Assembly (NCBI GenBank): GCA_964436825.1
Contig: CAYTEO010000010.1
Span: forward strand, 36-64,035
Length of the DNA stretch: 64,000 nucleotides
Source: an uncultured Fibrobacteraceae bacterium
Lineage (GTDB): Bacteria; Krumholzibacteriota; Krumholzibacteriia; LZORAL124-64-63
Direction of reading: 5' to 3'
The first letter of the stretch is position 1. The number at the start of each line of letters is the position of its first letter. A program made the position numbers and the translations under genes. Of the stretch, positions 1 to 64,000 are shown piece after piece. The notes beneath the pieces were generated by a model. The model searched no databases. It saw nothing but the letters and a program-made list of their open reading frames with translations, and had not been told where the DNA came from.

Positions 1-97
1 TAATAAGGTGCTCGGCCCGGGAGACGGTGTCTCCCTCCTCGCCCACCGAATCGTGTTCCACATCGTTCCAGCATTCCTCTCGCGAGGAGGGGCCGTC

Positions 98-3000
98 ATG
101 CGCGTGCTTCGCTCGTTCCTGGTATTGGTGCTTCTATCGGTGGTCGCGGTGGGCGGCCTGGCTCAACCCGTCACCACGTGTCCCAACACGATGGGGATCT
201 ACTTCGACACCGAAGCGACCGTCTACTGCTCGGACGCCGCTGCCGGTGGTCCGCTGACCTTCTACCTGATGATCACCAACCCCACCGGCGACCAGATCGC
301 CGCCTGGGAGTGCAAGGTGGAGTGGGACCAGATGGGTGGCGGGTTCTTCGGGAACTGGACGTTCGCCAACGACGGCATCAACGTCGGCGACACCAGCGAT
401 CCGCTGAACACCCTGCTGGCCGTCGGCGTGGGGGCCAATCCCATCCAGCCCCAGCCGGCCACCATCCTGGCCACCTGGAGCGGGTTCTTCGGCTACGGCA
501 CGGGCTCGGTCTTCAAGATCACCCCGTACCCCGACACGGCCAGCTTCGATCCGCCGGCTCCCGGCTACGCGATCGACGAGGTCAACCTCCAGGCCTGCGG
601 CGTCAGCTCCGGGGATTTCGACCTGCCGGTAGCGGCAATCGGCCTCGATTGTCCCGTTGTCATCCATTCTTGCACCACACCGGTCGACATCTCCGCCCTG
701 CAGTCGTACGACGAATCCGGCGCCCCGGTGTATGGCCAGGCCGATGTCCTGGTCCAGGGCACCGTGACCACCGCTCCCGGCACGGTCGTCGCGGACGGTT
801 TCTACGTCCAGGACGGGACAGGGGGCATCCTGGTCACCCGTGAGACGATGCCGTCCCTGGCGGTCGGCGATCGGGTCGAGGCGGCCGGCATCCTCGCCGA
901 CCGCGACGGCGAGATCCTGATCGCCGGCCGGACCATCACCCCGCAGGGAACCACCGCCCCCGTTCTCCCCGACACCGTCGCCCTCGTCTCCCTGGTCGAC
1001 GCCTACGACCGCGTGGCCACCCTGACCTGGACGACGGGGATCGTCGCCGCGGTGGACCAGGACAGCCTGCTGCTGCGCGCCGGGTCGGCCGAGCTGCCCG
1101 TTCTCTTCGGTCCCGGCACCGGGATCGACCCGGCCGGCATCGAGCCGGGCGACGTCCTGGAGGTCACCGGCATCCTGACGGTCCGCAACCGGCGGATCGT
1201 CCTGCTGCCGCGCTCCCGGGACGACCTGTTCGATGCGACCCCCGACTTCGGGTTCAACGTCCTGGTCGAGGGCACGGCTGTCGGCGGGACGACGTGGGAG
1301 GACTTCGACAACGTGGCCGGTGTGACGCCGACTGCCTCCAACGGCTTCGATTCCGGCTGGGACGTGATCGGTACCGGTACCCCGATCGTCTTCACCGGCA
1401 TCGACGGCTACGAGCTGGACCACGACCTGCGGCGGGAATACGACCCGGTCTACGGTTCCCGCCAGTGGCCCCTGCGCGTGACGACGCCGCGGGCGGCGGC
1501 GGACACGACGACCGTGACCCTCGTCTTCACGCCGCGCCTGCAGGGACTGACCGGCTTCCCGGTCCTGCTCCTGGATCCGGCGGCCGGCGACACCCTGGAC
1601 CTGCTGGCCGACGGCACGGTCACCTACCCGGTGCCGCCCGGTGCCGGGGACGACGTCCGCGACTTCGTGCTGGTCATCGGCAACACGCCGGGACCGTTCA
1701 GCGGCCCGCTGAGCGTCGTCCTGACGGCGACCTGCGGCGACCTGGTGGACGGCGGCAACCGGGCCGAGACGCTGGAGGGGGCCACCGACGGCTACGACCC
1801 GGCCCTGGACGTGCCCGAGGCGCCGGTGCCGCCGTCGGGCTACCTCTCCCTGGCCTTCCCCCATCCCGAGTGGGGCTCGCCGCTGGGGGACGACTTCCAG
1901 GTGGACCGGCGGGCCGTCTACAACCCCCTGCAGGAGCAGCGGGTCTGGACCTTCGCCGTCAGGACCGACCGCGCCGAGCCGGTGACGGTCACGTTCGAGC
2001 CCTCGTTCGTGCCGGCCGACGGGTTCCGGTTGCGGCTGATGGACCACACCGACGGCGTGGTGCGCGATCTCTACCCGGATCTGTCCTATACCTTCACCCC
2101 GACGCCGGGGGCGACCCGGCAGTTCGACCTGATCGTCGGCAACCCGCCGGTGCCCCTGCTGAGCCCGGTGGAGCGTGTCCTGCCTGCCGGCTGGTCGCTG
2201 ATCGGCTTCCCCCTGACCCCCGCCGCCGGCCAGAACACCCTGGGCCAGGCGGTCCAGGACGACGCGGCGTCGGTGACCTTCTTCTACAGCTACCACGGCG
2301 CCGCCGGCTACACCCTGGAGGCCGCGGAAACGGCCTTCCAGCCGGGTGACGGCTTCTGGTGCGCCTCCGTGGACTCCTTCGCCTGGACGATGGAGGGTGA
2401 GAAGGAGATCGACGGCGTCCGCGTCCCCCTGCAGCAGGGCTGGAACATCGTCGGCTACCCCCTGTGGATCCCCACCGACCTGGCCGGCGTCCGCGTCGAC
2501 CTGGGGCCGGTGCGCTACACGTTCCAGCAGGCCGTCGACCTCGGACTGGTCGCCCCGACCGTCTACGACTACGACAACGCTGCCGGCGACTACGTCACCG
2601 GAACCCAGCTGCAGACCTGGCACGGCTACTTCGTGGCGGCCTACTCGGAGGACGTCTCCCTCTGGTTCGACTACACGAACATCCCGACGAGCAAGGTGCT
2701 GCGGCCCGACCCGTTCGAGGCGATGGACGCCGACCACTGGCTCGTGACGGTCGTCCCCGACGGGGGGACGCCGATCCGGTTCGGCGTCAGCAGCGAGGCC
2801 CGGGACGGCTTCGATCCCGTCTACGACCTGCCGCTGCCGCCGCCGTCGCCCGTGGCCGCCGCGGCGCCGCGCCTGGCCCTCGTCCATCCCGAGTGGCGGT
2901 TGGCGACAGGCAGCGAGTTCGTCGCCGATGTCCAGTCGGCGGACAGCAAGGAGCACCACTGGGACGCCGTGTTGACGGTGTCCCGGCCGGGACCGGTGAC

Positions 3001-3469
3001 CCTCGATTGGAGTCGCAGCGCCTGGCCCGAGGGGGAGGACTTCCAGATCTACCTGCCCCAGCAGAACCGGGTCGTCGTCATGTCGATGCGCGACCAGAAG
3101 AGCGTGACCCTGGATGTGGGAACCGAGCCGCTGCTGGTCCGGTTCAGGACGCCCGACATGACCACAGGCGCCGATGACGTGCCGCAGGCGAGGGCGGCCC
3201 TCTCCTGCCGTCCCAACCCCTTCAACCCCCGGACGGAGATCCGGATGGTCGTCCCGCGGGCCGGAGAGGCCGTCGTCCGCGTCTTCGACGTCCAGGGACG
3301 GGTCGTCCGGACGCTCAGGGCCGGGCGGGTGGCCGCCGGGGAGCATGCCGTCACCTGGCAGGGACGGACCGACAGCGGCGGCGAGGCCGCCAGCGGCGTC
3401 TATTTCGCACGTCTCTATCTCGATGGCCGACCGACAGGCGCCATCGGCAAGATGAGTCTCGTCCGCTGA
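98..3469 (+). CDS. Large secreted protein (about 1120 aa). It has an N-terminal signal peptide, a novel N-terminal beta-rich YFD-type domain and a C-terminal T9SS-type (Por_Secre_tail / FlgD-Ig-like) sorting domain.
   Basis: In-frame ATG at 98 is preceded by GAGGAGG at 84-90. The N-terminus MRVLRSFLVLVLLSVVAVGGLAQP is a signal peptide. The C-terminal about 80 aa (NPFNPRTEIRMVV...FDVQGRVVRTL...GEHAVTWQGRTDSGGEAASGVYFARL) matches the T9SS C-terminal-domain signature. The same tail is present on four other proteins in this window. Confidence 0.8.
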   Translation: MRVLRSFLVLVLLSVVAVGGLAQPVTTCPNTMGIYFDTEATVYCSDAAAGGPLTFYLMITNPTGDQIAAWECKVEWDQMGGGFFGNWTFANDGINVGDTSDPLNTLLAVGVGANPIQPQPATILATWSGFFGYGTGSVFKITPYPDTASFDPPAPGYAIDEVNLQACGVSSGDFDLPVAAIGLDCPVVIHSCTTPVDISALQSYDESGAPVYGQADVLVQGTVTTAPGTVVADGFYVQDGTGGILVTRETMPSLAVGDRVEAAGILADRDGEILIAGRTITPQGTTAPVLPDTVALVSLVDAYDRVATLTWTTGIVAAVDQDSLLLRAGSAELPVLFGPGTGIDPAGIEPGDVLEVTGILTVRNRRIVLLPRSRDDLFDATPDFGFNVLVEGTAVGGTTWEDFDNVAGVTPTASNGFDSGWDVIGTGTPIVFTGIDGYELDHDLRREYDPVYGSRQWPLRVTTPRAAADTTTVTLVFTPRLQGLTGFPVLLLDPAAGDTLDLLADGTVTYPVPPGAGDDVRDFVLVIGNTPGPFSGPLSVVLTATCGDLVDGGNRAETLEGATDGYDPALDVPEAPVPPSGYLSLAFPHPEWGSPLGDDFQVDRRAVYNPLQEQRVWTFAVRTDRAEPVTVTFEPSFVPADGFRLRLMDHTDGVVRDLYPDLSYTFTPTPGATRQFDLIVGNPPVPLLSPVERVLPAGWSLIGFPLTPAAGQNTLGQAVQDDAASVTFFYSYHGAAGYTLEAAETAFQPGDGFWCASVDSFAWTMEGEKEIDGVRVPLQQGWNIVGYPLWIPTDLAGVRVDLGPVRYTFQQAVDLGLVAPTVYDYDNAAGDYVTGTQLQTWHGYFVAAYSEDVSLWFDYTNIPTSKVLRPDPFEAMDADHWLVTVVPDGGTPIRFGVSSEARDGFDPVYDLPLPPPSPVAAAAPRLALVHPEWRLATGSEFVADVQSADSKEHHWDAVLTVSRPGPVTLDWSRSAWPEGEDFQIYLPQQNRVVVMSMRDQKSVTLDVGTEPLLVRFRTPDMTTGADDVPQARAALSCRPNPFNPRTEIRMVVPRAGEAVVRVFDVQGRVVRTLRAGRVAAGEHAVTWQGRTDSGGEAASGVYFARLYLDGRPTGAIGKMSLVR

Positions 3470-3493
3470 CGGCACGTGGTATGTCCATGCTGG

Positions 3494-3516
3494 CCGGGGT
3501 CCCTGGTGGACCCCGG
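3494..3516 (+). terminator. GC-rich hairpin downstream of the first CDS (9-bp stem ccggggtcc/ggaccccgg, loop ctggt) with no U-tract. It is a terminator-like structure.
   Basis: Perfect inverted repeat 25 nt after the stop at 3469. No T-run follows, so intrinsic termination is uncertain. Confidence 0.3.
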
Positions 3517-3616
3517 TCAGCCATTCAGGTAGGATCGTCGCGGGTGCTCCCCGGCGGTGTCCTCACGGTCCCGATCTCCCCTCAAGCCCCCGCACCAGGA
3601 GCCGACAACCTCGACC

Positions 3617-4267
3617 ATGAAGACCTACGACGCCACCTACCAGCAGCACCCGGCCTACTTCGGCACCGAGCCGGAGGGGATCCTCGTCTCCTTCCAGGAG
3701 CGGATCCGCCCGGGCGGGCGGGTCCTGGACATCGGGGTGGGGCAGGGGCGCCATGCCCTGCCGCTGGCGAGGGCCGGTTACCGGGTGGTCGGGATCGACA
3801 CCTCGGCCCGGGCCATCGCGGACACGCGTGCGGCGGCGGAGTCGGAGGGGCTCGAGATCGAGCTCGTCCAGGCCGACTTCCTGGACTATTTCCCCGAGGC
3901 GCCGTTCGACGCCGTCCTGGCCTTCGGCCTGATGCAGACCCTGTCGCGCAGCGGGTGCGCCAGTCTCGTCCACCGCTGCCACATGTGGACCGAGCCGGGC
4001 TCCGTCCTGATGCTGACGGCCTGGCACGTGGACGATCCGTCCTACGACCGGGTCCGTGACGAGTGGGAGAAGGTGGGTCTGCACAGCTTCCGCAGCCCCG
4101 CAGGGGAGTACCGGACGTACCTGGCGCGTGGGGTCATACGGAATCTCTTCCGCGGCTGGAAGTCCCTCCATCACCGGGAATACCTGGGTCCCGCGCACCG
4201 CCACGGCGACGGTCTCGAGCACCGGCATGGGGTCATCGAGCTGGTCGCCGTCCGCAAGCTGTACTGA
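3617..4267 (+). CDS. Class I SAM-dependent methyltransferase (TehB/UbiE-like small-molecule or peptide methyltransferase fold)
   Basis: Internal ATG at 3617 (MKTYDATYQ) within ORF 3557-4267. The glycine-rich SAM motif VLDIGVGQGRHALPLARAGYRVVGIDTS and an acidic loop are typical of Rossmann-fold methyltransferases. Confidence 0.8.
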   Translation: MKTYDATYQQHPAYFGTEPEGILVSFQERIRPGGRVLDIGVGQGRHALPLARAGYRVVGIDTSARAIADTRAAAESEGLEIELVQADFLDYFPEAPFDAVLAFGLMQTLSRSGCASLVHRCHMWTEPGSVLMLTAWHVDDPSYDRVRDEWEKVGLHSFRSPAGEYRTYLARGVIRNLFRGWKSLHHREYLGPAHRHGDGLEHRHGVIELVAVRKLY

Positions 4268-4511
4268 CCGGGGAAAAGAGATCGCCGGGAGCCGTCCTGG
4301 AGGTACTCCCTCGCCCAGTGAGTACCCCTGTCAGGAACGACTCCCGGCTTCCGGCATGGGACGATAGTAATATCAGTGTTGTTTGACCTGCACCACTGTC
4401 CCGGATGTGTTCGCCCGTCTCGAAAAGAAACAGCCCACGCCAGCTCGTGAAGGCTATCTCCCTCGCGCCATCCTTAACAATCCACGAGCCGGGAAAGTGC
4501 TGCACACTTTT

Positions 4512-4540
4512 TTGTTGTATGTGATAACCTGCCGGATATC
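4512..4540 (+). promoter_or_regulatory. Putative sigma70-type promoter (-35 TTGTTG 4512-4517, 17-nt spacer, -10 GATATC 4535-4540) inside a conspicuously AT-rich pocket upstream of the Cys-rich mini-ORF
   Basis: Segment 4370-4545 (gatagtaatatcagtgttgtttgacc ... cacttttttgttgtatgtgataacc) is far more AT-rich than the flanking 70% GC sequence. The hexamers are spaced 17 nt apart and sit about 25 nt upstream of the SD AAGGGAG and ATG 4563. Confidence 0.35.
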
Positions 4541-4562
4541 CGCTCAGAGAAGGGAGCACGGG

Positions 4563-4745
4563 ATGATCGAACTGGTTGACGAGACCATCGCGGAACAGGG
4601 GGATTTCACTCTGGCCGGCAATTGCAACTGCTCGTGCGGCTGCCTGGAGAGCCTGGCCGACGATGCGGTGGGACCCGTCGGGGCCGACAAGGCTTCCGAG
4701 TCGTCGGCCACCTACACCGGCAACGAATACGACATCAACGGCTGA
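4563..4745 (+). CDS. Candidate RiPP precursor peptide (60 aa): MIELVDETIAEQGDFTLAGNCNCSCGCLESLADDAVGPVGADKASESSATYTGNEYDING. It has a Cys cluster CNCSCGC and an acidic C-terminal region.
   Basis: ATG at 4563 is the internal Met 61 of track ORF 4383-4745. It is preceded by AAGGGAG 7 nt upstream. The peptide is small and Cys-rich. Its stop TGA 4743-4745 lies 5 nt before a candidate TTG start of the radical SAM/SPASM gene. The promoter-like AT-rich island lies immediately upstream, and the upstream part of the 120-aa track ORF contains that island. Confidence 0.6.
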   Translation: MIELVDETIAEQGDFTLAGNCNCSCGCLESLADDAVGPVGADKASESSATYTGNEYDING

Positions 4746-4749
4746 CGTC

Positions 4750-6249
4750 TTGTCCCCCGAACCTCCCCTCTGCCATGTCTTCAGGCACGAGCAGCGGTGG
4801 TTCGTCTACGACGCGGGCAGCGATCGGCTGCTGAGGGTGGACGACTGCCTGGCGGACGTCCTGGGTGCCTGGCAGCGCGTGGGGACTCCCGCTGCCATCG
4901 CGGGCGAGATGGCGGGCAGACGATCGCCGGCCGCGGTGGCGCGTGCCCTGCACGAGATCGCGGACGCTCGCAACCGCGGCCTCCTGTTGCCTGCTGCACC
5001 GGTCCTCGCGGCCCCCGCGACGGACGAGACCGCCGATCTCTACGCCCATGGTCAACAACACCTCGCCCTCACGGTCACCGAGGACTGCAATCTGCGTTGC
5101 CGGTACTGCCTGCACGGTTCGACCAACCCCTGGATCCGCCCGCACCGTCCCCGGTGCATGCCACGACAGACCGCTCTGCGTGCCGTCGCCACCTTCCTGG
5201 ACCACGCCGACCGGACGGCGCTGCCGATCGTCTCCTTCTACGGGGGAGAGCCGCTGCTGAACCTGCCGGTGATCGAGGCGGTCTGCGACCTCGTCGCCAG
5301 GCACCCCCGCGGTCGCGACGTGCGCCTGGTCGTCGATACCAACGGTACCCGGCTGGTGGGTGCGGCGGAGCTGATCCGTCGCCACGGTCTGTTCCTGCAG
5401 GTGAGTCTCGACGGTCCGGCCTCCGTCCACGACCGCTACAGGGTGAGCCGCGGGAAACGTCCCACCCACCGTCGCGTCGAGGACAACCTGACGCGCCTGC
5501 TGGCGGAGGACCCTTCCCTGGCACGTCGCCTGCGGATCCAGGTCACTCTCATGCCGGACACCGACCTCGAGGCCATCGACGCCTACTTCGCCGACTTTCC
5601 ACCCTTTCGCCGGAACGGCCTGCCCGGCTCGCCGTCTCTGGGGGTGACGGCCGCCAACCTGGCAGGCGTGCCGGTGGCGCGGGAGGTCCTGACGGCCCGT
5701 AACCTAGAACGTCGCCGCCGGTCCCTGGAGGAGGCCCGCCGGCGGTTCGTCGCCGCCTGTCGCGAAGGGCGCCGTCGGGAACTGGGACCGGTGACCAGGG
5801 CCCTGTTCGAACCTCGGCTCATCCGGTGGTACCACCGCTCCCGTGGGGTGATACCCGGGCGGCTCCGGCCGACCGGATGTTGCCTGCCCGGCGTGCGCAA
5901 GGTCCATGTGCGCGCCGACGGCGTCCTGCAGCCGTGCGAGCGGGTGGGACAGACGATGTCCCTGGGAACGGTCGCCGGCTGGATCGAGCCGGCGGCCGTC
6001 CGTGGCCTGTGGGAGCGTTTCCTGGAGGCCCTGGGCGACCGCTGCCGCGACTGCTGGGCGGTGCGTCACTGCGACCTGTGCTTCACGGTGCTGGCACCCC
6101 ACTGGGACCGGGGACCCGCGCCGGCCCTGCCGGAGCGTCTCTGCCGGGCGGTGCGTCGCCGGCTGGAGGACGACCTGCGACTCTACGCCTCTGTCCGTGG
6201 CGAGGATGGACGCGGCACGGCATGGTTGCGGGACACGAGAGTGGCCTGA
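4750..6249 (+). CDS. Radical SAM/SPASM-domain peptide-modifying enzyme (RiPP maturase; anSME/SCIFF-maturase-like architecture)
   Basis: The radical SAM motif CNLRCRYC is followed by GGEPLL. A C-terminal SPASM-type Cys cluster (GCCLPG...C...CRDCWAVRHCDLC) is present. The N-terminal about 90 aa (RWFVYDAGSDRLLRVDDCLADVL...) precede the core and could be a peptide-binding (RRE-like) region. The start is uncertain. TTG at 4750 would give translational coupling with the precursor. Alternative in-frame GTG codons lie at 4777 and 4837. The track ORF start at 4576 overlaps the precursor and was rejected. Confidence 0.85.
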   Translation: MSPEPPLCHVFRHEQRWFVYDAGSDRLLRVDDCLADVLGAWQRVGTPAAIAGEMAGRRSPAAVARALHEIADARNRGLLLPAAPVLAAPATDETADLYAHGQQHLALTVTEDCNLRCRYCLHGSTNPWIRPHRPRCMPRQTALRAVATFLDHADRTALPIVSFYGGEPLLNLPVIEAVCDLVARHPRGRDVRLVVDTNGTRLVGAAELIRRHGLFLQVSLDGPASVHDRYRVSRGKRPTHRRVEDNLTRLLAEDPSLARRLRIQVTLMPDTDLEAIDAYFADFPPFRRNGLPGSPSLGVTAANLAGVPVAREVLTARNLERRRRSLEEARRRFVAACREGRRRELGPVTRALFEPRLIRWYHRSRGVIPGRLRPTGCCLPGVRKVHVRADGVLQPCERVGQTMSLGTVAGWIEPAAVRGLWERFLEALGDRCRDCWAVRHCDLCFTVLAPHWDRGPAPALPERLCRAVRRRLEDDLRLYASVRGEDGRGTAWLRDTRVA

Positions 6250-6256
6250 GGCTGGC

Positions 6257-6982
6257 TCAGCGGCGGGTGGAGTCGGCGGCGGCGGCGAGCGCGTCCTCGG
6301 CCGGGATACCCTTCAGCAGGACGAAATCACCCAGTTCCGGCGCATGGGCCAGCCAGCGCTGGAATCGAAAAGGAGTGCCGTCGACCACGGCCGTCGAATC
6401 GGGCAGCTGCGGCAGCAGATTCGCGTTGGCCGCCTCTATGATGGAGTGAAAGCGGCCGGAGCGGACCAGTGCACTGAACTCCGCGGAGATGTCTGACTCG
6501 AGGGCATAGCCTGTGGTGGTGGTTTCACCGTCGACGATGGCCAGGTAGCTGCCGGTCACGAAGCGACCGGACGCGTTCTCGATGCCGAGCAGGCGCACCA
6601 GTCGGTCCTGCCCGGCCCGGTGGATGGCGTCGATCGTACCGGCCCTTTCCATCTTCCTGGCGATCGCTTCCTGGGATGGCACCTCGTCCATGGTGGAGGA
6701 GAACACGTTGTTGTCGCCGGCGAACCGCGTCATGACCAGCGTGTTGTCGTCGAGCAGGACCGCGTCAGCATACCGGAATCCATAGCTGACCAGCGAGGGC
6801 TGGCGCACCAGGGCCCCCGAGAACACCAGGAAGGTCGCCAGCGCCAGCGTTGCCTGACGCCGCCGCCGCCGCACACGGAACCTGTGCTGCAAGCGGGCGG
6901 CCAGGGCCTCGCGATGATCCGTGTCGATCCGTGGCTGGACCGCCAGGGACGCAAGATGCTGCTCCAGATCGTTCCAGGTCAC
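6257..6982 (-). CDS. Anti-sigma factor (single TM, cytoplasmic N-terminal anti-sigma region, periplasmic C-terminal domain)
   Basis: It overlaps the upstream ECF sigma gene by 4 nt (ATGA). The N-terminal region is followed by the Arg-rich RVRRRRRQATLALATFLVFSGALV transmembrane segment. This is the typical partner arrangement for ECF sigma factors. Confidence 0.6.
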   Translation of the reverse strand: MTWNDLEQHLASLAVQPRIDTDHREALAARLQHRFRVRRRRRQATLALATFLVFSGALVRQPSLVSYGFRYADAVLLDDNTLVMTRFAGDNNVFSSTMDEVPSQEAIARKMERAGTIDAIHRAGQDRLVRLLGIENASGRFVTGSYLAIVDGETTTTGYALESDISAEFSALVRSGRFHSIIEAANANLLPQLPDSTAVVDGTPFRFQRWLAHAPELGDFVLLKGIPAEDALAAAADSTRR

Positions 6983-7635
6983 GATGCTCGCTCCATCAAG
7001 GTCCGCAGACGACCGAGCGCACGGCTGACCCGGGCCCGGACGGTTCCTGCCGGTACGTTCCTGATGACGGCGATCTCGCGGTAGGTCAGGCCGTCCAGGT
7101 AGTGCATCAGGAGATCCTCACGCATCGTCTCGTCCAGCTCCTGCAAGCACTGCAGGAGGCGGCGTCGCTGCCGGGAGTGGATCGCCCGCGTCAGGGGATC
7201 CGCCTGCTCGTCGACCAGCACGTCCTCGCCGATGACGTTCTCGGGCAGCTCCGTGTACCGCCACAGAGCACGGGACCGGTGGTGCTTCCGCAACAGGTTC
7301 AGCGCGATCCGGAACAGCCAACCCCCGAACGTCACCCCCTGCCAGCGAAAGGTCCAGAGCCGGTCCAGGGCCCGCTCGAACGTCTCGCCGGTCAGATCCT
7401 CCGCCACTTCCAGGTCCAGTGTCCGCTGGTAGAAGAAGCGGAGGATGCGGTCATAGTACTTGCGATAGAAGTAGTCGAACTTCTCGTGATCGACCCTGGC
7501 CAGCAACAACCATCGCTTCTCGATGGCCAGCTCCTCGTCCGACGCCTCCGGTTCCTGTGCTGTCGCCGGCGGTGCGGACGCGCGAGGAGGATCGATCCCG
7601 GGGAACTTCCGCTTATTCCAATCCTCAGAGGCCAA
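6979..7635 (-). CDS. RNA polymerase sigma-70 family ECF sigma factor
   Basis: Region 2 (FDYFYRKYYDRILRFFYQR, ETFERAL) and region 4 HTH (LTYREIAVIRNVPAGTVRARVSRALGRL) are present. The first track codon is TTG at 7635. The true start could be slightly downstream. Confidence 0.8.
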   Translation of the reverse strand: MASEDWNKRKFPGIDPPRASAPPATAQEPEASDEELAIEKRWLLLARVDHEKFDYFYRKYYDRILRFFYQRTLDLEVAEDLTGETFERALDRLWTFRWQGVTFGGWLFRIALNLLRKHHRSRALWRYTELPENVIGEDVLVDEQADPLTRAIHSRQRRRLLQCLQELDETMREDLLMHYLDGLTYREIAVIRNVPAGTVRARVSRALGRLRTLMERAS

Positions 7636-7678
7636 AACTGCTGCCCGCCTTTTTGGGGATGAGTTGCAACTGACCGTG

Positions 7679-7707
7679 ATGATAGCAGTTATTCACACCG
7701 CCGACAA
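7679..7707 (-). promoter_or_regulatory. Putative promoter for the sigma/anti-sigma operon (minus strand: -35 TTGTCG, 17-nt spacer, -10 TATCAT)
   Basis: Read on the minus strand from the plus-strand motifs cgacaa (7702-7707) and atgata (7679-7684). It is located about 40 nt upstream of the sigma start in a locally AT-rich stretch. Confidence 0.35.
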
Positions 7708-7787
7708 CCCCCCGCCCCCGTCTTGTCCCCTGCCGGAGCCTCTGCTACCTTGCCTGGACACGTCACCGTCGCCGGGAAAGGACAGCC

Positions 7788-9344
7788 ATGGCCCAGATCC
7801 CCAACCGCCATCTGCGGGAGTTCCTGCCGTTCCTGGAGCAGCAGGGAGAGCTGATCCGCATCCGCGAGCCTGTCGATCCCTGCCTGGAGGCGGCCGAGAT
7901 CGCCGATCGCTTCGTCAAGGCGGGCGAACGGCCGGCGCTGCTGTTCGAGGACGTCCGGCCGGGCCGCTTCAGCCGGGAGGCCGGCCGGCCCGACCGGCGG
8001 GCGACGACGGCCGACGGGCGTCCCGTGCCGCTGCTGATGAACCTGTTCGCCTCGCGGCGGCGCCTGGCCTGGGCCCTGGGGGCCGAATCGCTGGACGAGG
8101 TCGTCGCCAGGCTGCGGGAGCCGCTGGAGCTGGGACCGCCCGAGTCCCTCTGGGAGAAGATCCGCCTGCTGGGCAAGGCGAAGGAGTGGGGGGCGGGGAT
8201 GCCGCGGACCGTCCGGCGGGGCGCCTGCCAGGAGGTCGTCGTCACCGGCGACGAGCTGGATCGCCGCGGCCTGCTGGACCTGATGCCGGTGCTGACCACC
8301 TGGCCCCTGGACGGTGGTCCGTTCATCACCCTGCCGCTGGTGATCACCCGCGATCCCGACAGCGGGCGGCGGAACATCGGCATGTACCGCATGCAGGTCT
8401 TCGACGGCCGTACCGCCGGCATGCACTGGCAGATCCACAAGACCGGCGCCGACCACTACCGGCGCTACGAACAGCGCGGCGAGCGGATGCCGGTCTGCGT
8501 GGCGCTGGGCGGGACGCCGGCGCTGACCTACGGCGCCACCGCGCCGCTGCCCGACGACGTGGACGAGGCCCTGTTCACCGGTTTCCTGCTGGGCAGGCCG
8601 ATCACCTGGGTGCCGGCCGTCACCCAGGACCTGCTGGTGCCGGCCGAGGCGGACTTCGTCGTCGAGGGCTACGTCGAGCCCGGCGAGCGGCGCCTCGAGG
8701 GACCGTTCGGCGACCACACCGGCTTCTACACCCTGCCGGAGGAGTTCCCGGTCCTCCACGTCACGGCGATCACCTCGCGACGCGACCCGGTCTACCCGGC
8801 AACGGTCGTCGGGGTCCCGCCCATGGAGGACGCCGTCCTGGGGTGGGCCACCGAGCGCCTCTTCCTGCCGCTGCTGCAGAAGATCCTGCCGGAGGTCGTG
8901 GACTACCACCTGCCGCCCGCGGCCTGCTTCCACAACCTGGCCATCGTCAAGATCCGCAAGCGCTACCCCGGCCACGCCCGCAAGGTCTGCCACGCCCTGT
9001 GGGGGACCGGCCAGATGATGTTCACCAAGACCATCGTCGTCGTCGACGAGGACGTGGACCTGGGCAATCCCACCGAGATCCTGTGGCGGGTGGCCAACTC
9101 CATCGACCCGGCGCGGGACTGCTTCTTCGCCGAGGGGCCGGTGGACCACCTGGACCACAGCGTCAACGTCCAGTTCACCGGCGGCAAGATGGGGATCGAC
9201 GCCACCACCAAGTGGGAAGGCGAGGAGGGGTTCCGCCGCGAGTGGCCGCCGGTGGTGCGGATGAGCGACGAGGTGCGCCGCGCCGTGGACGAGCGGTGGC
9301 GCGACCTGCTGGCGCGGCTGGAAGACGACGGGAGGCACCCGTGA
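7788..9344 (+). CDS. ubiD: UbiD-family prenyl-FMN-dependent (de)carboxylase. It is a 3-octaprenyl-4-hydroxybenzoate decarboxylase or a menaquinone (futalosine-pathway MqnM-like) decarboxylase.
   Basis: About 518 aa with UbiD-family blocks (NIGMYRMQV, GPFGDHTGFYT, acidic E/D metal-binding residues). AAGGA SD precedes ATG 7788. It is the first gene of a 4-gene operon with 4-nt overlaps. Confidence 0.85.
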   Translation: MAQIPNRHLREFLPFLEQQGELIRIREPVDPCLEAAEIADRFVKAGERPALLFEDVRPGRFSREAGRPDRRATTADGRPVPLLMNLFASRRRLAWALGAESLDEVVARLREPLELGPPESLWEKIRLLGKAKEWGAGMPRTVRRGACQEVVVTGDELDRRGLLDLMPVLTTWPLDGGPFITLPLVITRDPDSGRRNIGMYRMQVFDGRTAGMHWQIHKTGADHYRRYEQRGERMPVCVALGGTPALTYGATAPLPDDVDEALFTGFLLGRPITWVPAVTQDLLVPAEADFVVEGYVEPGERRLEGPFGDHTGFYTLPEEFPVLHVTAITSRRDPVYPATVVGVPPMEDAVLGWATERLFLPLLQKILPEVVDYHLPPAACFHNLAIVKIRKRYPGHARKVCHALWGTGQMMFTKTIVVVDEDVDLGNPTEILWRVANSIDPARDCFFAEGPVDHLDHSVNVQFTGGKMGIDATTKWEGEEGFRREWPPVVRMSDEVRRAVDERWRDLLARLEDDGRHP

Positions 9345-10102
9345 CCGACGACGACGTCCACGAGCGCGACCGCGGCCGCTGGACCGTCCGCGATCCGGCC
9401 GCCCACGACCGGGCCGTGCGCGACATGTTCGGCCGCATCGCGCGGGTCTACGACTTCATGAACCACCTGTTGAGCCTGGACCGCGACCGCGCCTGGCGCC
9501 GCCACCTGGTGGACCTGCTCGACCCCGGCACCGGCCTGGTGCTGGACCTATGCGCCGGCACGGGCGACCTTGGCCTGGAGGCGCTGCGGCGCGGCAGGGC
9601 CCGCCGCGTGGTGGCGGCCGACTTCACCCCGGCCATGCTGCGGGCCGGCCGGGGCAAGGGCCTGGGCGTGACCGTTCCCGCCCTGGCCGCCGACACCCAG
9701 CGGCTCCCCTTCCGCGACGACTGCGCCGACGCGGTGATGGTGGGGTTCGGGGTCCGCAACCTGGCCGACCTGCGGGCCGGCCTGGCGGAGATGCGCCGGG
9801 TCCTGCGCCCCGGCGGCCGGCTGCTGGTCCTGGACTTCTTCCGTGCCGATCCCGCCGCCAAGGGCCAGCGGCGCGGTGTCCCCAGGCCGGTGCGGTGGCT
9901 GCTGGAGCGGGCCCTGCCGCTGCTGGGCCGCATCTTCGGCCGCGACCGGGCCGCCTACGGCTACCTGGTCGAGAGCATGGAACGGTTCGTCACCCCCGCG
10001 GAGATGGCGGCACTGCTGGAGGAGTTCGGCTTCAGCGAGGTGCTGGTCCGGCGCCAGACGCTGGGGATCGCGCACATCGTGGCCGGGAGGGTCGTGGGAT
10101 GA
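9341..10102 (+). CDS. ubiE: Demethylmenaquinone / 2-polyprenyl-6-methoxy-1,4-benzoquinol C-methyltransferase (UbiE/MenG family)
   Basis: GTG at 9341 overlaps the ubiD stop (GTGA) and is preceded by GGAGG. The motif RIARVYDFMNHLLSLDRDRAWRR and the SAM-binding motif LVLDLCAGTGDLG are present. The long track ORF 7523-10102 is an in-frame upstream extension running antisense-free through ubiD and was rejected. Confidence 0.85.
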   Translation: MTDDDVHERDRGRWTVRDPAAHDRAVRDMFGRIARVYDFMNHLLSLDRDRAWRRHLVDLLDPGTGLVLDLCAGTGDLGLEALRRGRARRVVAADFTPAMLRAGRGKGLGVTVPALAADTQRLPFRDDCADAVMVGFGVRNLADLRAGLAEMRRVLRPGGRLLVLDFFRADPAAKGQRRGVPRPVRWLLERALPLLGRIFGRDRAAYGYLVESMERFVTPAEMAALLEEFGFSEVLVRRQTLGIAHIVAGRVVG

Positions 10103-10719
10103 GACGAGTCACCGTCGCCTGGACCGGCGCCAGCGGGATCGCCTACGGGGTCCGCCTGGTGGAGACCCTGCTGCGGGCCGGTGTGTCCGTCGACCTGTTG
10201 CGCAGCGATGCCGCCGCCCTGACGGCCGCGGCGGAGCTGACGCGACCGCTGGAGGAGGTGCTCGTCGATCTGGCCAACGTCGCCTCGTCGGCCGGGGCGG
10301 ACCTGCGCGGGCACGGACTGCGCGACTTCTCGTCCCCCCTGGCCAGCGGCTCCGCCCCGTCCGATGGCATGGTCGTCTGCCCCTGCAGCATGGGCACCCT
10401 GGCGCGGATCGCGGCCGGCACCAGCGAGACCCTCCTGCTGCGCGCCGCCGACGTCTGCCTGAAGGAGCGCCGGCCCCTGGTCCTGGTGCCGCGCGAGACG
10501 CCGCTGGCGACCCTCCACCTGGAGAACATGCTGCGGCTGTCGCGCAACGGGGCGATCGTCCTGCCGGCCATGCCCGGCTTCTACCACCGGCCCCGGCGCG
10601 TGGAGGACCTGGTCGACTTCGTCGTCCAGCGGGTGTGCGACCACCTGGGCGTCCCGGTGGACCTGGTGCGACGCTGGGGGGACGACACGGGCGACGGGCC
10701 GCGGGAGGAACCGGCGTGA
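10099..10719 (+). CDS. ubiX: UbiX/Pad1-family flavin prenyltransferase (prenyl-FMN synthase)
   Basis: ATG 10099 overlaps the ubiE stop (ATGA). The N-terminus VAWTGASGIAYGVRLVETLL and the motif MVVCPCSMGTLARIAAG are typical of UbiX. The size is about 206 aa. Confidence 0.85.
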   Translation: MRRVTVAWTGASGIAYGVRLVETLLRAGVSVDLLRSDAAALTAAAELTRPLEEVLVDLANVASSAGADLRGHGLRDFSSPLASGSAPSDGMVVCPCSMGTLARIAAGTSETLLLRAADVCLKERRPLVLVPRETPLATLHLENMLRLSRNGAIVLPAMPGFYHRPRRVEDLVDFVVQRVCDHLGVPVDLVRRWGDDTGDGPREEPA

Positions 10720-11570
10720 GGCTGCGGACCTACCTGGACCTGGTGAAGTTCGAGCACACCCTGTTTGCCCTGCCGTTCGCCCTGCTGTCGCTGCTGGTGG
10801 CCACCGGCGGGCGGCCGAAGGCCTGGACGCTGGCCTGGGTCCTGGTGGCCATGGTCGGGGCCCGCAGCGCGGCGATGGCCTTCAACCGGATCGCCGACCG
10901 CCACTACGACGCCCTCAACCCCCGCACCGCCGACCGCCACCTGCCGCGCGGCGAGGTCTCCCTGCGGGGGGCGTGGACCTTCACCGTCGTGTCGGCGCTG
11001 CTGCTGGTGCTGGCCGCCGGGATGCTGAACCGCCTCTGCCTGGCGCTCTCCCCGGTGGCCCTGCTGGTCGTCCTGGGCTACTCCTGGACGAAGCGCTGGA
11101 CCCACTGGTCCCACCTGGTGCTGGGGCTGGGGCTGGGGATCGCGCCGGTGGGGGCGTGGCTGGCGGCCACGGGCCGCTTCGCCCCCTTCCCCCTCTGGCT
11201 GTCCGCGGCGGTCATGCTCTGGGTGGCCGGCTTCGACGCCATCTACGGCTGCCAGGACGAGGCGTTCGATCGCCGGACCGGACTGCACTCCCTGGCGGTG
11301 CGGCACGGGACGGTCGGGGCGTTGCGCATCGCAAGACTGCTGCACGCCGGCGCCGTGTTGTGCCTGGCCGTCGCCCTCGCCGTCGGCCCGGGCCTGGGGC
11401 CGCTGGCCCGGATCGGCGGCCCGCTGGTGATGGCCGTCCTGCTGGCCTGGGAGCACCGGCTGGTCCGCGGCGGTGATCTCAGCCGTCTCGATCTGGCCTT
11501 CTTCACGCTGAATTCCTGGCTCGGCGCCGCCGTGCTGGGGGTCGTCCTGGTCGATCTCTACCTCTTCTGA
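10716..11570 (+). CDS. UbiA-family polyprenyltransferase (4-hydroxybenzoate or 1,4-dihydroxy-6-naphthoate prenyltransferase; UbiA/MqnP-like)
   Basis: GTG 10716 overlaps the ubiX stop (GTGA). Multiple TM helices are present, together with the Asp-rich prenyl-diphosphate motifs NRIADRHYDALN and the second D-rich motif DAIYGCQDEAFD. Confidence 0.8.
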   Translation: MRLRTYLDLVKFEHTLFALPFALLSLLVATGGRPKAWTLAWVLVAMVGARSAAMAFNRIADRHYDALNPRTADRHLPRGEVSLRGAWTFTVVSALLLVLAAGMLNRLCLALSPVALLVVLGYSWTKRWTHWSHLVLGLGLGIAPVGAWLAATGRFAPFPLWLSAAVMLWVAGFDAIYGCQDEAFDRRTGLHSLAVRHGTVGALRIARLLHAGAVLCLAVALAVGPGLGPLARIGGPLVMAVLLAWEHRLVRGGDLSRLDLAFFTLNSWLGAAVLGVVLVDLYLF

Positions 11571-11743
11571 TCCCCCGTGATCCAGCCCCCGGTGCCAGCG
11601 CGCGGGCGGGCAATGTTCTTGCAGGTGAAAAAAAGGCTCAACCCTGCCGCGCGATGGTCGAAAGGACCCTCGGATTACAATCGTGCCCGGTGCAACGGGC
11701 GGATCGTCCACGCCCTCGGAGGCAAACGAAAGGGAAAGCAGTG

Positions 11744-12718
11744 ATGAAGAATTGGCAAGGCATCCTCGTCGCCGTGGCCGTCCTGGTCATGAGCACCATG
11801 GCCACGGCCCAGGTGATCCCGCCCCAGATCGGGATCTTCTTCGACGCGGCCGGCACGCAGACCGAGGCTCCCCTGGCCGGGGCCGGCGATTTCGTGACGG
11901 CCTACGTCATGACCACGGGCGGTCAGATGCTGATGGGCGGCGTCTCGTTTGCCGTCGAGGCCTATCCCGGTATCCAGATCGTCGCCGCCTCGCCCATGTC
12001 CGATGCCGTCGTCGTGGGCAACGACATCACCGCCGGTGTCGAGATCGGCTTCTACGACGCTGCCTGGGTGGACGACAACAACCATGTCGTCCTGTACACC
12101 CTCGTCCTGACGGTCGACGACCGGCCCATGGGGAACATGCCGCTGACCGTCGTCAACCACCCCAACTACCAGAATGTCGTGGTGGCGCAGAGCGACGGGG
12201 CCCTCTACGACACGACCGGCCTGACGGCCTACATCACGCCGCCGCCCCCGGTCGTCGGTGTCTACTTCGATACCGCCGCGACGATCACCTCGGCCACCTA
12301 CAATGGCGGTCTGGGCGAGGTCTACCCGGCCTACATCTTCGCCACCGGCGGCCCGATCCTGATGGGTGGTGCCTCGTTCAAGCTGGAGCTGGATCCCAAC
12401 ATCACCCTGCTGACGGCGACCGCCGAGCCCAGTGTCACCATCGGCGACGTGCTGACCGGGATCGAGATCGGCCTGTACGACGCCAAGTTCGTCGATCCGC
12501 AGCACCCCGGTCTGCTGATGACCCTGCTGCTGACCACCATGAACAACCTGGTGGACAACGCGCCGCTGACGATCACGAACCATCCCAGCTATGAGACGGT
12601 CCTGCTGGCCGACGCCGAGGGTGTGCTCGTTCCGTCCGAGGGCATGACCTCGTACCTGACCGTTCCCGTGGCCAACGAGGATCGCTCGTGGAGTGACGTC
12701 AAGTCGCTGTACAAGTAG
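11744..12718 (+). CDS. Secreted protein made of two tandem copies of an uncharacterised about 140-aa beta-rich domain (homologous to the N-terminal domain of CDS 98-3469)
   Basis: ATG 11744 is preceded by GAAAGGGAAAG. The N-terminus MKNWQGILVAVAVLVMSTMATAQ is a signal peptide. Internal duplication is seen in IGIFFDAAGT...AYVMTTGGQMLMGGVSF...GLTAYITPPPP versus VGVYFDTAAT...AYIFATGGPILMGGASF...GMTSYLTVPVA. Confidence 0.75.
   Translation: MKNWQGILVAVAVLVMSTMATAQVIPPQIGIFFDAAGTQTEAPLAGAGDFVTAYVMTTGGQMLMGGVSFAVEAYPGIQIVAASPMSDAVVVGNDITAGVEIGFYDAAWVDDNNHVVLYTLVLTVDDRPMGNMPLTVVNHPNYQNVVVAQSDGALYDTTGLTAYITPPPPVVGVYFDTAATITSATYNGGLGEVYPAYIFATGGPILMGGASFKLELDPNITLLTATAEPSVTIGDVLTGIEIGLYDAKFVDPQHPGLLMTLLLTTMNNLVDNAPLTITNHPSYETVLLADAEGVLVPSEGMTSYLTVPVANEDRSWSDVKSLYK
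11819..12661 (+). repeat. Intragenic tandem duplication (2 x about 420 nt) encoding the repeated about 140-aa domain
   Basis: Protein-level repeat A spans residues about 26-165 and repeat B spans residues about 166-306, with conserved blocks at equivalent positions. Confidence 0.6.
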
Positions 12719-12788
12719 GTCGACACGGACGCGGGAAAGCTGCCGAGCCCGACAGCCGAACCCCCCCGGTGGAGGCGAGGCAGCGAGA

Positions 12789-12826
12789 GACGGGAGAGGA
12801 GCTGGGCTCCTCTCCCGTCACCTTTT
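12789..12826 (+). terminator. Rho-independent terminator (perfect 14-bp stem gacgggagaggagc/gctcctctcccgtc, loop tgg, then ACCTTTT)
   Basis: Canonical hairpin plus T-tract 70 nt after the stop at 12718. It lies between convergent genes. The U-tract follows only on the plus strand. Confidence 0.7.
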
Positions 12827-12843
12827 GGCCGGGATGTCGGTGG

Positions 12844-13662
12844 TCAGGGGTCCCGCCACAGCAGGTGGTAGCCGAACCTGGTGCGGACCGGCGGCGAGAT
12901 CTCCCCGGCCCTGAGCTTGAACAGGGCCGCGGCGACCTCCTGGTCCAGGGCGTAGGGTTCGACCACGCCGATCAGGCCGCAGCGGAAGCGGCTGTCGGTG
13001 TCGTCGGAGTAGCGGGCGGCCAGATCGCAGAGGTCGGCTCCCCGCGCCGTGCAGAGCCGCCGGACCTCCTCGGCCATCAGGCGGGCCTGCTCCTCGGTGC
13101 GGGTGACCGACGCCCCGGCGCCCGGCGCCCCCTGCCAGGCGATCAGGATGTGGTGGGCCGTCACGCGCATGACCGGCAGGCGCTTCAGGACGAAGAAGCC
13201 GCGGGGCGTCTCCACTGCCGCGCGGACCCCGCCCACCGGCAGCTGGAACAGGGCCACCTCCAGCGGCAGGATCCACGTCCCCTTGCGGACGATGCCCACG
13301 TAGCCGCCCCGCTCCCGGGTGGCCGGGTCGTCCGAGTAGCGGCGGGCGGCGTCGGCGAAGGTCGAGCTCTCCTGGACCATGACTCCCAGCCGGAGGGCCA
13401 GCTCGCGGGCCTCCTCGCGGCTGCGGGTCACGCCGGGGACGGGCGGCTCGCTGCCACTCCAGGCGACGAGGATGATCGCCGCCGCCGCCTCGTCCTGGTC
13501 GGAGAGATAGTCGTTCGTGGTGTCCGCACCCGCGTCCAGGCTCCCGGTCGTGTTCCCGGTCGCCGGGCCGGGGCGCGACTCCCCGCGGCAGCCGCCCAGC
13601 AGGAGCGCGGCCGCCAGCAACACCGCGGCAGGGGCGCGGGAGCGTCTATTCCGTGGCATCAT
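12844..13662 (-). CDS. Parvulin-type peptidyl-prolyl cis-trans isomerase lipoprotein (PpiC/SurA-like, two PPIase-like segments)
   Basis: ATGATG start at 13662 is preceded by GGAGGAAA. The signal and lipobox are AAVLLAAALLLGGC. Parvulin motifs include HILIAW and GGYVGIV. Confidence 0.75.
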   Translation of the reverse strand: MMPRNRRSRAPAAVLLAAALLLGGCRGESRPGPATGNTTGSLDAGADTTNDYLSDQDEAAAAIILVAWSGSEPPVPGVTRSREEARELALRLGVMVQESSTFADAARRYSDDPATRERGGYVGIVRKGTWILPLEVALFQLPVGGVRAAVETPRGFFVLKRLPVMRVTAHHILIAWQGAPGAGASVTRTEEQARLMAEEVRRLCTARGADLCDLAARYSDDTDSRFRCGLIGVVEPYALDQEVAAALFKLRAGEISPPVRTRFGYHLLWRDP

Positions 13663-14485
13663 CGTTTCCTCCCTGGAACCCGGGAGCACCGACGGCGCGC
13701 AGAATCTTGCGGGCCAGCAGGTGGTAGATCTGCAGCTCCCAGTCGACGATCCCGGCCCGCATGTGCAGGTGCCTGAGGTAGGTCAGGAACTTGCGGCGGT
13801 CCCGGGGACTGTAGCCGACGGCGGTCATGGCGCGGCCCAGGTGCTCGTACATCGTGTCCAGCTCGAACTGGGTCGGCAGCTTCGTGGAGCGGTGCGGGTG
13901 GGAGACACGCATCTCGGGCCGCCGTCCCGAGTCGCGGTGCGGACGGGCCGTCATCTCCAGGTACTGGCGCCGGATCTCCCAGCAGTAGACCATGACGGCC
14001 TGGGCCAGGTTCAGCGACGTGTGCGCCTCGCTGGCGTCGATGCGCGAGAGGTAGCGGCAGTCGTTGGCCTCCTCGTTGGTCAGGCCGGTCCGCTCGGTCC
14101 CGAACAGCAGGGCCACCGGTCCCTCGGCCGAGTGCTCCAGCAGCAGGCGGGCCAGGTCCGTCGGCGGCAGCAGGGCGTTCTTGCGCAGCTCGCGGGGACG
14201 GGCCGTCGTGCCTGCGGCGACAATCGCGTCCCGGATGGCCGCCTTGTGGTCCAGGACGACCCGCGCCGCGTCCAGGACGTCCTCGGCGCCGTGGGCCAGC
14301 GCCCGCGACCGCTCCCCGAACGGGTCGCGCGGCCGGATCAGCACCAGCCGGGACAGCCCCATCGTCTTGAGGGCGCGCGCCGCCGCGCCGATGTTCATCG
14401 GCTCGGTGGTGTGGCTCAGGACGATGTGGATGTTGTCCAGGTTGGGGCGGACGATCCTGTCGTTCGACTCTCGCTTCCCCGTCAC
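13646..14485 (-). CDS. SpoU/TrmH-family RNA 2'-O-methyltransferase (TrmJ-like)
   Basis: GTG start 14485 with GGAGGAGGG upstream. The N-terminus IHIVLSHTTEPMNIGAAARALKTMG and the SPOUT knot region LLFGTERTGLTNEEANDCRYLSRI are present. Confidence 0.75.
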   Translation of the reverse strand: MTGKRESNDRIVRPNLDNIHIVLSHTTEPMNIGAAARALKTMGLSRLVLIRPRDPFGERSRALAHGAEDVLDAARVVLDHKAAIRDAIVAAGTTARPRELRKNALLPPTDLARLLLEHSAEGPVALLFGTERTGLTNEEANDCRYLSRIDASEAHTSLNLAQAVMVYCWEIRRQYLEMTARPHRDSGRRPEMRVSHPHRSTKLPTQFELDTMYEHLGRAMTAVGYSPRDRRKFLTYLRHLHMRAGIVDWELQIYHLLARKILRAVGAPGFQGGNDDATE

Positions 14486-14584
14486 GATGCGGTTCCCTCC
14501 TCCGTTCTCGCGCCTCCCGTCGACGTCGTCACGACAATATCGCTCACGCGGGTCCGGATGTCACAGGGGATCGACGGCCGACGA

Positions 14585-14613
14585 TTGCCCCCCGGGGCGT
14601 GACGCGGTAGGAT
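14585..14613 (+). promoter_or_regulatory. Putative promoter (-35 TTGCCC, 17-nt spacer, -10 TAGGAT) for the small membrane ORF at 14653
   Basis: Hexamers at 14585-14590 and 14608-14613, about 40 nt upstream of the GGAGG SD and ATG. Confidence 0.3.
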
Positions 14614-14652
14614 GTCCGGGCCGCCGCCTGTCGGCGCGGGGAAGGGGAGGAC

Positions 14653-14829
14653 ATGAAGCACGACATCACCGGTTACCTGCTGATCGCCCTCGGGCTCAAC
14701 TTCCTGCTGGACAACTTCGGCCTGCCCCACTTCGACCTCGGGGACCTGGCCAGGCTGTGGCCCCTGGCGCTGATCTGGGTCGGGTGGGACATGCTGTGCC
14801 GCCGCAGGAGGCGCGAGGACCTGCTCTGA
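14653..14829 (+). CDS. Small predicted membrane protein (58 aa: MKHDITGYLLIALGLNFLLDNFGLPHFDLGDLARLWPLALIWVGWDMLCRRRRREDLL)
   Basis: It is not in the ORF track (below the 60-aa cutoff). GGGGAGG lies 4 nt upstream of ATG 14653. Two hydrophobic segments and a C-terminal Arg cluster (positive-inside) are present. It lies between TrmJ-like (divergent) and the LTD gene (convergent). Confidence 0.45.
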   Translation: MKHDITGYLLIALGLNFLLDNFGLPHFDLGDLARLWPLALIWVGWDMLCRRRRREDLL

Positions 14830-14904
14830 CGGTCCGGCCCGTGGTGCCGCGGAACGAACGGGGACCGCCCTGGGGCGGTCCCCGTCGTGTGTCCCCCCGG
14901 CTGT

Positions 14905-16944
14905 CTACTTGGCCAGCACGATCTTGTGGAACGTCACCATCCCGGCGCCGGTCGCCCGTACCAGGTAGGTGCCGCTGGCGGCGGGCCGGCCGCCGTCGTC
15001 GCGCCCGTCCCACGTGACCAGGTGCTCGCCGGCGGTCCGCTGACCGGAGACGAGGGTGCGCACGCGCCGCCCCTGCAGGTCGAGCACGTCGACGGTCACG
15101 TTCCCGTCCGCGGGCAGGGTGAAGGCGATGGTCGTGGTGGGGTTGAACGGGTTGGGCCAGTTGCGGACGTCCAGGCCGGGATGGCGCGAGGGCGTGCCGT
15201 CGCCGACGGCGGTGGCGTCGTCGGCCAGCAGCCACATGGTCGCGTTGAGGAAGAACTCCCGGTTGTTGCTGCCCGCCTCGGTCCAGTTGGCGGGGTGATC
15301 CTCGCTGCCGGTGCCGTCGGCCGTGCTGGAGGAGTCGCCGTAGCCGACGATCCGGCCCTGGCCGTAGCGGGACCAGCCGGCCACGTGCGGATCGCCCGCG
15401 TCCATGCTGATCAGGGCGCCCACGTCGCTCAGGTCCGGGTTGGCCGTCGGCCAGAGGGAGAGGCTGTCGCCCACGTGGTAGATGACCGCCGCCACGTCGC
15501 CGTAGCTGCCGTGGATGACCGGGTTGGAGGGGTCGGCGGCAACGTTGGTGAACGTCCCGGTGATGCCGTTGTTGCCCTCGTCCTTGACGTGGAAGTGCAG
15601 CCCGAACAGGGCGCCGCAGAACGTCTCGGTGTCCGAGCCGACCGGGTCGCTGATGTGGGGCACCGAGTAGCCGCCGAAGATGCTGGGCGAGTCCCAGCCG
15701 TTGCCGTTGCGGTCGCTGGCGTTGTGGTTGGCGACCACGAACAGCGAGCCGCCGGCGTAGACGAACTGCCGGACGGCCTCGATCTCGGCGGCCGTGAACG
15801 GGTTCTGGGGCTCGACGATCACCAGCAGGTCCACGCCGGTCAGCAGCGAGGAGCTCAGGGCCGTCGTGTTGCTGCGGACGGTGTGGCCGGCCAGGTAGAG
15901 CTCGTAGGCCCAGCTGGAGAGCTGGCCGCTCCAGTCGCTCTCGGCGGTCGGGTTCGCGGGCAGGGGGTCGGGGTAGTCGTCGTCGATCCGCCAGTTGCCG
16001 GTCGTGCCGGCATCCTGGTCGTGGGCGTGGTCGAACAGGATGACCTTGCCGGCCGTCGCGTCGCCCTGGACCCAGAAGGAGTAGACCGTCGTCGGGGCGT
16101 CGATGGGGTTGCGGACCTCGGCGTTGTCGTCGTCGCGGCAGGAGACGTAGTACTCGTAGAGGGTGTTGCCGGTCACGCCGCCCAGGGTCACCTGGTACTG
16201 GTCGCCGCCGATCGCGGTCATGATGACCGGCAGGTAGCTGCCGCCGCCGGCGCGGTACCAGCAGGTGGCCGAGAGGATCGTGCCGTCGGGATCGACGCAG
16301 GTGGCCGTGATCGTCACGTCGTCGCCGGCGACGGGGGCCGCGGGCGTGTGGCCGACGTTCGAGATGGCCGGCACCTGGTTGCCGCCGCCGGTGGTGCCGT
16401 CGTAGTACAGCTCGACGTACTCGTAGAGGTAGTCGTCGGGGTCGTTGGCCTCGCTGATGACCATCCCCGACAGGGTGCCGTCGGGCACCTCGACGCCGCT
16501 GCCGGGATCGGGGCTGGAGTCGATGCTCGACCAGGCCAGCTGTTCGGGATCGGCGCGGTGGTAGGCGAGCTTCGTCGTGGTGATGGCCGGGGTGGGGCCG
16601 TCCTCCACGCCGCCGGCGGAGTTGAGGAGCTGGAACGTCTCGTCCCCGTTGATCATCGGTGCCAGGTCGCCCGAGTTCAGGAAGACGACGTTGCTGCCGA
16701 GGGTGACCCCGTAGTAGCTCTCGAAGGCCGCCCTGTCCACGTTGCGTGCGATGATGACGTAGCCGCCCGGTTCGACGGTCGTCCCGGCCGGGATCACGTA
16801 GTCGTGGACGGCATTCTCCTGGTGCAGGGTCCAGCCGCCGATGTCCAGGCCCGTCTGGGCGAGGGCCGCGCCGGCGACGAGCAGGCAGGTCGGCAGCAGT
16901 ACCGCGAGAAGCGGCGAGATGACGCGGCGAGTCGAGACTCTCAT
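14905..16944 (-). CDS. Secreted lamin-tail-domain (LTD) protein with a central ThuA/DUF4350-like alpha/beta region and a C-terminal T9SS-type sorting domain
   Basis: ATG 16944 with AGAGGA SD. Signal peptide LLAVLLPTCLLVAGAALAQ. LTD-like N-terminus GWTLHQ...YVIPAGTTVEPGGYVII. C-terminal tail NPFNPTTTIAFTLP...LDLQGRRVRTL...GEHLVTWDGRDDGGRPAASGTYL. Confidence 0.75.
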   Translation of the reverse strand: MRVSTRRVISPLLAVLLPTCLLVAGAALAQTGLDIGGWTLHQENAVHDYVIPAGTTVEPGGYVIIARNVDRAAFESYYGVTLGSNVVFLNSGDLAPMINGDETFQLLNSAGGVEDGPTPAITTTKLAYHRADPEQLAWSSIDSSPDPGSGVEVPDGTLSGMVISEANDPDDYLYEYVELYYDGTTGGGNQVPAISNVGHTPAAPVAGDDVTITATCVDPDGTILSATCWYRAGGGSYLPVIMTAIGGDQYQVTLGGVTGNTLYEYYVSCRDDDNAEVRNPIDAPTTVYSFWVQGDATAGKVILFDHAHDQDAGTTGNWRIDDDYPDPLPANPTAESDWSGQLSSWAYELYLAGHTVRSNTTALSSSLLTGVDLLVIVEPQNPFTAAEIEAVRQFVYAGGSLFVVANHNASDRNGNGWDSPSIFGGYSVPHISDPVGSDTETFCGALFGLHFHVKDEGNNGITGTFTNVAADPSNPVIHGSYGDVAAVIYHVGDSLSLWPTANPDLSDVGALISMDAGDPHVAGWSRYGQGRIVGYGDSSSTADGTGSEDHPANWTEAGSNNREFFLNATMWLLADDATAVGDGTPSRHPGLDVRNWPNPFNPTTTIAFTLPADGNVTVDVLDLQGRRVRTLVSGQRTAGEHLVTWDGRDDGGRPAASGTYLVRATGAGMVTFHKIVLAK

Positions 16945-17025
16945 GGGCAGGTCCTCTTGGGTTGAGGGACAGCGACACGAAACCGGCCCGGAACCTGGGT
17001 GCGATCCGGGCGCGGTGGATGATTG

Positions 17026-17054
17026 ATTATACCACGGATATGATCTGACAGCAA
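17026..17054 (-). promoter_or_regulatory. Near-consensus sigma70 promoter on the minus strand (-35 TTGCTG, 17-nt spacer, -10 TATAAT) driving the LTD gene
   Basis: Plus-strand cagcaa (17049-17054) and attata (17026-17031). It sits in the AT-rich stretch immediately downstream of the RumA-like stop (17059) and about 80 nt upstream of ATG 16944. Confidence 0.5.
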
Positions 17055-17058
17055 AAGG

Positions 17059-18459
17059 TCACTCCCTGACGAACAGGGACAGGACCTCCACGTGGCTGGT
17101 GTGGGGGAACATGTCGACCATCCGCAGGCGCTCCAGGCGGTAGCCGCCGTCGACCAGGGCCCTGGCGTCGCGGGCCAGGGCGGCCGGATCGCAGCTCATC
17201 CCGATCAGCAGCGGCGGTGCCAGCGTGGCCAGCCGGCCGGCGTTCTCCTCGCCCAGCCCCTCCCGCGGGGGATCGAAGACGACGGTCGTGGCGGACCAGT
17301 CGGGCGAGGGCAGGTCGTCGGTCCCGTCGCCTGCGGCCGGGTTCGTCCGCTCCCCGCCGCTCCAGCGCCACAGGGCCCTGGACACGCTCTCGCGCACGAC
17401 GGTCCCCTTGCCGGCGGCGGCGCGGTCGCGCCGCAGGTTGTTGCGGGCGTCCCGGACGGCGCCGGCGTGCTGCTCGACGCCGACGATCCGCGCGAAACGG
17501 TCGGCCAGGGCCAGGCTGAACAGTCCCACGCCGCAGTAGAGGTCCACCAGCCAGCCGCCGGGCCGCTCCGGGGTCGGCGCGGCATCGTCGAGCCAGAGCC
17601 GGGCGGCCGCCAGGGCCGCCTCCGTCTCGGCCAGGTTGACCTGGAAGAAGCTGCCGGCGCCCACCCGGTAGGTGTGGCCGCCCAGCTTGTAGAGCAGGTG
17701 GTCCCGGCCCCAGATCGGGCGGTTGTTGAACAGGACGCCGACACAGCCCGGGGCGGGAGGCTCGCCCTCGCCGCGCTGCTTCAGGACCGCGCGCAGCAGG
17801 CGCAGCCGGCTGGCGGGGCCGAACAGGGCGACCAGCCAGCCGCCCCGGCCGTCCAGGCGGACGACGACCTGGTCCACCGGCGGCAGTTGCCGCAGCCAGG
17901 GCAGGATCGTCTCGTCGAACAGCGGCGGCAGCAGCGGCAGGGAGTCCACGGGGACGACATCGTGGGTTCCCTTGCGGATCATCCCGTACTGTCCGGTCGG
18001 GCCGCGCCAGAGGCGGATCTTGTTGCGGTAACCGAGGTCGGGACCGGCGGCGGGAGGAACCTCCAGCAGGTCGTCCACCTCCATGCCGGCCAGACGGCGG
18101 AAGCAGTCCCGAACGATCTCCGCCTTGGCCCGTCGCTGGGCCTCCGGCGACAGGTGCTGCAGGTCGCAGCCGCAGGCCGTGCCCACTTCGCCCAGCGGCG
18201 GCGCGACCCGGTCGGGAGAGGGAGCGAGAACCTCCACCAGCTCCGCCTCCAGGTAACCGCGCCGGCGGCGCAGCACGCGGGCCCGGATCCGCTCGCCCGG
18301 CACGGTGCCGGGGACGAAGGCCACCTCGCCGTCGCGGCGTCCGAGGCCGGCACCGCCGGTCACGAGCTTGTCGATGGTGGTCTCGAACAGGTCGCCGTCG
18401 GCGGTCGCGCCGGTTCTCGCCGCGTCGTCGCGGCCGGTGGTGTCGGATCGCTCGTCCAT
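17059..18459 (-). CDS. 23S rRNA (uracil-C5)-methyltransferase RlmD/RumA family (TRAM domain, Fe-S Cys cluster and class I MTase)
   Basis: Internal ATG 18459 (MDERSD) with GGAG upstream. TRAM-like N-terminus. SAM-binding motif LVDLYCGVGLFSL. C-terminal catalytic region FDPPREG and the nucleophile region. The upstream 200-codon track extension is R/G/P-rich and was rejected. Confidence 0.8.
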   Translation of the reverse strand: MDERSDTTGRDDAARTGATADGDLFETTIDKLVTGGAGLGRRDGEVAFVPGTVPGERIRARVLRRRRGYLEAELVEVLAPSPDRVAPPLGEVGTACGCDLQHLSPEAQRRAKAEIVRDCFRRLAGMEVDDLLEVPPAAGPDLGYRNKIRLWRGPTGQYGMIRKGTHDVVPVDSLPLLPPLFDETILPWLRQLPPVDQVVVRLDGRGGWLVALFGPASRLRLLRAVLKQRGEGEPPAPGCVGVLFNNRPIWGRDHLLYKLGGHTYRVGAGSFFQVNLAETEAALAAARLWLDDAAPTPERPGGWLVDLYCGVGLFSLALADRFARIVGVEQHAGAVRDARNNLRRDRAAAGKGTVVRESVSRALWRWSGGERTNPAAGDGTDDLPSPDWSATTVVFDPPREGLGEENAGRLATLAPPLLIGMSCDPAALARDARALVDGGYRLERLRMVDMFPHTSHVEVLSLFVRE

Positions 18460-18585
18460 GGAAACTCCGGGGGATGAGGTTGCTTGTCGCCCGATCGGCG
18501 GCTTCAAGCTAACATCGTCGCCGTCGGCTGCCAAGGAGGGCACGTCGCTTGCAGTCCCGTCGTGGGCGCGCTCAGGGAGGAACGG

Positions 18586-19170
18586 ATGGGGCCGTGGCAG
18601 AGGATGGCACTGGTGATGGTCCTGCTGCTGGCCGGGGCCGGCTGCAGTCCGCTGCGCCGTGGTCCGCTGCCGCCGCTCCAGGAGCGTCCGGGGACGCCGC
18701 CCCCCCGGCAACGCGGGTTCCCCCCGCCTCCCTCGTCCGCCCCGGGGGACGCACCCTGGGAGAGCGTCGACCGCTCCCTGCCCCCCCGCGACCTCGTCTG
18801 CGAGCTGGCCCGCAGCTTCCAGGGCGTGCCGTACCGCTACGGCGGGACGACGCCGGACGGTTTCGACTGCAGCGGGCTGGTCTGCTACGTCTACGCCGAG
18901 GCGGGGATCGAGCTGCCCCGCACGGCGCGGCAGCAGTCGCGCGCCGGCCGCCGCGTGCGCCGCAGCGGCCTGCTGCCCGGCGACCTGGTCTTCTTCCGCA
19001 CCCATGGCGACGGCGTCTCGCACGTGGGAATCTACGTCGGGAGGGGTCTGTTCGTCCACGCCCCGAGCACCGGCAAGACGGTCCGCACGGACTCGCTGGA
19101 CGATCCCTGGTGGTCCCGTCGCTTCGTGACCGGCCGCCGGGTCATCGGGGAGCGGTCGGCGGGGCGGTGA
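18586..19170 (+). CDS. NlpC/P60 (C40) family cell-wall peptidase lipoprotein
   Basis: AGGGAGG precedes ATG 18586. Lipoprotein signal MALVMVLLLAGAGCSP. Catalytic Cys in GFDCSGLVCYVY and His in SHVGIYVG. Confidence 0.8.
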   Translation: MGPWQRMALVMVLLLAGAGCSPLRRGPLPPLQERPGTPPPRQRGFPPPPSSAPGDAPWESVDRSLPPRDLVCELARSFQGVPYRYGGTTPDGFDCSGLVCYVYAEAGIELPRTARQQSRAGRRVRRSGLLPGDLVFFRTHGDGVSHVGIYVGRGLFVHAPSTGKTVRTDSLDDPWWSRRFVTGRRVIGERSAGR

Positions 19171-19186
19171 GCGGCGCGGCGCGCGC

Positions 19187-20419
19187 TCAGTCCTCCCGGG
19201 TCTCGGTGACCGTCTCCACCCGTCCCTCCGGCCCGATCCGCAGCTTCGTCGCCGACTGGACCGCCTCGTCGATCGCCGCCGCCAGGTCGATCCGCTCCGA
19301 CAGTTCCAGCAGCTGCTCGGGCCGGGCGTTGAGGACGGGCCGCGGCGAGCGGATGGAGCAGCAGTCCCGGTAGGGCCGGATGCTGGTCTCGAACAGGCCG
19401 ATCCGCCGGGACAGTTCGGTGATCTCGATCTTGTCCATCCCGACCAGGGGCCGCAGGATCGGCAGGGTGATGTCGGGGCTGATGGCCCGCAGGTTGGCCA
19501 GGGTCTGGCTGGCCACCTGGCCGACGCTGTCGCCGGCCACCAGCGCCAGGCAGCTCTCCCGGTGGGCGAAGCGGGCCGCCGTCTTGAACATGAAGCGGCG
19601 GAACAGGACCATGTCGAAGGAGTCGTCCACGCCCTCGACGGCGCGGCGCTCGTAGGGGAAGGCCGGCACCATGTGGAGCGTCAGGGGACGCGGCGAGTAG
19701 CCGGCCAGGATCCGCACCAGGTGCTCGATCTTCCCGCTGTCGGCCTCGGCGGGGCTGCGGCCCGGGAAGAAATGGACGAACTCGGGACGGCAGCCCCGCT
19801 TCATCATCATCCAGGCCGCCACCGGGGAGTCGATCCCGCCCGACAGCAGGACCATGACCCGTCCGCTGGAACCCACGGGCAGGCCGCCGCAGCCGGGGAG
19901 CTTGCGGTCGAACAGCAGGATGGCGTCGGCCATCACCAGGACGTGGAGGACCAGGTCCGGTTCGTGGAGGCGGACCGGCAGGCCGGTGGCCTGCTGGACG
20001 GCGGCGCCCAGGCGTGCGCTGATCTCCTGGGAGATCAGGGGAAAGCGCCGGTCCGAGCGGCGGGTGTCGATCTTGAAGTGGCGCGCCTGGTCCGCTTGGC
20101 GACGGGCCAATGCCACGACCGTCGCGGCGGCACGCTCCAGGTCCGCCTCGGGGTTGTCGGTGCGGGGCACGGGAGTGGCGATCGAGAGCCACTGGATCCC
20201 GCAGACCCGCTGCAACCGCGCGGCGACCTCCTCGGGATCGGCCCCTTCCGCCAGGCGGACCAGCAGGCGGCTCTCCACGTGCCGGATCGAGGCGATCGGC
20301 TGGCCGCGCAGGGCCTGGTCCATGTTGTTGCGCAGGCGCTGCAGGAAGACGTGCCGGTTCTTCCCCTTCAGGGCGATCTCGGCGTAGTGGACGCTGATGA
20401 CCGGTGTCGTCGTGCTCAC
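19187..20419 (-). CDS. thiI: tRNA 4-thiouridine synthase / sulfurtransferase ThiI
   Basis: GTG start 20419 with GGAGA upstream. THUMP region, then the PP-loop motif VMVLLSGGIDSPVAAWMMMKRG. About 410 aa. Confidence 0.8.
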   Translation of the reverse strand: MSTTTPVISVHYAEIALKGKNRHVFLQRLRNNMDQALRGQPIASIRHVESRLLVRLAEGADPEEVAARLQRVCGIQWLSIATPVPRTDNPEADLERAAATVVALARRQADQARHFKIDTRRSDRRFPLISQEISARLGAAVQQATGLPVRLHEPDLVLHVLVMADAILLFDRKLPGCGGLPVGSSGRVMVLLSGGIDSPVAAWMMMKRGCRPEFVHFFPGRSPAEADSGKIEHLVRILAGYSPRPLTLHMVPAFPYERRAVEGVDDSFDMVLFRRFMFKTAARFAHRESCLALVAGDSVGQVASQTLANLRAISPDITLPILRPLVGMDKIEITELSRRIGLFETSIRPYRDCCSIRSPRPVLNARPEQLLELSERIDLAAAIDEAVQSATKLRIGPEGRVETVTETRED

Positions 20420-20485
20420 ATCCGTCTCCTGGTCGCGGGACTGGTGTGTCGTGGGCCCACAAGGATGTCCCGGTGGCTGCGGATG

Positions 20486-22630
20486 TCAACGGGCGAGGGT
20501 CAGTTTCCCCGTGACACGCACCGGGCGGCCGTCCGCCCCGCGGGCGGTGACGGCGTAGAGGTAGGTCCCGGTGGGGCAGGGCCGGCCGGCATCGTCGGTG
20601 CCGTCCCACAGGAGGCTGCGCGTGCCGCCCGCGGTCGACCGCCAGGGGAACGTCCGCACCAGGCGGCCGCGGGCGTCGTAGATCCGCAGGCGATCGGCAA
20701 CGACCTGCGACGGCGCCCGCCAGCGGATCAGGCCGCGCCCGGCAAAGGGGTTGGGCAGCGGCGGCATCAGGCTCAGGCCGGTCGGAGCGGCCACGATCGC
20801 CGTGGAGGCGGTGATCTCGGCGTCGAACAGGAGCCAGCCGTCGGGATCGAGGGTCAGGTCGAGGACCTGGGCGCCGGTGCGGATGCGGAACGTCTGGTCG
20901 AGCTCGTCGTTCATGATCTTCACCAGCGTGTCCCCGGCGGTGGTGTGCAGGAGCAGGTCGATGGGCAGCAGGAAGGGATCGTCACCGTCGACGGGATCGG
21001 CCGGCTGGACCTGGCGGATCTGCAGGACCAGCTCCCACCGGCCCGGCTCGCCGGCATTGGACCAGGTCACCTCGAGCCGGGGGTTCGTGCTCCGGTAGAG
21101 CCACTGGTGGAAGAACCAGTCCAGTCCCTTGCCGTAGATCTTCTCGCAGATGTCGATGAAGTCGTCGCTGTCGGCGTTGCGATAGGCCAGTGCCGAGGAC
21201 TGGGCGTAGTCGTGAAGGATCGTGAAGAAGGTCTGGTCGCCCACCAGGTGCCGCAGCATGTGCAGGACCCAGGCCCCCTTGTAGTAGACCATGTTCTTGA
21301 AGTAGTACCAGGGATCGTCCTCGTCGGGTGAACGGACCAGGGGGTCGTTCCACCACGTGGTGCTGCTGCGGGCGGCCATGAACCACTTCAGCGCCGTGGG
21401 GCCGTTCTCGTGCTCCTGCCAGAGGGCCTCGGCGTAGGTGGCGAATCCCTCGTTCAGCCAGATCTGGGTCCAGTCGGTGGGGGTGATCTTGTCGCCGAAC
21501 CACTGGTGGGAGAGCTCGTGGAGGATGACCGAGTCGAACCAGTGATCGCCGGTCAGGAAGGAGGACGAGTAGGTCGTGGCGGTGGGGTGCTCCATGGCGC
21601 CGTCCCACTCGAACAGGGCCATGCCGTACTTCTGGTCCGGGAACGGATAGGGGCCGAACTTCCGCTCGCAGAAGGCCAGCATGTCGTTCAGGCGGGAGAA
21701 ATCCTCCCGGGCCGTCTCCACGAGCCAGGGATAGACGAAGTGCCTGATCTGCAGGGTATCCCCCGTGATGCCGACGTAGATGTCGTCGAGCTCCACGTAG
21801 TCGGTGACGGCCACCGAGAGCAGGTAGGTGGAGATGGGCAGCGGCTCATCCCAGCAGAAGGTCTCGAAGGAGCTGTCCTTGTCGGCCGGCAGCCACCGGC
21901 TGGCCTGTTCGTCGGCCCTGGCGCCCAGGTAGGGGTTGACCGGCTGGTCGGCGAGCTGGATTCCCTGCGAGACGGCGGTCGTGCCCCGGGGGACGGTCAG
22001 CGAGACGGTGCAGGTGGCCTTGTCCCGGGGATCGTCCTTGCAGGGCCACCAGGAGCGGGCGCTCCACGGCTCGCTCAGGCTGGCGGCCACCGGCTGCCCG
22101 TCCTCGCGGGGGGTGATCTGGAAACCGAAGATCCCGTCCGGGTGCGGTTGCCCCGAGAAGACGATCATCGCCGTCATCGTGTCGCCCGGTGCGAATTCCC
22201 TGGGGAACGAGAACCTCAGCAGGTCGTTGCTGTGCTCCCAGGGCAGGAACACGAAGCCGGGATCGAACCAGCCGACGGTGGCGATCTCCATGTCGTCCAG
22301 GTAGTCCAGGACGATCTCCGAGAAGCCGGGGACCAGGGGGGTGACGGTGACGTAGAGCAGCCCCAGCACCGAGGCCTGGTCCAGGGAGACCTGCATCCGC
22401 AGGTCGTAGTGGACGACGTCGAAGTCCTCCTGTCCCGGCGCGGGGGTCGGCATCTTGTCGGCGAGGCGGGCGGCGTACAGGTCGGCCAGGGGCTTGCCCT
22501 CGCACGTCCAGCCGTCCACCAGGGCGGGGCGGTCGGCGCAGGGCACGACGACCGGCCGGCCGATGGACAGCAGCACACAAGCCACGACGAACAGCACGCC
22601 GCGGCGCGGAATGGATGAGGCGATGTTCAA
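20486..22630 (-). CDS. M1-family zinc aminopeptidase (aminopeptidase N-like) with a C-terminal T9SS-type sorting domain
   Basis: Zinc-binding motifs HELSHQWFGD and NEGFATYAE (HExxH-18-E). The C-terminal tail NPFAGRGLIRWRAP...IYDARGRLVRTF...GTYLYAVTAR is present. A predicted signal peptide (GVLFVVACVLLSIGRPVVVPCA) only becomes N-terminal with a TTG start at 22630 (AAGGGA upstream). The track ORF extends further upstream through low-complexity sequence. Confidence 0.75.
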   Translation of the reverse strand: MNIASSIPRRGVLFVVACVLLSIGRPVVVPCADRPALVDGWTCEGKPLADLYAARLADKMPTPAPGQEDFDVVHYDLRMQVSLDQASVLGLLYVTVTPLVPGFSEIVLDYLDDMEIATVGWFDPGFVFLPWEHSNDLLRFSFPREFAPGDTMTAMIVFSGQPHPDGIFGFQITPREDGQPVAASLSEPWSARSWWPCKDDPRDKATCTVSLTVPRGTTAVSQGIQLADQPVNPYLGARADEQASRWLPADKDSSFETFCWDEPLPISTYLLSVAVTDYVELDDIYVGITGDTLQIRHFVYPWLVETAREDFSRLNDMLAFCERKFGPYPFPDQKYGMALFEWDGAMEHPTATTYSSSFLTGDHWFDSVILHELSHQWFGDKITPTDWTQIWLNEGFATYAEALWQEHENGPTALKWFMAARSSTTWWNDPLVRSPDEDDPWYYFKNMVYYKGAWVLHMLRHLVGDQTFFTILHDYAQSSALAYRNADSDDFIDICEKIYGKGLDWFFHQWLYRSTNPRLEVTWSNAGEPGRWELVLQIRQVQPADPVDGDDPFLLPIDLLLHTTAGDTLVKIMNDELDQTFRIRTGAQVLDLTLDPDGWLLFDAEITASTAIVAAPTGLSLMPPLPNPFAGRGLIRWRAPSQVVADRLRIYDARGRLVRTFPWRSTAGGTRSLLWDGTDDAGRPCPTGTYLYAVTARGADGRPVRVTGKLTLAR

Positions 22631-22802
22631 TGCGAGACGTCCCTTATCAGTCGTGTCCGGTACGTCCTTCCGCTGCCTGTCACTTGCCAAGCATCGCGAG
22701 CGATGCAACACTGGTCCCCGGCAATGGTAGCACACCGGAGCGGACCGCGGCAACCCGCCCCCGGCCGGACGGTCCGGGGGCAATCCTGACGGGAGAGAGA
22801 CG

Positions 22803-24119
22803 ATGATCGACAGCAAGGCCTTCAACCTCGATGTCTCGGAAGCCGAGTCCATCCTGCCGGACGGTGCGCTGGAGGGCCTGGCGGACGACGTGGACCGGGT
22901 CGCCGGCGAGCTGGCGGCGGGACAGGGCCCCGGCGCGGAGTTCCTGGGGTGGCGGGAACTGCCGCAGCGCATGCTCGGCGAGGAGCGTCACCGCCTGCTC
23001 GAGTCGGCGGAGCAGGCCCGTGCCGACAGCGACGATGTCGTCGTCGTCGGCATCGGCGGCTCCTACCTGGGGGCCCAGGCGATCCTGACCGCCCTGGCCG
23101 ACCACTGCGACGGTCCGCGGATCCTGTTCGCCGGGACCGATCTCTGCGCCACGTCCCTGCGTCGGCTGGAGCAGGCGCTCGCGGGCCGGGACGTCCGTCT
23201 CTGCGTCGTCTCCAAGTCCGGCACGACGCTCGAGCCGGCCGTGGCCTTCCGGTTCCTGCGGCGCCTGCTGGAGGAGCGCTACGGCCGCGACGGGGCGTCG
23301 CGGCGCATCACGGCCATCACCGACGCGGAGCACGGGGTCCTGCGCCAGCTGGCCGAACGGGAGGGTTACGAGACGTTCGTCATCCCTCCCGACGTGGGGG
23401 GGCGCTTCTCCGTCCTCTCCCCGGTGGGACTCTGGCCGGCCGCCGTGGCGGGGATCGACATCGTCCGCCTGCTGGAGGGCGCGGTCGACATGGCCACCAC
23501 CTGCGACAACCCGGCCCTGACCGCCAATCCGGCCCACCTCTACGCCGCTGCCCGCACCGCCCTCTACCGCGCCGGCTACACCACGGAGATCCTGGCGTCG
23601 TTCGAGACCGGCCTGCGCGACCTGCAGCGCTGGTGGCAGCAGCTCTTCGGGGAGAGCGAGGGCAAGCAGGGCGAGGGGATCTTCCCCGCCGTGGCCAGCT
23701 ACACCACCGACCTGCACAGCCTGGGCCAGTACGTCCAGGACGGGCGCCGCGACCTGCTGGAGACCTTCCTGGTCGTCGAGGAAACCCTGCCCGGGATGGC
23801 CGTGCCCGCCGACCCCGGCGACGACGGCGCCGACGCGGACCGCGACGGGCTGGCCTGGCTGGCCGGCCGCCCCCTGGACGAGATCAACCGCAAGGCGTAC
23901 GAGGGGACCCGCAAGGCCCACCGCGAGGGCGGGGTGCCGGTGCTGGCCATCGAGCTGAAACGCCTGGACGAGTGGTCCCTGGGCGGGCTGCTGATGTTCT
24001 TCCAGCGGGCCGTGGCCGTCAGCGGCCGGCTGCTGGGGATCAACCCCTTCGACCAGCCGGGGGTGGAGGCGTACAAGCGGGAGATGTTCGGGTTGCTGGG
24101 CAGGCCGGACGCCGGTTGA
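22803..24119 (+). CDS. pgi: Glucose-6-phosphate isomerase
   Basis: GGGAGAGAGACG precedes ATG 22803. Conserved PGI blocks VVVGIGGSYLGAQA, VVSKSGTTLEP, GGRFSVLSPVGL and FGESEGKQ. Confidence 0.85.
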   Translation: MIDSKAFNLDVSEAESILPDGALEGLADDVDRVAGELAAGQGPGAEFLGWRELPQRMLGEERHRLLESAEQARADSDDVVVVGIGGSYLGAQAILTALADHCDGPRILFAGTDLCATSLRRLEQALAGRDVRLCVVSKSGTTLEPAVAFRFLRRLLEERYGRDGASRRITAITDAEHGVLRQLAEREGYETFVIPPDVGGRFSVLSPVGLWPAAVAGIDIVRLLEGAVDMATTCDNPALTANPAHLYAAARTALYRAGYTTEILASFETGLRDLQRWWQQLFGESEGKQGEGIFPAVASYTTDLHSLGQYVQDGRRDLLETFLVVEETLPGMAVPADPGDDGADADRDGLAWLAGRPLDEINRKAYEGTRKAHREGGVPVLAIELKRLDEWSLGGLLMFFQRAVAVSGRLLGINPFDQPGVEAYKREMFGLLGRPDAG

Positions 24120-24225
24120 GGAGCGGGAAGGAGCCGCACCCGGTCGACGCGGTCCTGCGTCCCGGGCCTCGAACCTGTCGCAGGCAAGCCGCAGGGGCGC
24201 CGATTCATGGCGGGGGCATGCCTGT

Positions 24226-26667
24226 CTATTCGACCAGCACCACCCTCCGGCAGACGCTCTCGGTCCTCCCGTCCGACGCCTCCAGCACGATCCGCAGCAG
24301 GTAGGTGCCGCTGGCGCAGGCACGCCCATCCTGGTCGCGTCCGTCCCAGCCCAGGATATGGATGCCCGGCGGCAGGGCGGCGTCCTCCAGCAGGGAGCGG
24401 ACGCGGCGGCCGCGGACGTCGAAGACGCCCACCCGGCAGGCGCCGGGAGCCGTGGTGCGGAAGGAGACCGTGGTCGAGGGGTTGAACGGGTTGGGCCAGG
24501 CCAGCGCGTCGCGCAGGAGCGACGGCGGGGCCGCCGCGTCCGGCACCCCGGTGACGATCCCCACGCCGCCCGTGCCGCCGGCCTCGCGGTAGCGCTCGGC
24601 GAACTCGGTCAGGAAGGCCGCGGCGATGGCGTCGTCGTGGAGGATCAGCGTGTTCTCGTCGTTGACCGTCTCGGCGCTGTAGCTCCAGTTGTGGCTCCCG
24701 GTGACCACCAGCGGGTCGTAGGGGTTGGGGATGTGCGTCATGGCGTCGCAGGTCGTCAGCCGCCCGTCGACCACCAGGTACTTGTGGTGCAGCAGCACGT
24801 CGAGGGAGAGGGCCGTGTCCAGGTGGACGTCCGCGGGCGGGTTCCACGGCGCGAGGGCGCAGGCGTCGCCGTGCATGGCGAAGTACTCGCTGCCGCCGGT
24901 GCAATCCCCCTGGTCCTGGTCGAAGACGCCCAGGACCGGCACCCCGGCGTCGAAGCGCTGGTGCATGGCGGCGGCGATGTCGTCGTGGGTGAAGGCCAGG
25001 ATGGCGAAGGCGAGACTCTGCTCCGCCGAGCCGATGGCCTCGATGATCCGGTCGGTCGTCCCGTCGCTGGGGCTCATGTACTGCTCGACGCGGATGCCGT
25101 TGATGGTGAACTCGTGCGGCGTGTTGTCGATCTTGGCGCTTCCCATGGCGGCCCGGGCGGGGTCGGGGGTCATGGTGTCGCTGCCCCACATCTCCTCGAA
25201 CTCGAGGGTGTAGGCCCGGGCCAGGCCGTGGTCCCGGATGGCGATGGCGTTGTTCAGGTCGTCGTTGCCCGAGACGCTCATGTTGGCGCTGCCGGTCCAG
25301 ACCCAGTCGTTGGCGGGGTCGGCGTCGCGGGCGTCGATGACGACGAACTTGTTGTGCATGATCCCGCTGGCGTGGTTGCCGCCGAAGGTGCTGGTGATGT
25401 AGGGGACCCCGGCGGCGGCCAGGACGTCGGCGTCGTAGGTGGAGCTGCTGGCGTCGATGATCAGCCGGACCTCCACGCCGCGGTTGTGGGCGTTGAGCAG
25501 GGCGTCGCGCACGTTGTCCAGGCTGAAGCTGTAGAGGGCGCAGTCGATCGAGCTGGTGGCCTGGTTGATCAGGATGGCCAGCTTGGCCGAGAGGATCTGC
25601 CACCACTGGTGATCGGTGAAGCAGCCGGTGTACTGGGTGTCGCCGCTGCCGCTGAAGTAGACGTGGATCTCGCCCGGGGTGTCGCTGGCCGTCGCCAGGA
25701 GCTGGTCGGGACCGTAGCTCGTCCCGCCGGCGTCGGTGGAGCGGACGCGGAAGTGGTAGACGGTGTTGGGCTGCAGCCCGGTCAGCTGGACCAGGTGCGA
25801 GGTCTCCGAGGCGTTCGGGTCGCCGGCCGTCTGGCCGTAGCTCGTGTCCAGGCCGTACTCAACCTCGCTGCTGCCGGGCAGGGTCGTCTCGAACAGGATG
25901 TCGGCCCCGGTGGGGGCGACGTTGCGGACCAGGGCCGGGTCGGGGATGCCCGGACCGCTGCCGGCGGGGATGACGTCGCCCAGATCCCGCGGCAGCAGCT
26001 CGTAGCCGGTGGTATAGGGCGAGGAGGTGTCGTACTGCTTCAGCAGGCCGACCAGGGAGAAGCCGTCGCCGGGATCGGGGCTGCCGTTCAGCGGCGTGTC
26101 CTGGTCGATGTAGACCTTGGCCGTGCCGGTCCCGTCGGTGACGTAGAGGATGGTGTTGCCGGTCGGGGTCGTGGGCCAGGCGCCGCTGGTGATCGTCAGG
26201 TTCGACAGGCGCACCAGGCGGCCCTCGTCGGGCTCGCTGTAGTCGGCCCGGAAGGCACCCGTCAACTGGGCGCAGGTCAACGGCAGCGGGGCGGGTGGAC
26301 CGCCGCTGGCGGGGCCGTGATCGACCAGCGTCGTGTAGCTGGTGCTGGTGCCCAGCTCGGTCATGCCGTTGTACTGGGCCACCTGGGTCGTCACCGTCAC
26401 GCTGTCGCCGACGGCCAGGGAGTACTGGGAGGCCGCGCCGGAGAGCCACAGCAGCACCCCGCCGGTGGCGTCCTGGAGGTAGACCTCCAGGTTGTAGGTG
26501 GAGAACAGGCCGCTGGGCGCGGTGACGATCCCGCTGACGGTGACCGTCTGGCCGAGCAGGGTCGGCACGCCGCTGGCGTCGTTCTGGTGGAGGTCGGCGA
26601 TGGGAAGGCCCAGCGCGGTGCCGGCGATCCCGAGCGACAGCAGACAGGTGAAGACCATGCGGCGCAT
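24226..26667 (-). CDS. Secreted phospholipase D-superfamily (two HKD motifs) protein with an FN3-like segment and a C-terminal T9SS-type sorting domain
   Basis: ATG 26667 with AAGGGGGA SD. Signal MRRMVFTCLLSLGIAGTALG. HKD motifs HNKFVVID and HHKYLVVD. C-terminal tail NPFNPSTTVSFRT...FDVRGRRVRSL...GTYLLRIV. Confidence 0.75.
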   Translation of the reverse strand: MRRMVFTCLLSLGIAGTALGLPIADLHQNDASGVPTLLGQTVTVSGIVTAPSGLFSTYNLEVYLQDATGGVLLWLSGAASQYSLAVGDSVTVTTQVAQYNGMTELGTSTSYTTLVDHGPASGGPPAPLPLTCAQLTGAFRADYSEPDEGRLVRLSNLTITSGAWPTTPTGNTILYVTDGTGTAKVYIDQDTPLNGSPDPGDGFSLVGLLKQYDTSSPYTTGYELLPRDLGDVIPAGSGPGIPDPALVRNVAPTGADILFETTLPGSSEVEYGLDTSYGQTAGDPNASETSHLVQLTGLQPNTVYHFRVRSTDAGGTSYGPDQLLATASDTPGEIHVYFSGSGDTQYTGCFTDHQWWQILSAKLAILINQATSSIDCALYSFSLDNVRDALLNAHNRGVEVRLIIDASSSTYDADVLAAAGVPYITSTFGGNHASGIMHNKFVVIDARDADPANDWVWTGSANMSVSGNDDLNNAIAIRDHGLARAYTLEFEEMWGSDTMTPDPARAAMGSAKIDNTPHEFTINGIRVEQYMSPSDGTTDRIIEAIGSAEQSLAFAILAFTHDDIAAAMHQRFDAGVPVLGVFDQDQGDCTGGSEYFAMHGDACALAPWNPPADVHLDTALSLDVLLHHKYLVVDGRLTTCDAMTHIPNPYDPLVVTGSHNWSYSAETVNDENTLILHDDAIAAAFLTEFAERYREAGGTGGVGIVTGVPDAAAPPSLLRDALAWPNPFNPSTTVSFRTTAPGACRVGVFDVRGRRVRSLLEDAALPPGIHILGWDGRDQDGRACASGTYLLRIVLEASDGRTESVCRRVVLVE

Positions 26668-26843
26668 GACGGTATCCCCCTTCGTGGCGCGAGGCGATGG
26701 AACGCGGTCCTCGTGGACAAGGATACCACGGATGATGCGTTCGGGGCCACTCTGGTGAGATATCGAGTGACAAGTGGCCCGGCGACGACTAGTTTAGCGG
26801 ATTGATCCGGATAGAGCCTCCACCCCGAAAGGAACCGAGAAAG

Positions 26844-28082
26844 ATGGCAGACCTGATCCGTCCCCATGGCAGCGACCAGCTGCTGCCCCTGCTGCTCGAG
26901 GGCGAGGCCCTCGCCGAGGAACTGGCCCGGGCCGAGAGCCTGCCCAAGGTGACCCTCTCCAGCCGCGAGACCGGCGACCTGATCATGCTTGGCATCGGCG
27001 GGTTCACCCCGCTGACCGGCTTCATGGGCAAGGCCGACTGGGAGGGTGTCTGCCGCGACATGACCCTCGCCAGCGGTGTCTTCTGGCCCGTGCCCATCAC
27101 CATGAGCGTCGATCAGGAGACGGCCGACTCCCTCGGCGAGGGGGACGAGATCACCCTGCTCAGCGGCGACACCGGCGAGATCATGGCCACCATGCGGGTC
27201 GAGGAGAAGTACGAGATCGACCGGGAGTTCGAGTGCAAGCACGTCTTCGGCACCACGGACACCGACCATCCCGGCGTGGCCATGGTCATGAACCAGAAGG
27301 CCGTCAACCTGGCCGGCCCGGTGAAGGTGCTGAGCGAGAGCTACTTCCCGCACGAGTTCGCCGGCCTGTACATGCGCCCGGCCGAGAGCCGCCGCATCTT
27401 CGCCGAGCGCGGCTGGAAGACCGTGGCCGCCCTGCAGCTGCGCAACCCCATGCACCGTAGCCACGAGTACCTGGCCAAGATCGCCATCGAGGTCAGCGAC
27501 GGGCTGTTCATCCACCAGCTGGTGGGCAAGCTGAAGCCGGGCGACATCCCCGCCGAGGTCCGCGTCCGCTGCATCGACACCCTGGTGGAGAACTACTTCA
27601 TCAAGGAGCGCGTCGTCACCGGCGGCTACCCCCTGGACATGCGCTACGCCGGCCCGCGCGAGGGGCTGCTGCACGGCGTGTTCCGCCAGAACTTCGGCTG
27701 CACGCACATGATCATCGGGCGCGACCACGCCGGGGTGGGCAACTACTACGGCCCGTTCGACGCCCAGAACATCTGGCACGAGATCCCCGCCGGCGCGCTG
27801 GAGATCAAGATGCTGCCCATCGACTGGACCTTCTGGTGCTACAAGTGCGGCGGCATGGCCAGCATGAAGACCTGTCCCCACGGCAAGGAGGACCGCCTGT
27901 TCCTCAGCGGCACCGCCCTGCGCAAGGCGCTGAGCGAGGGCGAGGACGTCCCCGCCGAGTTCTCCCGCCCCGAGGTGCTGGCCATCCTGCGCGAGTACTA
28001 CGCCGGCCTGAAGGACGAGGAGAAGGTCAAGGTGGAGCTGCACGACGCGGCCAAGGGGATCGACAAGCGGTCGGGGAAGTAG
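26844..28082 (+). CDS. sat: Sulfate adenylyltransferase (ATP sulfurylase, homo-oligomeric Sat type; no APS-kinase domain)
   Basis: ATG 26844 (MADLIRPHG). Motifs [13 protein letters not shown] and [17 protein letters not shown] (the HxxH-type nucleotide-binding motifs of ATP sulfurylase). About 413 aa. Confidence 0.85.
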
Positions 28083-28113
28083 GGACCGGTCTCCCCCTCC
28101 GGACACGGCAACC

Positions 28114-28137
28114 GGCGCCGCCCCCGGGGGCGGCGCC
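28114..28137 (+). terminator. Perfect 24-nt GC palindrome (ggcgccgcccc-cg-gggcggcgcc) downstream of sat. It is a terminator-like hairpin without a U-tract.
   Basis: Located 30 nt after the sat stop. No T-run follows, so function is uncertain. Confidence 0.3.
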
Positions 28138-28152
28138 GTCGTCGTGCTCCCC

Positions 28153-28182
28153 TTGCCGCTCGTCCGCAGGGTGTGCTACAAT
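28153..28182 (+). promoter_or_regulatory. Putative promoter (-35 TTGCCG, 18-nt spacer, extended -10 TGcTACAAT) for the Cys-rich protein gene
   Basis: The hexamers are well spaced, with a TGn extension. They lie about 45 nt upstream of GGAGG and ATG 28227. Confidence 0.4.
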
Positions 28183-28226
28183 TTCAGAGTAAAGCAACCA
28201 TGTGACTATGAGTTCGGAGGCCCGCC

Positions 28227-29057
28227 ATGTCCGACCGCCTGCTGCTCCGCGTCCAGTGCCCCGGCTGCGGAGTCTCGCTGATGGATCCCCACCGCCTGAT
28301 CGACCGCCTGCCCGCCATCCGGCTCCGGGGCCGGGCGGGGGAGACGGACGGCACCCTCTGGCTCTCCGCCCTGTACGGCAGCCACGCGGTGGAGGTGGAT
28401 TTCTCCCTCCCCGCCGCGGGGATCGTGACCCTGGCCTGTCCCCACTGTGACGACGAGCTGGCGCACCCCTTCACCTGCGACAGCTGCGGCGCCCCCATGG
28501 CGGCCCTGGACGTGGTGGGCGGCGGCCGGGTGCACGTCTGCACGCGCCTGGGCTGCCACCGGCACTTCCTGGAGATCAGCGATCCCGCCCGCGAGGTCAG
28601 CACCCTCTGCCGAACCACCACCGCCGGCGCCCAGGAGGCGGCCGATGCGGGGGAACGTGTGGAGCTGGCCACCGGCACCTTCCTGGCCACCTACTGCCCC
28701 CACTGCCGGGTCAGCCTGATCCGGGAGGAAGACCTGGTGTTCGAGGTCCAGGGCCCGGCCGGTGACTGGGGCGAGCTGGTCCTCAGCCCCTACCTCAACG
28801 TCTTCACCCACGAGTCCACCGTGGACATCCCCGCCAGCCGCGAGGTGCAGGACCTGCGCTGTCCCCACTGTCACCACTCCCTGGTGGAGCCGGAGCTTCG
28901 CTGCGACACCTGCGGCGCCCACGTGGCCGCCGTCATGGTGCTGGCCATGCGCAAGCTGATCACCTTCTACATCTGCCTGCGCGAGGGGTGCCACTGGCAC
29001 GGCATCTCCGTGGAGGACACGCAGCTGATCTCCCTGGAGGCCAGCGCCGAGTGGTGA
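28227..29057 (+). CDS. Cys-rich protein with an internal duplication. Each half carries CPxC...CDSCG/CDTCG...C..GCH zinc-ribbon-like motifs (uncharacterised).
   Basis: GGAGG SD. Repeat 1 (VQCPGCGVSL...ACPHCDDEL...CDSCGAPMAALDVV...CTRLGCHRHF) parallels repeat 2 (YCPHCRVSL...RCPHCHHSL...CDTCGAHVAAVMVL...CLREGCHWHG). Confidence 0.7.
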   Translation: MSDRLLLRVQCPGCGVSLMDPHRLIDRLPAIRLRGRAGETDGTLWLSALYGSHAVEVDFSLPAAGIVTLACPHCDDELAHPFTCDSCGAPMAALDVVGGGRVHVCTRLGCHRHFLEISDPAREVSTLCRTTTAGAQEAADAGERVELATGTFLATYCPHCRVSLIREEDLVFEVQGPAGDWGELVLSPYLNVFTHESTVDIPASREVQDLRCPHCHHSLVEPELRCDTCGAHVAAVMVLAMRKLITFYICLREGCHWHGISVEDTQLISLEASAEW

Positions 29058-29224
29058 ACCGCGTCCCTGCCCGGGAGTGCCCCGATGAGGTAGCGCTCCG
29101 ACGCCATCGTTGCTAGCATGAGCGGGCAGCGGCCGACGGCGGGTCGTCGGGACCCGGTTGGCCGTGGTTTGCGGCACATGAGCGGGCCGCGCCTCATCTG
29201 TTCAGCCCCAGCAAGGAGACGGAC

Positions 29225-29809
29225 ATGGCCTTCGAGTTGCCCGAGCTACCCTACCCCAAGGATGCCCTTGAACCTCATATCTCCGCCGAGACGCTGACCT
29301 ACCACCACGGCAAGCACCACGCCGCCTACGTGAACAACCTGAACAAGCTGATCGCCGGCACCGAGTTCGAGTCGATGCCCCTGGAGGAGATCATCGCCAA
29401 GGCGCCGGCCGGCGGGATCTTCAACAACGCGGCCCAGACCTGGAACCACACGTTCTACTTCGAGGGCATGGGTCCCGACGGCGGCGGCGCTCCCGCCGGC
29501 GATCTGGCCGAGGCCATCGCCCGCGACTTCGGCTCGTTCGCGGCCTTCCAGGAGGAGTTCAGCAAGGCGGCGGCCGGAAACTTCGGCAGCGGCTGGACCT
29601 GGCTCGCCCGCAATCCCGACGGCAAGCTGGAGATCGTCAACACCAGCAACGCCGGTACCCTGGCCGTCGGCGACCAGAAGCCGCTGCTGACCCTCGATGT
29701 CTGGGAGCACGCCTACTACATCGACACGCGCAACGCCCGTCCCAAGTACATCGAGAACTGGTGGCACGTCGTGGACTGGAACGTCGTGGCGCGGCGCTTC
29801 GCCGGCTGA
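29225..29809 (+). CDS. Fe/Mn-type superoxide dismutase
   Basis: AGCAAGGAGACGG precedes ATG 29225. Conserved residues HHGKHH, AQTWNHTFY, GSGWTWL and DVWEHAYY are present. Confidence 0.85.
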   Translation: MAFELPELPYPKDALEPHISAETLTYHHGKHHAAYVNNLNKLIAGTEFESMPLEEIIAKAPAGGIFNNAAQTWNHTFYFEGMGPDGGGAPAGDLAEAIARDFGSFAAFQEEFSKAAAGNFGSGWTWLARNPDGKLEIVNTSNAGTLAVGDQKPLLTLDVWEHAYYIDTRNARPKYIENWWHVVDWNVVARRFAG

Positions 29810-29835
29810 GGCGGCCAGTGACGGGGAACGCAAGA

Positions 29836-29859
29836 GGGGGCGGCCAGCCGGCCGCCCCC
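29836..29859. terminator. GC-rich hairpin (gggggcggcc-agcc-ggccgccccc) between convergent genes. It is a candidate bidirectional terminator lacking a U-tract.
   Basis: 10-bp perfect stem, 27 nt after the sod stop and 22 nt before the stop of the minus-strand gene. Confidence 0.3.
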
Positions 29860-29880
29860 TGCTGGTGCCGTGTCACGCGG

Positions 29881-30711
29881 TCAGTGGAGTCGCTTGATGC
29901 CCTGGACGATCAGGGCCAGCTCGTCCATCCCGTAGTTGGCGGCCGCGTCGTTGGCGGCGGTGACGCGCAGGGTGTAGCCGCTCTTCTTGCCGGGGGTTCC
30001 CTCGGGCAGGGTCAGCTTGCCGCCGAAGATGCCCGTCTTGCCCGTCCACGGCATCTCACAGCTGTCCACGACCTCGCCCCGGTGCAGCAGCTCGGCGCGG
30101 ACGACGTAGTCCTGCGGCAGCCAGAACTTCCGGTCCGGCGTGATGGGGCAGGTGCACAGGAGCTTCACCTCCGCCGAGATGTCCAGCTCGCTGCCGCTGA
30201 ACAGGCGCTGGGCCGGGGTGGGGGTCAGGATCGAGACGATCAGTCCCTGCAGTTCCAGGACGATCCCGTCGCCGGTGATGTCGTGGCCGGGCAGGACCAG
30301 GAGCGTCTTCTCGGCGCGGGCGACGGCCTGCTCGTGGCCCAACGGCGCCGCGGCGGCGACGGTGACCCAGGTGGGATCGGTCAGCGCCAGGCGGGCCGTG
30401 AAGACGGCCGCGCCGTCGGTCGTGTAGAGGGACTCGCCGCGGACATGGGGCCGGGCCATGATCAGGTCCGTCGAGCCGGTGCCGCCCCACTGGACCCCGC
30501 GGGCCAGGACCTCCCCGGTGCGGGCGTCGCGGACGACGACCTCGGCCCCGCCGGCGTCGTCGCCGATGAGCTTGGCGTCGTGGGCCACGACGTGGACGGT
30601 CAGCAGGGTCGGGACCGGCTCGGCGGACCGGGCCAGGGTGGCGGTCGTCAGGGCCAGCAGCAGCGGCAGCAGCAGGGCGGCGCCCAGGCGCAGGAGGAAG
30701 CGGTGCGACAC
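29881..30711 (-). CDS. Secreted hypothetical protein
   Basis: GTG 30711 with GGGAGA 7 nt upstream yields the signal peptide VSHRFLLRLGAALLLPLLLALTTATLARSA. No recognisable catalytic motif. The track ORF start at 30828 lacks a signal or SD. Confidence 0.55.
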   Translation of the reverse strand: MSHRFLLRLGAALLLPLLLALTTATLARSAEPVPTLLTVHVVAHDAKLIGDDAGGAEVVVRDARTGEVLARGVQWGGTGSTDLIMARPHVRGESLYTTDGAAVFTARLALTDPTWVTVAAAAPLGHEQAVARAEKTLLVLPGHDITGDGIVLELQGLIVSILTPTPAQRLFSGSELDISAEVKLLCTCPITPDRKFWLPQDYVVRAELLHRGEVVDSCEMPWTGKTGIFGGKLTLPEGTPGKKSGYTLRVTAANDAAANYGMDELALIVQGIKRLH

Positions 30712-30838
30712 GGTCGTTCTCCCTGTTTCGAGACGGGCTGTTCGGAATCCGGAACAAGATAGTATGGGGAGCTGGTCCCGCCAAGGGGATCGACCGCGGC
30801 AGGAAGGCGTCGTGGGCATGTCGCTCACAACATCGTCA

Positions 30839-30866
30839 TGACAGGTCGATCCCGCGGGGTTATAAT
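30839..30866 (+). promoter_or_regulatory. Putative promoter (-35 TGACAG, 16-nt spacer, -10 TATAAT) for sulfotransferase gene 30917
   Basis: Consensus -10 in the divergent intergenic region, about 50 nt upstream of ATG 30917. Confidence 0.45.
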
Positions 30867-30916
30867 CGTGCGAACGCTCGCCTGCGACATCGTGTCAGAC
30901 AGCCTTTCGAGGTGCC

Positions 30917-31753
30917 ATGCTGGGATTCATTCACATCGCCAAGACCGGAGGGCAGACGATCCAGACGATGCTCTCCAGTGCCCACGGGCCCGGCCACTGC
31001 GAAGCCGTCAGCTGGCGTCGCCCCGAGACCACGGTCGGCGCGGGACAGCGGTTTGTCGTGCCCAAGTACGATGTCGACGACTTCCGGCGGCTCCTGCGTC
31101 TCTGCCCCCGGGCCAAGAGCATCTCGGGCCATCCGGTGACGCTGTGGGGGGGGCTGCACGAGGTCGTGCCGTCGGTCCGCTACTTCTGCCTCGTCCGTGA
31201 TCCCATCAAGCGCGGCGCCTCCCACTACCAGTTCCATCTCAACACCGAGTCGCCCGATCTCACCTGGGAAGAGTGGGTGGCCTGGCCGGTGCACCACAAT
31301 CACCAGGTGAAGATGCTGTCCAGGAGCGGCAGGGTGGCCGACGCGATCGAGGCCATCCGCAGGCACGACGTGTTCGTGGGGTTGACAGAGCGTTTCGACG
31401 AGTCGCTCGTCATGTTGCGGAAGTTCGTCGCCCCGGACCTCAATATCGCCTACCGCCGCACGAACACGGCGGCATCCAACGAGGTGGCCCGGCGTGTCCT
31501 GGACGATCCCCGCGCCAGGGAGGACATGGAGAGGATCTACGCCGAGGACAGCGAACTCTACGCCTTCGTCAAGGAGGAGCTGTACCCGGAGTACCGTCGC
31601 CGGTACGGCCCCGGGCTCGAGGAGGATGTCGCGGCATTCCAGCGGGAGCGGGAACGGCGGTTCAACCACCTGAACGTCCGGCTCCACGATGCCTACCGCA
31701 AGCTCTACGTGAGGCCGGCGGCCCGCCTGTTGACCCGGAGATTCAGCCTGTGA
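30917..31753 (+). CDS. PAPS-dependent sulfotransferase (Sulfotransfer_2-like; 5'-PSB loop FIHIAKTGGQT)
   Basis: N-terminal HI(A/P)KTGG motif characteristic of the carbohydrate and small-molecule sulfotransferase family. About 278 aa. Soluble. Confidence 0.7.
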   Translation: MLGFIHIAKTGGQTIQTMLSSAHGPGHCEAVSWRRPETTVGAGQRFVVPKYDVDDFRRLLRLCPRAKSISGHPVTLWGGLHEVVPSVRYFCLVRDPIKRGASHYQFHLNTESPDLTWEEWVAWPVHHNHQVKMLSRSGRVADAIEAIRRHDVFVGLTERFDESLVMLRKFVAPDLNIAYRRTNTAASNEVARRVLDDPRAREDMERIYAEDSELYAFVKEELYPEYRRRYGPGLEEDVAAFQRERERRFNHLNVRLHDAYRKLYVRPAARLLTRRFSL

Positions 31754-31769
31754 GCGGGGCGACCGCCGC

Positions 31770-32999
31770 TCAGCCGAAGAAGAGGTAGGCCACCAGGATC
31801 GCCGCCGCCAGCCCTGCCGCGTCGGCGGCCAGGCCGCAGGCGACGGCGTGGCGGGTCCGCCGGATCCCGACGCTGCCGAAGTAGACGGCCAGGACGTAGA
31901 AGGTCGTCTCGGTGCTCCCCTGCATGATGCTGGTCAGCCGGCCGACGAAGGAGTCGGCGCCGAAGGTCCGCATCGCCTCGACCATCATCCCGCGCGCGCC
32001 GCTGCCGCTGAGCGGCTTCATCAGGGCGGTCGGCACCGCGTCGATCCAGCGGCCGTCCACGCCGGCGACGGCCGCGACGGCCCGCGCCCCGTCCAGGGCC
32101 AGGTCCAGCGCCCCGCTGGCGCGCAGGACGGCGATCCCCGCCAGCATCCCCACCAGGTAGGGGATGATTCCCACGGCGACGCCGAATCCCTCCTTCGCGC
32201 CCTCGACGAAGGTCTCGTAGACCGGCACCCGCCGGCGCGCCGCCGCGCCGATGAAGGCGACGATGACGGTCATCAGCAGCAGGTTGGCCACCAGCGCGGA
32301 GCGGGCCTGGAGGGCCGCCTGGTCCATCCCGGCCAGCCACCACACCAGTCCGCCCACCAGCAGGGTCGCCCCGCCCAGCCAGGCGACGATGACCGGATCG
32401 GTCAGCCGGCGCCGCTGGACGGCTGCGGTCACGAGCAGGCCGACCATCGTGCTGCAGAAGGTGGCGATCAGGATCGGCAGGAAGACGTCGGTGGGGCTGG
32501 CCGCGCCGAGCTGGGCCCGGTAGGTGAAGATCGTCACCGGCAGCAGGGTCACCGAGGAGGTGTTGATGACCAGGAAGAGGATCTGGTCGTCGCTGGCGGT
32601 GGTCGGGGCTGGGTTCAGCTCCTGCAGCTCCCGCATCGCCTTCAGGCCCAGGGGGGTGGCGGCGTTGTCCAGCCCCAGGACGTTGGCGGCCATGTTCATG
32701 ACGATCGAGCCGGCTGCCGGGTGCCCGGCGGGAATCGAGGGAAACAGCCGGCGCAGCAGCGGTCCGAACAGGCGGGCCAGCAGGTCCACGGCCCCGCCCC
32801 GCTCGCCCAGGCGCATGAAGCCCAGCCAGAGGCACATGACCCCTGTCAGTCCCAGGGCGATCTCGAAGCCGGTCCTGGCGGCGTCGAACAGGGCGTCGAC
32901 CATCGCCTGGAAGACGTCGGGCCTGCCGAGAAGGGCCGCCTGGACCAGTCCCGCGGCCATGGCAACGAGGAAGAAGGCTGTCCAGATCCGGCCGAGCAT
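31770..32999 (-). CDS. Nucleoside-recognition (Gate) domain membrane protein, fused SpmA/SpmB-like
   Basis: Polytopic membrane protein with two Gate-domain halves. ATG 32999 shares its A with the stop of the upstream sulfotransferase (TGATG overlap). Confidence 0.65.
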   Translation of the reverse strand: MLGRIWTAFFLVAMAAGLVQAALLGRPDVFQAMVDALFDAARTGFEIALGLTGVMCLWLGFMRLGERGGAVDLLARLFGPLLRRLFPSIPAGHPAAGSIVMNMAANVLGLDNAATPLGLKAMRELQELNPAPTTASDDQILFLVINTSSVTLLPVTIFTYRAQLGAASPTDVFLPILIATFCSTMVGLLVTAAVQRRRLTDPVIVAWLGGATLLVGGLVWWLAGMDQAALQARSALVANLLLMTVIVAFIGAAARRRVPVYETFVEGAKEGFGVAVGIIPYLVGMLAGIAVLRASGALDLALDGARAVAAVAGVDGRWIDAVPTALMKPLSGSGARGMMVEAMRTFGADSFVGRLTSIMQGSTETTFYVLAVYFGSVGIRRTRHAVACGLAADAAGLAAAILVAYLFFG

Positions 33000-33787
33000 C
33001 AGGTTCCTGTTCCCGTTGAGCTGGGAACGGCTGGAGGGTTCCCTGCGATCTGCCTCTGTCTCACCGCGGCCATGCGAGCCATGACATCCTCGATGCGGCC
33101 GTAGCGGGACCTGAGCATGCGCTCGGCGATGGCCATGTAAGGGGAGAAACCGTTGCGATGCCGGAAGAGGTCGGGCCGGCGGCAGTCCTCCAGGTGGCGG
33201 CCCATGAACGCCTCCAGTCGGGCGAACTCGGCGTCACTGGTCATCAGTTCGTCGTAGGCCAGGACGAGATACTCGTACGGAGTGCTCTCCAGGATGGACA
33301 GAATCCTCACATTGTAATCATACCAACGGTCTAGGAACCTCCAGGCCCGCCCGATGTTGCCGGGTGCGTGATGGGGGCCATGATACCGGTAGTGGGGCCA
33401 AACGGCAGCCGGCCCTCTGTAGACGACGATCAGCCTGTGTTCCGGCAGCAGCTCCTCCCAGAGAGGGTAGGTCAGTGCCGTGCGGGGATCCTTGAATCCC
33501 CAGTCCTTGTATCTCCGCTCGCAAGTGCCGATCACCTCCTGCATCCTGCGCTGCAGGTCGGGTCCGGCGGTCAGCGGTTCCGGGGCCTTCAGATCGATGG
33601 TGGAGTAGCTGTCGGTGCCGAGGATCTCCAGGTTCAGGTGCAGGATCGACTGGCGCTCGTACTTGTTTCCCTCGTCGTAGCTGACCGATGGATCGATCTC
33701 GTCGTCCATGTTGATCCCGGAATGATGGAGGATCTGGGATGTGAGGGTGGTGCCGGATTTGTGCATGCCGAGCACGACGTAGATCAT
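32999..33787 (-). CDS. PAPS-dependent sulfotransferase (Sulfotransfer_1/3-like; PSB loop VVLGMHKSGTT)
   Basis: Internal ATG 33787 (MIYVVLGMHKSGTTL) with GGAGA SD. P-loop-like PAPS 5'-phosphosulfate-binding motif. The stop overlaps the downstream Gate-domain gene start. Confidence 0.7.
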   Translation of the reverse strand: MIYVVLGMHKSGTTLTSQILHHSGINMDDEIDPSVSYDEGNKYERQSILHLNLEILGTDSYSTIDLKAPEPLTAGPDLQRRMQEVIGTCERRYKDWGFKDPRTALTYPLWEELLPEHRLIVVYRGPAAVWPHYRYHGPHHAPGNIGRAWRFLDRWYDYNVRILSILESTPYEYLVLAYDELMTSDAEFARLEAFMGRHLEDCRRPDLFRHRNGFSPYMAIAERMLRSRYGRIEDVMARMAAVRQRQIAGNPPAVPSSTGTGT

Positions 33788-33999
33788 CTTCGGTGTCTCC
33801 TCGTCACGGACACGGGAGTGACATCGTCGGACAAGAATCAAGCACGTCGTAACATGGCTGGCAACAAGCAATGAGAGGGACTTGCCGGCAGGGAAGTTCG
33901 GTGTCATGCTGGAACCCTGTCGTTGTTCGCTCTGGTCGATCGCTGTCCATCGGGAGTGCGACCGTCGTGACCACGCTCTGGACCGGCACCCTCACCAAG

Positions 34000-34812
34000 A
34001 TGGCCGTCACCCCCGGTCCACCGGGGCAGGCGGCCGCCTACTCCCTGACCGACGGCTTCCACGACCCCGCCGGGCGCAGCTCCGATCTCCCCCTGAACCC
34101 GCTGCTGGGCCGGCCGGTCGAGCTGCGCTTCACCGGCACGATCACCTGCGTCGCCTGCGGGCGGGAGACGAGGAAGACCCACGGGCCCGGCTACTGCTTC
34201 CCCTGTTCCCGGCGGCGGGCCGAGGCCGACATCTGCATCGTCAAGCCCGAGCTGTGCCACCACGGCGACCCTGACGCTCCCTGCCGCGACGAGGAGTTCG
34301 CCAGGCGGCACTGCTTCCAGCCCCACGTCCTGTACGTCTCGCTGACCTCGGCGCCCAAGGTGGGGATCACCCGCAAGGTCAACATTCCCACGCGCTGGCT
34401 GGACCAGGGGGCCGTGGCGGCGGTACCCCTGGCCGAGCTGCCGAGTCGCCGCGACGTGGGCCTGCTGGAGAAGGAACTCTCCGCCCGCCACGCCGACCGG
34501 ACCCACTGGATGACGATGCTGCGCGAGGAGGCGCCGGAACACGACCTGGAGGAGTTCGCCGCGCGGGTGGCGGCCGAGCTGGAGGAGCGCGGCGTGACGC
34601 TGTTGCCGCCGGAGCAGCGGGTCGTGCACCGTTTCCGGTATCCAGTCCTGCGCTTCCCGGAGAAGGTCAGGAGCTTCAACCTGGACCGCTCGCCCGTGGT
34701 GGCGGGGATCCTGGAGGGGATCAAGGGCCAGTACCTGCTGCTGGATGGCGGTGTCATCAACGTCCGCAAGTTCACCGGCTACCACGTCGAGCTGCGGGGG
34801 GAGGGGGAATGA
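34000..34812 (+). CDS. Conserved hypothetical protein with a CxxC...CxxC zinc-ribbon motif (DUF2797-like)
   Basis: Motif TCVACGRETRK...GYCFPCSRRRAEADIC. The start is uncertain: ATG 34000 was chosen, and ATG 33871 is an alternative. Neither has a good SD. The stop overlaps the SLC13 start (ATGA). Confidence 0.5.
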   Translation: MAVTPGPPGQAAAYSLTDGFHDPAGRSSDLPLNPLLGRPVELRFTGTITCVACGRETRKTHGPGYCFPCSRRRAEADICIVKPELCHHGDPDAPCRDEEFARRHCFQPHVLYVSLTSAPKVGITRKVNIPTRWLDQGAVAAVPLAELPSRRDVGLLEKELSARHADRTHWMTMLREEAPEHDLEEFAARVAAELEERGVTLLPPEQRVVHRFRYPVLRFPEKVRSFNLDRSPVVAGILEGIKGQYLLLDGGVINVRKFTGYHVELRGEGE

Positions 34813-36344
34813 GCGGGGACAAGGGCCGTTTCCAGGCGATCGGCCTGTGGCTGGGACCGCTGGTCGCGGTGCTGCTGATCCTGTCGGCGGACCTGGATCC
34901 GGACCGGCCGGAGGTGACGGCCATGGCGGCGGTCGCCCTCTGGATGGCGCTGTGGTGGCTGAGCGAGGCGGTGCCGCTGGCGGCGACGGCGCTGCTGCCG
35001 GTCGTCCTCTATCCCCTGCTGGGGATCATGAGCGGCAGGGAGGTGGCACCGGTCTACTGCAACTGGATCATCTTCCTGTTCCTGGGCGGGTTCATGGTGG
35101 CCCTGGCCATGGAGCGCTGGGACCTGCACCGGCGGATCGCCCTGCGGATCATCTCCGCCATCGGCGGCGGGCCGCGGCGGATCGTCCTGGGCTTCATGCT
35201 GGCCAGCGCCTTCCTCTCCATGTGGGTCAGCAACACGGCGACGACGATGATGATGGCGCCGGTGGCCATGGCCGTCGTGGCGGGCCTGCGGGGGCGGGCC
35301 GACCGGCAGCGCGTGGACGCCTTCGCCACCGCGCTGCTGCTGGCGACGGCCTACGCCGCCTCGGTGGGCGGCCTCTCGACGCTGATCGGCACCCCGCCCA
35401 ACCCGCTGCTGGTCAGCAACGTGGGTGTCATGTTCCCCGGGGCGCCCGAGATCTCGTTCGCGGGCTGGATGATCCTCGGCCTGCCGGTGGCCGTCGTCGC
35501 CCTGGCGGTCGTCTGGGTCGAGCTGTCGCTGCTGTACCGGCTGCACGAGGCCGGCGACCTGATCGACCACGCCGCCCTGCGCCGCCAGCGGAAGCTGCTG
35601 GGGCCCATGTCCTTCGCCGAGAAGGTCGTCCTGGCCGACTTCTCCCTGATGGCCCTGCTCTGGCTGTCGCGCAAGGGATTGACCGTCGGCGGGTTCTCGG
35701 TGCCGGGCTGGTCGCACCTGCTGTCCCACGGCCGGTTCGTCGACGACGGCACCGTCGCCATGACCCTGGCCCTCGTCCTGTTCGTCGTCCCCGCCCGCAA
35801 CGGGAAGGGAGAGAGGATCCTGGACTGGCCCACCGCCCGCCGGCTGCCGTGGGGGATCGTCCTGCTGTTCGGCGGCGGGTTCGCCCTGGCCAGGGGGTTC
35901 GTCGCCACGGGTCTGTCCGGGTGGCTGGGCGACAGGATGGCCGGCCTGTCGTTCCTGCCCACGCCGCTGCTGGTCCTGGTCGTCTGCCTCGTCATGACGT
36001 TCGTGACCGAGCTGACGAGCAACACGGCGACGACCCAGATGGCGCTGCCGGTCCTGGCCAGCCTGGCCGTGGCCATCGGGGTCAACCCGCTGCTGCTGAT
36101 GGTGCCGGCCACCCTGTCGGCCTCCTGCGCCTTCATGCTGCCGGTGGCCACCCCGCCCAACGCCATCGTCTTCGGCACCGGCATGGTCTCGGTCCGCGAC
36201 ATGGCGCGCACCGGTCTCCTGCTGAACCTGGTCGGCGCGGTGGTCATCACCGCGGCCATCTACCTGCTGGGCGGGGCGGCGTTCGGGATGGACCTCCACG
36301 GGGTCCCGGCCTGGGCGGCCCACCTGGCGGGGGGAGGGGGGTAG
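34809..36344 (+). CDS. SLC13/DASS-family Na+-coupled anion symporter (sulfate or di/tricarboxylate transporter)
   Basis: About 511 aa polytopic protein with two SNTAT(T/M) hairpin motifs (WVSNTATTMMMAPV and LTSNTATTQMALPV) diagnostic of DASS transporters. Confidence 0.8.
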   Translation: MSGDKGRFQAIGLWLGPLVAVLLILSADLDPDRPEVTAMAAVALWMALWWLSEAVPLAATALLPVVLYPLLGIMSGREVAPVYCNWIIFLFLGGFMVALAMERWDLHRRIALRIISAIGGGPRRIVLGFMLASAFLSMWVSNTATTMMMAPVAMAVVAGLRGRADRQRVDAFATALLLATAYAASVGGLSTLIGTPPNPLLVSNVGVMFPGAPEISFAGWMILGLPVAVVALAVVWVELSLLYRLHEAGDLIDHAALRRQRKLLGPMSFAEKVVLADFSLMALLWLSRKGLTVGGFSVPGWSHLLSHGRFVDDGTVAMTLALVLFVVPARNGKGERILDWPTARRLPWGIVLLFGGGFALARGFVATGLSGWLGDRMAGLSFLPTPLLVLVVCLVMTFVTELTSNTATTQMALPVLASLAVAIGVNPLLLMVPATLSASCAFMLPVATPPNAIVFGTGMVSVRDMARTGLLLNLVGAVVITAAIYLLGGAAFGMDLHGVPAWAAHLAGGGG

Positions 36345-36345
36345 G

Positions 36346-36627
36346 GTGACCGGGCGCATGGAGATCGACGGTGTCCTGGACCTGCACATGTTCCGTCCGG
36401 ACGAGACGCGGGACCTGGTCCGCGACTACCTGGACGAGTGCCGACGGCTGGGGATCCTGGACGTGAGGATCGTCCACGGCAAGGGGATCGGCGTGCAGCG
36501 GGAGATCGTCCACGCCGTCCTGCGCGACCATCCCGCCGTCGTCTCCTTCGGCCACCCGTCCGACGCCGGCGGGTGGGGCGCGACCGTCGTGCGGCTGCGC
36601 CCGCCCGGGGAGGGGGACGATGGGTAG
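36346..36627 (+). CDS. Stand-alone Smr-domain protein (small MutS-related nuclease domain)
   Basis: GTG 36346 lies 2 nt after the SLC13 stop. Smr motifs LDLHMF...DVRIVHGKGIGV..LR are present. About 93 aa. Confidence 0.65.
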   Translation: MTGRMEIDGVLDLHMFRPDETRDLVRDYLDECRRLGILDVRIVHGKGIGVQREIVHAVLRDHPAVVSFGHPSDAGGWGATVVRLRPPGEGDDG

Positions 36628-37012
36628 GTTCAAGAACCGCCGTCCCGGTCGCAGCGGCAGGACGCGGGGGATGCGCCGCACGATCCGGCGCGACGCCGAC
36701 CGTGAGCCGAAGACCGGGACGCCACGATCCGGTCCGCTGCCCCCGCAGATCGACCTGCACCGCCGCCGCGCCGACGAGGCGCTGGCCTACCTGGAGATGA
36801 TGCTCCAGGTGCATCGTCGGCGCGGGGATCGGGAGGTCCTGGTCGTCCACGGCCGCGGCCTCCACTCGGAGACGGGACGGTCGGTCCTGGGACCGCTGGT
36901 CCGGCAGTGGCTGGTCGATCACCCCGGACTGGTCGCCACCCACCGCCCGGCGCCGCGCGACTGGGGCGGCGAGGGGGCGGTCGTCGTCGTGCTGAGGAGG
37001 GAGAAGGAATGA
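36620..37012 (+). CDS. Second stand-alone Smr-domain protein
   Basis: ATG 36620 overlaps the previous stop by 8 nt. Motifs IDLHRRRADEAL...VLVVHGRGLHS...VRQWL are present. An N-terminal Arg-rich tail (GRFKNRRPGRSGRTRGMRRTIRR) is present. Confidence 0.65.
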   Translation: MGRFKNRRPGRSGRTRGMRRTIRRDADREPKTGTPRSGPLPPQIDLHRRRADEALAYLEMMLQVHRRRGDREVLVVHGRGLHSETGRSVLGPLVRQWLVDHPGLVATHRPAPRDWGGEGAVVVVLRREKE

Positions 37013-37758
37013 CGGATCTCGACGGCAGGATCGCCCTGGTCACCGGCGGCGCGGTGCGCATCGGCCGTGTGATCGCCCTGGCCCTGGCCCGCGCCGGGGC
37101 CGACGTCGCCGTCCACTATCGCCGCTCGCGACGGGAGGCGGAACGGACGGCGGCCGAGATCGAGGCGCTGGGCAGGCGCGCGACGCTCGTCCAGGCCGAG
37201 CTGGCCGACGGCGAGGCACCGGCCCGGCTGCTGGCCGAGGCGGCGGCCGCCCTGGGACCGGTCGACCTGCTGGTCAACAACGCGTCGCTCTTCACGCGGA
37301 CCGACCTGGCGGGGACGGGCCTGGGCGACTGGGCCCCGATGATGCGCGTCAACCTGCGGGCGCCGCTGCTGCTGGCGCAGGCGATGGCCGCCAACCTGCC
37401 CCCGGAGCGGCGCGGCGACATCGTCAACCTGAACGACGTCCACGCCCTAGCCCCCCGCACCGGTGCCGTTCCCTACCTGCTGAGCAAGCACGGCCTGCAC
37501 GGCCTGACCCGGAACCTGGCCCTGGAGCTGGCGCCGCGGATCAAGGTCAACGAGGTGGCCCTGGGCGCCGTCCTGCCGCCTGCCGCCCCGCCCGACGGCT
37601 ACGTCCACACCCCGCGCGCGCGGATCCCCCTGGACCGGTTCCCCACCCCCGACGACGTGGCCGACGCCGTCCTGTTCCTGGTCCGCTCGCCGGCCGTGAC
37701 GGGGCTGACGATCGCCGTCGACGGCGGGGAGCACCTCCACGGCGGCGGGGCGCCGTGA
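37009..37758 (+). CDS. SDR-family oxidoreductase (short-chain dehydrogenase/reductase, pteridine-reductase-like)
   Basis: ATG 37009 overlaps the previous stop (ATGA) and is preceded by GGAGGGAGAAGG. Motifs TGGAVRIGRVIA (TGxxxGxG), NNAS and catalytic YLLSK (YxxxK). Confidence 0.8.
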   Translation: MTDLDGRIALVTGGAVRIGRVIALALARAGADVAVHYRRSRREAERTAAEIEALGRRATLVQAELADGEAPARLLAEAAAALGPVDLLVNNASLFTRTDLAGTGLGDWAPMMRVNLRAPLLLAQAMAANLPPERRGDIVNLNDVHALAPRTGAVPYLLSKHGLHGLTRNLALELAPRIKVNEVALGAVLPPAAPPDGYVHTPRARIPLDRFPTPDDVADAVLFLVRSPAVTGLTIAVDGGEHLHGGGAP

Positions 37759-38885
37759 CCGGCCGCTGGCTGCTGGACGGGGCGGAGATCGCCCGCCTGG
37801 ACGCGCGGGAGCCCGTCGCCGTCGTCGACGAGCGGCGCGTCCGCCGCAACGTCGCCGCCATGGCCGCCCGGGCCGCCGCGACCGGCGCGCGGCTGCGTCC
37901 CCACGTCAAGACCCACCAGACCGTCGAGATCGCCAGCTGGTGCCGCGAGGCCGGCGCGCGGGGGATCACCGTCTCCTCCCTCGCCATGGCCCGCGCCTAC
38001 GTGGGGGCCGGCTGGGACGACGTGACCATCGCCCTGCCGGCCAACCCGCGCTGGGCGCCGGAGCTGTCACGGCTGGCGGAGCGGGCGCGCGTCGGCGTCC
38101 TGCTGGACGATCCGGCGGCGGCGCGTGCCCTGGACGCGGGCCTGACCGCGGACGTGGCGGCCTGGCTGAAGATCGACGTCGGCTACGGCCGGGCCGGCGT
38201 GCGCTGGGACGACCGGTCGCGGCTGGCCGTGCTGGCCGCCGCCGTCGCCGGTGCGGCGCACCTGTCCGCGGCCGGCGTGCTGACCCACGCGGGGCAGAGC
38301 TACGCGGCCCGGGGACGGGAGCGGATCGCCGCCGTCTGCGGGGAGGCGCTGGAACGGCTGACGGCGGCCCGCCGGTTCGTCGCCGACCGCTGGGGCGGCC
38401 GCTGCGCGGCGTCGTTCGGCGATACGCCGTGCTGCAGCGTCCTGGAGCGGTTCCTGGAGGTCGACGAGCTGCGTCCGGGCAACTACGTCTTCCACGACCT
38501 GATGCAGCACGCCGCGGGGGTCTGCGACGACGGCGCCATCGCCCTGGCCGTGGCCTGCCCGGTCCTGTCGGTCCAGCGGGAGAGGGGCCGGCTGCTGCTC
38601 CACGGCGGCGCCGTCCACCTGAGCAAGGAGCGGCTACCCGACGGTACGTTCGGTCGCCTCCTGGCGGCCACCGGCGCGGGCTTCGGCTCCCTGCACCCGA
38701 CGGCGCGCCTGGCGGGCCTGTCCCAGGAGCACGGGCTGCTGGAGGCGCCGGCGGACTTGCTGGAGACGGCCAGGCCGGGGGACGTCGTCCTGGTGGCGCC
38801 GGTCCATTCCTGCCTGGCGGCCGACCTGGCGGACCGGATCGTCACCTGGGAAGGTACCGCCCTGACGTCGCTGCGCCGCCGCTAG
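37755..38885 (+). CDS. Fold-type III PLP enzyme of the alanine-racemase-N / DSD1 family (D-serine or D-threonine deaminase/aldolase-like)
   Basis: GTG 37755 overlaps the SDR stop (GTGA). PLP lysine region LRPHVKTHQT. About 376 aa. Confidence 0.65.
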   Translation: MTGRWLLDGAEIARLDAREPVAVVDERRVRRNVAAMAARAAATGARLRPHVKTHQTVEIASWCREAGARGITVSSLAMARAYVGAGWDDVTIALPANPRWAPELSRLAERARVGVLLDDPAAARALDAGLTADVAAWLKIDVGYGRAGVRWDDRSRLAVLAAAVAGAAHLSAAGVLTHAGQSYAARGRERIAAVCGEALERLTAARRFVADRWGGRCAASFGDTPCCSVLERFLEVDELRPGNYVFHDLMQHAAGVCDDGAIALAVACPVLSVQRERGRLLLHGGAVHLSKERLPDGTFGRLLAATGAGFGSLHPTARLAGLSQEHGLLEAPADLLETARPGDVVLVAPVHSCLAADLADRIVTWEGTALTSLRRR

Positions 38886-38978
38886 AGACGGCTGCGGCGG
38901 GAGGTCGTCACGGTGCCGACGCGCGGCGCCGGGGCCCCCGGAGGGACCCCGGCGCGAGGTCGTCGGCCGCGCCGCGGT

Positions 38979-41546
38979 TCAACCCCTGTCCCGGTACAGG
39001 GCGTCCCACCAGCCGGGATCCCCCTTCAGCCAGCGGGCGAACCAGGCCAGGATCGTGTCGTTCCAGACGATGCGCTGGTCGTGGTCCAGGATGTGGTGGT
39101 CCTGGCCCTGGATGCGGACGTACTCCACCTCGCGGCCCAGCAGCTTCAGGGCCGTGTAGAGGGCGTCGCTCTCCCCGGGCGGGACGTTCGTGTCGACCGA
39201 GCCGTGCAGCAGCAGCAACGGCGTGTGGATCCGATCGGCATTGTAGAGGGGGCTCTGGCCGACGTAGAGATCGCGGTCGCTCCAGGGGAAGGCGTTGGCC
39301 AGGGCCCGTGCCCCGTAGCCGTATCCCCAGTACCCCATCCCCCAGTAGCTGGCGATGTTGCTGATGCCGGCGTGGCTGATGGCGCAGGCGAACATGTCGG
39401 TCTGGGTGACCAGGTACTCGGTCAGGAAGCCGCCGAACGAGGCGCCGATGCAGCCCATCCGCTCCCCGTCGGCGTCGGGGTACTGCTGCAGGAAGGCCTT
39501 CGTCCCCTCGATGATCTCCCAGGCCGTCCGCTTGCCCCAGTCGTTGACGTGGCGGGCGGCGTACTGCTGCCCGTAGCCCAGGGCGCCGCTCGGTTCGGGG
39601 ACGTAGACGAAGTACCCCTGGCCGGCCCAGACGTTCTTGGGGTAGCGGCCGCCCATGTCCCGGGTGATGGGGAAGGTGCCGCCGTAGTAGTAGACGATGA
39701 CTGGATACCGGCGCCCCTGCTGGTAGTCGCGGGGGTAGTAGACACGGCCATCCAGCTTCTGACCGTCGGGAAGCTCGGCGACGAACGACTCGACCCGGCC
39801 GAAGGTGACGTGGGCGTAGCGGTCGGCACCGGGGTCCAGCAGCAGGCGGGCCTTGCCGCTCTTCAGGTCCACGGCCCAGACCTGCTGGGGGGCCTTGGCG
39901 CTCGTGCCGGCGACGACGGCGATGTCGGCCCGGTCGGCCACGTCCCACAGGTCGACGACCTCGCAGCCTCCGGTCAACTCGCGCCAGCGCCCCTCGCGGG
40001 TGCCGATGGCCAGGCGCTGGTACTGGGTGTCCAGGACCCGGGCGACGATCCGCCCCCGATGCCAGCGCAGACCCTGGACCGCGGGATCGAAGTCCCGGGA
40101 GAGGGCCGTGGCGCGGCCGTCTCGCCGGGCGAAGAGGTAGACCTGGCCGCCGTAGTCGTTGGGGACGATGTCCTCGGGCAGGTCGCGGCCCAGGCCGTCG
40201 AAGGCCGACGGCGAGCCCAGCAGGACGAGGGTGTCGCGATCCGGCCCGTAGGCGGCGTGGTCGATCCAGTGCTCGTCCAGGTCGATCCGCCGGGTCGAGA
40301 GGTCCGACAGGTCGAGTTCCCACCACTCGCGGCGGGAGTAGGGACGCTGGGCGGGATCGGGGTACTCGCGGGCGAACAGGAGGAACCTGCCGTCGGGGCT
40401 GAACGACCAGTCCTCGGCACTGACGTCGCCGGCGGTCAGGCGGCGCCGGGAGCCGTCGACCAGGGAGACCTCCATCAGGTAGCTGCGGTTGCGCCACCAG
40501 GGCCAGCGGTCCTCCAGGGCGCGCCACCGCTTCACCTTCCGCTCGTCGGCCTTGGCCTCGACGGTGAAGGTGTAGACCAGCGAGCGGCCGTCGGGATTCC
40601 AGCGGTAGTCGCCGAAGTGCTCCACGCCGGTGACGACGGCCCTGGTGGCGCCGTCGTCCAGGTCCAGGACCCACAGGTCGGTCCTCTGCTCCTTCCCTTC
40701 CTTCGCTTCGTCGGTCGAGGTGTAGGAGAGCCGGTGTCCGTCGGGGGCCCAGGCCACGTTGCCGGCGTCCAGCAGACCGCGCCACTGGTGGACCAGCCTG
40801 CCGTGTTTCGTCTCGCGCACCTCGAGCCAGCGTTCCCGCGTGCCGTCGGGGCGGTAGGCGCCGAGGGTCAGGGCGACGAACTTCCCGTCCGGCGAGACGG
40901 CCAGCGAGGAGACCTTCGGCGCGTCCAGGATGTCGCGGATGTCGACGGCGCGGGCGGGGCGGGTCGTCACGTCGAGAACCGTCGCGGGGACCGAGTCGGG
41001 CAGCACGAGGGCGGCCGTCACGCGCCACGGCTCCTCGTCGTCGGCCGCCCGGACGGTGTGCAGCAGCAGCAGGTGGTGACCGGGGCTCAGGGAGATCTCG
41101 CCGGCGCGGGCTTCCTCTTCCGCCTCCAGCTTCACGGGTCCGCCGTCCAGGTACGCCTTCACCCGCTGGGACGATGTGACGCGCAGCCTGCCGGTGACGT
41201 GGCGGGAGGCCCGGATCCGGGTCGCCAGGTAGGCCTCGGCTGGGCCGTCGCCGCGCAGCTCGACGGTGTCGGTCGTCCAGCCGCGCCAGCCGTCCCGGTC
41301 GGCGACCGGATCGACCGCCGCCGGATCCAGGGACGGTTGCGCCAGCAGGTCGTCCAGGTCGAAGCCCCCCTTCGCCTCGTCGTGGAAGGCGGGCAGGGGA
41401 GCGGCGACGGGGCCGCGGACGAGCCACTCGCCGACGGGGATCCCGCCGTCGCCGTTTCCGGCCGCCGGGGCGGCGGCCGACAGCAGCAGCGAGGCGGTCG
41501 CCAGCAGCAGGATGGGAAGGGAGGGAACGCGGTGCGATCGCAACAT
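38979..41546 (-). CDS. Secreted S9-family serine peptidase (prolyl oligopeptidase / dipeptidyl-peptidase-like) with N-terminal beta-propeller domains
   Basis: Internal ATG 41546 with GGAGG SD. Signal peptide MLRSHRVPSLPILLLATASLLLSAAAPAAG. Nucleophile motif GASFGGFLT (GxSxGG), plus downstream Asp and His. The 60-codon upstream track extension was rejected. Confidence 0.8.
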   Translation of the reverse strand: MLRSHRVPSLPILLLATASLLLSAAAPAAGNGDGGIPVGEWLVRGPVAAPLPAFHDEAKGGFDLDDLLAQPSLDPAAVDPVADRDGWRGWTTDTVELRGDGPAEAYLATRIRASRHVTGRLRVTSSQRVKAYLDGGPVKLEAEEEARAGEISLSPGHHLLLLHTVRAADDEEPWRVTAALVLPDSVPATVLDVTTRPARAVDIRDILDAPKVSSLAVSPDGKFVALTLGAYRPDGTRERWLEVRETKHGRLVHQWRGLLDAGNVAWAPDGHRLSYTSTDEAKEGKEQRTDLWVLDLDDGATRAVVTGVEHFGDYRWNPDGRSLVYTFTVEAKADERKVKRWRALEDRWPWWRNRSYLMEVSLVDGSRRRLTAGDVSAEDWSFSPDGRFLLFAREYPDPAQRPYSRREWWELDLSDLSTRRIDLDEHWIDHAAYGPDRDTLVLLGSPSAFDGLGRDLPEDIVPNDYGGQVYLFARRDGRATALSRDFDPAVQGLRWHRGRIVARVLDTQYQRLAIGTREGRWRELTGGCEVVDLWDVADRADIAVVAGTSAKAPQQVWAVDLKSGKARLLLDPGADRYAHVTFGRVESFVAELPDGQKLDGRVYYPRDYQQGRRYPVIVYYYGGTFPITRDMGGRYPKNVWAGQGYFVYVPEPSGALGYGQQYAARHVNDWGKRTAWEIIEGTKAFLQQYPDADGERMGCIGASFGGFLTEYLVTQTDMFACAISHAGISNIASYWGMGYWGYGYGARALANAFPWSDRDLYVGQSPLYNADRIHTPLLLLHGSVDTNVPPGESDALYTALKLLGREVEYVRIQGQDHHILDHDQRIVWNDTILAWFARWLKGDPGWWDALYRDRG

Positions 41547-41758
41547 GGTCTGCCTCCGGATCGTCGTGTACGGGCGATGAACGTGTTGTCGGAGCGCCGC
41601 GCCGATCATAAGCAGCAGCCGGGAGCGTGGCCAGCTGGAACTCCCCGGCCCGCGCGACCACCCGGCGCGGGTCGCGGTCCGCGCAACGTCGGCTTGCCGG
41701 TTCCCGGGGCAACCATCACTTTCCACTGGAACCAGGTGTCAGCGAAAGGATACGGACG

Positions 41759-43930
41759 ATGTCCCGCCTGTCACGGAGTTGGTTGCCGGTATTGGTGCTC
41801 CTGTTGCTGCCTTGTTCCGTCGTCCGCGCCGCTCCCGTCGTGCAGGCCGGTCGCGCGAACGGGGACATCGCCATCGACGGGCGGCTGGACGAGCCGTCCT
41901 GGCGCGAGGCCGGGCGGATCGCGGACCTCGTCCAGCAGGATCCCCGTCCGGGCGAGCCGACCCCCTACCGGACCGAGGTGCTGGTCCTGGTCGATCCCGG
42001 CGGGCTGACCTTCGGCTTCGTCTGCCACGATCCCCACCCGGAGCGGATCGCCGTCCACACGATGCAGCGCGACGGCGTGCTGCGGGGGGACGACGCCGTC
42101 ACCATCGTCCTGGATCCCTTCGGGGACCGCCGGCGCGGCTACTTCTTCAAGATCAACGCCGCGGCGGCCCGCGTCGACGGGCTGATCACCGGTCCCGAGC
42201 AGCTCTCCCTGGACTGGGACGGTATCTGGGACGCCGCCACCAGACGCACTGCCGACGGCTGGTCGGCCGAGATCCGCATCCCCGCCCAGTCCCTCCGCTT
42301 CCCGCCCGGGGAGGACCGGTGGGGCCTGAACGTCGAGCGCTCCGTCGCCCGCGACCGGCTCTACCTGCGCTGGGGGGACATCTCCCTGGACGCGGGGCTG
42401 ATCGACCTGCGCCGGGCCGGCGAGCTGACCGGCGTCGGCATCCTGCGCCAGGGACTGGGGATCTCCGTCAGTCCCTACGGCATCGTCCGCGCCGACAAGG
42501 GGGACGGGGAGAGTTCCTACACCACGACCGGCGACGTCGGCGGCGATCTCACCTGGAACCTGACCCCGGAGCTGAGCGCCGTCGTGACGGCCAACACCGA
42601 CTTCGCCGAGACCGAGGTCGACACGCGGCAGATCAACCTGACCCGCTTCCCCCTCTTCTTCCCCGAGAAGCGATCGTTCTTCCTGGAGGGGTCGGAGCAG
42701 TTCTCCTTCGGTGTCGGGCTGGGACGCGACTTCCTGCCCTTCTTCTCCCGTCGCGTCGGCCTGTACGAGGGGGAGCAGGTCCCCCTCGACGTGGGGATGA
42801 AGCTGCTGGGGCGCAGCGGCCGGTGGGGGATCGGCCTGCTGGGCGCGCACACGGGGGCGACCTCCCTGACCGGCGAGGCTGACCTGTTCGCCGGGCGGGT
42901 GACCTGCGATCTCGACCGTCACCTGACGGTGGGGGCCATCGTCACCGACGGCGATCCCGACGGCGTCTCCGACAACACCCTGGTCGGGGCGGACGCCGTG
43001 TGGCAGACCTCGACCCTGGGCGGGGACAAGAACTTCGCCGTGGGGGGGTGGGCCGCGTGGAGCCGGGGCGACGTGCCGCCGGACCGCCGCTACGGCTGGG
43101 GAGTGAAGGTGGACTACCCCAACGACCTGTGGGACGCGTTCCTGATCTACCGCGAGTTCGGCGACGGCCTGGACCCGGCCCTCGGTTTCCTGCCCCGGCC
43201 GGGGACCCGGTGGCTGATGGCCGGGGCGGCCTACCAGCCGCGGCCGGACGGGGGCATGTTCGACTGGGTCCGGCAGTTCTACTTCGAGTTCTACCCGCGG
43301 ATCGTCTGGGACCTGGACGGCGGGACGCAGTCGTGGCGGATCTTCACCGCCCCGTTCAACGCGCAGACCGAGTCGGGGGAGCACCTGGAGGCCAACTACG
43401 TGCCGCAGTACGAGCGGCTGGACGAGCCGTTCGAGGTGGCCGACGGGGTGGTCATCCCGGCCGGCGGCTACCGGTTCACCCGCTTCCGCGTGGAGGCGCA
43501 GACGTCGCGGCACCGGCCGGTGCGTGTCGGCTCGACGGTCTGGTTCGGCGACTTCTACACCGGGACGCTGACCCAGTGGGAGAGCTTCGTCACCTACGCC
43601 TCCGGCGGCGGGCACCTGCAGCTGAGCCTCAGCGCGGAGAACGACTTCGGCGACCTGCCGCAGGGCACGTTCACCCAGCGGCTCTACCAGCTCCGTGTGG
43701 TCTACGCCTTCACGCCCGACCTGATCCTCTCCAGCTACGCGCAGTACGACTCGGAATCGAGGGATGTGGGGCTGAACACACGCCTGCGCTGGACCCTGCA
43801 ACCGGGCAACGACCTCTACCTGGTCTGGAGCCGCACGCTCCACCGGCCGCTAGACCCGGACGGCTGGGACCTGCTGCGCACCCGGGACGACCACCTTGCG
43901 CTGAAGCTGCGCTGGACGTTCCGGCGCTGA
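41759..43930 (+). CDS. Secreted DUF5916/CBM9-like domain protein (probable outer-membrane beta-barrel with an N-terminal carbohydrate-binding-like domain)
   Basis: ATG 41759 with AAAGGA upstream. Signal MSRLSRSWLPVLVLLLLPCSVVRA. N-terminus DGRLDEPSW...GYFFKIN (CBM9-like). The C-terminal half is rich in alternating beta-strand pattern and ends with an aromatic residue (RWTFRR). Confidence 0.6.
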   Translation: MSRLSRSWLPVLVLLLLPCSVVRAAPVVQAGRANGDIAIDGRLDEPSWREAGRIADLVQQDPRPGEPTPYRTEVLVLVDPGGLTFGFVCHDPHPERIAVHTMQRDGVLRGDDAVTIVLDPFGDRRRGYFFKINAAAARVDGLITGPEQLSLDWDGIWDAATRRTADGWSAEIRIPAQSLRFPPGEDRWGLNVERSVARDRLYLRWGDISLDAGLIDLRRAGELTGVGILRQGLGISVSPYGIVRADKGDGESSYTTTGDVGGDLTWNLTPELSAVVTANTDFAETEVDTRQINLTRFPLFFPEKRSFFLEGSEQFSFGVGLGRDFLPFFSRRVGLYEGEQVPLDVGMKLLGRSGRWGIGLLGAHTGATSLTGEADLFAGRVTCDLDRHLTVGAIVTDGDPDGVSDNTLVGADAVWQTSTLGGDKNFAVGGWAAWSRGDVPPDRRYGWGVKVDYPNDLWDAFLIYREFGDGLDPALGFLPRPGTRWLMAGAAYQPRPDGGMFDWVRQFYFEFYPRIVWDLDGGTQSWRIFTAPFNAQTESGEHLEANYVPQYERLDEPFEVADGVVIPAGGYRFTRFRVEAQTSRHRPVRVGSTVWFGDFYTGTLTQWESFVTYASGGGHLQLSLSAENDFGDLPQGTFTQRLYQLRVVYAFTPDLILSSYAQYDSESRDVGLNTRLRWTLQPGNDLYLVWSRTLHRPLDPDGWDLLRTRDDHLALKLRWTFRR

Positions 43931-44002
43931 GGTCTGCCCGGCGGACAGACGAGATGGACGCGGGACGCGACCCGGGGGGAGCTTCCCTGTCTCGCGGCGC
44001 CG

Positions 44003-44095
44003 TCAGAACAGCGCCGCGATGAGCATGACGATGGCCCCCACCGTGACGATCGCCGTCAGCAGATAGAAACAGAAAGCGAGACGGCAGCGGATCAT
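44003..44095 (-). CDS. 30-aa hydrophobic mini-protein (MIRCRLAFCFYLLTAIVTVGAIVMLIAALF). Candidate small membrane peptide or type I toxin-like.
   Basis: It is not in the track. A perfect AGGAGG lies 6 nt upstream of ATG. It has a single predicted TM helix. It lies in an AT-rich pocket (44110-44215) with a TAGAAT -10-like hexamer (plus-strand attcta 44132-44137). Confidence 0.45.
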   Translation of the reverse strand: MIRCRLAFCFYLLTAIVTVGAIVMLIAALF

Positions 44096-44219
44096 GGAGA
44101 CCTCCTCTTTGGAATGGGGTCACCTGTGTTCCTATGGATACATTCTAGCATCATTGCATAGTAAAACGGTAGGATTAATCCATGTCCCACCCATGATGTC
44201 CGGTCGTCCGGGCGGTCTG

Positions 44220-44879
44220 CTAGCCCGCCTGCCTCCGGGCCGCCCTCTTCAGCTTGTCGTTGGCCATCACGGCGATGTCGACCCGCCGGTTCAGGCGCCG
44301 CCCCTCGACCGTCGCGTTGTCGGCGACGGGCTGGGACTCGCCGTAGCCCATGATCGTGAAGCGGGTGGCGTCGACGCCGAGCTGTGCCAGGAAGTTGGCC
44401 ACGGCCTGGGCGCGGGCGCGGCTCAGGACCAGGTTGTGCTCCTCGCTGCCGGTGCTGTCGGTGTGGCCCTCGATCAGGATGTTCGTGTCGGGGTACTTCC
44501 GGAGGATCGTCGCCAGCTGGCGGAGGTTCTCCCGGGCGGCCGGTTGCAGCTCGGCCCGGTCGATGTCGAACAGGATCCCGGAGTCGAAGGTGATCTTGAT
44601 CCCCTCGCCCACGCGCTCGATGCGGGCCCCCCGGAGGTCGCGTTCCATCTCGGCGGCCTGGCGGTCCATGTAGCTGCCGATGTAGGCGCCGGCCGCGCCG
44701 CCCACGGCGGCGCCGATGATGGCGCCCAGCAGGGTGTTGCCGCTCTGCTTGCCGATGGCCGCCCCCACGGCGGCACCGCCGGCCGCGCCGTAGGCGGCTC
44801 CCGTGCCCTTGTGCGTCGCGCAGCCGGTGACGCCGAGCAGCAGCGCGAACAGCAGGAACAGCGCGATCAGTCGTCTCAT
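44220..44879 (-). CDS. OmpA-family lipoprotein (glycine-zipper region and OmpA C-terminal peptidoglycan-binding domain)
   Basis: Internal ATG 44879 with GGGAGG upstream. Lipobox LLLGVTGCA. Gly-zipper AAVGAAIG...GAIIGAAVGGAAGAYIG. OmpA-C motifs TDSTGSEEHNLVLSRARAQAV and NRRVDI. Confidence 0.8.
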   Translation of the reverse strand: MRRLIALFLLFALLLGVTGCATHKGTGAAYGAAGGAAVGAAIGKQSGNTLLGAIIGAAVGGAAGAYIGSYMDRQAAEMERDLRGARIERVGEGIKITFDSGILFDIDRAELQPAARENLRQLATILRKYPDTNILIEGHTDSTGSEEHNLVLSRARAQAVANFLAQLGVDATRFTIMGYGESQPVADNATVEGRRLNRRVDIAVMANDKLKRAARRQAG

Positions 44880-44932
44880 CCCGCATCCTCCCGTCTGTTC
44901 CGTTGTATCCCGCCCCGCGTGCGCGGGAGCGG

Positions 44933-45859
44933 TCAGGTGACGTGGAAGCAGAGCAGCCATCCCACCACCGTCACCAGCGACAGCAGCGTCGTGCCGATGA
45001 CGATGGCGCCGGCCAGCCGTCCGTCGCCGCCCATCTCCCGGGCCATGATGAAGCTGACCACGGCCGTCGGCGAGGCGGCCAGCAGCACCGGTGCCTGCAG
45101 GGCCGTCCCCTCCATTCCCAGGTGGTGCAGGCCGGCCCATACCAGGGCAGGATAGACGATCAGCTTGACGGAAGCGACGCCCAGGGCCGGGCCCAGCTCC
45201 AGGCGCAGCCGGCCCGGGTCCAGGTCGGCTCCCAGGGCCAGCAGCGCCAGCGGCAGGGCCGTGCGCCCCACCAGCTCCAGGGAGCGATCCACCGCCCACG
45301 GCAGGGTGACGTGCAGCGAGGAGAGAAGGACCCCGCCCGCGCAGCCCAGGATCAGGGGGTTACGGGCCATCCGCGCCAGGGTGTCGCGCCAGACCGCCGC
45401 GTCGCGGGCGCTGACCCCGCGGTGGGGCAACGTCAGCAGCAGGACGGCCAGCAGGTTGTAGACGATGACCGTGAACCCGATCAGCAGGGCGACGACGCCC
45501 ACGGCCTGCTCGCCATAGGCGTTGACGACGACCGGCAGGCCGAAGAACACCATGTTGCTGCGGTGGGCCCCCTGGGCCAGGACGCCGCGCCGCGACGGCC
45601 GCGCGCTGCGGACCGCCAGGTAGGTCGCCGCCGCCACCAGGGCGCTGGCGCCGGCCATCGTTCCGATGACCGGCAGCTGGACGCCCAGGTCCAGCGGCGT
45701 GCGGGCCAGGCTGCGCAGCAGCAGCAGCGGCGCCGCCACGTAGAAGACCAGCCGCGACAGTCCCGCGACGGTCTCCGGCGCCAGGAACCTGCGGACCCGC
45801 AGCCACCAGCCCAGGCCGATGACCAGGAAGACGGGCAGGACGATGTTGACGGTCGTCAC
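44933..45859 (-). CDS. AEC-family (auxin efflux carrier / malate permease-like) membrane transporter
   Basis: GTG start. About 308 aa with 10 predicted TM segments in the typical 5+5 AEC arrangement. Confidence 0.65.
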   Translation of the reverse strand: MTTVNIVLPVFLVIGLGWWLRVRRFLAPETVAGLSRLVFYVAAPLLLLRSLARTPLDLGVQLPVIGTMAGASALVAAATYLAVRSARPSRRGVLAQGAHRSNMVFFGLPVVVNAYGEQAVGVVALLIGFTVIVYNLLAVLLLTLPHRGVSARDAAVWRDTLARMARNPLILGCAGGVLLSSLHVTLPWAVDRSLELVGRTALPLALLALGADLDPGRLRLELGPALGVASVKLIVYPALVWAGLHHLGMEGTALQAPVLLAASPTAVVSFIMAREMGGDGRLAGAIVIGTTLLSLVTVVGWLLCFHVT

Positions 45860-45884
45860 GGCAGCCTCTCCCGCATGGAGCGGT

Positions 45885-46790
45885 TCAGTGATGCCCAGGC
45901 GGCATCTTCTCGCCGGCGGTCACCGCCACCGGCAACCGGTTCTCCGCCGGCGGCAGGGGGCAGGTGGCGTAGTCGGTGAAGGCGCAGGGCGGGGTGTAGG
46001 CCCGGTTGAAGTCCAGGACGACGGTGCCGTCCGGCGCCACCGGGTCGGTCTCCAGGAACCGGCCTCCGCCGTAGGTCTCCCGTCCCGTCGTCGCGTCGGC
46101 GAAGACCAGGAACAGCCCCTCGCGCGGGTCGCCCAGCGGCGTCAGGCGGCAGTCGCGACCGGCGAGGGAGAAGCGCAGGACGCCGGGGGTCGGCTCGGGC
46201 GACTCCTGGCCGATGGCGTTGGCCACCAGGACCGTCCCGGCGGCCGCCGTGTCCAGCCGGGCGACGACCCGCCAGCGCGCGTCGACGGGGTAGCGGGGGA
46301 TGCCGGCGAACAGGCGTCGCCGCTCGCTGTCGCGGTCCTTGACCCGCAGCAGGTAGCGGTCGCCCCGGGCGATGACGTACAGCAGGAGCGGGCCGGTGCG
46401 CAGGACGGTCGGCTCGCCGTCGCGGTCGCTCCGCAGGGTGACCGGTCCGGCCAGCGGCACGGTGTCGTCGCCCGCGGTGACGGCGACCCCCGCCGCGGGA
46501 GTGAACCGGAGCGTGTCGCCGGTGATCGCCAGCGTCCCGAGCCGCGGCGGCGCCTTGGCCACCAGGCGCACGTCCCGGTCCGGGGCCGAGCCCAGGGTCT
46601 GGACTCCGGGGCGCAGGTCGTGCAGGCCCACCAGGGTCAGCCAGCCGGTCTCGGCGGTCAGGCGGGCGAGCCGCCGGGCGTGCCAGGCGTCGACCCGGGC
46701 CACGTAGTCGGGATCGGTGGCCGGCGCGTGGCGGCAGGCGGCCGGCGCCAGCAACGGGAGCAGGGCAAGGAGCAGGAACCGGCGCCGCAT
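45885..46790 (-). CDS. DUF1684-domain protein (secreted or lipoprotein)
   Basis: Internal ATG 46790 with GGGAGG upstream. Signal MRRRFLLLALLPLLAPAAC. The conserved C-terminus FNRAYTPPCAF...CPLPP is typical of DUF1684. The upstream 140-codon extension was rejected. Confidence 0.6.
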   Translation of the reverse strand: MRRRFLLLALLPLLAPAACRHAPATDPDYVARVDAWHARRLARLTAETGWLTLVGLHDLRPGVQTLGSAPDRDVRLVAKAPPRLGTLAITGDTLRFTPAAGVAVTAGDDTVPLAGPVTLRSDRDGEPTVLRTGPLLLYVIARGDRYLLRVKDRDSERRRLFAGIPRYPVDARWRVVARLDTAAAGTVLVANAIGQESPEPTPGVLRFSLAGRDCRLTPLGDPREGLFLVFADATTGRETYGGGRFLETDPVAPDGTVVLDFNRAYTPPCAFTDYATCPLPPAENRLPVAVTAGEKMPPGHH

Positions 46791-46792
46791 CG

Positions 46793-47635
46793 TCACGCCT
46801 CCCCGCCGGCGGCCGGACGGGCCAGCCACGGGCCGTACAGCTCCGGCCGCCGGTGTCGCAGGAAGAGTTGCCGGGCGTGGGAGAGGGGCACCTCGCCCAG
46901 GGCGATGTCGCACAGCAGCGTCTCCTCCCCGTCGCCGGCACGGGCCACGACGCGGCCGTCGGGGGCGCAGACGAACGACCCGCCGGCGAAGGTCAACCGC
47001 TCTTCCGGTCCTACCCGGTTGCACAGGGCGGTGAAATAGCCGTTCTGGAAGGCGGCCACCCGCATCTCCGCCTCGAACAGGCCGTCCGGCCACTCGCCCA
47101 CGGCGCCCGCCTGGGGGACGACGACCAGCTCGGCGCCGTCCAGGGCGAGCGACCGCATCGCCTCGGGAAAGTGGCGGTCGTAGCAGATGGCCACGCCGAT
47201 CCGGCCGCACCGCGTGGCGAAGACCGGCAGGCCGCGGTCCCCGGGCGCGTAGTACCCCTGTTCGTGGAAGCCGTCGTACTCGGTGATGTGGATCATCCGG
47301 GTCGCCCCGAGCAGGGTCCCGTCGGCGTCGATGACCGGCGAGGTGTCGTAGGTCCGCCCGTCGTCGCCCAGCTCGAAGAGGTTCAGGACGACGACCGCGC
47401 CGGTCTCCCGCGCCACCGCGGCGAAGGCCTCGGTCGTCGGCCCGGTGACCGGCTCGGCCAGGAGGCGGGCGTCGGGGCCTGCCGGCCGCTGGGGCCAGAA
47501 CGGGGTGAACGCCAGCTCGGCGAAGCAGATCACCTGCGCGCCGTCGGCGGCGGCGCGGCGGGCCGCGTCCAGGCCGCGGCGGAGGTTCGCCTCGCGGTCG
47601 GGCCCGGCCGGCTGTTGGATGAGGGCGAGTCTCAC
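46793..47635 (-). CDS. Carbon-nitrogen hydrolase (nitrilase superfamily; omega-amidase or N-carbamoyl-amine amidase-like)
   Basis: GTG start with GGGGAGG SD. Catalytic triad context E (ICFAELAF), K and C (GVAICYDRHFPE). Confidence 0.8.
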   Translation of the reverse strand: MRLALIQQPAGPDREANLRRGLDAARRAAADGAQVICFAELAFTPFWPQRPAGPDARLLAEPVTGPTTEAFAAVARETGAVVVLNLFELGDDGRTYDTSPVIDADGTLLGATRMIHITEYDGFHEQGYYAPGDRGLPVFATRCGRIGVAICYDRHFPEAMRSLALDGAELVVVPQAGAVGEWPDGLFEAEMRVAAFQNGYFTALCNRVGPEERLTFAGGSFVCAPDGRVVARAGDGEETLLCDIALGEVPLSHARQLFLRHRRPELYGPWLARPAAGGEA

Positions 47636-47651
47636 GGTTGCCTCCCCGGTC

Positions 47652-48917
47652 TCAGATGAAGCGACGCAGCACCCGGCGGATCGTCATCCCCTGGACGAGG
47701 ATGGAGAACAGGACGACCAGGTAGGTGCAGGTCAGGATGAGCGGTTTCTCCGGGATCGGCGGCAGCGAGAGGGCCAGCGCCACCGAGATGCCGCCGCGCA
47801 GGCCGCTCCAGGTCAGGATCCGGACGACCCCCTCGGAGAACGACAGCCGCAGGCGCAGCAACCCGATGGGCAGCGCGACGCTGAGCCAGCGTGCCGCCAG
47901 GACGATCCCGATGCTCAGCAGTCCCGCCAGGGCGTGGAGGCGGTCGAAGGCGACGACCAGGACCTCGACCCCGATCAGCAGGAACAGGACGGCGTTGAGG
48001 AACTCGTCCAGCAGCTCCCAGAACTTCTCCAGGTAGTCGGTGACGGTGGGGCTCATGGCGAAGGCGCGGCCCCGGTTGCCGATCAGCAGGCCGGCGGTCA
48101 CCATGGCGATGGGACCGGAGACGTGCAGCGTCTCGGCCAGGCTGTAGCCGCCCATGACCAGGCCCAGGGTGATCAGGACCTCCACCTTGTAGTCGTCGAT
48201 GGCCAGCATCATCCGGTAGGCGACGTACCCGGCCGCCAGCCCCAGCAGGCCGCCGCCGCCGGCCTCGCGCAGGAAGAACAGCAGGATGTCCCAGGGGCCG
48301 GCCAGGGCCGGATGACCGCCGACGGCCGGGTGCCCGGGCGTCTCCGGCAGCATGGCCAGCAGGGCGGTGAAGACGACGACCGCGACCCCGTCGTTGAACA
48401 GGGACTCGCCGGCGATCTTGGCCTCCAGCGACGGCGGGGCGTGGAGGGTCTTCAGGGTGCCCATCACGGCGATCGGATCGGTGGGGGAGATCAGCGCCCC
48501 GAACAGCAGGCAGGCCAGCCAGGAGACGTGCATCCCGAGCAGGGAGAAGACGATCCGTCCCAGCGCCGCGACGACGACCGTCGAGAGCAGCAGGCCGACC
48601 GTCGCCAGCAGGACGATCGTCCAGCGCCGCCGCAGGAAGTACTCCAGGTCCGAGTGCAGGGCACCGGCGAACAGCAGGAACCCCAGCATCCCGTGCATCA
48701 GCGCGGCGTTGAAGTCGATGTTCTCCAGGTAGGCGCGCACCGTGTCGACCAGGTCCAGCGGCGGCCAGAGCCAGTGCAGTCCCATCATGACCAGCGAGAC
48801 GGCCAGGCTGATGGCCAGCAGTCCCACCGTCGGGGGCAGCCGCAGCCAGCGCGAGTTCAGGAACCCGAAGACGGCGGCCAGCGTCAGCAGGACGGCGGTG
48901 ATGTCGAACAGGGACAT
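47652..48917 (-). CDS. CPA1-family Na+/H+ antiporter (NhaP-type)
   Basis: About 421 aa, polytopic. Motifs LLFGALISPTDP and FNDG are characteristic of NhaP/NHE exchangers. Confidence 0.8.
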   Translation of the reverse strand: MSLFDITAVLLTLAAVFGFLNSRWLRLPPTVGLLAISLAVSLVMMGLHWLWPPLDLVDTVRAYLENIDFNAALMHGMLGFLLFAGALHSDLEYFLRRRWTIVLLATVGLLLSTVVVAALGRIVFSLLGMHVSWLACLLFGALISPTDPIAVMGTLKTLHAPPSLEAKIAGESLFNDGVAVVVFTALLAMLPETPGHPAVGGHPALAGPWDILLFFLREAGGGGLLGLAAGYVAYRMMLAIDDYKVEVLITLGLVMGGYSLAETLHVSGPIAMVTAGLLIGNRGRAFAMSPTVTDYLEKFWELLDEFLNAVLFLLIGVEVLVVAFDRLHALAGLLSIGIVLAARWLSVALPIGLLRLRLSFSEGVVRILTWSGLRGGISVALALSLPPIPEKPLILTCTYLVVLFSILVQGMTIRRVLRRFI

Positions 48918-48982
48918 GGCGTGCTCCGCGGTCGAGGGTGCATCGGCCCGGCGGACAGGTTAGAAGGAGGGAGAGCCGTCCG

Positions 48983-50584
48983 TCAACGTCCCACGATCCG
49001 CAGCAGCCGGCGCAGGATCCCCGGCTGTTCCAGCTCCACCCGGGCCGAGCGCTCCCGCTCGGCGGCCAGCTTCTCCAGGGCCTCCCGGTTGGCGGCGGCC
49101 CGTTCGGCGGCCAGGTCGGCGAGCCGCCGCGGGATCTCCTCGTGCAGCGAGAGCAGGGCACGGAAGGCCTCGGGTCCGAACTCCAGCAGCTCGGCGCCGG
49201 TCGCGACGGTCAGCGTCGCACTGCGCGGCACGCCGGTCAGGGGACTCATCTCCCCCACGACGGTCCCGGGACCGAGGGTGAAGGTGGCCGCGGTCTGGCC
49301 GTCCTGCTCCACCCGGCCGGCCAGCTCGCCGCGTGCGACGACCCAGAACGAGTCGCCCTCGTCGCCCTGGCGGCAGAGGACCTCGCCGTGGGTGAACGGC
49401 AGCCGCCGCACGTGGGGGGCGACCCGGGCCAGGTTCTCCCGCGACAACAGGGGAGTGCCGTCGGCGTCGACCACCAGGGTGCGGCACAGGTCGCTGCGCC
49501 ACAGATCCTCGACGATCCCCTCCAGGTCCTCCCCGGTCGGCGGCAGCCGGCGCTGGTTGTAGACCACGGCCATGAAGTCGTTGAGCAGCTTGTCGCTCAT
49601 GGGGAAGGGGATCTCGATGCCGCGGCGCTTGAACTGGTACCAGATCATCCGGTTGACGTCGCCGTCGATGGGGATGTGGCGGTGGTACTGGTTCGTCCAG
49701 AACTCCAGGCGGTAGTTGATGCCGAAATCCAGGAAGGCGGTGATCATGGCGGCCGGGGCGGGGTTGGCGCGCACCTGGGGGACGCTGCGGGCGGCGGCGA
49801 CCAGCGCCGCGATGACCTCGTCGGGAGCGTCGCTGTAGCTGGCGCCCACCTCGATGACGTGCCGCCGCAGCGGGGTCGGCTCGTTCATGTTGTGGATCTT
49901 CGCCTCGGCCACCCGGGCGTTGGGCAGGATGTACAGGTGCCCGTCCATGGTCCTCAGGCGTGTCTCGCGCCAGTTCGTCTTGACGACCTTCCCTTCCAGC
50001 CCGTCGATGTCGACCCAGACGCCGGGCCGCAGGGAGCGGACCAGGTGCAGGGACATGCCGGCCAGCAGGTTCCCCAGCACGCCCTGCAGCGCGAAGCCGA
50101 CGACGGCGGTGACCAGGGCGGTCGAGGCCAGCAGCGGCCCGATGTCGATTCCCAGCTCGACGCGCAGGACCAGGAAGGCGACGGCCAGCACCAGGACGGC
50201 CCGGATGATGTCCATCAGCAGGTCGGGGACCGGGAACGGCCGGTTGCGCAGGCGGAACAGGAGCTGGACGAATCCCTCGACCAGGGCCAGGGCGGCCAGC
50301 CCGAGCCAGAAGATCTCCCAGGCTGCCAGGTGGTTGGCGTGGCCGGCGAGCCAGGCCACGGCCGCCGGCCAGGAACCGAGCGCCAGCACGACCGCCCGCG
50401 TCACGACGAGGGCCAGGACGGGCCGCGACAGGTGGGCCGCCAAATCGAGCAGCGCTCCCGGGAGCGTGGGCCGGCCGGCGTCACGGTGCAGCCGTCGCCG
50501 CAGCGGAGACGACAGCCCGGTGGCCAGGGTCCAGATCAGGACCAGGACGGACAGCTCTACGATGGCGGGCAGATAGGCGTTCAC
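48983..50584 (-). CDS. MscS-family mechanosensitive channel fused to a C-terminal cyclic-nucleotide-binding domain
   Basis: GTG start with GGAGAAGG SD. MscS core ALQGVLGNLLAGMSLHLVRSLRPGVWVDIDGLEGKV. C-terminal cNMP-binding motifs GEVLCRQGDEGDSFWVVARGEL...GEMSPLTG. Confidence 0.75.
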   Translation of the reverse strand: MNAYLPAIVELSVLVLIWTLATGLSSPLRRRLHRDAGRPTLPGALLDLAAHLSRPVLALVVTRAVVLALGSWPAAVAWLAGHANHLAAWEIFWLGLAALALVEGFVQLLFRLRNRPFPVPDLLMDIIRAVLVLAVAFLVLRVELGIDIGPLLASTALVTAVVGFALQGVLGNLLAGMSLHLVRSLRPGVWVDIDGLEGKVVKTNWRETRLRTMDGHLYILPNARVAEAKIHNMNEPTPLRRHVIEVGASYSDAPDEVIAALVAAARSVPQVRANPAPAAMITAFLDFGINYRLEFWTNQYHRHIPIDGDVNRMIWYQFKRRGIEIPFPMSDKLLNDFMAVVYNQRRLPPTGEDLEGIVEDLWRSDLCRTLVVDADGTPLLSRENLARVAPHVRRLPFTHGEVLCRQGDEGDSFWVVARGELAGRVEQDGQTAATFTLGPGTVVGEMSPLTGVPRSATLTVATGAELLEFGPEAFRALLSLHEEIPRRLADLAAERAAANREALEKLAAERERSARVELEQPGILRRLLRIVGR

Positions 50585-50642
50585 AGCGGGTTCCTTCTCC
50601 CTGACGAGCCGTTCACCGCACAGGTCGCCGGCATCGCGCGGT

Positions 50643-51524
50643 TCACCGGACGGGCAGCTCGATCACCGTGCCCTGACGGGCCAGGGCGGCCCGGCCCCAC
50701 ATCCGTTGCAGATCCCTCTCCCGCGCGGCCAGCACGGCGTCGTCATGAACCGGGGCGTGGTGGGTGATCAGCAGCTGCTCCGCGCCGGCGGTGCGGGCCA
50801 CCTCGACGCACTCGGCGGTCGAGCTGTGCCCCCAGCCGCGGCGCTCCGGCAGCTCGGCGGCGCTGAAGTGGCCGTCCATCACCAGCAGGTCGGCCGGCCG
50901 GGGGGTGCGCAGCAGGGCCAGGAAGGCCTCGCGCTGCGCGTCGTCGGCCGCCGACCACTCCATGTCCGTGGCGAAGACCAGGGCGGCGCCGGTGGCCGGC
51001 TCGTCGATGCGCCAGGCCGTGCAGCCGTCGGGGTGGGGGACGGCGACGCCGCGGATCTCCAGGCCGCCGCAGTGCAGCACGGGACGCGCCGGATCCAGCT
51101 CGCCGGGGTCGAGGGTCGTGGTCGTCACCCGGGCCGGCATCTCGTCCAGGCCGAACGGCCACAGCGGCGGCGACAGCAGCCTTTCCAGGGCCGCCGCGGG
51201 CGAAGCCCCCTCGTGGGCGACGGCGGCGATCTCCACCCGCCACGCGGCGTCGAACAGGGGCGCCAGCAGCGGCAGGCCCAGCAGGTGGTCCAGGTGGAGG
51301 TGGGTCATCAGCAGGAGCAGGTCACAGGAGGACTCCCGCCCGTCCCCGTGGTCGGCGCACGTCAGGTGCGGGTTGACGGTGTGGACGCCGCTGCCGGCGT
51401 CCAGCAGCAGGTGCGTGCCGTCCTCGCCGGTCACCAGGACGCACGTCGTGTGGCCGCCGTAGCCGACGAACTCAGGTTCGGTGCGCGGCGTCGTCCCCCG
51501 CACGCCGCCCAGCAGGATCCTCAT
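50643..51524 (-). CDS. MBL-fold metallo-hydrolase
   Basis: His motif LLLLMTHLHLDHLLG (HxHxDH), plus downstream His/Asp ligands. Confidence 0.75.
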   Translation of the reverse strand: MRILLGGVRGTTPRTEPEFVGYGGHTTCVLVTGEDGTHLLLDAGSGVHTVNPHLTCADHGDGRESSCDLLLLMTHLHLDHLLGLPLLAPLFDAAWRVEIAAVAHEGASPAAALERLLSPPLWPFGLDEMPARVTTTTLDPGELDPARPVLHCGGLEIRGVAVPHPDGCTAWRIDEPATGAALVFATDMEWSAADDAQREAFLALLRTPRPADLLVMDGHFSAAELPERRGWGHSSTAECVEVARTAGAEQLLITHHAPVHDDAVLAARERDLQRMWGRAALARQGTVIELPVR

Positions 51525-51551
51525 CCCGGCCCCTCTCGTCTCCCCAGCGGT

Positions 51552-52469
51552 TCAGGGCGTGTACCCCAGTCGTTTCATGTCCCGGGCGAACCAGAGACGG
51601 AACCAGCGGTCGACCCAGCCGGGGATCTGGCTCCGCCAGCGCTCCCTGGCCGTCCTGTCGAATCCCCGCTGGCCCTGGTGCTGTCCGTAGCTGATGACCT
51701 TCTGTTCCAGCATGACGGGCTGAAACTCGATCGCCAGCTCGCGGCAGAGTTCAGCGATCCGACGCTCGGGTTCCTCGACAAGTTCCTCGAAGACCACCAG
51801 ATGGTAGTCGTCAGCATACAACTTCTTGTAACGGTTGTAGAGTCGAATGCCGTTCTTCCAGGAGATGGTCACCTGGGCGAGCAGGAACAGCTTCAACAGG
51901 GGTTCCACCCGCGAGAGCAGGCGGTAGGTGATCGTGACGGGGTACTTCTTCCGCCTGCGGATCTCGGAGGCGAAGACGGCGCGCGGGTCGCGCATCATGT
52001 GGATGAAGGCTGCCTCCGGGTACCACCGCTTGAGGACCGGCACGTAGTAGAGGTGGGCCGGGGTCTTCTCCCCCCCGATCTCGGCCTGTTGGCTCTCTGC
52101 GAAGAGCTCCATCAGGGCGTCGAACAGACCCTCTTCCGAGCGGTCCGAGGCGAGGAAGCGCTGGAGCATGGTCTGCGGGGGGATGTTCTCCCTGAACCAC
52201 TCCCACTGCCAACTGATATGCTTGAAGCGCGAGTAGCGGCGAAACTCGTCGGAGTAGATGTAGTCGACGAGGCGGCGGACGTTGTCGTCCACCGTCAGGT
52301 CGCCGAAGCGGCGGAGACGGTAGCGCACGCCGATCCAGCGGACGAGATGGCCCACGTAGAAGGTCTCGTCCAGCAAGGCGATCTGGCTCGAGCGGTTGAG
52401 GATCCTCCGCATCAGGGAGGTGCCGCTGCGGCTGACGCCGACGATGAACAGGTGTCTCTTCAGTGGCAT
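51552..52469 (-). CDS. PAPS-dependent sulfotransferase (Sulfotransfer_3-like; PSB loop FIVGVSRSGTSL)
   Basis: Internal ATG 52469 (MPLKRHLFIVGVSRSGTSLMRR). 3'-PB-like region IHMMRDPRAVFAS. It is the third sulfotransferase paralog in the window. Confidence 0.7.
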   Translation of the reverse strand: MPLKRHLFIVGVSRSGTSLMRRILNRSSQIALLDETFYVGHLVRWIGVRYRLRRFGDLTVDDNVRRLVDYIYSDEFRRYSRFKHISWQWEWFRENIPPQTMLQRFLASDRSEEGLFDALMELFAESQQAEIGGEKTPAHLYYVPVLKRWYPEAAFIHMMRDPRAVFASEIRRRKKYPVTITYRLLSRVEPLLKLFLLAQVTISWKNGIRLYNRYKKLYADDYHLVVFEELVEEPERRIAELCRELAIEFQPVMLEQKVISYGQHQGQRGFDRTARERWRSQIPGWVDRWFRLWFARDMKRLGYTP

Positions 52470-52664
52470 GACGGTCCTCGGGTCGAGTTGGAACGTGTTG
52501 AACTCGCTGGCGCTCCATGTGTCCCCGAACGCGTGCAACGGGCGGGGAAGGCGCCGGTCCGATCGTGTCACCGCGCGGGCGGTCGCCCGGCCGGGGTGTC
52601 CGGTTCTCTCATCATCGTCGCCGCGGCCGGCAAGTGAAGCGTCGTCGTGTCGGGGCCGTCACGA

Positions 52665-54710
52665 TCACTTCCGGTCCAGCACCCACACCCCCGGCTCGCC
52701 GCGCCCGATCCCGCCCTCGGCCAGGTTGGCCGCACAGGCCGCCGCCGCCGGGTCCCGGGCGGCCAGGGAGTCCAGCAGCACCGCCGCCCGGTCGACGTCC
52801 CCCGCCCGCCACGCCGCCAGCGCCTCGGCGAACACGGTCCAGGTCTCCGGTTCCGGGTCGCCCGCCAGGCCGGCCAGCTCGAACACCTCCACCGGTTCCC
52901 GGCGGCCGATCACCCGCACCGCGCCGAGAGAGCGGCAGAGGATGGCGTCGGCGGCCAGCCGGCGTGTCGTTCCGCTGATCATCGTTCCGGTGCGGAACGC
53001 CTTGTTGGCCCCCTCCAGGCGCGAGGCCAGGTTGGCGGCGTCGCCCAGCACGGTGTAGTCGAACCGCTGGCGCGAGCCCATGTTGCCCACCACCACCTCG
53101 CCCGTGTGGATCCCGATGCGCATGGCCAGTTCCCGGCCGCAGCGCTCCCGGAACTCCGGGTTGTGCTCCCGCAGCCAGCGCTGGCAGCGGACGGCGGCGC
53201 GGCAGGCGCGGGCGGCGTGGTCGGGCTGGTCCAGCGGCGCGTTCCAGAAGGCCAGGATGGCGTCGCCCTCGTACTTGTCCAGGGTCCCGCCCTCCTCCAG
53301 GATGATGTCGGTCATCCCGGTCAGGTAGTCGTTGAGCAGGGCGGTCAGCGCCTCCGGGTCCAGCCCCTCGGACAGGGAGGTGAAGCCGGCCAGGTCGCTG
53401 AACATGATCGTCAGCTCGCGGCGCTCGCCGCCCAGGCGCAACGCGTCGGGGTCGGCCACGATCCGCTCGATGACCGCCGGGCTGAGGTAGTGGCGGAAGG
53501 CCTGCTTGATGAACCGGCGCTGGCGGCCCTCGGTGGCGTAGTTCCAGGCCAGGGCGCCGACCAGGGCCATGGCCACGCCCGCCTCGTGCGGCAGGATCGG
53601 CCACCACCAGCCCGGGCCGTAGGCCGCCACTCCCAGGGCGAACGGCAACGCCAGCATGACGACGGAGACGGCGATCTGACGCGACTGCCGTCCGCCGCCG
53701 GTCAGCAGCAGTCCGGTCAGCAGGGCCAGCAGGAAGACCCCGGCGACGACGGCGGTCGCCGGGGCAGGACGCAGGAAGTCGTCGGTCAGCAGGTCGTCCA
53801 GGACGGTGGCGTGGATGACGACCCCCGGGCTGACCCGGCTCAGGGGCGTGGGCCGCAGGTCCAGCAGGCCGGGGGCGCTGAAGCCGAAAAGGACGTAGCG
53901 GTCGCGCAGCTCGGCCGGGTCGATGGACGGTTGCTCGCCCGCCTCCAGCCGCAGCTCCGACTGGATGACCGCAGCGGCGCTGTAGGTCCTGTAGACGGAA
54001 GCGGGCCCGCGGTAGCGCAGCAGGGCCGTCCCGTCCGGCGCCGCCGGGACCGTGTGGGGGCCGATCCGGACGTGGCCGGGTTCCACCGCCAGCGTGTCAC
54101 GGCCGAGCGTGTCCCGTGCCACCAGCCAGGTCGCCACGCCCAGCGAGGGGACCAGTTCCCCGTGCCAGCGGCGCAGCAGGCCGGCGCGGCGGAAGATGCC
54201 GTCGGGATCGGGGACGTCGCTGACGTTGGCCAGCAGGCGGGCGGCGGTGGCCACCTCGGGGATCGGCTCGGTGACGCCGTCGGCGTCGGGGGAGCCGGGA
54301 CGGACCTTCAGGAAGCGGGCGCCGGCGAACCGGCCCACGCGACGGATCGCCTCGCCCAGGGCCATGTCGTCCTCGACGCCGTAGACCGACGGCTCGGTGA
54401 AGAGGACGTCGAAGGCCACGCTCCGCGCCCCGGCGCGGCGGCAGAAGTCCAGGATCGGCGCGTAGACCTCGCGGGGCCACGGCCAGGACCAGCCGTTGAC
54501 CTCGCTGCCCCAGTCCAGGCTGGCCTGGTCCAGCAGGATCAGGCGGATCTGGTCGGTGTGGGGGCCGGGCCGGGCCAGCAGCCGCACGCGCCAGGTCCAG
54601 GTGGCGTCCTCCCAGCCGCGCAGGGTCCCGGAGAACCAGAGCAGCAGGGCCAGGGCGGCCGCCCCGGCCCCGATCAGCAGTCCGCCGCGACGCCGCTCGC
54701 CAGCGGTCAT
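52665..54710 (-). CDS. CHASE2-sensor class III adenylate/guanylate cyclase
   Basis: ATG 54710 (MTAGERRRGGLLIGAGAAALALLLWF). N-terminal CHASE2-like periplasmic region, then TM helices. C-terminal cyclase homology domain (LTIMFSDLAGFTSLSE...LDKYEGDAILAFW...GIHTGEVVVGNMG). The upstream part of the 987-aa track ORF overlaps the M48 gene in another frame and was rejected. Confidence 0.8.
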   Translation of the reverse strand: MTAGERRRGGLLIGAGAAALALLLWFSGTLRGWEDATWTWRVRLLARPGPHTDQIRLILLDQASLDWGSEVNGWSWPWPREVYAPILDFCRRAGARSVAFDVLFTEPSVYGVEDDMALGEAIRRVGRFAGARFLKVRPGSPDADGVTEPIPEVATAARLLANVSDVPDPDGIFRRAGLLRRWHGELVPSLGVATWLVARDTLGRDTLAVEPGHVRIGPHTVPAAPDGTALLRYRGPASVYRTYSAAAVIQSELRLEAGEQPSIDPAELRDRYVLFGFSAPGLLDLRPTPLSRVSPGVVIHATVLDDLLTDDFLRPAPATAVVAGVFLLALLTGLLLTGGGRQSRQIAVSVVMLALPFALGVAAYGPGWWWPILPHEAGVAMALVGALAWNYATEGRQRRFIKQAFRHYLSPAVIERIVADPDALRLGGERRELTIMFSDLAGFTSLSEGLDPEALTALLNDYLTGMTDIILEEGGTLDKYEGDAILAFWNAPLDQPDHAARACRAAVRCQRWLREHNPEFRERCGRELAMRIGIHTGEVVVGNMGSRQRFDYTVLGDAANLASRLEGANKAFRTGTMISGTTRRLAADAILCRSLGAVRVIGRREPVEVFELAGLAGDPEPETWTVFAEALAAWRAGDVDRAAVLLDSLAARDPAAAACAANLAEGGIGRGEPGVWVLDRK

Positions 54711-54712
54711 GG

Positions 54713-55618
54713 CTACAGGTCGCCCACCGCGGCGGCGAACCGGGCGTGACGCGCCGACGGTTCGGTCACCTCGCCGCCTGCCGGTACGACGTCCCGCAGG
54801 TGGTCGATGCGGTCCCGCGGCGACGGGTGGGTCCGGGCGAAGCCGGGACCGTGGGGGTCCCACTTGCCGGCCATGACCTCGAGCATGTCGACCAGGGCGC
54901 GCGGGTCGTAGCCCACCTCGCGGAGGGTCGTCACCGCGGCGGCGTCGGCCTGGTACTCCAGCTTGCGGGCGTAGCCGCTGTTGACCAGCGCCTGGACCAC
55001 GTCGTCGATGCTGCCGGCGAACTGCTCGGTCAGCTTCTTCAGGTCCTCGCTGCCCAGGTTGCGGGCCGCCTCGACCGAGAGGGTCGTCAGCGCCGCGGTC
55101 AGCCGGCTCTTCTTGATGGCCCGCAGACCGTCCTTGTGGGCCACGTGTCCGATCTCGTGGGCCAGGACGGCCGCCAGGGCGTCCTCGCTGCGGCAGCACT
55201 TCACCAGGCCGCGCGAGACCAGGATCAGCCCGCCCGGCGCGGCGAAGGCGTTGATCTCGTCGCTGTCCAGCAGCAGGAAGTGGTAGCCGCCGAAGGTCTC
55301 GGGCCTCTCCGACGCCATGGCCAGGGTCTGGCCCAGCTCGTTGAGGTAGCGGTTGGCCGCGGGGTCGTCCAGCGGCTTGTAGGTCTCCAGGATCGTCGCC
55401 GCCACGGCCCGGCCGATGTAGTACTCCTGCTCGGGGGTGATGTCCTCGAACGTCTTCTCGATGGCCTCTCCGGCCCGGTTGATGGACTCGGCCTGCTCCT
55501 CGCTGATCAGGCCGCTGCCGGTGCCGACCTGGGTCCCGATCTGCCTGACCGTGCCGCAGCCGGCGGCGACCAGGGCGACCGCGGCGAGCAGCGCCGCGAT
55601 GACTGTCGGCCGCTTCAT
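54713..55618 (-). CDS. M48-family zinc metallopeptidase lipoprotein (BepA/YfgC-like)
   Basis: ATG 55618 overlaps the upstream stop (TGATG). Lipobox LVAAGCG. Zinc motif LAHEIGHVAHKDG (HExxH) and a downstream E. Confidence 0.8.
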   Translation of the reverse strand: MKRPTVIAALLAAVALVAAGCGTVRQIGTQVGTGSGLISEEQAESINRAGEAIEKTFEDITPEQEYYIGRAVAATILETYKPLDDPAANRYLNELGQTLAMASERPETFGGYHFLLLDSDEINAFAAPGGLILVSRGLVKCCRSEDALAAVLAHEIGHVAHKDGLRAIKKSRLTAALTTLSVEAARNLGSEDLKKLTEQFAGSIDDVVQALVNSGYARKLEYQADAAAVTTLREVGYDPRALVDMLEVMAGKWDPHGPGFARTHPSPRDRIDHLRDVVPAGGEVTEPSARHARFAAAVGDL

Positions 55619-56097
55619 CACTGCTCACCCCCCTTGACGTCCCCTTCGCGGAGGAAGGCCACGGCCTGCTCCGGGGTGACGACGAACCGCTCCATCCGGT
55701 CCACCCAGGCGAAGTCCACGTCCGGGTTCTCGGCCTTGAACTCGGCCTCGACGTCGGCGTTGAAGCCCTTGCCCGCCAGGGCCAGCTCCTCGCCGCTGGC
55801 GCCGGTCTCCACGTCGCGATCGCCGGCGGCGATCTTGATCCTCTTCTCGGTCAGGGCGGTGCCGTGGATCCAGCCGGTGTGGCCGGCCTCGTCGCGGACC
55901 TGCAGCCAGGCACCCTTCTCCTGCAGGACGGTCACCCGGTCGCCGTAGGCGACCTCCGCCGTGACCCGCCCCAGGAACGAGGGCCGTTCGCGCAGTTTCC
56001 CCTGGCGGACCTGGACACTGAGGATCCGCGTGGCGGCCCAGGCCGTCATGGCCATGGCCAGCAGCAGCAGGGTCGTCGCTCTGGTGCGTCGCTGCAT
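55618..56097 (-). CDS. Secreted bacterial SH3-domain (SH3b) protein
   Basis: Internal ATG 56097 with AAGGGAG SD. Signal MQRRTRATTLLLLAMAMTAWAA. SH3b-like segment VRQGKLRERPSFLGRVTAEVAYGDRVTVLQEKGAWLQVRDEAGHTGWIH. Confidence 0.6.
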   Translation of the reverse strand: MQRRTRATTLLLLAMAMTAWAATRILSVQVRQGKLRERPSFLGRVTAEVAYGDRVTVLQEKGAWLQVRDEAGHTGWIHGTALTEKRIKIAAGDRDVETGASGEELALAGKGFNADVEAEFKAENPDVDFAWVDRMERFVVTPEQAVAFLREGDVKGGEQ

Positions 56098-56304
56098 CGT
56101 CTCCGCTCCCTTTTGGTGTCTGCTGTCGTGTGACTGTCGTCGGTGGTCGTCGCCGGAACTGTAGCATCGCGGGCGGCGATTGTCTCCACCGGTCAAATGG
56201 TGCTATCGTCTCCGCTTGATCCATCATCCCAACCGCCAGTGCAGGCGTGATCTGCCGCACAGGCGCGTCGAAATGACCCGCACCGCTGACCGGGGGAGAA
56301 TCGT

Positions 56305-57321
56305 ATGAACGGCAAACGGCTCCTGAGTATCCTGATCGTCCTTTCCCTGCTGCTGGCCGCCGGCACGGTCCAGGCCCAGGAACCCGACGAGCACGGGGAT
56401 AGCAACCTGCCCGATCCCACCGTCGCCCCGCTGGTCGTGCCCGACGTGGGCGAGTTCCTGCCCCCGGCGACCGACCAGACCTCCGCCGACGAGGAGGGCG
56501 ACATGCTGCAGCCCGACGGTGCGGGCGCCACCAGCTACTTCGAGGTGACCAGCGACATGCAGGCCGGCGTCGTCGCTCCCTACTACCGCTTCAAGCGGCG
56601 GCTGGCGCTGAAGGTCCACGTCCCGATCATCTTCAGCAAGACCTACCACTACTTCGGCACCGACGTGGACGCCGGCGGCATCGGCGACATCACCGTCGAT
56701 GGGGAGTACGTCTGGCCGCTGCACGTCCGCAACGGGCAGCTGCGCACCCAGTTCAGCGTCAAGCTGCCGACCGGTGACGACGAGAAGACGACCGAAGAGG
56801 GAGGATTCGAGTACGCGACGCCGCTGGGAACCGGCACGACGGACATCATCGCCAGGACGACCTTCAGCAAGTCGTGGCGCGACTTCGGCCTGCTGCTCGG
56901 CGGCCTCTACCGGACCAACTCCGCCTACGACAGGACCTGGCAGTCCGGCACGATGACCACGACCACCAGCACGACCGCCGGCGACATCATCGTCGGCTCC
57001 GCCTTCGCCCGCTACCGGGTCGCGCCCCGCTGGTGGCTCCATCTGGGCGCCTCGGTGACCATCCTGGGCGACGGCGACGTCGAGTCGACGACCCACGACA
57101 CTGCCGACGGCAGCTCCACTACCAGCACCTGGGAGATCGACACCAGCGGCACGCTGCTGGACCTGTTCCCGGGGATCTCCTACGAGCTGGGCGCCATCAC
57201 CCCGTTCATCGGGGCCCGCATCCCGGTCTCCACCGACTACGACAACGATCTGGCGAGCACCGAACGTGACGCCTCGCTCATCGTCCAGATCAGCTACAGC
57301 CCGCAGCAGTTGATGCCGTAA
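56305..57321 (+). CDS. Putative outer-membrane beta-barrel protein (MetA-pathway/transporter-like OMP)
   Basis: Signal MNGKRLLSILIVLSLLLAAGTVQA. Alternating amphipathic beta-strand pattern through the C-terminus. No catalytic motifs. Confidence 0.55.
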   Translation: MNGKRLLSILIVLSLLLAAGTVQAQEPDEHGDSNLPDPTVAPLVVPDVGEFLPPATDQTSADEEGDMLQPDGAGATSYFEVTSDMQAGVVAPYYRFKRRLALKVHVPIIFSKTYHYFGTDVDAGGIGDITVDGEYVWPLHVRNGQLRTQFSVKLPTGDDEKTTEEGGFEYATPLGTGTTDIIARTTFSKSWRDFGLLLGGLYRTNSAYDRTWQSGTMTTTTSTTAGDIIVGSAFARYRVAPRWWLHLGASVTILGDGDVESTTHDTADGSSTTSTWEIDTSGTLLDLFPGISYELGAITPFIGARIPVSTDYDNDLASTERDASLIVQISYSPQQLMP

Positions 57322-57407
57322 CCGGATGCCCTGCTCCCGTACGGACCGCCCGGCTCCCACGAGCCGGGCGGTCCGTGCTATGATGGATACCTGCGAAGGG
57401 GGGGACC

Positions 57408-59540
57408 ATGAAGACCACGCGCCTGCTCCTGCTCGTCCTGCTCGCGGCGACGGCTGTCTTCGCCTCGCCCCGCCGTGCTGCTCCCGACCGCGCCGCGGCC
57501 CCGGCCGTCGTCCTGCCCGGCGACGTCATCGTCCTGTCGGCCCTGGACCGGGCCGACGGCAGCGGCAGCGACCGGCCCGTCACCCGCGCCCGCGCCCGCC
57601 AGATGCTCTTCGAGCTGCAGCGCTCGGGCCAGCTCCCGCCCGGCGCGCCGGGCTGGGAAGAGCTGGCCGCCCGTGCCCGACCGCTGGTCCGCCGCGGCGC
57701 GGTGCCGGTCCTGCTGCTGGATGCCGCTTGCCGCTGGCGCGTCGAGGGGGAGCGGGCGTGGCGTGACGGCCACGTCTTCGCCGCCGCCCCCCTGCGTGAA
57801 AGGCTCTACCACGGCCTGCGCACCGAGTTCGTCTTCGACCTCGCCTGGCGGGTCGGCGACCGCGAGCCGGCGGGGCGGCTGGCCATCGATCCCGGCGACG
57901 GTCGCGGCTGGCGGCCCGTGCCGGCCGACGGGCGGCTCGTCGTCTCCTACCCGACCCGCGGCCGCCGGCTGGTGCGCGTCCGCCTGGAGATCCCGGACGG
58001 GAGGACCCTGGAGTCGTCCTTCCCCGTCGAGGTCGTCCGCCTGGAGACACCGGCGCCCCACGACACCCTCCACGTCATCGCCTCGGTGCCCTACCAGGGC
58101 GAGTACGGCACCGGCGACGCCTACGTCTACCTCTCGGACCGCCACGCGAGCCTGGCCAATCCCGTGGTCGTGCCCGAGGGGTTCGACCTGGACAACAGCA
58201 TGGACTGGGACGAGCTGTACGACCTGCTGGACCAGCAGGACCTGGTGGAGACCCTCCGCGCCCGCGGCTACGACGCGGTGGTGCTGAACTTCTCCGACGC
58301 CACCGATTACATACAGCGCAACGCCATGGTGCTGTCCGAGTTGCTGGACGAGGTCCGCGCCCTGCTGCCGTCCGACCGCACCGTGGCGGTGATCGGGCCC
58401 AGCATGGGTGGCCTGGTCTCCCGCTACGCCCTCTGCTGGCTTGAGGACCAGGGAGTGGACCACGGCGTGCGCACCTGGATCTCCTTCGACTCGCCCCAGC
58501 GCGGCGCCAACGTCCCGCTGGGGATCCAGCACTGGCTGGAGTTCTTCCGCGACGAGTCGGCCGACGCCGCGGCCCTGCTGGCGGCCCTGGACAGCCCGGC
58601 CGCCCGCCAGATGCTCTTGTACCACCACGGCAGTACCAGCGGCCTGACGGCCGCCCCGGATCCCCTGCTGGCCGAGCTGCGGAACGACCTGGCCGCGCTG
58701 GGCGACTGGCCGCAGCAGCCGCGCCGCGTGGCCATCGTCAACGGCAGCGGCACGGGCGCCGACCAGGGTTTCGTCCCCGGCGACCAGCTCGTCGACTACA
58801 CCTACCGCAGCCTGGTGGTGGACATCGACGGCAACGTCTGGGCCCTGCCCGACGGCAACACGCTGCGGATCTTCCAGGGGATGATCGACCGCATCTGGCC
58901 GCTGCCGGACGACTACCGGGACGTGACGGTCGCCGGCACGTTGCCGTGGGACGGCGCCCCGGGCGGCTGGCGGGCGTCCATGGCCCAGATGGATACCACG
59001 AGCGTTCCCTACGGGGACGTGGTGGCCCTGCACCCGAACCACTGCTTCATCCCCACGGTCAGCGCCCTGGCCCTGGACACGGACGATCCCTGGTACGACG
59101 TGGCCGGCGACCCGGACCTGGTGGCCCACACGCCGTTCGACGTGGTCTATTTCCCCACCGGCGAGAACCAGGAACACGTCTCCATCACCGCCGAGAGCGC
59201 GGCGTGGTTCCTGGACGAGATCGAGGAGGGTGTGACGGGTGCCGGACAGCCCGTGCCGGCGGTGGCGGTGCACCTGCAGGTCTCTCCCAATCCGTTCAAT
59301 CCCCGGACGGAGATCGTCTGGACCTTGCCCTCCGCCGCGTCCTGCCGGCTGGCGGTGTTCGACCTGGCGGGCCGTCGGGTACGGACGTTGCTCGCCGGGA
59401 CCGACCTCGGTCCGGGGCGCCACGCCATGTCCTGGCACGGCGACGATGACGGCGGAAGGGCGCTGCCGGCTGGGATCTACCTGCTGCGCCTGCAGGTGGG
59501 GCCGGACCGGGAAACCGCTGCCGTGACCCTGGTGCGCTAG
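57408..59540 (+). CDS. Secreted alpha/beta-hydrolase (lipase/esterase-like, nucleophile GPSMGG) with a C-terminal T9SS-type sorting domain
   Basis: Signal MKTTRLLLLVLLAATAVFA. Nucleophile elbow VAVIGPSMGGLVSRYAL (GxSxG). C-terminal tail NPFNPRTEIVWTLP...FDLAGRRVRTLL...GIYLLRLQ. Confidence 0.75.
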   Translation: MKTTRLLLLVLLAATAVFASPRRAAPDRAAAPAVVLPGDVIVLSALDRADGSGSDRPVTRARARQMLFELQRSGQLPPGAPGWEELAARARPLVRRGAVPVLLLDAACRWRVEGERAWRDGHVFAAAPLRERLYHGLRTEFVFDLAWRVGDREPAGRLAIDPGDGRGWRPVPADGRLVVSYPTRGRRLVRVRLEIPDGRTLESSFPVEVVRLETPAPHDTLHVIASVPYQGEYGTGDAYVYLSDRHASLANPVVVPEGFDLDNSMDWDELYDLLDQQDLVETLRARGYDAVVLNFSDATDYIQRNAMVLSELLDEVRALLPSDRTVAVIGPSMGGLVSRYALCWLEDQGVDHGVRTWISFDSPQRGANVPLGIQHWLEFFRDESADAAALLAALDSPAARQMLLYHHGSTSGLTAAPDPLLAELRNDLAALGDWPQQPRRVAIVNGSGTGADQGFVPGDQLVDYTYRSLVVDIDGNVWALPDGNTLRIFQGMIDRIWPLPDDYRDVTVAGTLPWDGAPGGWRASMAQMDTTSVPYGDVVALHPNHCFIPTVSALALDTDDPWYDVAGDPDLVAHTPFDVVYFPTGENQEHVSITAESAAWFLDEIEEGVTGAGQPVPAVAVHLQVSPNPFNPRTEIVWTLPSAASCRLAVFDLAGRRVRTLLAGTDLGPGRHAMSWHGDDDGGRALPAGIYLLRLQVGPDRETAAVTLVR

Positions 59541-59661
59541 CAGGGGTGCGGCTCGAAGGGCCGCGTCCGGTGACCGTCCAGGAAACGAGCCCCCCTCCCC
59601 GGCAGGCCGGGATCGCCAGCATCGCCACGGCGGCGCCGCCGCTGCGGGTCTTCGGCTCCTC

Positions 59662-60030
59662 TCACTCCAGCCGTCCCGCCACCAGCACCACCCCCGCCAC
59701 GATCAGCACCACGCCGGCCACCAGCGGCAGGTCGATCGTCTCGCGCAGCAGCAGGCTCGAGGCCGTCAGGACGATCAGCAGCCCCCCGGCCACCATGATG
59801 GGGTACGCCACCGACAGCGGCACACGGGTCAGGACGTACGCGTAGCTGACGACGTTCAAGGCGAACAGGACGATCCCGGCCAGCACCAGCGGGCTGGTCA
59901 GCACGGCGCGCAGCAGTCCGGCCGGATCGGCTGGGGAGAGGTCCCGCGCCCGCATCCCTGCCTTGATCATGATGTTGGCCGCGGCGTTGGCCACCAGGGC
60001 GAAGACCAGGGCGACGACGTGGGTTCTCAT
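59662..60030 (-). CDS. Small 4-TM DMT/SMR-superfamily protein (EmrE/ArnE-like)
   Basis: About 122 aa with 4 hydrophobic helices (NIMIKAG...). It is often paired with polyprenyl-phosphate glycosyl/phosphoribosyl transferases as a flippase-like component. Confidence 0.6.
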   Translation of the reverse strand: MRTHVVALVFALVANAAANIMIKAGMRARDLSPADPAGLLRAVLTSPLVLAGIVLFALNVVSYAYVLTRVPLSVAYPIMVAGGLLIVLTASSLLLRETIDLPLVAGVVLIVAGVVLVAGRLE

Positions 60031-60061
60031 CCTGCCTCCTCGCGCGTGGCGGCCAGGCGTC

Positions 60062-60931
60062 TCAGTGCCGATAGATGATGGCGCAGCAGGCCGCCAGCCA
60101 CAGGGCGATGTCGATTATCAGCGGAGTGTCGGTCAGCAGCACCCGCGTGGGATTGCCGCCGGAGTTGCGCCGGTGGATCAGGTACAGGTACCGGAACAGC
60201 CCGTACAAGACCAACGGCACCGTCCAGATCAGTTCCGTGGTGCCGAAGCTGGACACGGCCTTCTCGCTGACAGTGTACAGGGCGTAGCTCATCACCGTGC
60301 ACGCCGCCGAGATCAGGATCAGCTGGTCCAGCAGCTCCTGGCTGTACTCGCCCAGCACCAGCCGGTGGTCGGCGTGGTTCCCGTCCAGCAGGACGATCTC
60401 GTGGCGCCGCTTGGCGAAGCCCAGGAAACAGGCCAGCAGGATGGTGCACATGACCAGCCACGGCGAGACCTCCACGCCGATGGCCACCGCCCCGGCCACC
60501 ACCCTGATCACGAACCCGAAGGCGATGCTCCCGACGTCCACGATCACCACGTGCTTCAGCTTCAGGGAGTAGAGCACGTTGTTGGCCACATAGACGGCGG
60601 CGGCTGTCAGCACGCGCGGCCCGTCCAGCCAGGCCAGGACCAGGCCCGCCGCCAGCAGTCCACCCGCGAACCAGCCGGCGGCCCGGACCGGCAGGGCGCC
60701 GCTGGCCACCGGCCGCAGCCGCTTGATCGGGTGCTGGCGGTCCTGCTCCCGGTCCACGATGTCGTTCAGGACGTAGACGCCGCTGCCCACCAGGCAGAAG
60801 ACGACGAAGGCCCCCAGCGCCTCCAGCACCATGTCGGCGTGGCGGACGTTGAGGCTGAAGATCAGCGGGGCGAAGACGATCAGGTTCTTCACCCACTGCT
60901 GTGGTCTGATGGTGGTCAGCCAGGTTCCCAT
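60062..60931 (-). CDS. UbiA-superfamily polyprenyl-phosphate phosphoribosyltransferase-like enzyme (decaprenyl-phosphate 5-phosphoribosyltransferase-like)
   Basis: Internal ATG 60931 (MGTWLTTIRPQQWVKN) with GGAGG 5 nt upstream. Asp-rich motif NDIVDREQD. 8-9 TM helices. The upstream track extension is R/P-rich and was rejected. Confidence 0.65.
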   Translation of the reverse strand: MGTWLTTIRPQQWVKNLIVFAPLIFSLNVRHADMVLEALGAFVVFCLVGSGVYVLNDIVDREQDRQHPIKRLRPVASGALPVRAAGWFAGGLLAAGLVLAWLDGPRVLTAAAVYVANNVLYSLKLKHVVIVDVGSIAFGFVIRVVAGAVAIGVEVSPWLVMCTILLACFLGFAKRRHEIVLLDGNHADHRLVLGEYSQELLDQLILISAACTVMSYALYTVSEKAVSSFGTTELIWTVPLVLYGLFRYLYLIHRRNSGGNPTRVLLTDTPLIIDIALWLAACCAIIYRH

Positions 60932-61076
60932 GCTCCTCCCCATGGTGTTCGGCGGCGGGCGTCCCCCCGTGCGACGCCCGTCCAACACTAGCAAACGGGG
61001 GGCTGTTGCACCACCGCGGGAAGGGCGCCGCTCACCGGCCGGAGAGCGCGGCGGCCGAAGGCGCAGGCGGGGGACC

Positions 61077-61105
61077 TTGATCGGGAACTCCGGACGCCCT
61101 ATGCT
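61077..61105 (+). promoter_or_regulatory. Putative promoter (-35 TTGATC, 17-nt spacer, -10 TATGCT) followed by a leader of about 135 nt before the GT4 gene
   Basis: Hexamers at 61077-61082 and 61100-61105. It is the only plausible sigma70 site in the 314-nt intergenic region. Confidence 0.3.
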
Positions 61106-61245
61106 GTTGAGCGGCAGGAAGCGGGTCGCCGACCGGGCCCCGCACCGTGCCCGATGCCCCGGCCGCCCGCATCGCAGACAGGCATCACCGACAGCGCACC
61201 GATGGTTTTCTGGCTTCTGGCCCCTGGTCCGGGAGGTGGACGACC

Positions 61246-62304
61246 ATGCGCATCGCCCAGGTTTCCCCGTTGATCGAGAGCGTCCCGCCGCGCGTCTACG
61301 GCGGGACCGAGAGGGTCGTGTCGTACCTGACCGAGGAGCTGGTCCGGCAGGGTCACGAGGTGACCCTCTTCGCCAGCGGCGACTCGCAGACCAGCGCCGA
61401 GCTGGTGCCGGTGGCCGAGCGCGCCCTGCGCCTGGACGGCCGCTGGCGCGATCCACTGGCCCACCACGTCCGCCTGGTCGACACGGTCGCCAGGCGGGCC
61501 GACGAGTTCGACCTGATCCACTTCCACACCGACTACCTGCACTTCCCGCTGCTGCGGACCATCGCCACGCCCAGCGTGACCACGCTGCACGGCCGGCTCG
61601 ACCTGCCCGACCTGGCGCCGCTCTACGAGCACTTCCGGGAGGTGCCGGTGGTCTCCATCTCCAACGCCCAGCGCCGTCCCCTGCCGGCGGCCAACTGGCA
61701 GGCCACCGTCTACAACGGCCTGCCGAAGGATCTCTACGAGTTCAACCCGCACGGTGGGAGCTACCTGGTCTTCCTGGGGCGCATGTCGCCGGAGAAGGGC
61801 CCCGAGCGTGCCGTCCGCATCGCCCAGGCGGCGGACCGCGAGCTGGTCATGGCGGCCAAGGTCGACGCCGTGGACCGCGACTACTTCGAGACGGTCGTCC
61901 GCCCGCTGCTGGACGACCCGCGGGTCCACTTCCTGGGCGAAGTGGACGACGCCGCGAAGCAGGACCTGCTGGGCAACGCCCTGGCCCTGCTGCTGCCCAT
62001 CGACTGGCCCGAGCCGTTCGGCCTGGTCATGATCGAGGCCATGGCCTGCGGCACGCCGGTCATCGCCTGGCCCCACGGCGCGGTGCCGGAGGTGGTGGCC
62101 GACGGGGAGACGGGGCGGATCGTCGACAGCATCGAGGCCGCCGTGGCGGCCGTCGACGAGGTGGGCGGCCTGGACCGCGCCGCCTGCCGCCGCCGCTTCG
62201 AGGAGCGCTTCTCGGCCGAGCGGATGGCGCGGGACTACGCGGCCGTCTACCGGCGCCTGACGGCGGTCGGGGAGCCCAAGCGGGCCTTCTCGATGGCTTC
62301 CTGA
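61246..62304 (+). CDS. GT4-family glycosyltransferase (GT-B fold, retaining)
   Basis: ATG 61246 with GGGAGG upstream. N-terminus VYGGTERVVSYLTEELVRQGHEVTLFA. C-terminal EX7E-like region PFGLVMIEAMACGTPVIA. Confidence 0.8.
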   Translation: MRIAQVSPLIESVPPRVYGGTERVVSYLTEELVRQGHEVTLFASGDSQTSAELVPVAERALRLDGRWRDPLAHHVRLVDTVARRADEFDLIHFHTDYLHFPLLRTIATPSVTTLHGRLDLPDLAPLYEHFREVPVVSISNAQRRPLPAANWQATVYNGLPKDLYEFNPHGGSYLVFLGRMSPEKGPERAVRIAQAADRELVMAAKVDAVDRDYFETVVRPLLDDPRVHFLGEVDDAAKQDLLGNALALLLPIDWPEPFGLVMIEAMACGTPVIAWPHGAVPEVVADGETGRIVDSIEAAVAAVDEVGGLDRAACRRRFEERFSAERMARDYAAVYRRLTAVGEPKRAFSMAS

Positions 62305-62326
62305 GCGGCGACCGGAGGTGGCAACC

Positions 62327-64000
62327 ATGGACGACATCATCCAGGTGCGGGACCGGTGGTACATCCTGGCCGGCTCGTCGCGCGACGACGACCGGGTCCG
62401 CACCCTCAAGAGTGGCGACACCTTCGCCCTCTGCGACCGCTTCGGCGACGTCCAGCACATCGGCCGGGGCGAGCAGGGGCTGTTCCACGCCGGCACGCGC
62501 CACCTCTCCCGCCTGGAGCTGACCCTGGACGGCCGCCGGCCGATCCTGATGAACTCCAGCATCACCAGCGACAACACCCTGCTGACCGTCGACCTGACCA
62601 ACCCCGACCCGGAGGAGGCGGACGGCCTGCCCCGGGCCACGGTCCACCTCTACCGGGCCGCCTTCCTCTGGGAGGGGGCCCTCTACAGCCGGCTGCGCCT
62701 GGAGAACCACGGCGACCGGCCGGCGGAGATGACGCTGGAGTTGCGGTTCGGGGCCGACTTCGCCGACATCTTCGAGGTCCGCGGCGCCCGGCGGCCGCGA
62801 CGCGGGGAGTTGCTGCCGGTGGAGCGGTATCCTGCCCAGGTGGTCCTGGGCTACCGCGGTCTGGACGGCGTCGTCCGCCGCACCCGCCTGCACTTCGTCC
62901 CGCCCCCCGCAGAGGTGGGCGACGACCGGGTCCTTTTTACGGTCGTCCTGCCGCCGCGGGCCCACCAGGAGATCTACGTGACGATCGCCTGCGAGCAGGG
63001 CGAGCGGGTCGTCGCGGTCACCGACTTCCACGAGGCCCGGCAGCGGTCGCGCGAGGTCCGCGCCGCCCTGGCCGCCACCGCGGCCCGGGTCACGAGCTCC
63101 AACGAGCAGTTCAACGACTGGCTCAACCGCTCGGCCGCCGACCTGGCCATGCTGGTCACCGCCACCCCCCAGGGTCTGTTCCCCTACGCCGGGATCCCCT
63201 GGTTCGCCACGCCGTTCGGCCGCGACGGGATCATCACCGCCCTGCAGACCCTGTGGCTGCAGCCGTCCCTGGCCCGCGGCGTCCTCTCGTACCTGGCGGC
63301 CAACCAGGCCGACGAGGTCGATCCCGATCGCGAGGCCGAACCCGGCAAGATCCTCCACGAGAGCCGCCAGGGCGAGATGCCCGCCCTGGACGAGGTCCCC
63401 TTCCGCCGCTACTACGGCACGGTCGACGCGACGCCGCTGTTCGTGGTCCTGGCCGGCGAGTACTGGCGCCGCACCGGCGACCGCGAGTTCATGATCGAGC
63501 TGTGGCCCCACGTGAAGCGCGCCCTGGCCTGGATCGACGAGTACGGCGACGTGGACGGGGACGGTTTCGTCGAGTACCACCGCCACGGGGAGCGCGGCCT
63601 GCTGCAGCAGGGGTGGAAGGACTCCGACGACACCGTTTTCCACGCGGACGGCCGGCTGGCCGAGGGACCGATCGCCCTCTGCGAGGTCCAGGGCTACGTC
63701 TACCTGGCCCGCCGCCACGGCGCCGAGCTGGCCCGGCTGCACGGCGAGCGCGACCTGGCGGTCCGCCTGCTGCACCAGGCCTGGGAGCTGAAGGCCCGCT
63801 TCGACCGCGAGTTCTGGCTGGACGACCTGGGGACCTACGCCCTGGCCCTGGACGGACGGAAGCGTCCCTGCCGTGTGGTCACCTCCAACGCCGGCCACGC
63901 CCTGGCCACCGGCATCGCTCTCCGGCAGCGTGCGGAGCGGCTGGTCGGGACCCTGCTCTCCGACGCCATGTACAGCGGCTGGGGGGTGCGCACCGTCGCC
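62327..64000 (+). CDS. Amylo-alpha-1,6-glucosidase / glycogen-debranching-enzyme-like protein (GDE_N_bis plus (alpha/alpha)6 GDE_C domains). It is 3'-truncated by the window edge.
   Basis: It is not in the track (no stop before the window end). ATG 62327 with GGAGG 8 nt upstream. By my own translation it contains IPWFATPFGRDGIIT and EPGKILHE...GDGFVEY...GWKDSDD, which are typical of GDE_C-family glucosidases. Confidence 0.7.
   Translation, partial: MDDIIQVRDRWYILAGSSRDDDRVRTLKSGDTFALCDRFGDVQHIGRGEQGLFHAGTRHLSRLELTLDGRRPILMNSSITSDNTLLTVDLTNPDPEEADGLPRATVHLYRAAFLWEGALYSRLRLENHGDRPAEMTLELRFGADFADIFEVRGARRPRRGELLPVERYPAQVVLGYRGLDGVVRRTRLHFVPPPAEVGDDRVLFTVVLPPRAHQEIYVTIACEQGERVVAVTDFHEARQRSREVRAALAATAARVTSSNEQFNDWLNRSAADLAMLVTATPQGLFPYAGIPWFATPFGRDGIITALQTLWLQPSLARGVLSYLAANQADEVDPDREAEPGKILHESRQGEMPALDEVPFRRYYGTVDATPLFVVLAGEYWRRTGDREFMIELWPHVKRALAWIDEYGDVDGDGFVEYHRHGERGLLQQGWKDSDDTVFHADGRLAEGPIALCEVQGYVYLARRHGAELARLHGERDLAVRLLHQAWELKARFDREFWLDDLGTYALALDGRKRPCRVVTSNAGHALATGIALRQRAERLVGTLLSDAMYSGWGVRTVA

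Follow-up and report, generated by a model that had tools for sequence, protein, structure and literature searches.

The window, that is, the whole 64-kb stretch of DNA analysed here, contains a conserved cassette of four genes, which encode a short cysteine-rich precursor peptide, a radical SAM/SPASM enzyme, an ECF sigma factor and a membrane protein, and which was found in uncultured bacteria only. The analysis establishes the genes, their domain architecture and that all four are conserved and located together. The most likely reading is that the cassette represents a new RiPP family akin to the sactipeptides or ranthipeptides, for which we infer the bond type and the acceptor residues. With somewhat better than even confidence, we propose that the CxCxC core of the precursor is thioether-linked to its tail in the sactionine or ranthionine manner, with a sigma/anti-sigma switch encoded alongside. 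Sactipeptides carry their thioether between the sulfur of Cys and the alpha carbon of the acceptor residue, while ranthipeptides use the beta or gamma carbon. The features of the locus are as follows.

3557 to 4267, forward strand: class I SAM methyltransferase of 236 aa (Methyltransf_25/TehB-like)
4272 to 4516, forward strand: conserved non-coding region 5' of the precursor gene, with 70% identity over 252 nt to the related locus L161
4550 to 4556, forward strand: Shine-Dalgarno sequence AAGGGAG, six nt 5' of the precursor ATG at 4563
4563 to 4745, forward strand: precursor peptide gene (ATG at 4563, TGA stop at 4743-4745), encoding 60 aa
4750 to 6249, forward strand: predicted RRE, radical SAM and SPASM peptide maturase of 499 aa, with a putative TTG start at 4750
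6257 to 6982, reverse strand: 241-aa protein, probable anti-sigma factor (from hydropathy, gene order and co-conservation)
6979 to 7635, reverse strand: ECF-type sigma-70 family sigma factor of 218 aa (Sigma70_r2 and Sigma70_r4_2)

As the preliminary description had proposed, a cysteine-rich ORF of 60 aa lies inside a discarded 120-aa ORF (4383-4745), whose frame it shares. Read from the sequence, its product is exactly MIELVDETIAEQGDFTLAGNCNCSCGCLESLADDAVGPVGADKASESSATYTGNEYDING and comprises an N-terminal leader (MIELVD...), a core with four alternating cysteines (C21-N-C23-S-C25-G-C27, codons 4623-4643) and an acidic tail of 33 aa with Y-D-I-N-G at its end (4728-4742). Translated in all six frames, the whole window contains the C.C.C.C pattern a single time, and neither the C-x-P-x-R sulfatase motif nor a CX3D-type repeat is present in the peptide. 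The strong Shine-Dalgarno sequence previously assigned to this ORF was likewise found in place, and the precursor genes of the relatives carry a purine-rich GGAG or GGAGG at the equivalent site. No NCBIfam or Pfam model recognised the peptide, even at E values up to 10, and this includes the NCBIfam models of the CcpM companion precursors (TIGR04065/04067), in line with the earlier statement that the core motif fitted no recognised family. Its description as unannotated is correct in that the protein is unnamed, but an identical 60-aa protein (P0123) is already deposited in NCBI, JGI and Logan. Other members of the peptide family exhibited weak, chance-level matches to the listeriolysin S and FibroRumin models.

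An exhaustive profile search recovered approximately 42 protein clusters of the peptide family, all of 51-70 aa. These clusters share an N-terminal leader (M-hydrophobic-x-x-hydrophobic-D/E), two to six cysteines in alternating CxCxC arrangement with very acidic flanks, and tails of 27-38 residues that often end in (Y/W)DING; the CxCxC core is invariant across the family, and members of one subgroup have a constant distance between the third Cys and D-I-N-G. A comparison of the three closest peptide genes gave dN/dS values of 0.30-0.52, with all indels being multiples of three. Furthermore, the start, Cys motif, C-terminus and stop are kept across genes whose products are only 20-50% identical, and protein-level conservation ends at the ATG, with no conservation as protein in the sequence 5' of it. 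These comparisons of sequences confirm that the 60-aa ORF is a real, conserved gene, and the conservation in relatives on which the preliminary description had made its proposal depend was thus observed.

The gene following the precursor probably starts at TTG 4750, four nt 3' of the precursor stop, a start that agrees with the N-termini of homologues and with a 499-aa database entry (P0001); an in-frame ATG at 4663 is a possible alternative. The TTG start had been proposed before, at a distance of 5 nt and for an enzyme of 500 aa, against four nt and 499 aa here. The enzyme exceeds the Radical_SAM cut-off of Pfam (PF04055, 54.7 bits vs 29.5), which places it in the radical SAM superfamily, and it carries the CX3CX2C motif C113-N-L-R-C117-R-Y-C120 (5086-5109). 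Seven SPASM cysteines, namely C378, C396, C432, C435, C441, C444 and C465 (5881-6144), are arranged as C378-X12-G391-X4-C396, C432-X2-C435-X5-C441-X2-C444 and C465, the third segment reading C432-R-D-C435-W-A-V-R-H-C441-D-L-C444. This corresponds to the seven-Cys SPASM pattern with two auxiliary clusters (CX9-15GX4C ... CX2CX5CX3C ... C), here predicted, except for a last spacing of X2 instead of X3. Both the CNLRCRYC motif and the C-terminal SPASM cluster noted earlier are thereby borne out, and all ten cysteines are invariant across 40 enzyme homologues.

In the AF2 model of the enzyme (pLDDT 94.9), the N-terminus folds into strands at residues 8-13, 16-21 and 26-30, followed by helices at 32-44, 47-54 and 60-75, all with pLDDT >90. 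This is the order of an RRE, a PqqD-like winged helix-turn-helix with three strands and then three helices that binds leader peptides, and residues ~8-75 (4771-4974) are accordingly predicted by the model to form a leader-binding domain; an RRE check of the N-terminus had been suggested previously. With the enzyme profile, CteB (5WGG) was the best PDB sequence match (E 1.5e-49), aligned from residue 3 over its whole length with the RRE included, and it was also the best Foldseek match (TM 0.61/0.70, with 18-19% identity in the structural alignment). Structures of anaerobic sulfatase-maturating enzymes (anSME) matched the core fold (TM to target 0.71-0.73) and left the RRE-like domain uncovered.

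Compared with NCBIfam, the enzyme falls far below the cut-off of every curated family. Its best match, over the full length, was CcpM (TIGR04068; 167.2 bits vs a cut-off of 500, 5.8e-49), and the second-best full-length match was RumMC (NF035951; 151.9 bits vs 720, 2.4e-44). QhpD also aligned over the full length (TIGR03906; 110.3 bits vs 453, 9e-32), while PapB (100 bits vs 340) aligned on the radical SAM core only and the SCIFF maturase model (TIGR03974; 65.8 bits vs 425) on residues 9-251 only. The anaerobic sulfatase maturase model (TIGR03942) gave 64 bits vs 349, so that the enzyme is not an anaerobic sulfatase maturase, and no PqqE or MftC model was among the best 25 of the 64 matching NCBIfam families; both types of assignment had been named as alternatives in the preliminary description. 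Since all cut-offs were missed by far, a transfer of function from any named family would be weak. The top full-length matches all either mature Cys-rich peptides or form thioethers, and the identification of the enzyme as a peptide maturase with RRE, radical SAM and SPASM domains, closest to CcpM, RumMC, QhpD, PapB and SCIFF/CteB, is supported. The computational checks that the preliminary description had put forward all favoured its interpretation. Rather than standing alone, the family falls within the CcpM/RumMC/CteB branch; the Firmicutes members of this branch adjoin “putative sactipeptide” precursors that also have CxC/CxCxC motifs. With regard to the earlier suggestion of a possible new class, no curated cut-off was reached, but this branch and the experimental CxCxC precedent in StsA/StsB qualify it.

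In 15-16 of ~18 loci, a peptide relative lies no more than ~3 kb from an enzyme relative, which is the conserved co-location expected of a precursor and its maturase and had been named as a check for the small ORF. The position of the peptide gene varies, as it can lie upstream or downstream of the enzyme gene or on the opposite strand. At three loci (L002/L169, L170 and L163, the last of them at a contig edge), a family enzyme was observed without a precursor. A profile built from eight homologues detected the ~235-aa membrane protein beside the enzyme in 16 of ~18 loci, and the sigma gene adjoins the enzyme in 14; in L164, L167, L168, L171 and L172, the precursor is directly beside the membrane protein gene. 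Across distant lineages, the four genes remain clustered in varying order and orientation, and more distant enzyme relatives from Phycisphaerae and Firmicutes occur without the membrane protein. Locus contexts were taken from exact look-ups; a metagenome scan with the enzyme pattern was swamped by generic radical SAM/SPASM proteins and provided one close locus, L081.

Across the loci examined, no conserved exporter, leader protease or immunity gene was identified, which would be unusual for a secreted bacteriocin, and no conserved metal transporter or metal-sensing gene was found near the cassette. Neither the CcpM companion precursors (TIGR04065/04067) nor the accessory families TIGR04066 and TIGR04069 had a match in the four neighbours compared with NCBIfam (a 1153-aa protein, the methyltransferase, the 241-aa protein and the sigma factor), and a UbiD gene at 7788-9344 was scanned against Pfam only. 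Within the window, no qhp, pqq or mft genes lie near the enzyme and no sulfatase gene adjoins it; in the relative L167, a sulfatase gene is located 1.1 kb upstream.

The sigma factor was assigned to the ECF type by its regions 2 and 4 and by TIGR02937 (92.7 bits vs a cut-off of 42.9). Its stop is overlapped by four nt by the start of the 241-aa protein, for which hydropathy predicts ~40 cytoplasmic residues, an RRRRR stretch, a hydrophobic helix at ~44-60 and an outside domain of ~180 aa. Based on gene order and predicted topology, this membrane protein is probably an anti-sigma factor. It exhibited no match in Pfam, NCBIfam or PDB, including profile searches of PDB sequences and Pfam, and no known anti-sigma domain was detected; a word-indexed search returned only the protein itself and one relative, and an AF2 model from two sequences was unusable (pLDDT 43). 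The co-conserved pair of ECF sigma factor and anti-sigma-like protein is the most distinctive feature of the locus and was missing from the preliminary description.

Upstream of the precursor, the conserved region at 4272-4516 differs from L161 by frame-breaking indels and contains stops in every frame. A hidden protein gene was considered for this region and rejected, because the conserved blocks shift frame and contain stops. Two hairpins occur in the region, a long one at ~4285-4350, which L173 retains in part, and one at 4490-4514 that has a T-run and resembles a terminator or operator; the folding z-score of the region is -2.0. The hairpins are followed by an AT-rich stretch with TGTGATAAC at 4519-4527, and AAAGTGCTGCAC is invariant in the window, L161 and L162. 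The AT-rich, promoter-like island described earlier is indeed AT-rich, with 44-46% GC at 4475-4549 vs 70.7% in the window, but no sigma-70 consensus promoter was found in 4200-4800. Rfam contained no family for positions 4000-8000, the sole match being a chance miRNA on the minus strand (E 0.15). Searches for a promoter motif common to the upstream regions of the precursor and sigma genes, by ungapped matches and dyad enumeration, performed like those on shuffled sequences, and sigma-dependent transcription of the precursor is therefore unsupported. A likeness seen by eye between TGTGATAAC and TGTGAATAAC was dropped for the same reason.

The methyltransferase matched the daptide RiPP methyltransferase model weakly (45 bits vs a cut-off of 175). 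It lies upstream only in the window, L161 and L173, where a wider housekeeping synteny persists, and is absent in other lineages; being confined to such loci, it was rejected as an unproven core gene of the cassette.

In the proposed mechanism, translation of the precursor would be initiated from its own ribosome-binding site, with coupled translation of the maturase suggested by a start four nt past the precursor stop. The RRE domain of the maturase would probably bind the leader M-I-E-L-V-D, and the radical SAM cluster would generate the 5'-deoxyadenosyl radical. Together with the SPASM auxiliary clusters, this radical would most likely join the sulfurs of the invariant CxCxC to carbons in the length-constrained tail, with the conserved (Y/W)-D-I-N-G end as the candidate acceptor region. 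That only seven SPASM cysteines are conserved agrees with an open iron site as in CteB, to which a cysteine of the substrate binds. Several thioether bridges would give the product the form of a hairpin peptide. The ECF sigma factor and the single-pass membrane protein would form a probable switch that either governs the cassette or reacts to it; here we infer that the membrane protein works as an anti-sigma factor, in which direction regulation runs, and what becomes of a peptide whose loci share no conserved exporter or protease. Radical SAM/SPASM enzymes of similar sequence can catalyse different reactions (PMC10288494).

Several alternatives were weighed against the thioether-linked RiPP. 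Spurious ORFs are many in high-GC genomes, and the enclosing 120-aa ORF had been discarded; however, the chance that the 60-aa ORF is an unexpressed accident of GC-rich DNA is practically negligible given the strong and correctly spaced Shine-Dalgarno sequence, the 42 homologous clusters of 51-70 aa, the features kept at 20-50% identity with in-frame indels only, and the absence of protein-level conservation 5' of the ATG. It is also highly improbable that the enzyme is an anaerobic sulfatase- or cofactor-type maturase (PQQ, mycofactocin, QhpD) with a substrate elsewhere and an incidental small ORF beside it. The anSME core-fold matches, the presence of anSME, QhpD and FxsB among the HMM matches and the sulfatase gene upstream in L167 would agree with such an enzyme, but the fold matches omit the RRE-like domain, anSME and QhpD reach only 64 of 349 and 110 of 453 bits, and PqqE and MftC are not among the best 25 of 64 families; moreover, the peptide has no C-x-P-x-R motif, accompanies the enzyme in 15-16 of ~18 loci and has no qhp, pqq or mft genes nearby. 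Quite improbable, in our view, is an intracellular thiolate-rich peptide that binds metal like a metallothionein or buffers redox, with the enzyme making another modification or few links and the sigma pair tying expression to metal or thiol stress. Metallothioneins carry CxC motifs, which the CxCxC of the peptide resembles, and the two to six alternating cysteines with very acidic flanks, the lack of a conserved exporter or protease and the co-conserved, dedicated stress-type sigma factor would all be in line with this function. Against it stand an enzyme whose architecture is CteB-like throughout, RRE included, and whose relatives use Cys thiols as cross-link donors, a conserved leader and fixed tail length that simple metal binding would not require, and the absence of a conserved metal transporter or sensing gene nearby.

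A different question is whether the modified peptide, instead of being an antibiotic, serves the sigma/anti-sigma pair as signal or effector, with the membrane protein sensing it through the outside domain or with the sigma/anti-sigma complex as its target. This role, compatible with the thioether chemistry, is unlikely, although several observations speak for it: the four genes stay linked despite shuffled order and orientation across distant lineages, the precursor is often beside the membrane protein gene (the five loci named above), enzyme relatives of Phycisphaerae and Firmicutes are found without the membrane protein, and the feed-forward control of lantibiotics by ECF pairs such as MibX/MibW provides a precedent. 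On the other hand, no export route is evident for the peptide, no shared promoter motif was found, the membrane protein matches no PDB sequence or Pfam family and yielded an AF2 model of pLDDT 43 only, and regulators are common in biosynthetic clusters without being receptors of the product. In its boldest form, the four genes would make up a self-contained module for signalling or stress. The CxCxC peptide, cross-linked by the radical SAM enzyme and perhaps through a new Cys-(Y/W)-D-I-N-G link, would be a ligand or effector dedicated to the ECF pair of the cassette, and the outside domain would be a new receptor fold. Such a sigma switch, gated by a RiPP, would be restricted to uncultured lineages of FCB type; this version we regard as decidedly unlikely.

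New peptide chemistry is found in abundance among radical SAM/SPASM peptide maturases, and to our knowledge almost all characterised examples come from cultured Firmicutes, Actinobacteria and Proteobacteria. The cassette family described here is known from metagenomes only, and neither its peptide nor its enzyme is captured by a curated model. Because the substrate is simple and defined (leader, CxCxC and fixed-length tail), it represents a clean target for heterologous reconstitution, and a link from Cys to the Asp/Asn-containing tail motif, if present, would extend the topologies of thioether peptides. The association of the pair with a sigma factor and a membrane protein, and never with an exporter or protease, raises the question of a signal or stress effector versus a bacteriocin.

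A literature search covering CcpM, CXCXC, radical SAM/SPASM enzymes, sigma pairs and Krumholzibacteriota/Latescibacterota RiPPs gave no description of the cassette family, with the six unnamed new groups of PMC10288494 outside the comparison. Among known systems, the CteB/SCIFF maturase of the thermocellin pathway (5WGG, 5WHY) shares the RRE, radical SAM barrel and SPASM domain as well as a Cys-rich substrate. It differs in that the precursor here has no SCIFF match and the enzyme scores 65.8 vs 425 with the SCIFF model, and in its origin from Clostridia, whereas the present family occurs in uncultured, apparently FCB-group bacteria together with a sigma/anti-sigma pair. For CcpM, with the precursor families CLI_3235, Apre_1838 and CA_C0660, the enzyme profile recovered Firmicutes loci whose precursors have CxC/CxCxC runs and are annotated as putative sactipeptides, but none of the CcpM precursor models matches the peptide here. 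The SacP23 cluster of Paenibacillus polymyxa includes an ECF sigma gene together with an ABC transporter, a subtilisin-like protease and the accessory families TIGR04066 and TIGR04069; it yields an active antimicrobial whose structure is unsolved (PMC10731318). In the present locus, by contrast, no ABC transporter or subtilisin-like protease adjoins the peptide/enzyme pair. Four sactionine bridges hold ruminococcin C (RumC) in a hairpin, and its donor motif is CxC, but the RumC model does not match the precursor here. In the products of QhpD and PapB-type synthases, the sulfur of Cys is bonded to Asp or Glu at the beta or gamma carbon, and the tail motif in the present family contains Asp and Asn; QhpD/QhpC and PapB differ in that no amine dehydrogenase genes and no CX3D-type repeat were observed here.

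As far as we know, a CxCxC donor core has been characterised in one system only, StsA/StsB of Streptomyces sparsogenes. This system shares the CxCxC alternation with the present peptide and is the best model for the use of its cysteines. In StsA, a sactipeptide of the form CxCxCx4GxGxG, three experimentally established Cys-to-Gly sactionines form a hairpin, and StsB belongs to the MftC-like group rather than to the CteB/CcpM group (PMC10288494). The peptide described here has no GxGxG, and its enzyme groups with CteB/CcpM. With regard to regulation, the microbisporicin cluster contains MibX/MibW, an ECF sigma/anti-sigma pair, and resembles the present locus in having an ECF sigma gene and then a membrane protein gene beside a RiPP precursor and maturase. 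The two differ in that the membrane protein here falls in no known anti-sigma family and the pair is part of a minimal cassette conserved across lineages.

Reading the sequence directly places a 60-codon precursor gene just upstream of the maturase gene, and a second, oppositely oriented gene pair converges on the maturase gene from the other side. The features concerned are as follows.

Features of the cassette (positions in the window)
4550–4556, + strand: Shine-Dalgarno sequence AAGGGAG, 5' of the precursor ATG at 4563
4563–4745, + strand: precursor ORF of 60 codons, ATG 4563 to TGA 4743–4745, product MIELVDETIAEQGDFTLAGNCNCSCGCLESLADDAVGPVGADKASESSATYTGNEYDING
4750–6249, + strand: maturase frame of 499 codons, with TTG 4750 four bases past the precursor stop
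6257–6982, - strand: 241-aa protein, putative anti-sigma factor, with a four-nucleotide overlap with the sigma gene
6979–7635, - strand: ECF sigma factor, curated ECF model (92.7 bits against a cut-off of 42.9)

The precursor ORF forms the 3' half of a 120-aa ORF (4383–4745) in the mechanical ORF list, and a spacer of 295 nt separates its ATG from a methyltransferase gene (3557–4267). The preliminary description had recovered this short ORF from within the longer one, with its own Shine-Dalgarno sequence and an AT-rich island ahead of it, and these observations are correct as described: the AAGGGAG motif is present, and GC content dips to 44–46% over 4475–4549, compared with 70.7% for the window. 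The TTG just past the precursor stop, first proposed as a candidate enzyme start, is the probable start of a 499-aa product. The only other in-frame start, ATG 4663, would add 29 residues that are absent from every homologue, and the public gene call (P0001) likewise has the 499-aa form. The precursor, said to be unannotated, is so only in the ORF track used at that stage, since an identical 60-aa protein already exists, without a name, in the NCBI, JGI and Logan collections. Translation of the entire window in six frames yielded the pattern C.C.C.C once.

Directly upstream of the genes for the two closest enzyme relatives (67% and 62% identity) lie ORFs for similar peptides, MIEPVD...CTCACSC...GPVG...QYDING and MIEIID...CECRCSC...GPVG...ELDING. 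Among these two genes and that of the window, dN/dS values were 0.30–0.52 and all indels were in frame, while no protein-level relatedness was observed 5' of the precursor ATG. Enzymes with 33–49% identity were also accompanied by recognisably homologous peptides, whose genes lie on either side of the enzyme gene or on the other strand. When 1.84 billion representative proteins were searched with a profile, 42 peptide clusters emerged, every one of 51–70 aa. A spurious ORF is excluded by this comparison, that is, by the 42 clusters, the conservation of the family and the dN/dS values. The peptides share a leader of approximately 17–28 residues, with M-[IFYH]-x-x-[VLI]-[DE] at the N-terminus, often followed by EPDHRP or DPGHQP. 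The CxCxC motif is invariant, with up to six alternating cysteines and one member with only two, and the tail comprises 27–38 residues, most commonly 29. One subgroup, including the peptide of the window, closes with an aromatic residue and D-I-N-G, usually as the C-terminus and in some members followed by a short extension; a second displays T-G-D-Q-A past the cysteines and a different C-terminus. The spacing from the third cysteine to the aspartate is constant inside each subgroup. The cysteine core with its long acidic tail had been described as matching no recognised family, and no NCBIfam or Pfam model matches any member.

In the maturase, Pfam detects Radical_SAM and Fer4_12 alone. The suggested search against NCBIfam maturase models gave CcpM (167 bits), RumMC (152) and QhpD (110) as top full-length matches, followed by PapB, nif11-type, SCIFF, anSME and other maturases, all far under the curated cut-offs (340–720 bits). 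Alignment of 40 homologues revealed ten invariant cysteines, in agreement with the radical SAM motif and SPASM cluster first proposed: three form the CX3CX2C motif (C113, C117, C120) and seven the SPASM pattern (C378-X12-G-X4-C396, C432-X2-C435-X5-C441-X2-C444, C465). The nearest solved protein by sequence is CteB, a SCIFF thioether synthase (E 1.5e-49), and because the alignment begins at residue 3, it takes in the CteB peptide-binding domain. In an AlphaFold2 model built from the 40-sequence alignment (pLDDT 94.9), residues 8–75 form three strands and then three helices, the predicted topology of an RRE. CteB also ranks first in a Foldseek search against the PDB, over the full length (TM 0.61/0.70), followed by ChlB, anSME, SkfB, TigE and SuiB. 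The HMM matches, invariant cysteines, CteB match and predicted fold together point to a peptide maturase with RRE, radical SAM and SPASM domains in the CteB/CcpM/RumMC branch, which by its scores lies outside all curated families.

Assignment to an anSME, QhpD or cofactor-type enzyme, the outcome that was to count against a RiPP maturase, is rejected on the scores, the RRE, the missing partner genes and the co-located substrate. The Cys-rich peptide, with its leader, and the rSAM/SPASM enzyme, with its RRE, are encoded and conserved together.

The neighbourhood was examined in approximately 18 distinct loci, each with an enzyme of the core family (profile score >590; next group ≤402). A precursor is found near the enzyme in 15–16 of these, bearing out the expected co-localisation, an ECF sigma gene adjoins it in 14, and a gene for a ~235-aa protein, the family of the 241-aa protein, lies nearby in 16; absences are mostly at contig ends. 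The four genes remain together although their order and orientation differ among lineages, a classic sign of functional linkage. Judging by its sequence, the 241-aa protein is laid out like a single-pass anti-sigma factor, with ~40 N-terminal residues, RRRRR, one hydrophobic helix and ~180 more residues. It matched no Pfam, NCBIfam or PDB entry, and its structure model, from two sequences only, was unusable. Remoter enzyme relatives in Phycisphaerae and Firmicutes are accompanied by CxCxC-type peptides and lack the ~235-aa membrane protein. No conserved exporter, leader protease or immunity gene was found across the ~18 loci.

Past the cassette, the next genes in the window encode UbiD, UbiA, a PPIase and a SpoU methylase. 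The UbiD decarboxylase and UbiA prenyltransferase genes (7788–11570, + strand) lie immediately past the sigma gene, and the equivalent position in the relative locus L173 is occupied by UbiD, UbiE, UbiX and UbiA, which shows that the chromosomal location of the cassette is fixed in this lineage. The methyltransferase gene is not counted in the cassette, as it recurs only in L173 and another relative locus, L161, where synteny extends to the flanking housekeeping genes (FtsJ, 5'-nucleotidase and AIM24 in both, UbiD in L173). GC3 values of 0.81–0.85 for the maturase, anti-sigma-like and sigma genes and 0.82 for the precursor, against 0.91–0.97 for the neighbours, hint at a distinct history of 4563–7635, perhaps by horizontal acquisition, or at different expression constraints. 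All homologue records with an organism name are MAGs (Krumholzibacteriota, Latescibacterota, an uncultured Fibrobacteraceae bin and unclassified bacteria). Large proteins with FlgD_ig or T9SS-sorting-like C-terminal domains are encoded at 8–3469 (+) and 14905–16944 (-), which fits the FCB-group lineages of some of these MAGs (Latescibacterota, Krumholzibacteriota, Fibrobacteraceae).

Within the spacer, 4272–4516 (+) shares 70% DNA identity over 252 nt with L161 (7472–7722), whereas the maturases are only 67% identical as proteins; further counterparts occur in L162 (1–22) and L173 (~5345–5430). The conserved blocks change frame, so the region is considered non-coding. It contains a long hairpin (~4285–4350), whose loop CCCTCGCCCA is conserved, and a second hairpin (4490–4514), AAAGTG-N5-CACTTT with a T-run, that is invariant and lies 49 nt 5' of the precursor ATG. 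This spacer could be a leader/attenuator RNA, an operator or the terminator of the upstream gene; its folding z-score is only -2.0, with two or three sequences to compare.

Several relatives displayed particular arrangements. In a Bacillota MAG, a 319-aa ORF (L010, 5000–5959, +) directly 5' of a related rSAM/SPASM gene ends in ...YDVCACRCGCSCECNDP...; it represents either a large protein whose C-terminus resembles a CxCxC RiPP or a short precursor that the ORF definition has joined in frame to the sequence before it. An internal Met lies ahead of the motif, and Pfam detected nothing in this ORF. An AmmeMemoRadiSam-type set (Memo, a 105-aa protein and a 296-aa radical SAM protein) is divergent beside the maturase in L163 (5354–7903) and L166 (3004–5547), probably as an unrelated neighbour. 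In L164 (6889–8004) and L165 (458–1573), both of one lineage, the gene of an Old Yellow Enzyme-type flavin oxidoreductase overlaps the maturase start by four nucleotides; this enzyme may carry out lineage-specific tailoring. Homologues P0083 and P0097, each listed with a 639,897-bp longest contig, may be paralogues of one genome; P0083 looks like an orphan copy, as no precursor or adjacent sigma pair was detected at its locus (L170).

In the proposed mechanism, the RRE would bind the precursor leader, and the enzyme would join cysteine sulfurs to carbons of the tail. We infer this linkage because all the top full-length matches are enzymes that modify Cys-rich peptides or make thioethers, and because Firmicutes loci of the same profile have "putative sactipeptide" precursors (Apre_1838, CA_C0660 and RumC types). 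The seven conserved SPASM cysteines also argue for it, as they would be in keeping with a CteB-like auxiliary cluster that keeps one site open for the substrate thiolate. A precedent is StsA/StsB: experiments on that system established that a CxCxC core can be linked to alternating acceptors through three nested sactionines (PMC10288494). For the present family, the constant length of the tail and its conserved D-I-N-G terminus suggest a hairpin peptide with alternating tail residues as acceptors. By analogy with QhpD, PapB and NxxC enzymes, the Asp and Asn of the tail are candidates, and the predicted thioether linkage could be alpha or beta/gamma alike.

A metal-binding or redox peptide would agree with the CxC pattern, with the acidic flanking residues and with the absence of a conserved exporter, but it leaves the RRE enzyme, the leader and the fixed tail unexplained. 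The probable role of the sigma pair is to regulate the system or to sense it; no motif common to the sequences 5' of the precursor and sigma genes was found. Possible signalling by the peptide to the sigma/anti-sigma pair is the most interesting alternative reading and is compatible with thioether chemistry.

By analogy, the cassette would work like a sactipeptide or ranthipeptide pathway, and its features place it outside the CcpM, RumMC, SCIFF, QhpD, anSME and StsA-type groups; the enzyme also scores below the cut-off of the PapB model. A literature search, with the supplementary lists of a 2023 rSAM compendium outside its reach, found no description of this peptide/enzyme family. Together with StsA/StsB, the nearest experimental report is SacP23, a CcpM-type cluster whose product structure is unsolved (PMC10731318) and which, as in the window, includes an ECF sigma gene. 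The observation itself is confirmed, and the interpretation first proposed, a candidate novel RiPP precursor–maturase pair, is supported with corrections, among them the precursor's presence in public collections. On present evidence it is a standard RRE-rSAM-SPASM pair within the expected diversity of radical SAM RiPPs. The precursor family appears to be new, the enzyme belongs to a clade that no curated model captures, and the apparently obligatory partnership with a sigma factor and a membrane protein of no known family is unusual. Together they constitute a well-defined, experimentally tractable family with real chances of a new cross-link topology or regulatory role.

Follow-up and report, generated by a model that had tools for sequence, protein, structure and literature searches.

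The locus described here lies within a 64-kb window (the whole stretch of DNA that was analysed, 64,000 nucleotides). Pfam and NCBIfam scans recovered all of the genes that an earlier note, made from the sequence alone, had placed there: the ATP sulfurylase gene sat, three sulfotransferase genes (named here STA, STB and STC), a gene for a Gate-domain membrane protein and an SLC13/DASS transporter gene. These genes, together with others of the window referred to below, are listed in Table 1.

Table 1. Genes of the window discussed in the text, in order of position.
Gene	Position	Strand	Length (aa)	Description
UbiA	about 10700-11570			adjoins UbiD and a UbiX-type flavoprotein
sat	26844-28082	+	412	monofunctional homo-oligomeric-type ATP sulfurylase (Pfam and NCBIfam scans)
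Zinc-ribbon gene	28227-29057	+	276	CxxC-rich double zinc-ribbon protein, 3' of sat; weak zinc-ribbon matches only
STA	30917-31753	+	278	Sulfotransfer_2/Gal3ST-like carbohydrate-type sulfotransferase
Gate	31770-32999	-	409	Gate-domain (PF07670) membrane protein (Pfam scan)
STB	32999-33787	-	262	Sulfotransfer_3-type sulfotransferase, 39 bits
DUF2797	33967-34812	+		backbone gene, divergent from STB-Gate; 265 bits
SLC13	34809-36344	+	511	SLC13/DASS sodium-coupled anion symporter; Na_sulph_symp (PF00939) 240 bits, TIGR00785 265 bits
STC	51552-52469	-	305	Sulfotransfer_3 93 bits, Sulfotransfer_1 34 bits
Small EamA/SMR-like gene	59662-60114
GT4	61111-62304			overlaps a GDE_N_bis/amylo-1,6-glucosidase-like gene

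The sat product has the features of homo-oligomeric ATP sulfurylases, namely a PUA-like N-domain (PUA_2; PF14306, 183 bits) followed by the ATP-sulfurylase domain (PF01747, 298 bits), the RNPxHRxH and GRD motifs (read in the sequence as RNPMHRSHE and GRDHAG, with a C-terminal Cys cluster) and above-cutoff scores against curated models (521 bits for NF003166, cutoff 387; 400 bits for TIGR00339); in the PDB it is closest to 1jhd and 4dnx (E about 1e-98). Sat had been described as monofunctional, and this holds: the bifunctional Sat/APS-kinase model NF004040 scores below its cutoff and is covered only over positions 14-389 of 572, which correspond to the Sat part, and the protein ends after the catalytic domain with no APS-kinase fusion. 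The reported lack of cysC in the window is likewise borne out. A six-frame search of the 64 kb found no G.SG.GK[ST] P-loop, the genuine coding frames of the window contain no Walker-A motif of any kind and no P-loop kinase, and tblastn with E. coli CysC (a probe whose identity as APS kinase was confirmed by a 199-bit PDB match) gave no match in the window or in 94 related loci, which are small parts of each genome. In bacteria, sat and cysC are often unlinked. A small Zn_ribbon_13 gene also lies 3' of sat in L054, a relative with 43% GC.

Assignment to Pfam families, as the earlier note had recommended, places STA in Sulfotransfer_2, STB in Sulfotransfer_3 and STC in Sulfotransfer_3/Sulfotransfer_1. 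STA matches Sulfotransfer_2 with 23.8 bits (cutoff 22) and, weakly, a Gal-3-O-sulfotransferase model. Its 5'-PSB motif is HIAKTGG (HIAKTGGQT), a loop that is invariant across the STA family alignment, and its 3'-PB motif is RDPIKRGASH, in which R94, P96, R99 and S102 are all family-invariant, as are H6, G12, G71, H72, H103, E158, D161, E162 and S163; GH72 is the candidate catalytic base, and a FVGLTERFDESL motif is also present. The AlphaFold model of STA (pLDDT 93.6) has as its top Foldseek matches in the PDB heparan sulfate 6-O-sulfotransferase (5t05) and 2-O-sulfotransferase (4ndz), both solved with PAP (probability 1.0, TM 0.44-0.54, identity 14-18%).

The corresponding 5'-PSB loop of STB, MHKSGTT, is also invariant among its homologues (n=1082), together with a WGFKDPR motif, H117 and R124, and the top matches of its model (pLDDT 91.0) are TPST2, the CurM sulfotransferase and the olefin-synthase sulfotransferase (Stf), all with probability 1.0. 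For STC, the 5'-PSB VSRSGTS aligns to PRSGTT of TPST1 and the 3'-PB RDPRAVFAS to RDGRASVHS of the same protein (E 1.5e-5); the CurM sulfotransferase was also matched. The 5'-PSB loop is thus present in STA, STB and STC, and the full 3'-PB in STA and STC, while STB keeps the arginine of the 3'-PB (R124) and lacks a conserved serine. A loss of PSB and 3'-PB residues on alignment, which the earlier note had named as grounds for abandoning the sulfotransferase assignment, was not observed apart from this serine of STB. The top PDB matches of the STA and STB models are all PAP- or PAPS-bound sulfotransferases, with TM values of only 0.4-0.55. By their motifs the three proteins are predicted to be genuine PAPS-type enzymes, and for STA and STB the predicted fold agrees. 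They had been called three divergent paralogues; they belong instead to three unrelated families, as indicated by BLASTP between STB and STC (E = 0.098) and by hhalign between the STA and STB family profiles (probability 1.7%). Nor is the presence of three sulfotransferase genes in 22 kb especially unusual for bacteria, as had been suggested, because the clustering of at least two sulfotransferases of these families is the usual pattern elsewhere; the arrangement is fairly ordinary.

The Gate protein is highly conserved: across 80 MAG loci, which represent several phyla, identity is 67-75%. The STB stop overlaps the Gate start (TGATG), and STB is predicted to be co-transcribed with, and translationally coupled to, Gate in this window only: neither STA nor STB adjoins Gate in any of the 80 orthologous Gate loci, so that the proposed flanking of Gate by sulfotransferases as part of an island is not a conserved arrangement. 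By comparison, the DUF2797 gene, whose last 4 nt are shared with the start of SLC13, adjoins Gate in 29/80 of these loci. The SLC13 protein belongs to the DASS carriers by its TIGR00785 score, above the cutoff of 198.6, and by two SNT motifs (VSNTATT and TSNTATT). The dicarboxylate/citrate carriers NaDC1 (355 bits) and NaCT (346) match it slightly better than the sulfate carrier SLC13A1 (299), and VcINDY scores 200. Its gene was found in seven related loci, including all three that bear sat, and it is linked to sat in three of four informative relatives.

Comparison with related Krumholzibacteria-like MAGs, another of the recommended checks, recovered a syntenic backbone of sat, Gate, DUF2797-SLC13, SOD, PLD and PGI to which the sulfotransferases do not belong as conserved members. 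Indeed, sat is syntenic in L011, L054 and L065 (75-80% identity), and the orders gate/DUF2797/SLC13/Smr/SDR and sat/SOD/PLD/PGI are kept without sulfotransferases, even in the 43% GC relative. The sulfotransferase genes occupy different positions in related genomes. STC, which lies 18 kb away, flanked by the genes of an MBL-fold protein and a CHASE2 cyclase in a cAMP-signalling neighbourhood, illustrates this: L099 is syntenic over the CHASE2-cyclase, M48, SH3 and unk343 genes (40-65% identity) and lacks MBL and STC, and it has its own STA/STB pair placed elsewhere.

Composition separates the same genes. Among the 35 genes of the window, the three sulfotransferase genes rank lowest in GC, with low GC3 as well (GC 0.66 and GC3 0.89 for STA; 0.63 and 0.89 for STC), and STB is the strongest outlier (GC 0.617; GC3 0.81 vs 0.94 +/- 0.03 for window genes). 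They alone deviate; sat (GC3 0.97), Gate and SLC13 (GC3 0.98) look native. The low GC and GC3 suggest later acquisition, and the sulfotransferase genes were probably gained after the backbone was in place, although their lower GC could result in part from amino-acid composition and not from a foreign origin. A horizontally transferred contiguous genomic island was also considered and rejected: searches of the window for tRNA, Rfam elements and meaningful flanking repeats found none, only three single genes deviate, and the backbone is syntenic.

The GT4, UbiA and EmrE-like genes that had been taken as pointers to a glycan pathway are present, but their contexts do not point to one. GT4 pairs with the glycogen-debranching-like gene, and UbiA, set with UbiD and UbiX, is of the quinone type and not a polyprenyl-P glycan enzyme. 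A gene-by-gene scan found no polysaccharide (Wzx/Wzy or ABC) cluster beside the sulfotransferases in the 64-kb window; features of such clusters were seen only in homologue loci (L003, L004, L090, L093 and L095). Because no such cluster is visible in the window, the glycan acceptor, which is still the best guess, is drawn from the neighbourhoods of homologues at 45-77% identity and not from the genes first invoked for it. There, STB homologues stand among genes for GT4, a MurJ-type flippase, UDP-GlcNAc 2-epimerase, DUF354, Wzz and Poly_export, and in one Wzx/Wzy cluster (Wzz, Polysacc_synt, DegT, Wzy_C and GT4) homologues of STC and STB stand in tandem. Members of the STA and STB families are neighbours in L088/89, L090-92 and L099-101, and in L086 they are separated by 7 kb; around these pairs are found Polysacc_synt_2 and Epimerase_2 UDP-sugar enzymes, glycosyltransferases, GHL15 and Asn-synthase-like genes. 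In the closest relative (Gate 86%, STA 76%), the order is STA, an uncharacterised gene, MBOAT and Gate, with two GT4 genes facing them. Judged from these neighbourhoods, the three enzymes are most likely PAPS-dependent glycan O-sulfotransferases served by an unlinked APS kinase.

We propose, with a probability of about 0.55, that the region is a mosaic and not a purpose-built island, in which a native backbone has been joined by three unrelated PAPS-type sulfotransferases that putatively sulfate a surface polysaccharide. Briefly, in a Krumholzibacteria-like host genome of about 70% GC, the vertically inherited backbone carries sat and, 6.7 kb further on, DUF2797-SLC13, with Gate between them; STA and STB would have landed on either side of Gate and STC next to the MBL-fold gene. 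Sulfate would be taken up, possibly through SLC13, and converted by Sat to APS, which an APS kinase presumed to be encoded elsewhere in the genome would turn into the donor PAPS. Each of STA, STB and STC would then O-sulfate one sugar position of a polysaccharide at the cell surface or outside the cell, a polymer whose glycosyltransferase, flippase and polymerase genes would lie beyond the window.

The earlier proposal of a single dedicated sulfation island, in which Sat, SLC13 and the three sulfotransferases form one selected, co-regulated unit for a specific sulfated product, seems to us unlikely. It would account for the presence of five such genes in 26 kb, with STA and STB no more than 3 kb from both sat and SLC13, a co-localisation that could have been selected rather than have arisen by chance; every related locus in which sat was found carries SLC13 too (3/3, plus the window), two close relatives (L093 and L094) keep a sulfotransferase at the same Gate/DUF2797 junction, and Bacteroides BT_0411-0416 offers a precedent (PMC9417993). 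Yet the essential APS kinase is absent from the window, and the genes belong to no fewer than five separate transcription units, on both strands; SOD, zinc-ribbon, Gate and DUF2797 lie among them, and about 15 kb of unrelated genes precede STC. Moreover, Sat, Gate and DUF2797-SLC13 form a backbone that persists in relatives with no sulfotransferases nearby, none of nine sulfotransferase loci from other genomes has sat or SLC13 within 10 kb of the homologue, and the compositional deviation is confined to the sulfotransferases.

We consider slightly less probable still that the acceptors are not glycans but tyrosines of secreted FlgD_ig-tagged proteins (cf. TPST, RaxST), a lipid or isoprenoid quinone (cf. 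Stf3, menaquinone) or a small metabolite. Tyrosylprotein, CurM and olefin-synthase sulfotransferases are indeed the nearest proteins of solved structure to STC and STB, but these Sulfotransfer_3 fold matches are weak (TM 0.4-0.5, 13-16% identity) and give no indication of the acceptor, and the fold and motifs of STA are of the carbohydrate-sulfotransferase type. Secreted Beta_helix/FlgD_ig proteins recur next to STA/STB homologues, and non-glycan contexts were found for one homologue each of STB (L005) and STC (L098); futalosine-type menaquinone genes follow one STB homologue at a distance of 8 bp, and one JGI record labels an STC homologue dihydromenaquinone-9 sulfotransferase. Against this, the menaquinone adjacency was seen once only and polysaccharide biosynthesis is the commonest homologue context. 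Finally, the missing APS kinase would itself be meaningful if the sulfotransferases used APS or another donor directly, or if Gate imported or exchanged an adenosine-based sulfate donor for STB. The absence of the kinase from the window and from 94 related loci, the lack of the 3'-PB serine in STB and the coupling of STB to a membrane protein of the 'nucleoside recognition' family would fit this idea, which we nevertheless hold to be very improbable: the full 3'-PB RxPxxRxxS of STA and STC is expected to bind the 3'-phosphate, a PAPS-only feature, STB keeps the arginine, the searched loci span small genome fractions, separation of sat and cysC is common in bacteria, and the Gate-sulfotransferase adjacency is missing in 80/80 orthologous loci.

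We tentatively suggest that STA and STB form a conserved pair of sulfation enzymes, a module frequently found with Beta_helix/FlgD_ig and GHL15 genes, which may equip Krumholzibacteriota, Chloroflexota, Acidobacteriota and other uncultured lineages for sulfated extracellular polysaccharides, and which here would have been recruited beside native sulfate uptake and activation genes. If so, sulfated glycans would be far commoner among bacteria than a view centred on cyanobacteria implies.

Several known systems share part of this gene content. The animal heparan sulfate 6-O- and 2-O-sulfotransferases and the Gal-3-O-sulfotransferase family have in common with STA the HxxKTGG 5'-PSB, the RxPxxRxxS 3'-PB and the layout of the catalytic histidine; unlike the animal heparan sulfate enzymes, STA is predicted to be a soluble protein without membrane anchor or stem. 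In the rhizobial NodP/NodQ/NodH and Xanthomonas RaxP/RaxQ/RaxST systems, dedicated activation genes serve a PAPS-dependent sulfotransferase acting on a secreted glycolipid or peptide; there, NodP/NodQ and RaxP/RaxQ provide a sulfurylase of the CysD/CysN type with an APS kinase either fused to it or as its partner, whereas the Sat of the window is homo-oligomeric and has no kinase beside it in the 64 kb. The contiguous BT_0411-BT_0416 genes of Bacteroides thetaiotaomicron encode a sulfate importer, PAPS synthesis (BT_0413-0415) and a sulfotransferase for cholesterol sulfation (PMC9417993). The window resembles them in having sulfotransferases near sulfate uptake and activation genes, but that system is complete and has a sterol acceptor, whereas the window lacks an APS kinase, its genes are scattered over several transcription units and its sulfotransferases are of carbohydrate or Sulfotransfer_3 type. 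In Pontiella sulfatireligans, also a non-cyanobacterial organism and an anaerobe, a putative sulfated-GAG cluster with PF13469 sulfotransferases accompanies a measured sulfated exopolymer (PMC7356697); its Sulfotransfer_3 genes stand within a GT2/GT4 exopolysaccharide cluster or close to it. The phylum is a different one, and the window system is known from genes alone. In the Synechocystis xss (synechan) cluster for a sulfated EPS, a single polysaccharide is served by two sulfotransferases, XssA and XssE, that belong to different bacterial subfamilies (PF00685, PF03567 and PF13469 types; PMC8205485). The window, from a non-cyanobacterial uncultured phylum and again represented by genes alone, differs in that its sulfotransferases do not lie inside a GT/Wzx/Wzy cluster; it is their homologues, paired inside Wzx/Wzy-type clusters, that resemble xss in arrangement.

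The genes that an earlier note had read as a dedicated sulfation island (sat, encoding ATP sulfurylase, the three sulfotransferase genes STA, STB and STC, and an SLC13 transporter gene, without APS kinase) are best explained as a juxtaposition of native sat/SLC13 backbone genes and three probable single-gene sulfotransferase acquisitions. Genes were called from third-position GC and annotated with Pfam and NCBIfam, and all those named in that note were recovered with the coordinates it had assigned them. The GC content of the window is about 70% throughout, and its sequence corresponds to JGI metagenome contig Ga0256915_100154 (3300023503), which NCBI and Logan also contain. Its conserved genes have their nearest relatives in MAGs labelled Candidatus Krumholzibacteriia or Eisenbacteria and in some bins labelled Fibrobacteraceae.

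Coordinates of the features discussed, in the window unless a locus of another genome (L0xx) is named
Feature	Position	Strand
Proteins ending in FlgD_ig	2-3469, 14905-16944, 20486-22972, 24226-26667, 57384-59540	
Radical-SAM gene, UbiD, UbiX-type flavoprotein, UbiA prenyltransferase	4567-11570	
PGI	22803-24119	+
PLD-like protein	24226-26667	-
sat	26844-28082	+
CxxC zinc-ribbon protein	28227-29057	+
Fe/Mn SOD	29225-29809	+
Exported protein without assigned family (unk276)	29881-30711	-
STA	30917-31753	+
Gate-domain protein	31770-32999	-
STB	32999-33787	-
DUF2797	33967-34812	+
SLC13/DASS	34809-36344	+
Smr, SDR, D-Ser-dehydratase-like gene	3' of SLC13/DASS	
Unrelated genes: S9 peptidase, DUF5916, auxin-efflux-like carrier, DUF1684, nitrilase-family gene, Na/H exchanger, cNMP-binding MscS channel	span of about 15 kb preceding the MBL-fold gene	
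Apparent cyclic-nucleotide signalling set	48983-54750	
MBL-fold gene	50643-51524	-
STC	51552-52469	-
CHASE2 adenylate/guanylate cyclase	after STC	
GT4 and GDE_N_bis/amylo-alpha-1,6-glucosidase-like gene	61111-64000	
Zinc-ribbon gene 3' of sat	L054 10261-10602	
Arylsulfotransferase-like gene	L016 6571-8103	
STB homologue with VitK2_biosynth and CofH_C genes	L086 14074-16915	
Beta_helix/Chlam_PMP/FlgD_ig and GHL15 neighbours of STA/STB homologues	L086 9497-12604; L088 3977-7797; L099 5514-9051; L005 8803-9768	

The proposal of a dedicated island is not borne out, given the conservation of the backbone without sulfotransferases and a compositional deviation confined to the latter. Neither STA nor STB was found in any of the 80 genome loci (L006-L085) that carry orthologues of the Gate-domain (PF07670) membrane protein at 67-75% identity and that were searched with the proteins of the window. 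Many Krumholzibacteria-like loci combine Gate, a divergent DUF2797, an optional SLC13, Smr and SDR on one side with SOD, an optional sat, PLD and PGI on the other. One related locus of 43% GC (L054) has the order SDR, Smr, SLC13, DUF2797, then Gate, a Ppx/GppA phosphatase, a Na/Pi transporter, a zinc-ribbon gene, sat and PGI, and contains no sulfotransferase. Since sat and SLC13 are syntenic in relatives lacking the sulfotransferases, they belong to a vertically inherited backbone. Among the related loci, all three with sat also have SLC13 and one has SLC13 without sat, numbers too small for statistics as only four related loci and the window are informative on both sides. Neither gene lies within 10 kb in any of nine loci from other genomes with homologues of these sulfotransferases.

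In base composition the sulfotransferase genes stand apart from the rest of the window: STB, STA and STC have GC contents of 0.617, 0.661 and 0.630 against 0.707 +/- 0.032 for 35 genes, and GC3 values of 0.81, 0.89 and 0.89 against 0.94 +/- 0.03, while the GC3 of sat, Gate and SLC13 is 0.96-0.98. Locus L099 shows synteny with the opposite end of the window (CHASE2-cyclase, M48, SH3 and a 340-aa uncharacterised protein, 40-65% identity); there, the cNMP-MscS gene directly adjoins the cyclase, the MBL gene and STC are absent, and an STA/STB pair is found about 5 kb further on, at a different place. No tRNA, Rfam element or meaningful repeat indicative of mobile elements flanks the sulfotransferases. 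STC lies within an apparent cyclic-nucleotide signalling set comprising the CHASE2 cyclase, the cNMP-binding MscS channel and the MBL-fold gene, the last of which bears a weak resemblance to a cyclic-nucleotide phosphodiesterase (NF041851, 34 bits, well under the cutoff).

The stop codon of STB overlaps the start codon of Gate (TGATG), and STB is therefore now co-transcribed with Gate, a pairing unique to this genome. Gate as a sulfotransferase partner or PAPS transporter was rejected as a general link, since none of the 80 loci has an adjacent sulfotransferase and no partner is consistently conserved. The Gate protein itself is unusually well conserved (67-75% identity across Krumholzibacteriota, Acidobacteriota and Gemmatimonadota MAGs), with a tandem paralogue upstream in 23 of 72 loci; it has no relative of solved structure, and no operon partner is consistent among the orthologous loci. 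DUF2797, which has a zinc-ribbon-like Cys pattern and overlaps the SLC13 start codon by 4 nt, adjoins Gate in 29 of 80 loci, SLC13 being inserted after it in only 7. The contents of the Gate/DUF2797 junction differ between close relatives: in L093 (Gate 86% identical) STA, an uncharacterised gene, an MBOAT gene and Gate face two GT4 genes, and in L094 an STB homologue stands opposite DUF2797, followed by a second, weak sulfotransferase-like gene. This junction is thus a variable spot, which glycan-modifying genes tend to occupy in this sub-lineage. That it should be a dedicated hotspot for glycan modification is only partly true, as the same gap in more distant relatives holds unrelated genes (ASST-like, hemerythrin-PAS, TPR, GlpD-like, TerC, RluA-like, SurE and SSF). 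The gap in L016 contains an arylsulfotransferase-like beta-propeller gene (ASST, PF14269); ASST enzymes are PAPS-independent.

Sequence motifs, and modelled folds in the case of STA and STB, mark the three proteins as genuine, PAPS-type sulfotransferases. The STA family (at least 125 proteins) has invariant H6 and G12 in the 5'-PSB (K9 and T10 nearly so), a G71-H72 pair, the 3'-PB residues R94, P96, R99, S102 and H103, and a likewise invariant FVGLTERFDESL motif; the AlphaFold model of STA (pLDDT 93.6) best matches heparan sulfate 6-O- and 2-O-sulfotransferases solved with PAP. The STB family (more than 1000 proteins) has invariant MHKSGTT, WGFKDPR, H117 and R124 and a 3'-PB serine that is not conserved; the STB model (pLDDT 91) matches TPST2, the sulfotransferase domains of CurM and olefin synthase, and mycobacterial Stf proteins. 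STC gives the strongest Pfam match of the three (Sulfotransfer_3, 93 bits), and both its PAPS motifs align to TPST1. The absence of PSB and 3'-PB residues, which the earlier note had named as a refutation, does not apply to STA and STC because their motifs are conserved or align to TPST1, and holds only marginally for STB. The description of the three as paralogs is not justified in any recent sense: STB and STC give a BLASTP E value of 0.098, and between the STA and STB family profiles the alignment is limited to the PSB loop (hhalign probability 1.7%).

Sat is monofunctional, as had been stated: it contains PUA_2 and ATP-sulfurylase domains (NF003166, 521 bits) and matches the bifunctional model NF004040 over the Sat part alone. 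It carries the motifs RNPMHRSHE and GRDHAG, and its nearest solved structures are the Riftia-symbiont and Allochromatium enzymes. The reported lack of APS kinase in the window was likewise confirmed, with no CysC-type P-loop in a six-frame search, no Walker-A motif in genuinely coding frames, and no tblastn match to an E. coli CysC probe in the window or in 94 related loci (checked against PDB, the probe scored 199 bits with the Arabidopsis APS kinase). An APS kinase concealed among uncharacterised ORFs is ruled out, as no P-loop exists anywhere in the window; the zinc-ribbon protein gave only weak zinc-ribbon matches, and unk276 no Pfam or NCBIfam match. Most simply, the APS kinase gene would be unlinked and PAPS supplied by an enzyme encoded elsewhere in the genome. 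A zinc-ribbon gene lies 3' of sat both in the window (276 aa, four CxxC pairs) and in L054 (113 aa, Zn_ribbon_13), the two belonging to different families, and Sat itself ends in a CxxC...CPH cluster. The literature on sulfur assimilation or sulfotransferases in Krumholzibacteria yielded nothing useful.

With its two SNT motifs, the SLC13 protein is a true member of the DASS family, scoring 355 bits with NaDC1, 346 with NaCT, 299 with the sulfate carrier SLC13A1 and 200 with VcINDY. Its sequence does not single out one substrate, and a role in sulfate uptake is plausible.

For the acceptor, the earlier note had suggested a glycolipid or polysaccharide on the basis of nearby GT4, UbiA and EmrE-like genes. 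The polysaccharide is retained on other grounds, as the UbiA, GT4 and EamA/SMR-like genes of the window offer no direct clue. Homologues of STB neighbour GT4, a MurJ-type flippase, UDP-GlcNAc 2-epimerase, DUF354, Wzz and Poly_export. Members of the STA and STB families stand side by side in three independent configurations: convergently in L088, in tandem in L090 and divergently in L099. In L086, a Krumholzibacteria contig, 7 kb separates them. Among the neighbours of the pair are Polysacc_synt_2/epimerase/Epimerase_2 sugar-nucleotide enzymes, glycosyltransferases, GHL15, Asn-synthase-like genes and secreted Beta_helix/FlgD_ig proteins. An STC homologue is in tandem with an STB homologue in a Wzx/Wzy cluster (Wzz, Polysacc_synt, DegT, Wzy_C, GT4). 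Non-glycan neighbourhoods occur as exceptions, around an STB homologue in L005 and an STC homologue in L098; L098 and L054 belong to one MAG. Because the carbohydrate-sulfotransferase fold modelled for STA agrees with these neighbourhoods, a polysaccharide is probably the acceptor and is the best-supported candidate.

The UbiA gene, previously taken for a polyprenyl-phosphate glycan enzyme, is ruled out as such by its grouping with UbiD and a UbiX-type flavoprotein; together with a radical-SAM gene they look like a quinone (probably menaquinone) prenylation/decarboxylation set. Membership of the GT4 gene at 61 kb in a surface-glycan cluster is unlikely, since it overlaps a glycogen-debranching-like gene, a pairing that points to alpha-glucan or compatible-solute metabolism and away from the synthesis of surface glycans. 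The small EamA/SMR-like gene gives a weak match. In a single case (L086), 8 bp separate an STB homologue from the VitK2_biosynth and radical-SAM CofH_C genes downstream of it, which are futalosine-type menaquinone genes. This adjacency recalls mycobacterial Stf3, which sulfates a menaquinone.

Secreted Beta_helix/Chlam_PMP/FlgD_ig proteins and a GHL15 glycoside-hydrolase-like gene repeatedly adjoin STA/STB homologues and may act with the sulfation pair in processing the polymer. FlgD_ig (PF13860), also present on these Beta_helix proteins, is C-terminal in at least five large, probably secreted proteins of the window, including an M1 peptidase, the PLD-like protein, a lipase-like protein and an LTD protein, and may be the C-terminal sorting tag of this lineage.

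Records of sulfated polysaccharides are plentiful for algae, animals and cyanobacteria and sparse for other bacteria. Three uncharacterised sulfotransferase families recur in the polysaccharide loci that uncultured phyla carry, a hint that bacteria of sediment and anoxic habitats commonly modify their surfaces by glycan sulfation. If so, metal binding, the properties of biofilm matrices and the pool of marine sulfated glycans would be affected; the enzymes are possible candidates for engineering sulfated polymers. The lesson of the window is mainly cautionary, in that single-gene insertions into a conserved backbone can mimic functional clustering; the recurrent STA and STB pairing in polysaccharide loci across uncultured phyla is the most interesting point that remains.

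The closest functional parallels are the cyanobacterial synechan (xss) cluster, in which two sulfotransferases of different subfamilies sulfate one Wzx/Wzy polysaccharide (PMC8205485), and the putative sulfated-GAG cluster of Pontiella (PMC7356697), a counter-example to the exclusivity of sulfated polysaccharides to cyanobacteria stated in the eLife synechan paper (PMC8205485). For the linkage to uptake and activation, the parallel is Bacteroides BT_0411-0416, where a sulfotransferase is linked to sulfate uptake and activation, PAPS biosynthetic genes included (PMC9417993). The window departs from all three systems: its sulfotransferases lie outside any polysaccharide cluster, and its genes for sulfate activation are scattered and do not make up a complete pathway.

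Follow-up and report, generated by a model that had tools for sequence, protein, structure and literature searches.

The DNA analysed here is a stretch of 64,000 nucleotides, the whole of which we call the window. A candidate microgene of 30 codons, read from the sequence and from the list of open reading frames (ORFs), lies on its minus strand between a gene for a YiaD-family glycine-zipper/OmpA lipoprotein (NCBIfam NF053611, E 4.7e-70; Pfam OmpA, E 5e-24) and the 3′ end of a gene for a DUF5916 protein. Further genes nearby encode a PF03547-family membrane transporter and an S9 peptidase. The features of the locus are collected in Table 1.

Table 1. Positions of genes, signals and predicted structures at the microgene locus, in window coordinates.
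Feature	Position	Strand	Remarks
YiaD-family gene	44879-44220	minus	upstream of the microgene; OmpA domain
AT-rich promoter and leader region	44096..44215	minus	YiaD-family gene stop to microprotein start
Conserved upstream block GGATTAATCCTACCGTTTTACTATGCAATGATGCTA	44146..44181	minus	26/36 positions identical to the L172 upstream region
Perfect palindrome GGATTAATCC	44172-44181	minus	inverted repeat within block GGATTAATCCTACCGTTTTACTATGCAATGATGCTA
Predicted extended -10, aTGcTAGAAT	44142..44151	minus	TAGAAT at 44147-44142, TG at 44150-44149
Shine-Dalgarno GAGGAGG	44101..44107	minus	AGGAGG at 44106-44101, 5 nt from ATG
Candidate microprotein CDS	44003..44095	minus	ATG at 44095, TGA at 44005-44003; 30 codons + TGA; product MIRCRLAFCFYLLTAIVTVGAIVMLIAALF
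GC-rich hairpin, 12-bp stem, 4-nt loop	43992..44019	minus	covers the final codons and stop; 92% complementary
Second hairpin GTCTGCCCGGCGGACAGAC	43932..43950	not assigned	right after the DUF5916 stop; from the fold
DUF5916 gene	41759-43930		convergent with the microgene

The product is extremely rich in hydrophobic side chains: of residues 6–30, 21 of the 25 are I, V, L, F, C, M or A. Its basic residues are confined to positions 3 and 5, and no charge follows R5. The C terminus reads ...IAALF in the window and ...VIITP in the relatives described below. AlphaFold2, supplied with an alignment of three sequences, returned one helix spanning residues 3–29 with a mean pLDDT of 91.6. By the positive-inside rule, the N-terminal arginines should lie at the cytoplasmic side, and the microprotein is predicted to be one transmembrane helix in an N-in orientation. 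A lipoprotein signal peptide ending in L-A-F-C (residues 6–9) was considered and rejected, there being no hydrophobic core before the Cys and the F at position −1 being atypical with respect to the lipobox consensus.

The region upstream of the start codon stands out in composition, its GC content falling to 0.40–0.43 at about 44110–44200 compared with 0.71 for the window, which makes it the lowest of four islands below 50% GC in the 64 kb. An earlier note on this DNA had described a 30-aa hydrophobic mini-ORF forming one predicted transmembrane helix, preceded by a perfect AGGAGG and by TAGAAT in an AT-rich island of its own directly downstream of ompA. The single helix is borne out by the sequence and by the AlphaFold2 model, both motifs are present in the places described (Table 1), and a dedicated AT-rich promoter region is supported by the GC dip, by the extended −10 form and by a TA...T pattern kept in relatives. 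A generic sigma-70 scan reported no promoter on either strand, because the −35 region has no match to the consensus. Our prediction of a promoter at this position is based instead on the extended form of the −10 element, which is conserved in the relatives. From this predicted element transcription would start near 44135, giving a leader of ∼40 nt. The leader was no more structured than shuffled controls in any of three lineages (z = −0.09, +0.63 and +2.25).

Comparison with two related lineages, L165 and L172, shows which of these signals are kept. Their −10 elements are TGTACAAT (L165) and TGgTACGCT (L172), so that the aligned hexamers TAGAAT, TACAAT and TACGCT, with TG just upstream, have T1, A2 and T6 in common. 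Their Shine–Dalgarno sequence is GGGAGG, at the same spacing to the start codon as in the window. The upstream block is 72% identical to its L172 counterpart despite a different genomic position, a score equalled by 2 of 200 shuffles; since the block is alike at different genomic sites, the promoter region appears to have stayed with the ORF. The palindrome GGATTAATCC within the block is not kept in L165. Downstream, the GC-rich hairpin over the final codons is found in both the minimum-energy and the centroid folds and is terminator-like, albeit without a U tract; the relatives have other, weaker hairpins past the microgene stop codon. The second hairpin may end DUF5916 transcription, thereby limiting convergent read-through into the microgene.

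A short hydrophobic ORF with a good ribosome-binding site is not a chance feature of this DNA. Only one ATG-initiated ORF of 20–60 aa in the window reaches a mean hydropathy of 1.5 or more and is preceded by GGAGG, whereas first-order Markov simulations of the window (n=200) gave a mean of 0.005 such ORFs, with 1 of the 200 having any.

L165 and L172 carry 30-codon homologues of the ORF, MPRCRLAYCFFLLVSLITLGIIVSLVIITP and MMRCRLSYCLFLLVTLITLGIIVSLVIITP. A profile search with the window peptide and MPRCRLAYCFFLLVSLITLGIIVSLVIITP, X-padded, retrieved exactly three clusters (P0121, P0122 and P0123) from 5.8 billion proteins, the third being MMRCRLSYCLFLLVTLITLGIIVSLVIITP, and a V14M variant exists beyond the three 30-aa clusters. 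A phmmer search with a single peptide against 1.84 billion representatives returned only the query itself, a search in which a 30-mer of 50% identity cannot reach significance. Five metagenome contigs also encode the exact peptide; with DNA 99.8–100% identical to the window, they derive from the same strain and therefore carry no comparative information. Samples containing contigs identical or related to the window include JGI 3300023503 and 3300009408, SRR5189948, the vent samples of PRJNA290104 and ERZ27262687, and the assembly of one related lineage comes from a hydrothermal vent metagenome. In all three lineages the ORF is exactly 30 codons long with start and stop at homologous positions, and the peptides have in common the motif M-x-RCRL-x-x-C within 13 invariant columns (M1, R3, C4, R5, L6, C9, L12, L13, T18, G20, I22, V23 and L25).

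The substitutions are mostly synonymous or exchange one hydrophobic residue for another. Between L165 and L172, dN is 0.09 and dS 0.46, with 4, 2 and 8 differences at the first, second and third codon positions; the window differs from L165 with dN 0.61 and dS 0.92 (13, 11 and 15 differences) and from L172 with dN 0.62 and dS 1.83 (15, 9 and 19). The corresponding dN/dS ratios of ∼0.2 between the two relatives and 0.3–0.7 against the window come from 29 codons in three lineages, two of which are close to each other, with dS near saturation in the comparisons with the window. GC content by codon position is 0.43–0.53, 0.37–0.40 and 0.87–0.90 across the lineages (0.53, 0.40 and 0.87 in the window ORF). 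As the long ORFs of the window have a GC3 of ∼0.9, the microgene bears the codon signature of its host despite the adjoining 40%-GC island. The window peptide is 50% and 43% identical to those of the relatives, compared with 87% for the flanking YiaD-family protein and 79–83% for DUF5916. Having diverged far more than the flanking proteins, it would be only weakly constrained in its C-terminal half beyond hydrophobicity. The question of conservation in close relatives, raised in the earlier note, is thus answered by same-length homologues in two related lineages with substitutions of the coding type. Taken together, the conserved Shine–Dalgarno sequence, the codon-position GC, dN/dS below 1 and the fixed length in three lineages indirectly support translation, and the ORF is very probably a real protein-coding microgene.

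Gene order around the microgene is informative in its own right. Two YiaD-family proteins 87% identical to that of the window are encoded on contigs that keep the order transporter, YiaD-family gene and convergent DUF5916 gene, and all gene orientations are the same as in the window. The position of the microgene alone differs. In the relatives it lies between the 5′ end of the DUF5916 gene and the S9 peptidase gene, and the spacer between the YiaD-family and DUF5916 genes measures 45 bp as against 289 bp in the window. Judged from this comparison, a minus-strand segment of ∼240 bp, running from about 44195 to about 43960, appears to have changed place or, equivalently, the DUF5916 gene appears to have crossed it. 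Because the module is found across the DUF5916 gene in the relatives, it would be a self-contained unit whose promoter was retained through the change in gene order. In L165 and L172 the microgene is followed by a sigma-70-type promoter for the S9 peptidase (TTGCGT or TTGAGT, 16 nt, TATGAT), and the TATGAT −10 element persists in the window's DUF5916–S9 peptidase spacer, which has no microgene. A separate peptidase promoter, with its −10 element kept where the microgene is missing, suggests that the unit is monocistronic and independent of its neighbours.

How the segment moved has left little trace. Local alignment of the window's DUF5916–S9 peptidase spacer to the module scored no better than shuffled sequence, giving no sign of a remnant, and no target-site duplication, terminal inverted repeat or other mobile-element feature was found around the relocated segment. 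A transposon-like element was rejected as an explanation, since the only repeats around the segment are short enough to be fortuitous and its junctions do not align sharply. Every retrieved contig that has the microgene has it as a single copy in the same DUF5916 neighbourhood. Among 80 DUF5916 loci from species-representative genomes (≤73% identity), none had an adjacent YiaD-family gene or the peptide. Eighty YiaD-family loci from JGI metagenomes (∼57–77% identity, GC 0.39 to 0.73) were not orthologous, did not keep the gene order and had no peptide. Of the intermediate DUF5916 relatives, at 71–77% identity, three (P0128, 77%; P0129, 75%; P0133, 73%; loci L178–L181, GC 0.57–0.65, of which L180–L181 are the P0133 contig) occur in other contexts, with no mini-ORF. 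As these more distant relatives have no microgene, they do not polarize the arrangement as an outgroup. The nearest matches to the neighbouring genes are metagenome-assembled genomes labelled Krumholzibacteriia, Acidobacteriota or Thermoanaerobaculia, labels that are inconsistent with one another.

Known families offered no counterpart. The window peptide matched no family in Pfam or NCBIfam at E up to 1, the three peptides had no match in PADLOC at E up to 10, and the peptides of the relatives produced only chance-level matches in Pfam (E 0.64 and 1.5). PHROGs and tblastn against plasmids were likewise without a match, and Rfam, at gathering and permissive thresholds, yielded no credible RNA family, nor were there tRNAs. 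The putative microprotein is therefore best described as an orphan family, made up of three sequence clusters and confined to one narrow clade of uncultured high-GC bacteria. Its kind, on the predicted features, is already well known, that of bacterial single-helix microproteins, and it falls outside every described toxin or accessory-subunit family.

The microprotein nevertheless has clear architectural parallels. Prli42 of Listeria, with 31 residues, is one of the all-helix small membrane proteins that it resembles. Like the E. coli protein YohP (27 aa) and similar proteins, the microprotein is ∼30 aa long with nearly the whole chain in one predicted transmembrane helix (PMC12719787, PMC12648545). 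It also shares with proteins of this type basic residues at the N terminus only, a lone gene with a strong ribosome-binding site, and the lack of a catalytic domain. The microprotein has no sequence similarity to them, and its two-cysteine motif R-C-R-L-x-x-C has no counterpart in them. KdpF (29 aa), CydX (37 aa), AcrZ (49 aa) and MgtS (31 aa) are also single helices of similar size, and with such accessory microsubunits the microprotein shares purifying selection that is focused on a single face or end of its helix. Small membrane proteins of bacteria form a descriptive class defined by a length below 50 aa and a single helix (PMC12648545), and on length and predicted helix the microprotein, if translated, would belong to it. 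Within this class its only unusual features would be the juxtamembrane motif with its double Cys and double Arg and the relocation of the module together with its promoter.

Conservation within the peptide bears on what it might do. It is concentrated in the R-C-R-L-x-x-C motif, with T18, G20, I22, V23 and L25 scattered beyond it, while the remainder of the helix swaps one hydrophobic residue for another. Such a pattern points to a specific contact more than to bulk hydrophobicity, and for that reason we favour an accessory microprotein bound to a larger membrane protein. Having no catalytic capacity, the product would most likely work like AcrZ, MgtS, KdpF, CydX or Prli42; of these, AcrZ, MgtS, KdpF and CydX are small membrane proteins that bind a larger membrane protein (reviewed in PMC12648545). 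In the mechanism we propose, one helix (residues 3–29) would span the cytoplasmic membrane, with two arginines and two conserved cysteines at the cytoplasmic face and an uncharged C terminus at the outer face. The helix and the juxtamembrane motif would then bind a larger membrane protein and stabilize or modulate it.

Gene context does not point to such a partner. The genes for KdpF and CydX lie within their partner's operon or beside it, whereas the microgene has no kdp, cyd or efflux genes nearby. The peptides match neither the KdpF nor the CydX models of Pfam and NCBIfam, so that neither the profile match nor the operon location expected of a kdpABC or cydAB accessory subunit was found. 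Furthermore, the YiaD-family lipoprotein, the DUF5916 protein and the S9 peptidase resemble proteins exported to the envelope, not inner-membrane complexes, and no partner protein could be identified among the neighbours. A genuine monocistronic microgene, encoding an N-in accessory or regulatory microprotein of the inner membrane that acts on a membrane partner, is in our estimate a reading with about an even chance of being correct. The small-membrane-protein alternative that the earlier note had allowed for fits all the data. Nothing in the present evidence tells a putative benign accessory subunit apart from a peptide that perturbs the membrane.

The other label in the earlier note was that of a type I toxin. 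As such a toxin the peptide would oligomerize in the inner membrane and dissipate the proton motive force, its synthesis being checked by an unrecognized antisense or divergent small RNA. We consider this unlikely, even though a good deal about the locus fits it: a small, extremely hydrophobic product predicted to form one helix, a strong Shine–Dalgarno sequence, an intergenic position as a module with its own predicted promoter, a narrow phylogenetic range and a place relative to the flanking genes that differs between close relatives. IbsC (19 aa), likewise nearly all helix (PMC12648545), and ShoB, TisB and ZorO (∼26–29 aa) are hydrophobic single helices of the same sort (PMC2887945, PMC12648545). 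Fozo et al. (2010) searched for such toxins by a length below 70 aa, a transmembrane region, a polar or aromatic C-terminal cluster and tandem copies (PMC2887945). The microprotein has the length and the predicted transmembrane region, but the C termini, AALF in the window and IITP in the relatives, are without a polar or aromatic cluster. Scanning the window and 171 loci for the motif, moreover, gave one copy per locus, and neither the window nor the databases had a tandem or second copy, such tandem or paralogous copies being frequent in toxin families though not obligatory. Nor was there a significant match to Hok/Gef, Ldr, Fst, TisB, Ibs, ShoB or the other toxin families with models in Pfam, NCBIfam or PADLOC. 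The RNA side of the argument is similar. In the predicted folds of two of the three lineages, a CCCC run further upstream pairs modestly with the Shine–Dalgarno sequence; the Shine–Dalgarno–AUG region is unpaired with a probability of 0.34 in the window (0.45 in controls) and 0.20 in L165 (0.41 in controls). Controls in which this region was as paired numbered 23/200 for the window, 7/200 for L165 and 115/200 for L172, a sequestration that is weak and inconsistent and is absent in L172. The leader, short and unstructured, also departs from type I toxins, and in the relatives neither the mRNA nor its antisense folds with unusual stability (z 0.07 to 1.37; antisense folds, 0.35 and 0.65). The opposite strand of the locus has no promoter-like or terminator-like site and keeps no TA...T element, leaving no antisense RNA gene recognizable from the sequence, and antisense RNA from the convergent DUF5916 transcript could arise in the window arrangement only, not in the relatives. 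The toxin label thus found no backing in family match, C-terminal cluster, extra copies, antisense promoter or conserved structure. Its bolder form, in which the ∼240-bp unit would represent a family of relocatable type I-like toxin modules with an unrecognized RNA antidote, in an uncultured high-GC lineage of hydrothermal metagenomes, its crossing of DUF5916 reflecting selfish mobility and not passive rearrangement, strikes us as quite improbable. Rather improbable, too, is a YohP-type modulator, self-acting and stress-induced, that would lower membrane potential and metabolism with neither an RNA antitoxin nor a fixed partner. YohP has the same architecture, 27 aa that are essentially all helix, and its expression is reported to reduce the proton motive force (PMC12719787). 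No partner gene is linked to the microgene, and the palindrome in the promoter region, GGATTAATCC, could be an operator for conditional expression. That palindrome is, as noted, not kept in L165, the peptide is similar in sequence neither to YohP nor to any other described family, and its conserved R-C-R-L-x-x-C face is more suggestive of a defined contact than of a general action on lipid.

There are two further readings. In one, the ORF would be there by accident, and what is conserved would be a promoter, a small RNA or the relic of a regulatory element. In GC-rich DNA, frames of 30 codons do often stay open, neither a coding nor an RNA reading is backed by a family in Rfam, Pfam or NCBIfam, and only three lineages are available. 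Set against this are the start, stop and length at homologous positions in all three, the conserved Shine–Dalgarno sequence, a GC3 like that of the host and the preponderance of third-position changes between L165 and L172; no conserved RNA structure was found, and a hydrophobic ORF with this ribosome-binding site is ∼200 times beyond what chance allows. We regard a non-coding origin as very improbable. The other reading, a leader peptide or upstream ORF controlling the S9 peptidase gene, draws on the relatives, where the mini-ORF precedes that gene on the same strand (L165, L173 and L172), 160 bp upstream of it, with hairpins past the stop codon. It is extremely improbable in our view. The window ORF faces only the convergent DUF5916 gene and is nonetheless intact and conserved, in the relatives the peptidase gene is set apart from the ORF by a conserved promoter of its own, and a conserved motif together with a helix would not be expected of an attenuator peptide. 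Such control would call for a co-oriented downstream gene whose expression depends on translating the peptide, to which neither the convergent gene of the window nor the peptidase gene of the relatives, with its separate promoter, corresponds.

The accessory microprotein that we favour would belong to a group of proteins that annotation routinely misses and of which almost nothing is known outside model organisms. The case for it is built on comparative evidence and not on the appearance of one sequence, and the locus offers an example of a microgene carried with its promoter through a local change in gene order. The finding overturns nothing; its value is that of a well-supported annotation candidate, well suited to a test of toxicity and of partner binding. 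Should the conserved cysteines serve to dimerize the protein, bind metal or contact a partner, the microprotein family would provide a compact model of how microproteins recognize their targets.

The micro-gene, a 30-codon ORF for a predicted one-helix membrane microprotein, and its promoter flank the DUF5916 gene on one side in the window and on the other in the closest relatives (window 43931-44219; L165:1568-1612 and L165:3791-4195). In the window the micro-gene separates the YiaD-family gene from the convergent DUF5916 gene, whereas in L165 and L172, loci of two related lineages, it sits between the DUF5916 and S9 peptidase genes. The YiaD-family and DUF5916 genes of the closest relatives are spaced by only 45 bp. 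The segment with the altered place measures ∼240 bp, and comparison of the window with L165 revealed no recognisable mobile-element ends on it. On L093, an unrelated metagenome contig, the YiaD-family homologue is followed after ∼350 nt by a 48-aa, very hydrophobic ORF, MLETILIILVVMWALGLFAFHAGGVIHVLLVIALIVLIVRLLQGRKIL, that has an AGGAGG; this ORF has no similarity to the micro-gene peptide of the window.

The palindrome GGATTAATCC upstream of the micro-gene could be an operator; compared with the window, it is partly retained in L172, as GGATTTTTCC, and is not kept in L165. Within the ORF itself, the relatives share an inverted repeat, TGATCACC...GGTGATCA, and a hairpin that differs from it occupies a similar place within the window's ORF. 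These internal repeats may be a mere by-product of repeated ATC and GTC codons.

Palindromic and promoter-like features in the window and related loci
Feature	Window	L165	L172	Remark
Perfect 10-bp palindrome	44172-44181			∼25 nt upstream of predicted -10
8-bp inverted repeat in ORF		3990-4025	865-900	
Promoter-like element before S9 peptidase gene	∼41575-41610	4095-4130	∼960-995	window coordinates on minus strand

A second AT-rich island of the window (4451-4581, GC 0.47), with the T-rich stretch cacacttttttgttgtatgtgataacc, closely precedes an ATG at 4564, which has GAAGGGAG before it and opens a frame whose N terminus includes a Cys-rich run (NCNCSCGCLE). GC also falls below 0.50 at 33261-33341 and 51771-51871, two stretches whose positions suggest that they fall within coding regions or at their margins. 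Elsewhere in the window, NCBIfam gave no match at E ≤ 1e-10 for four long, high-GC3 ORFs (8-3469 (+), 14905-16944 (-), 57408-59540 (+) and 31770-32999 (-)), whose lengths range over 409-1153 aa. Genes for sulfate adenylyltransferase (26802-28082, +), a DASS-family anion symporter (34809-36344, +) and ThiI (19187-20419, -) hint at sulfur assimilation in the source organism.

The element before the S9 peptidase gene consists of TTGCGT or TTGAGT, 16 nt and TATGAT, the last being common to all three lineages. This conserved -10 in a sigma-70-like layout suggests that promoters of the ordinary sigma-70 type are in use in the clade.
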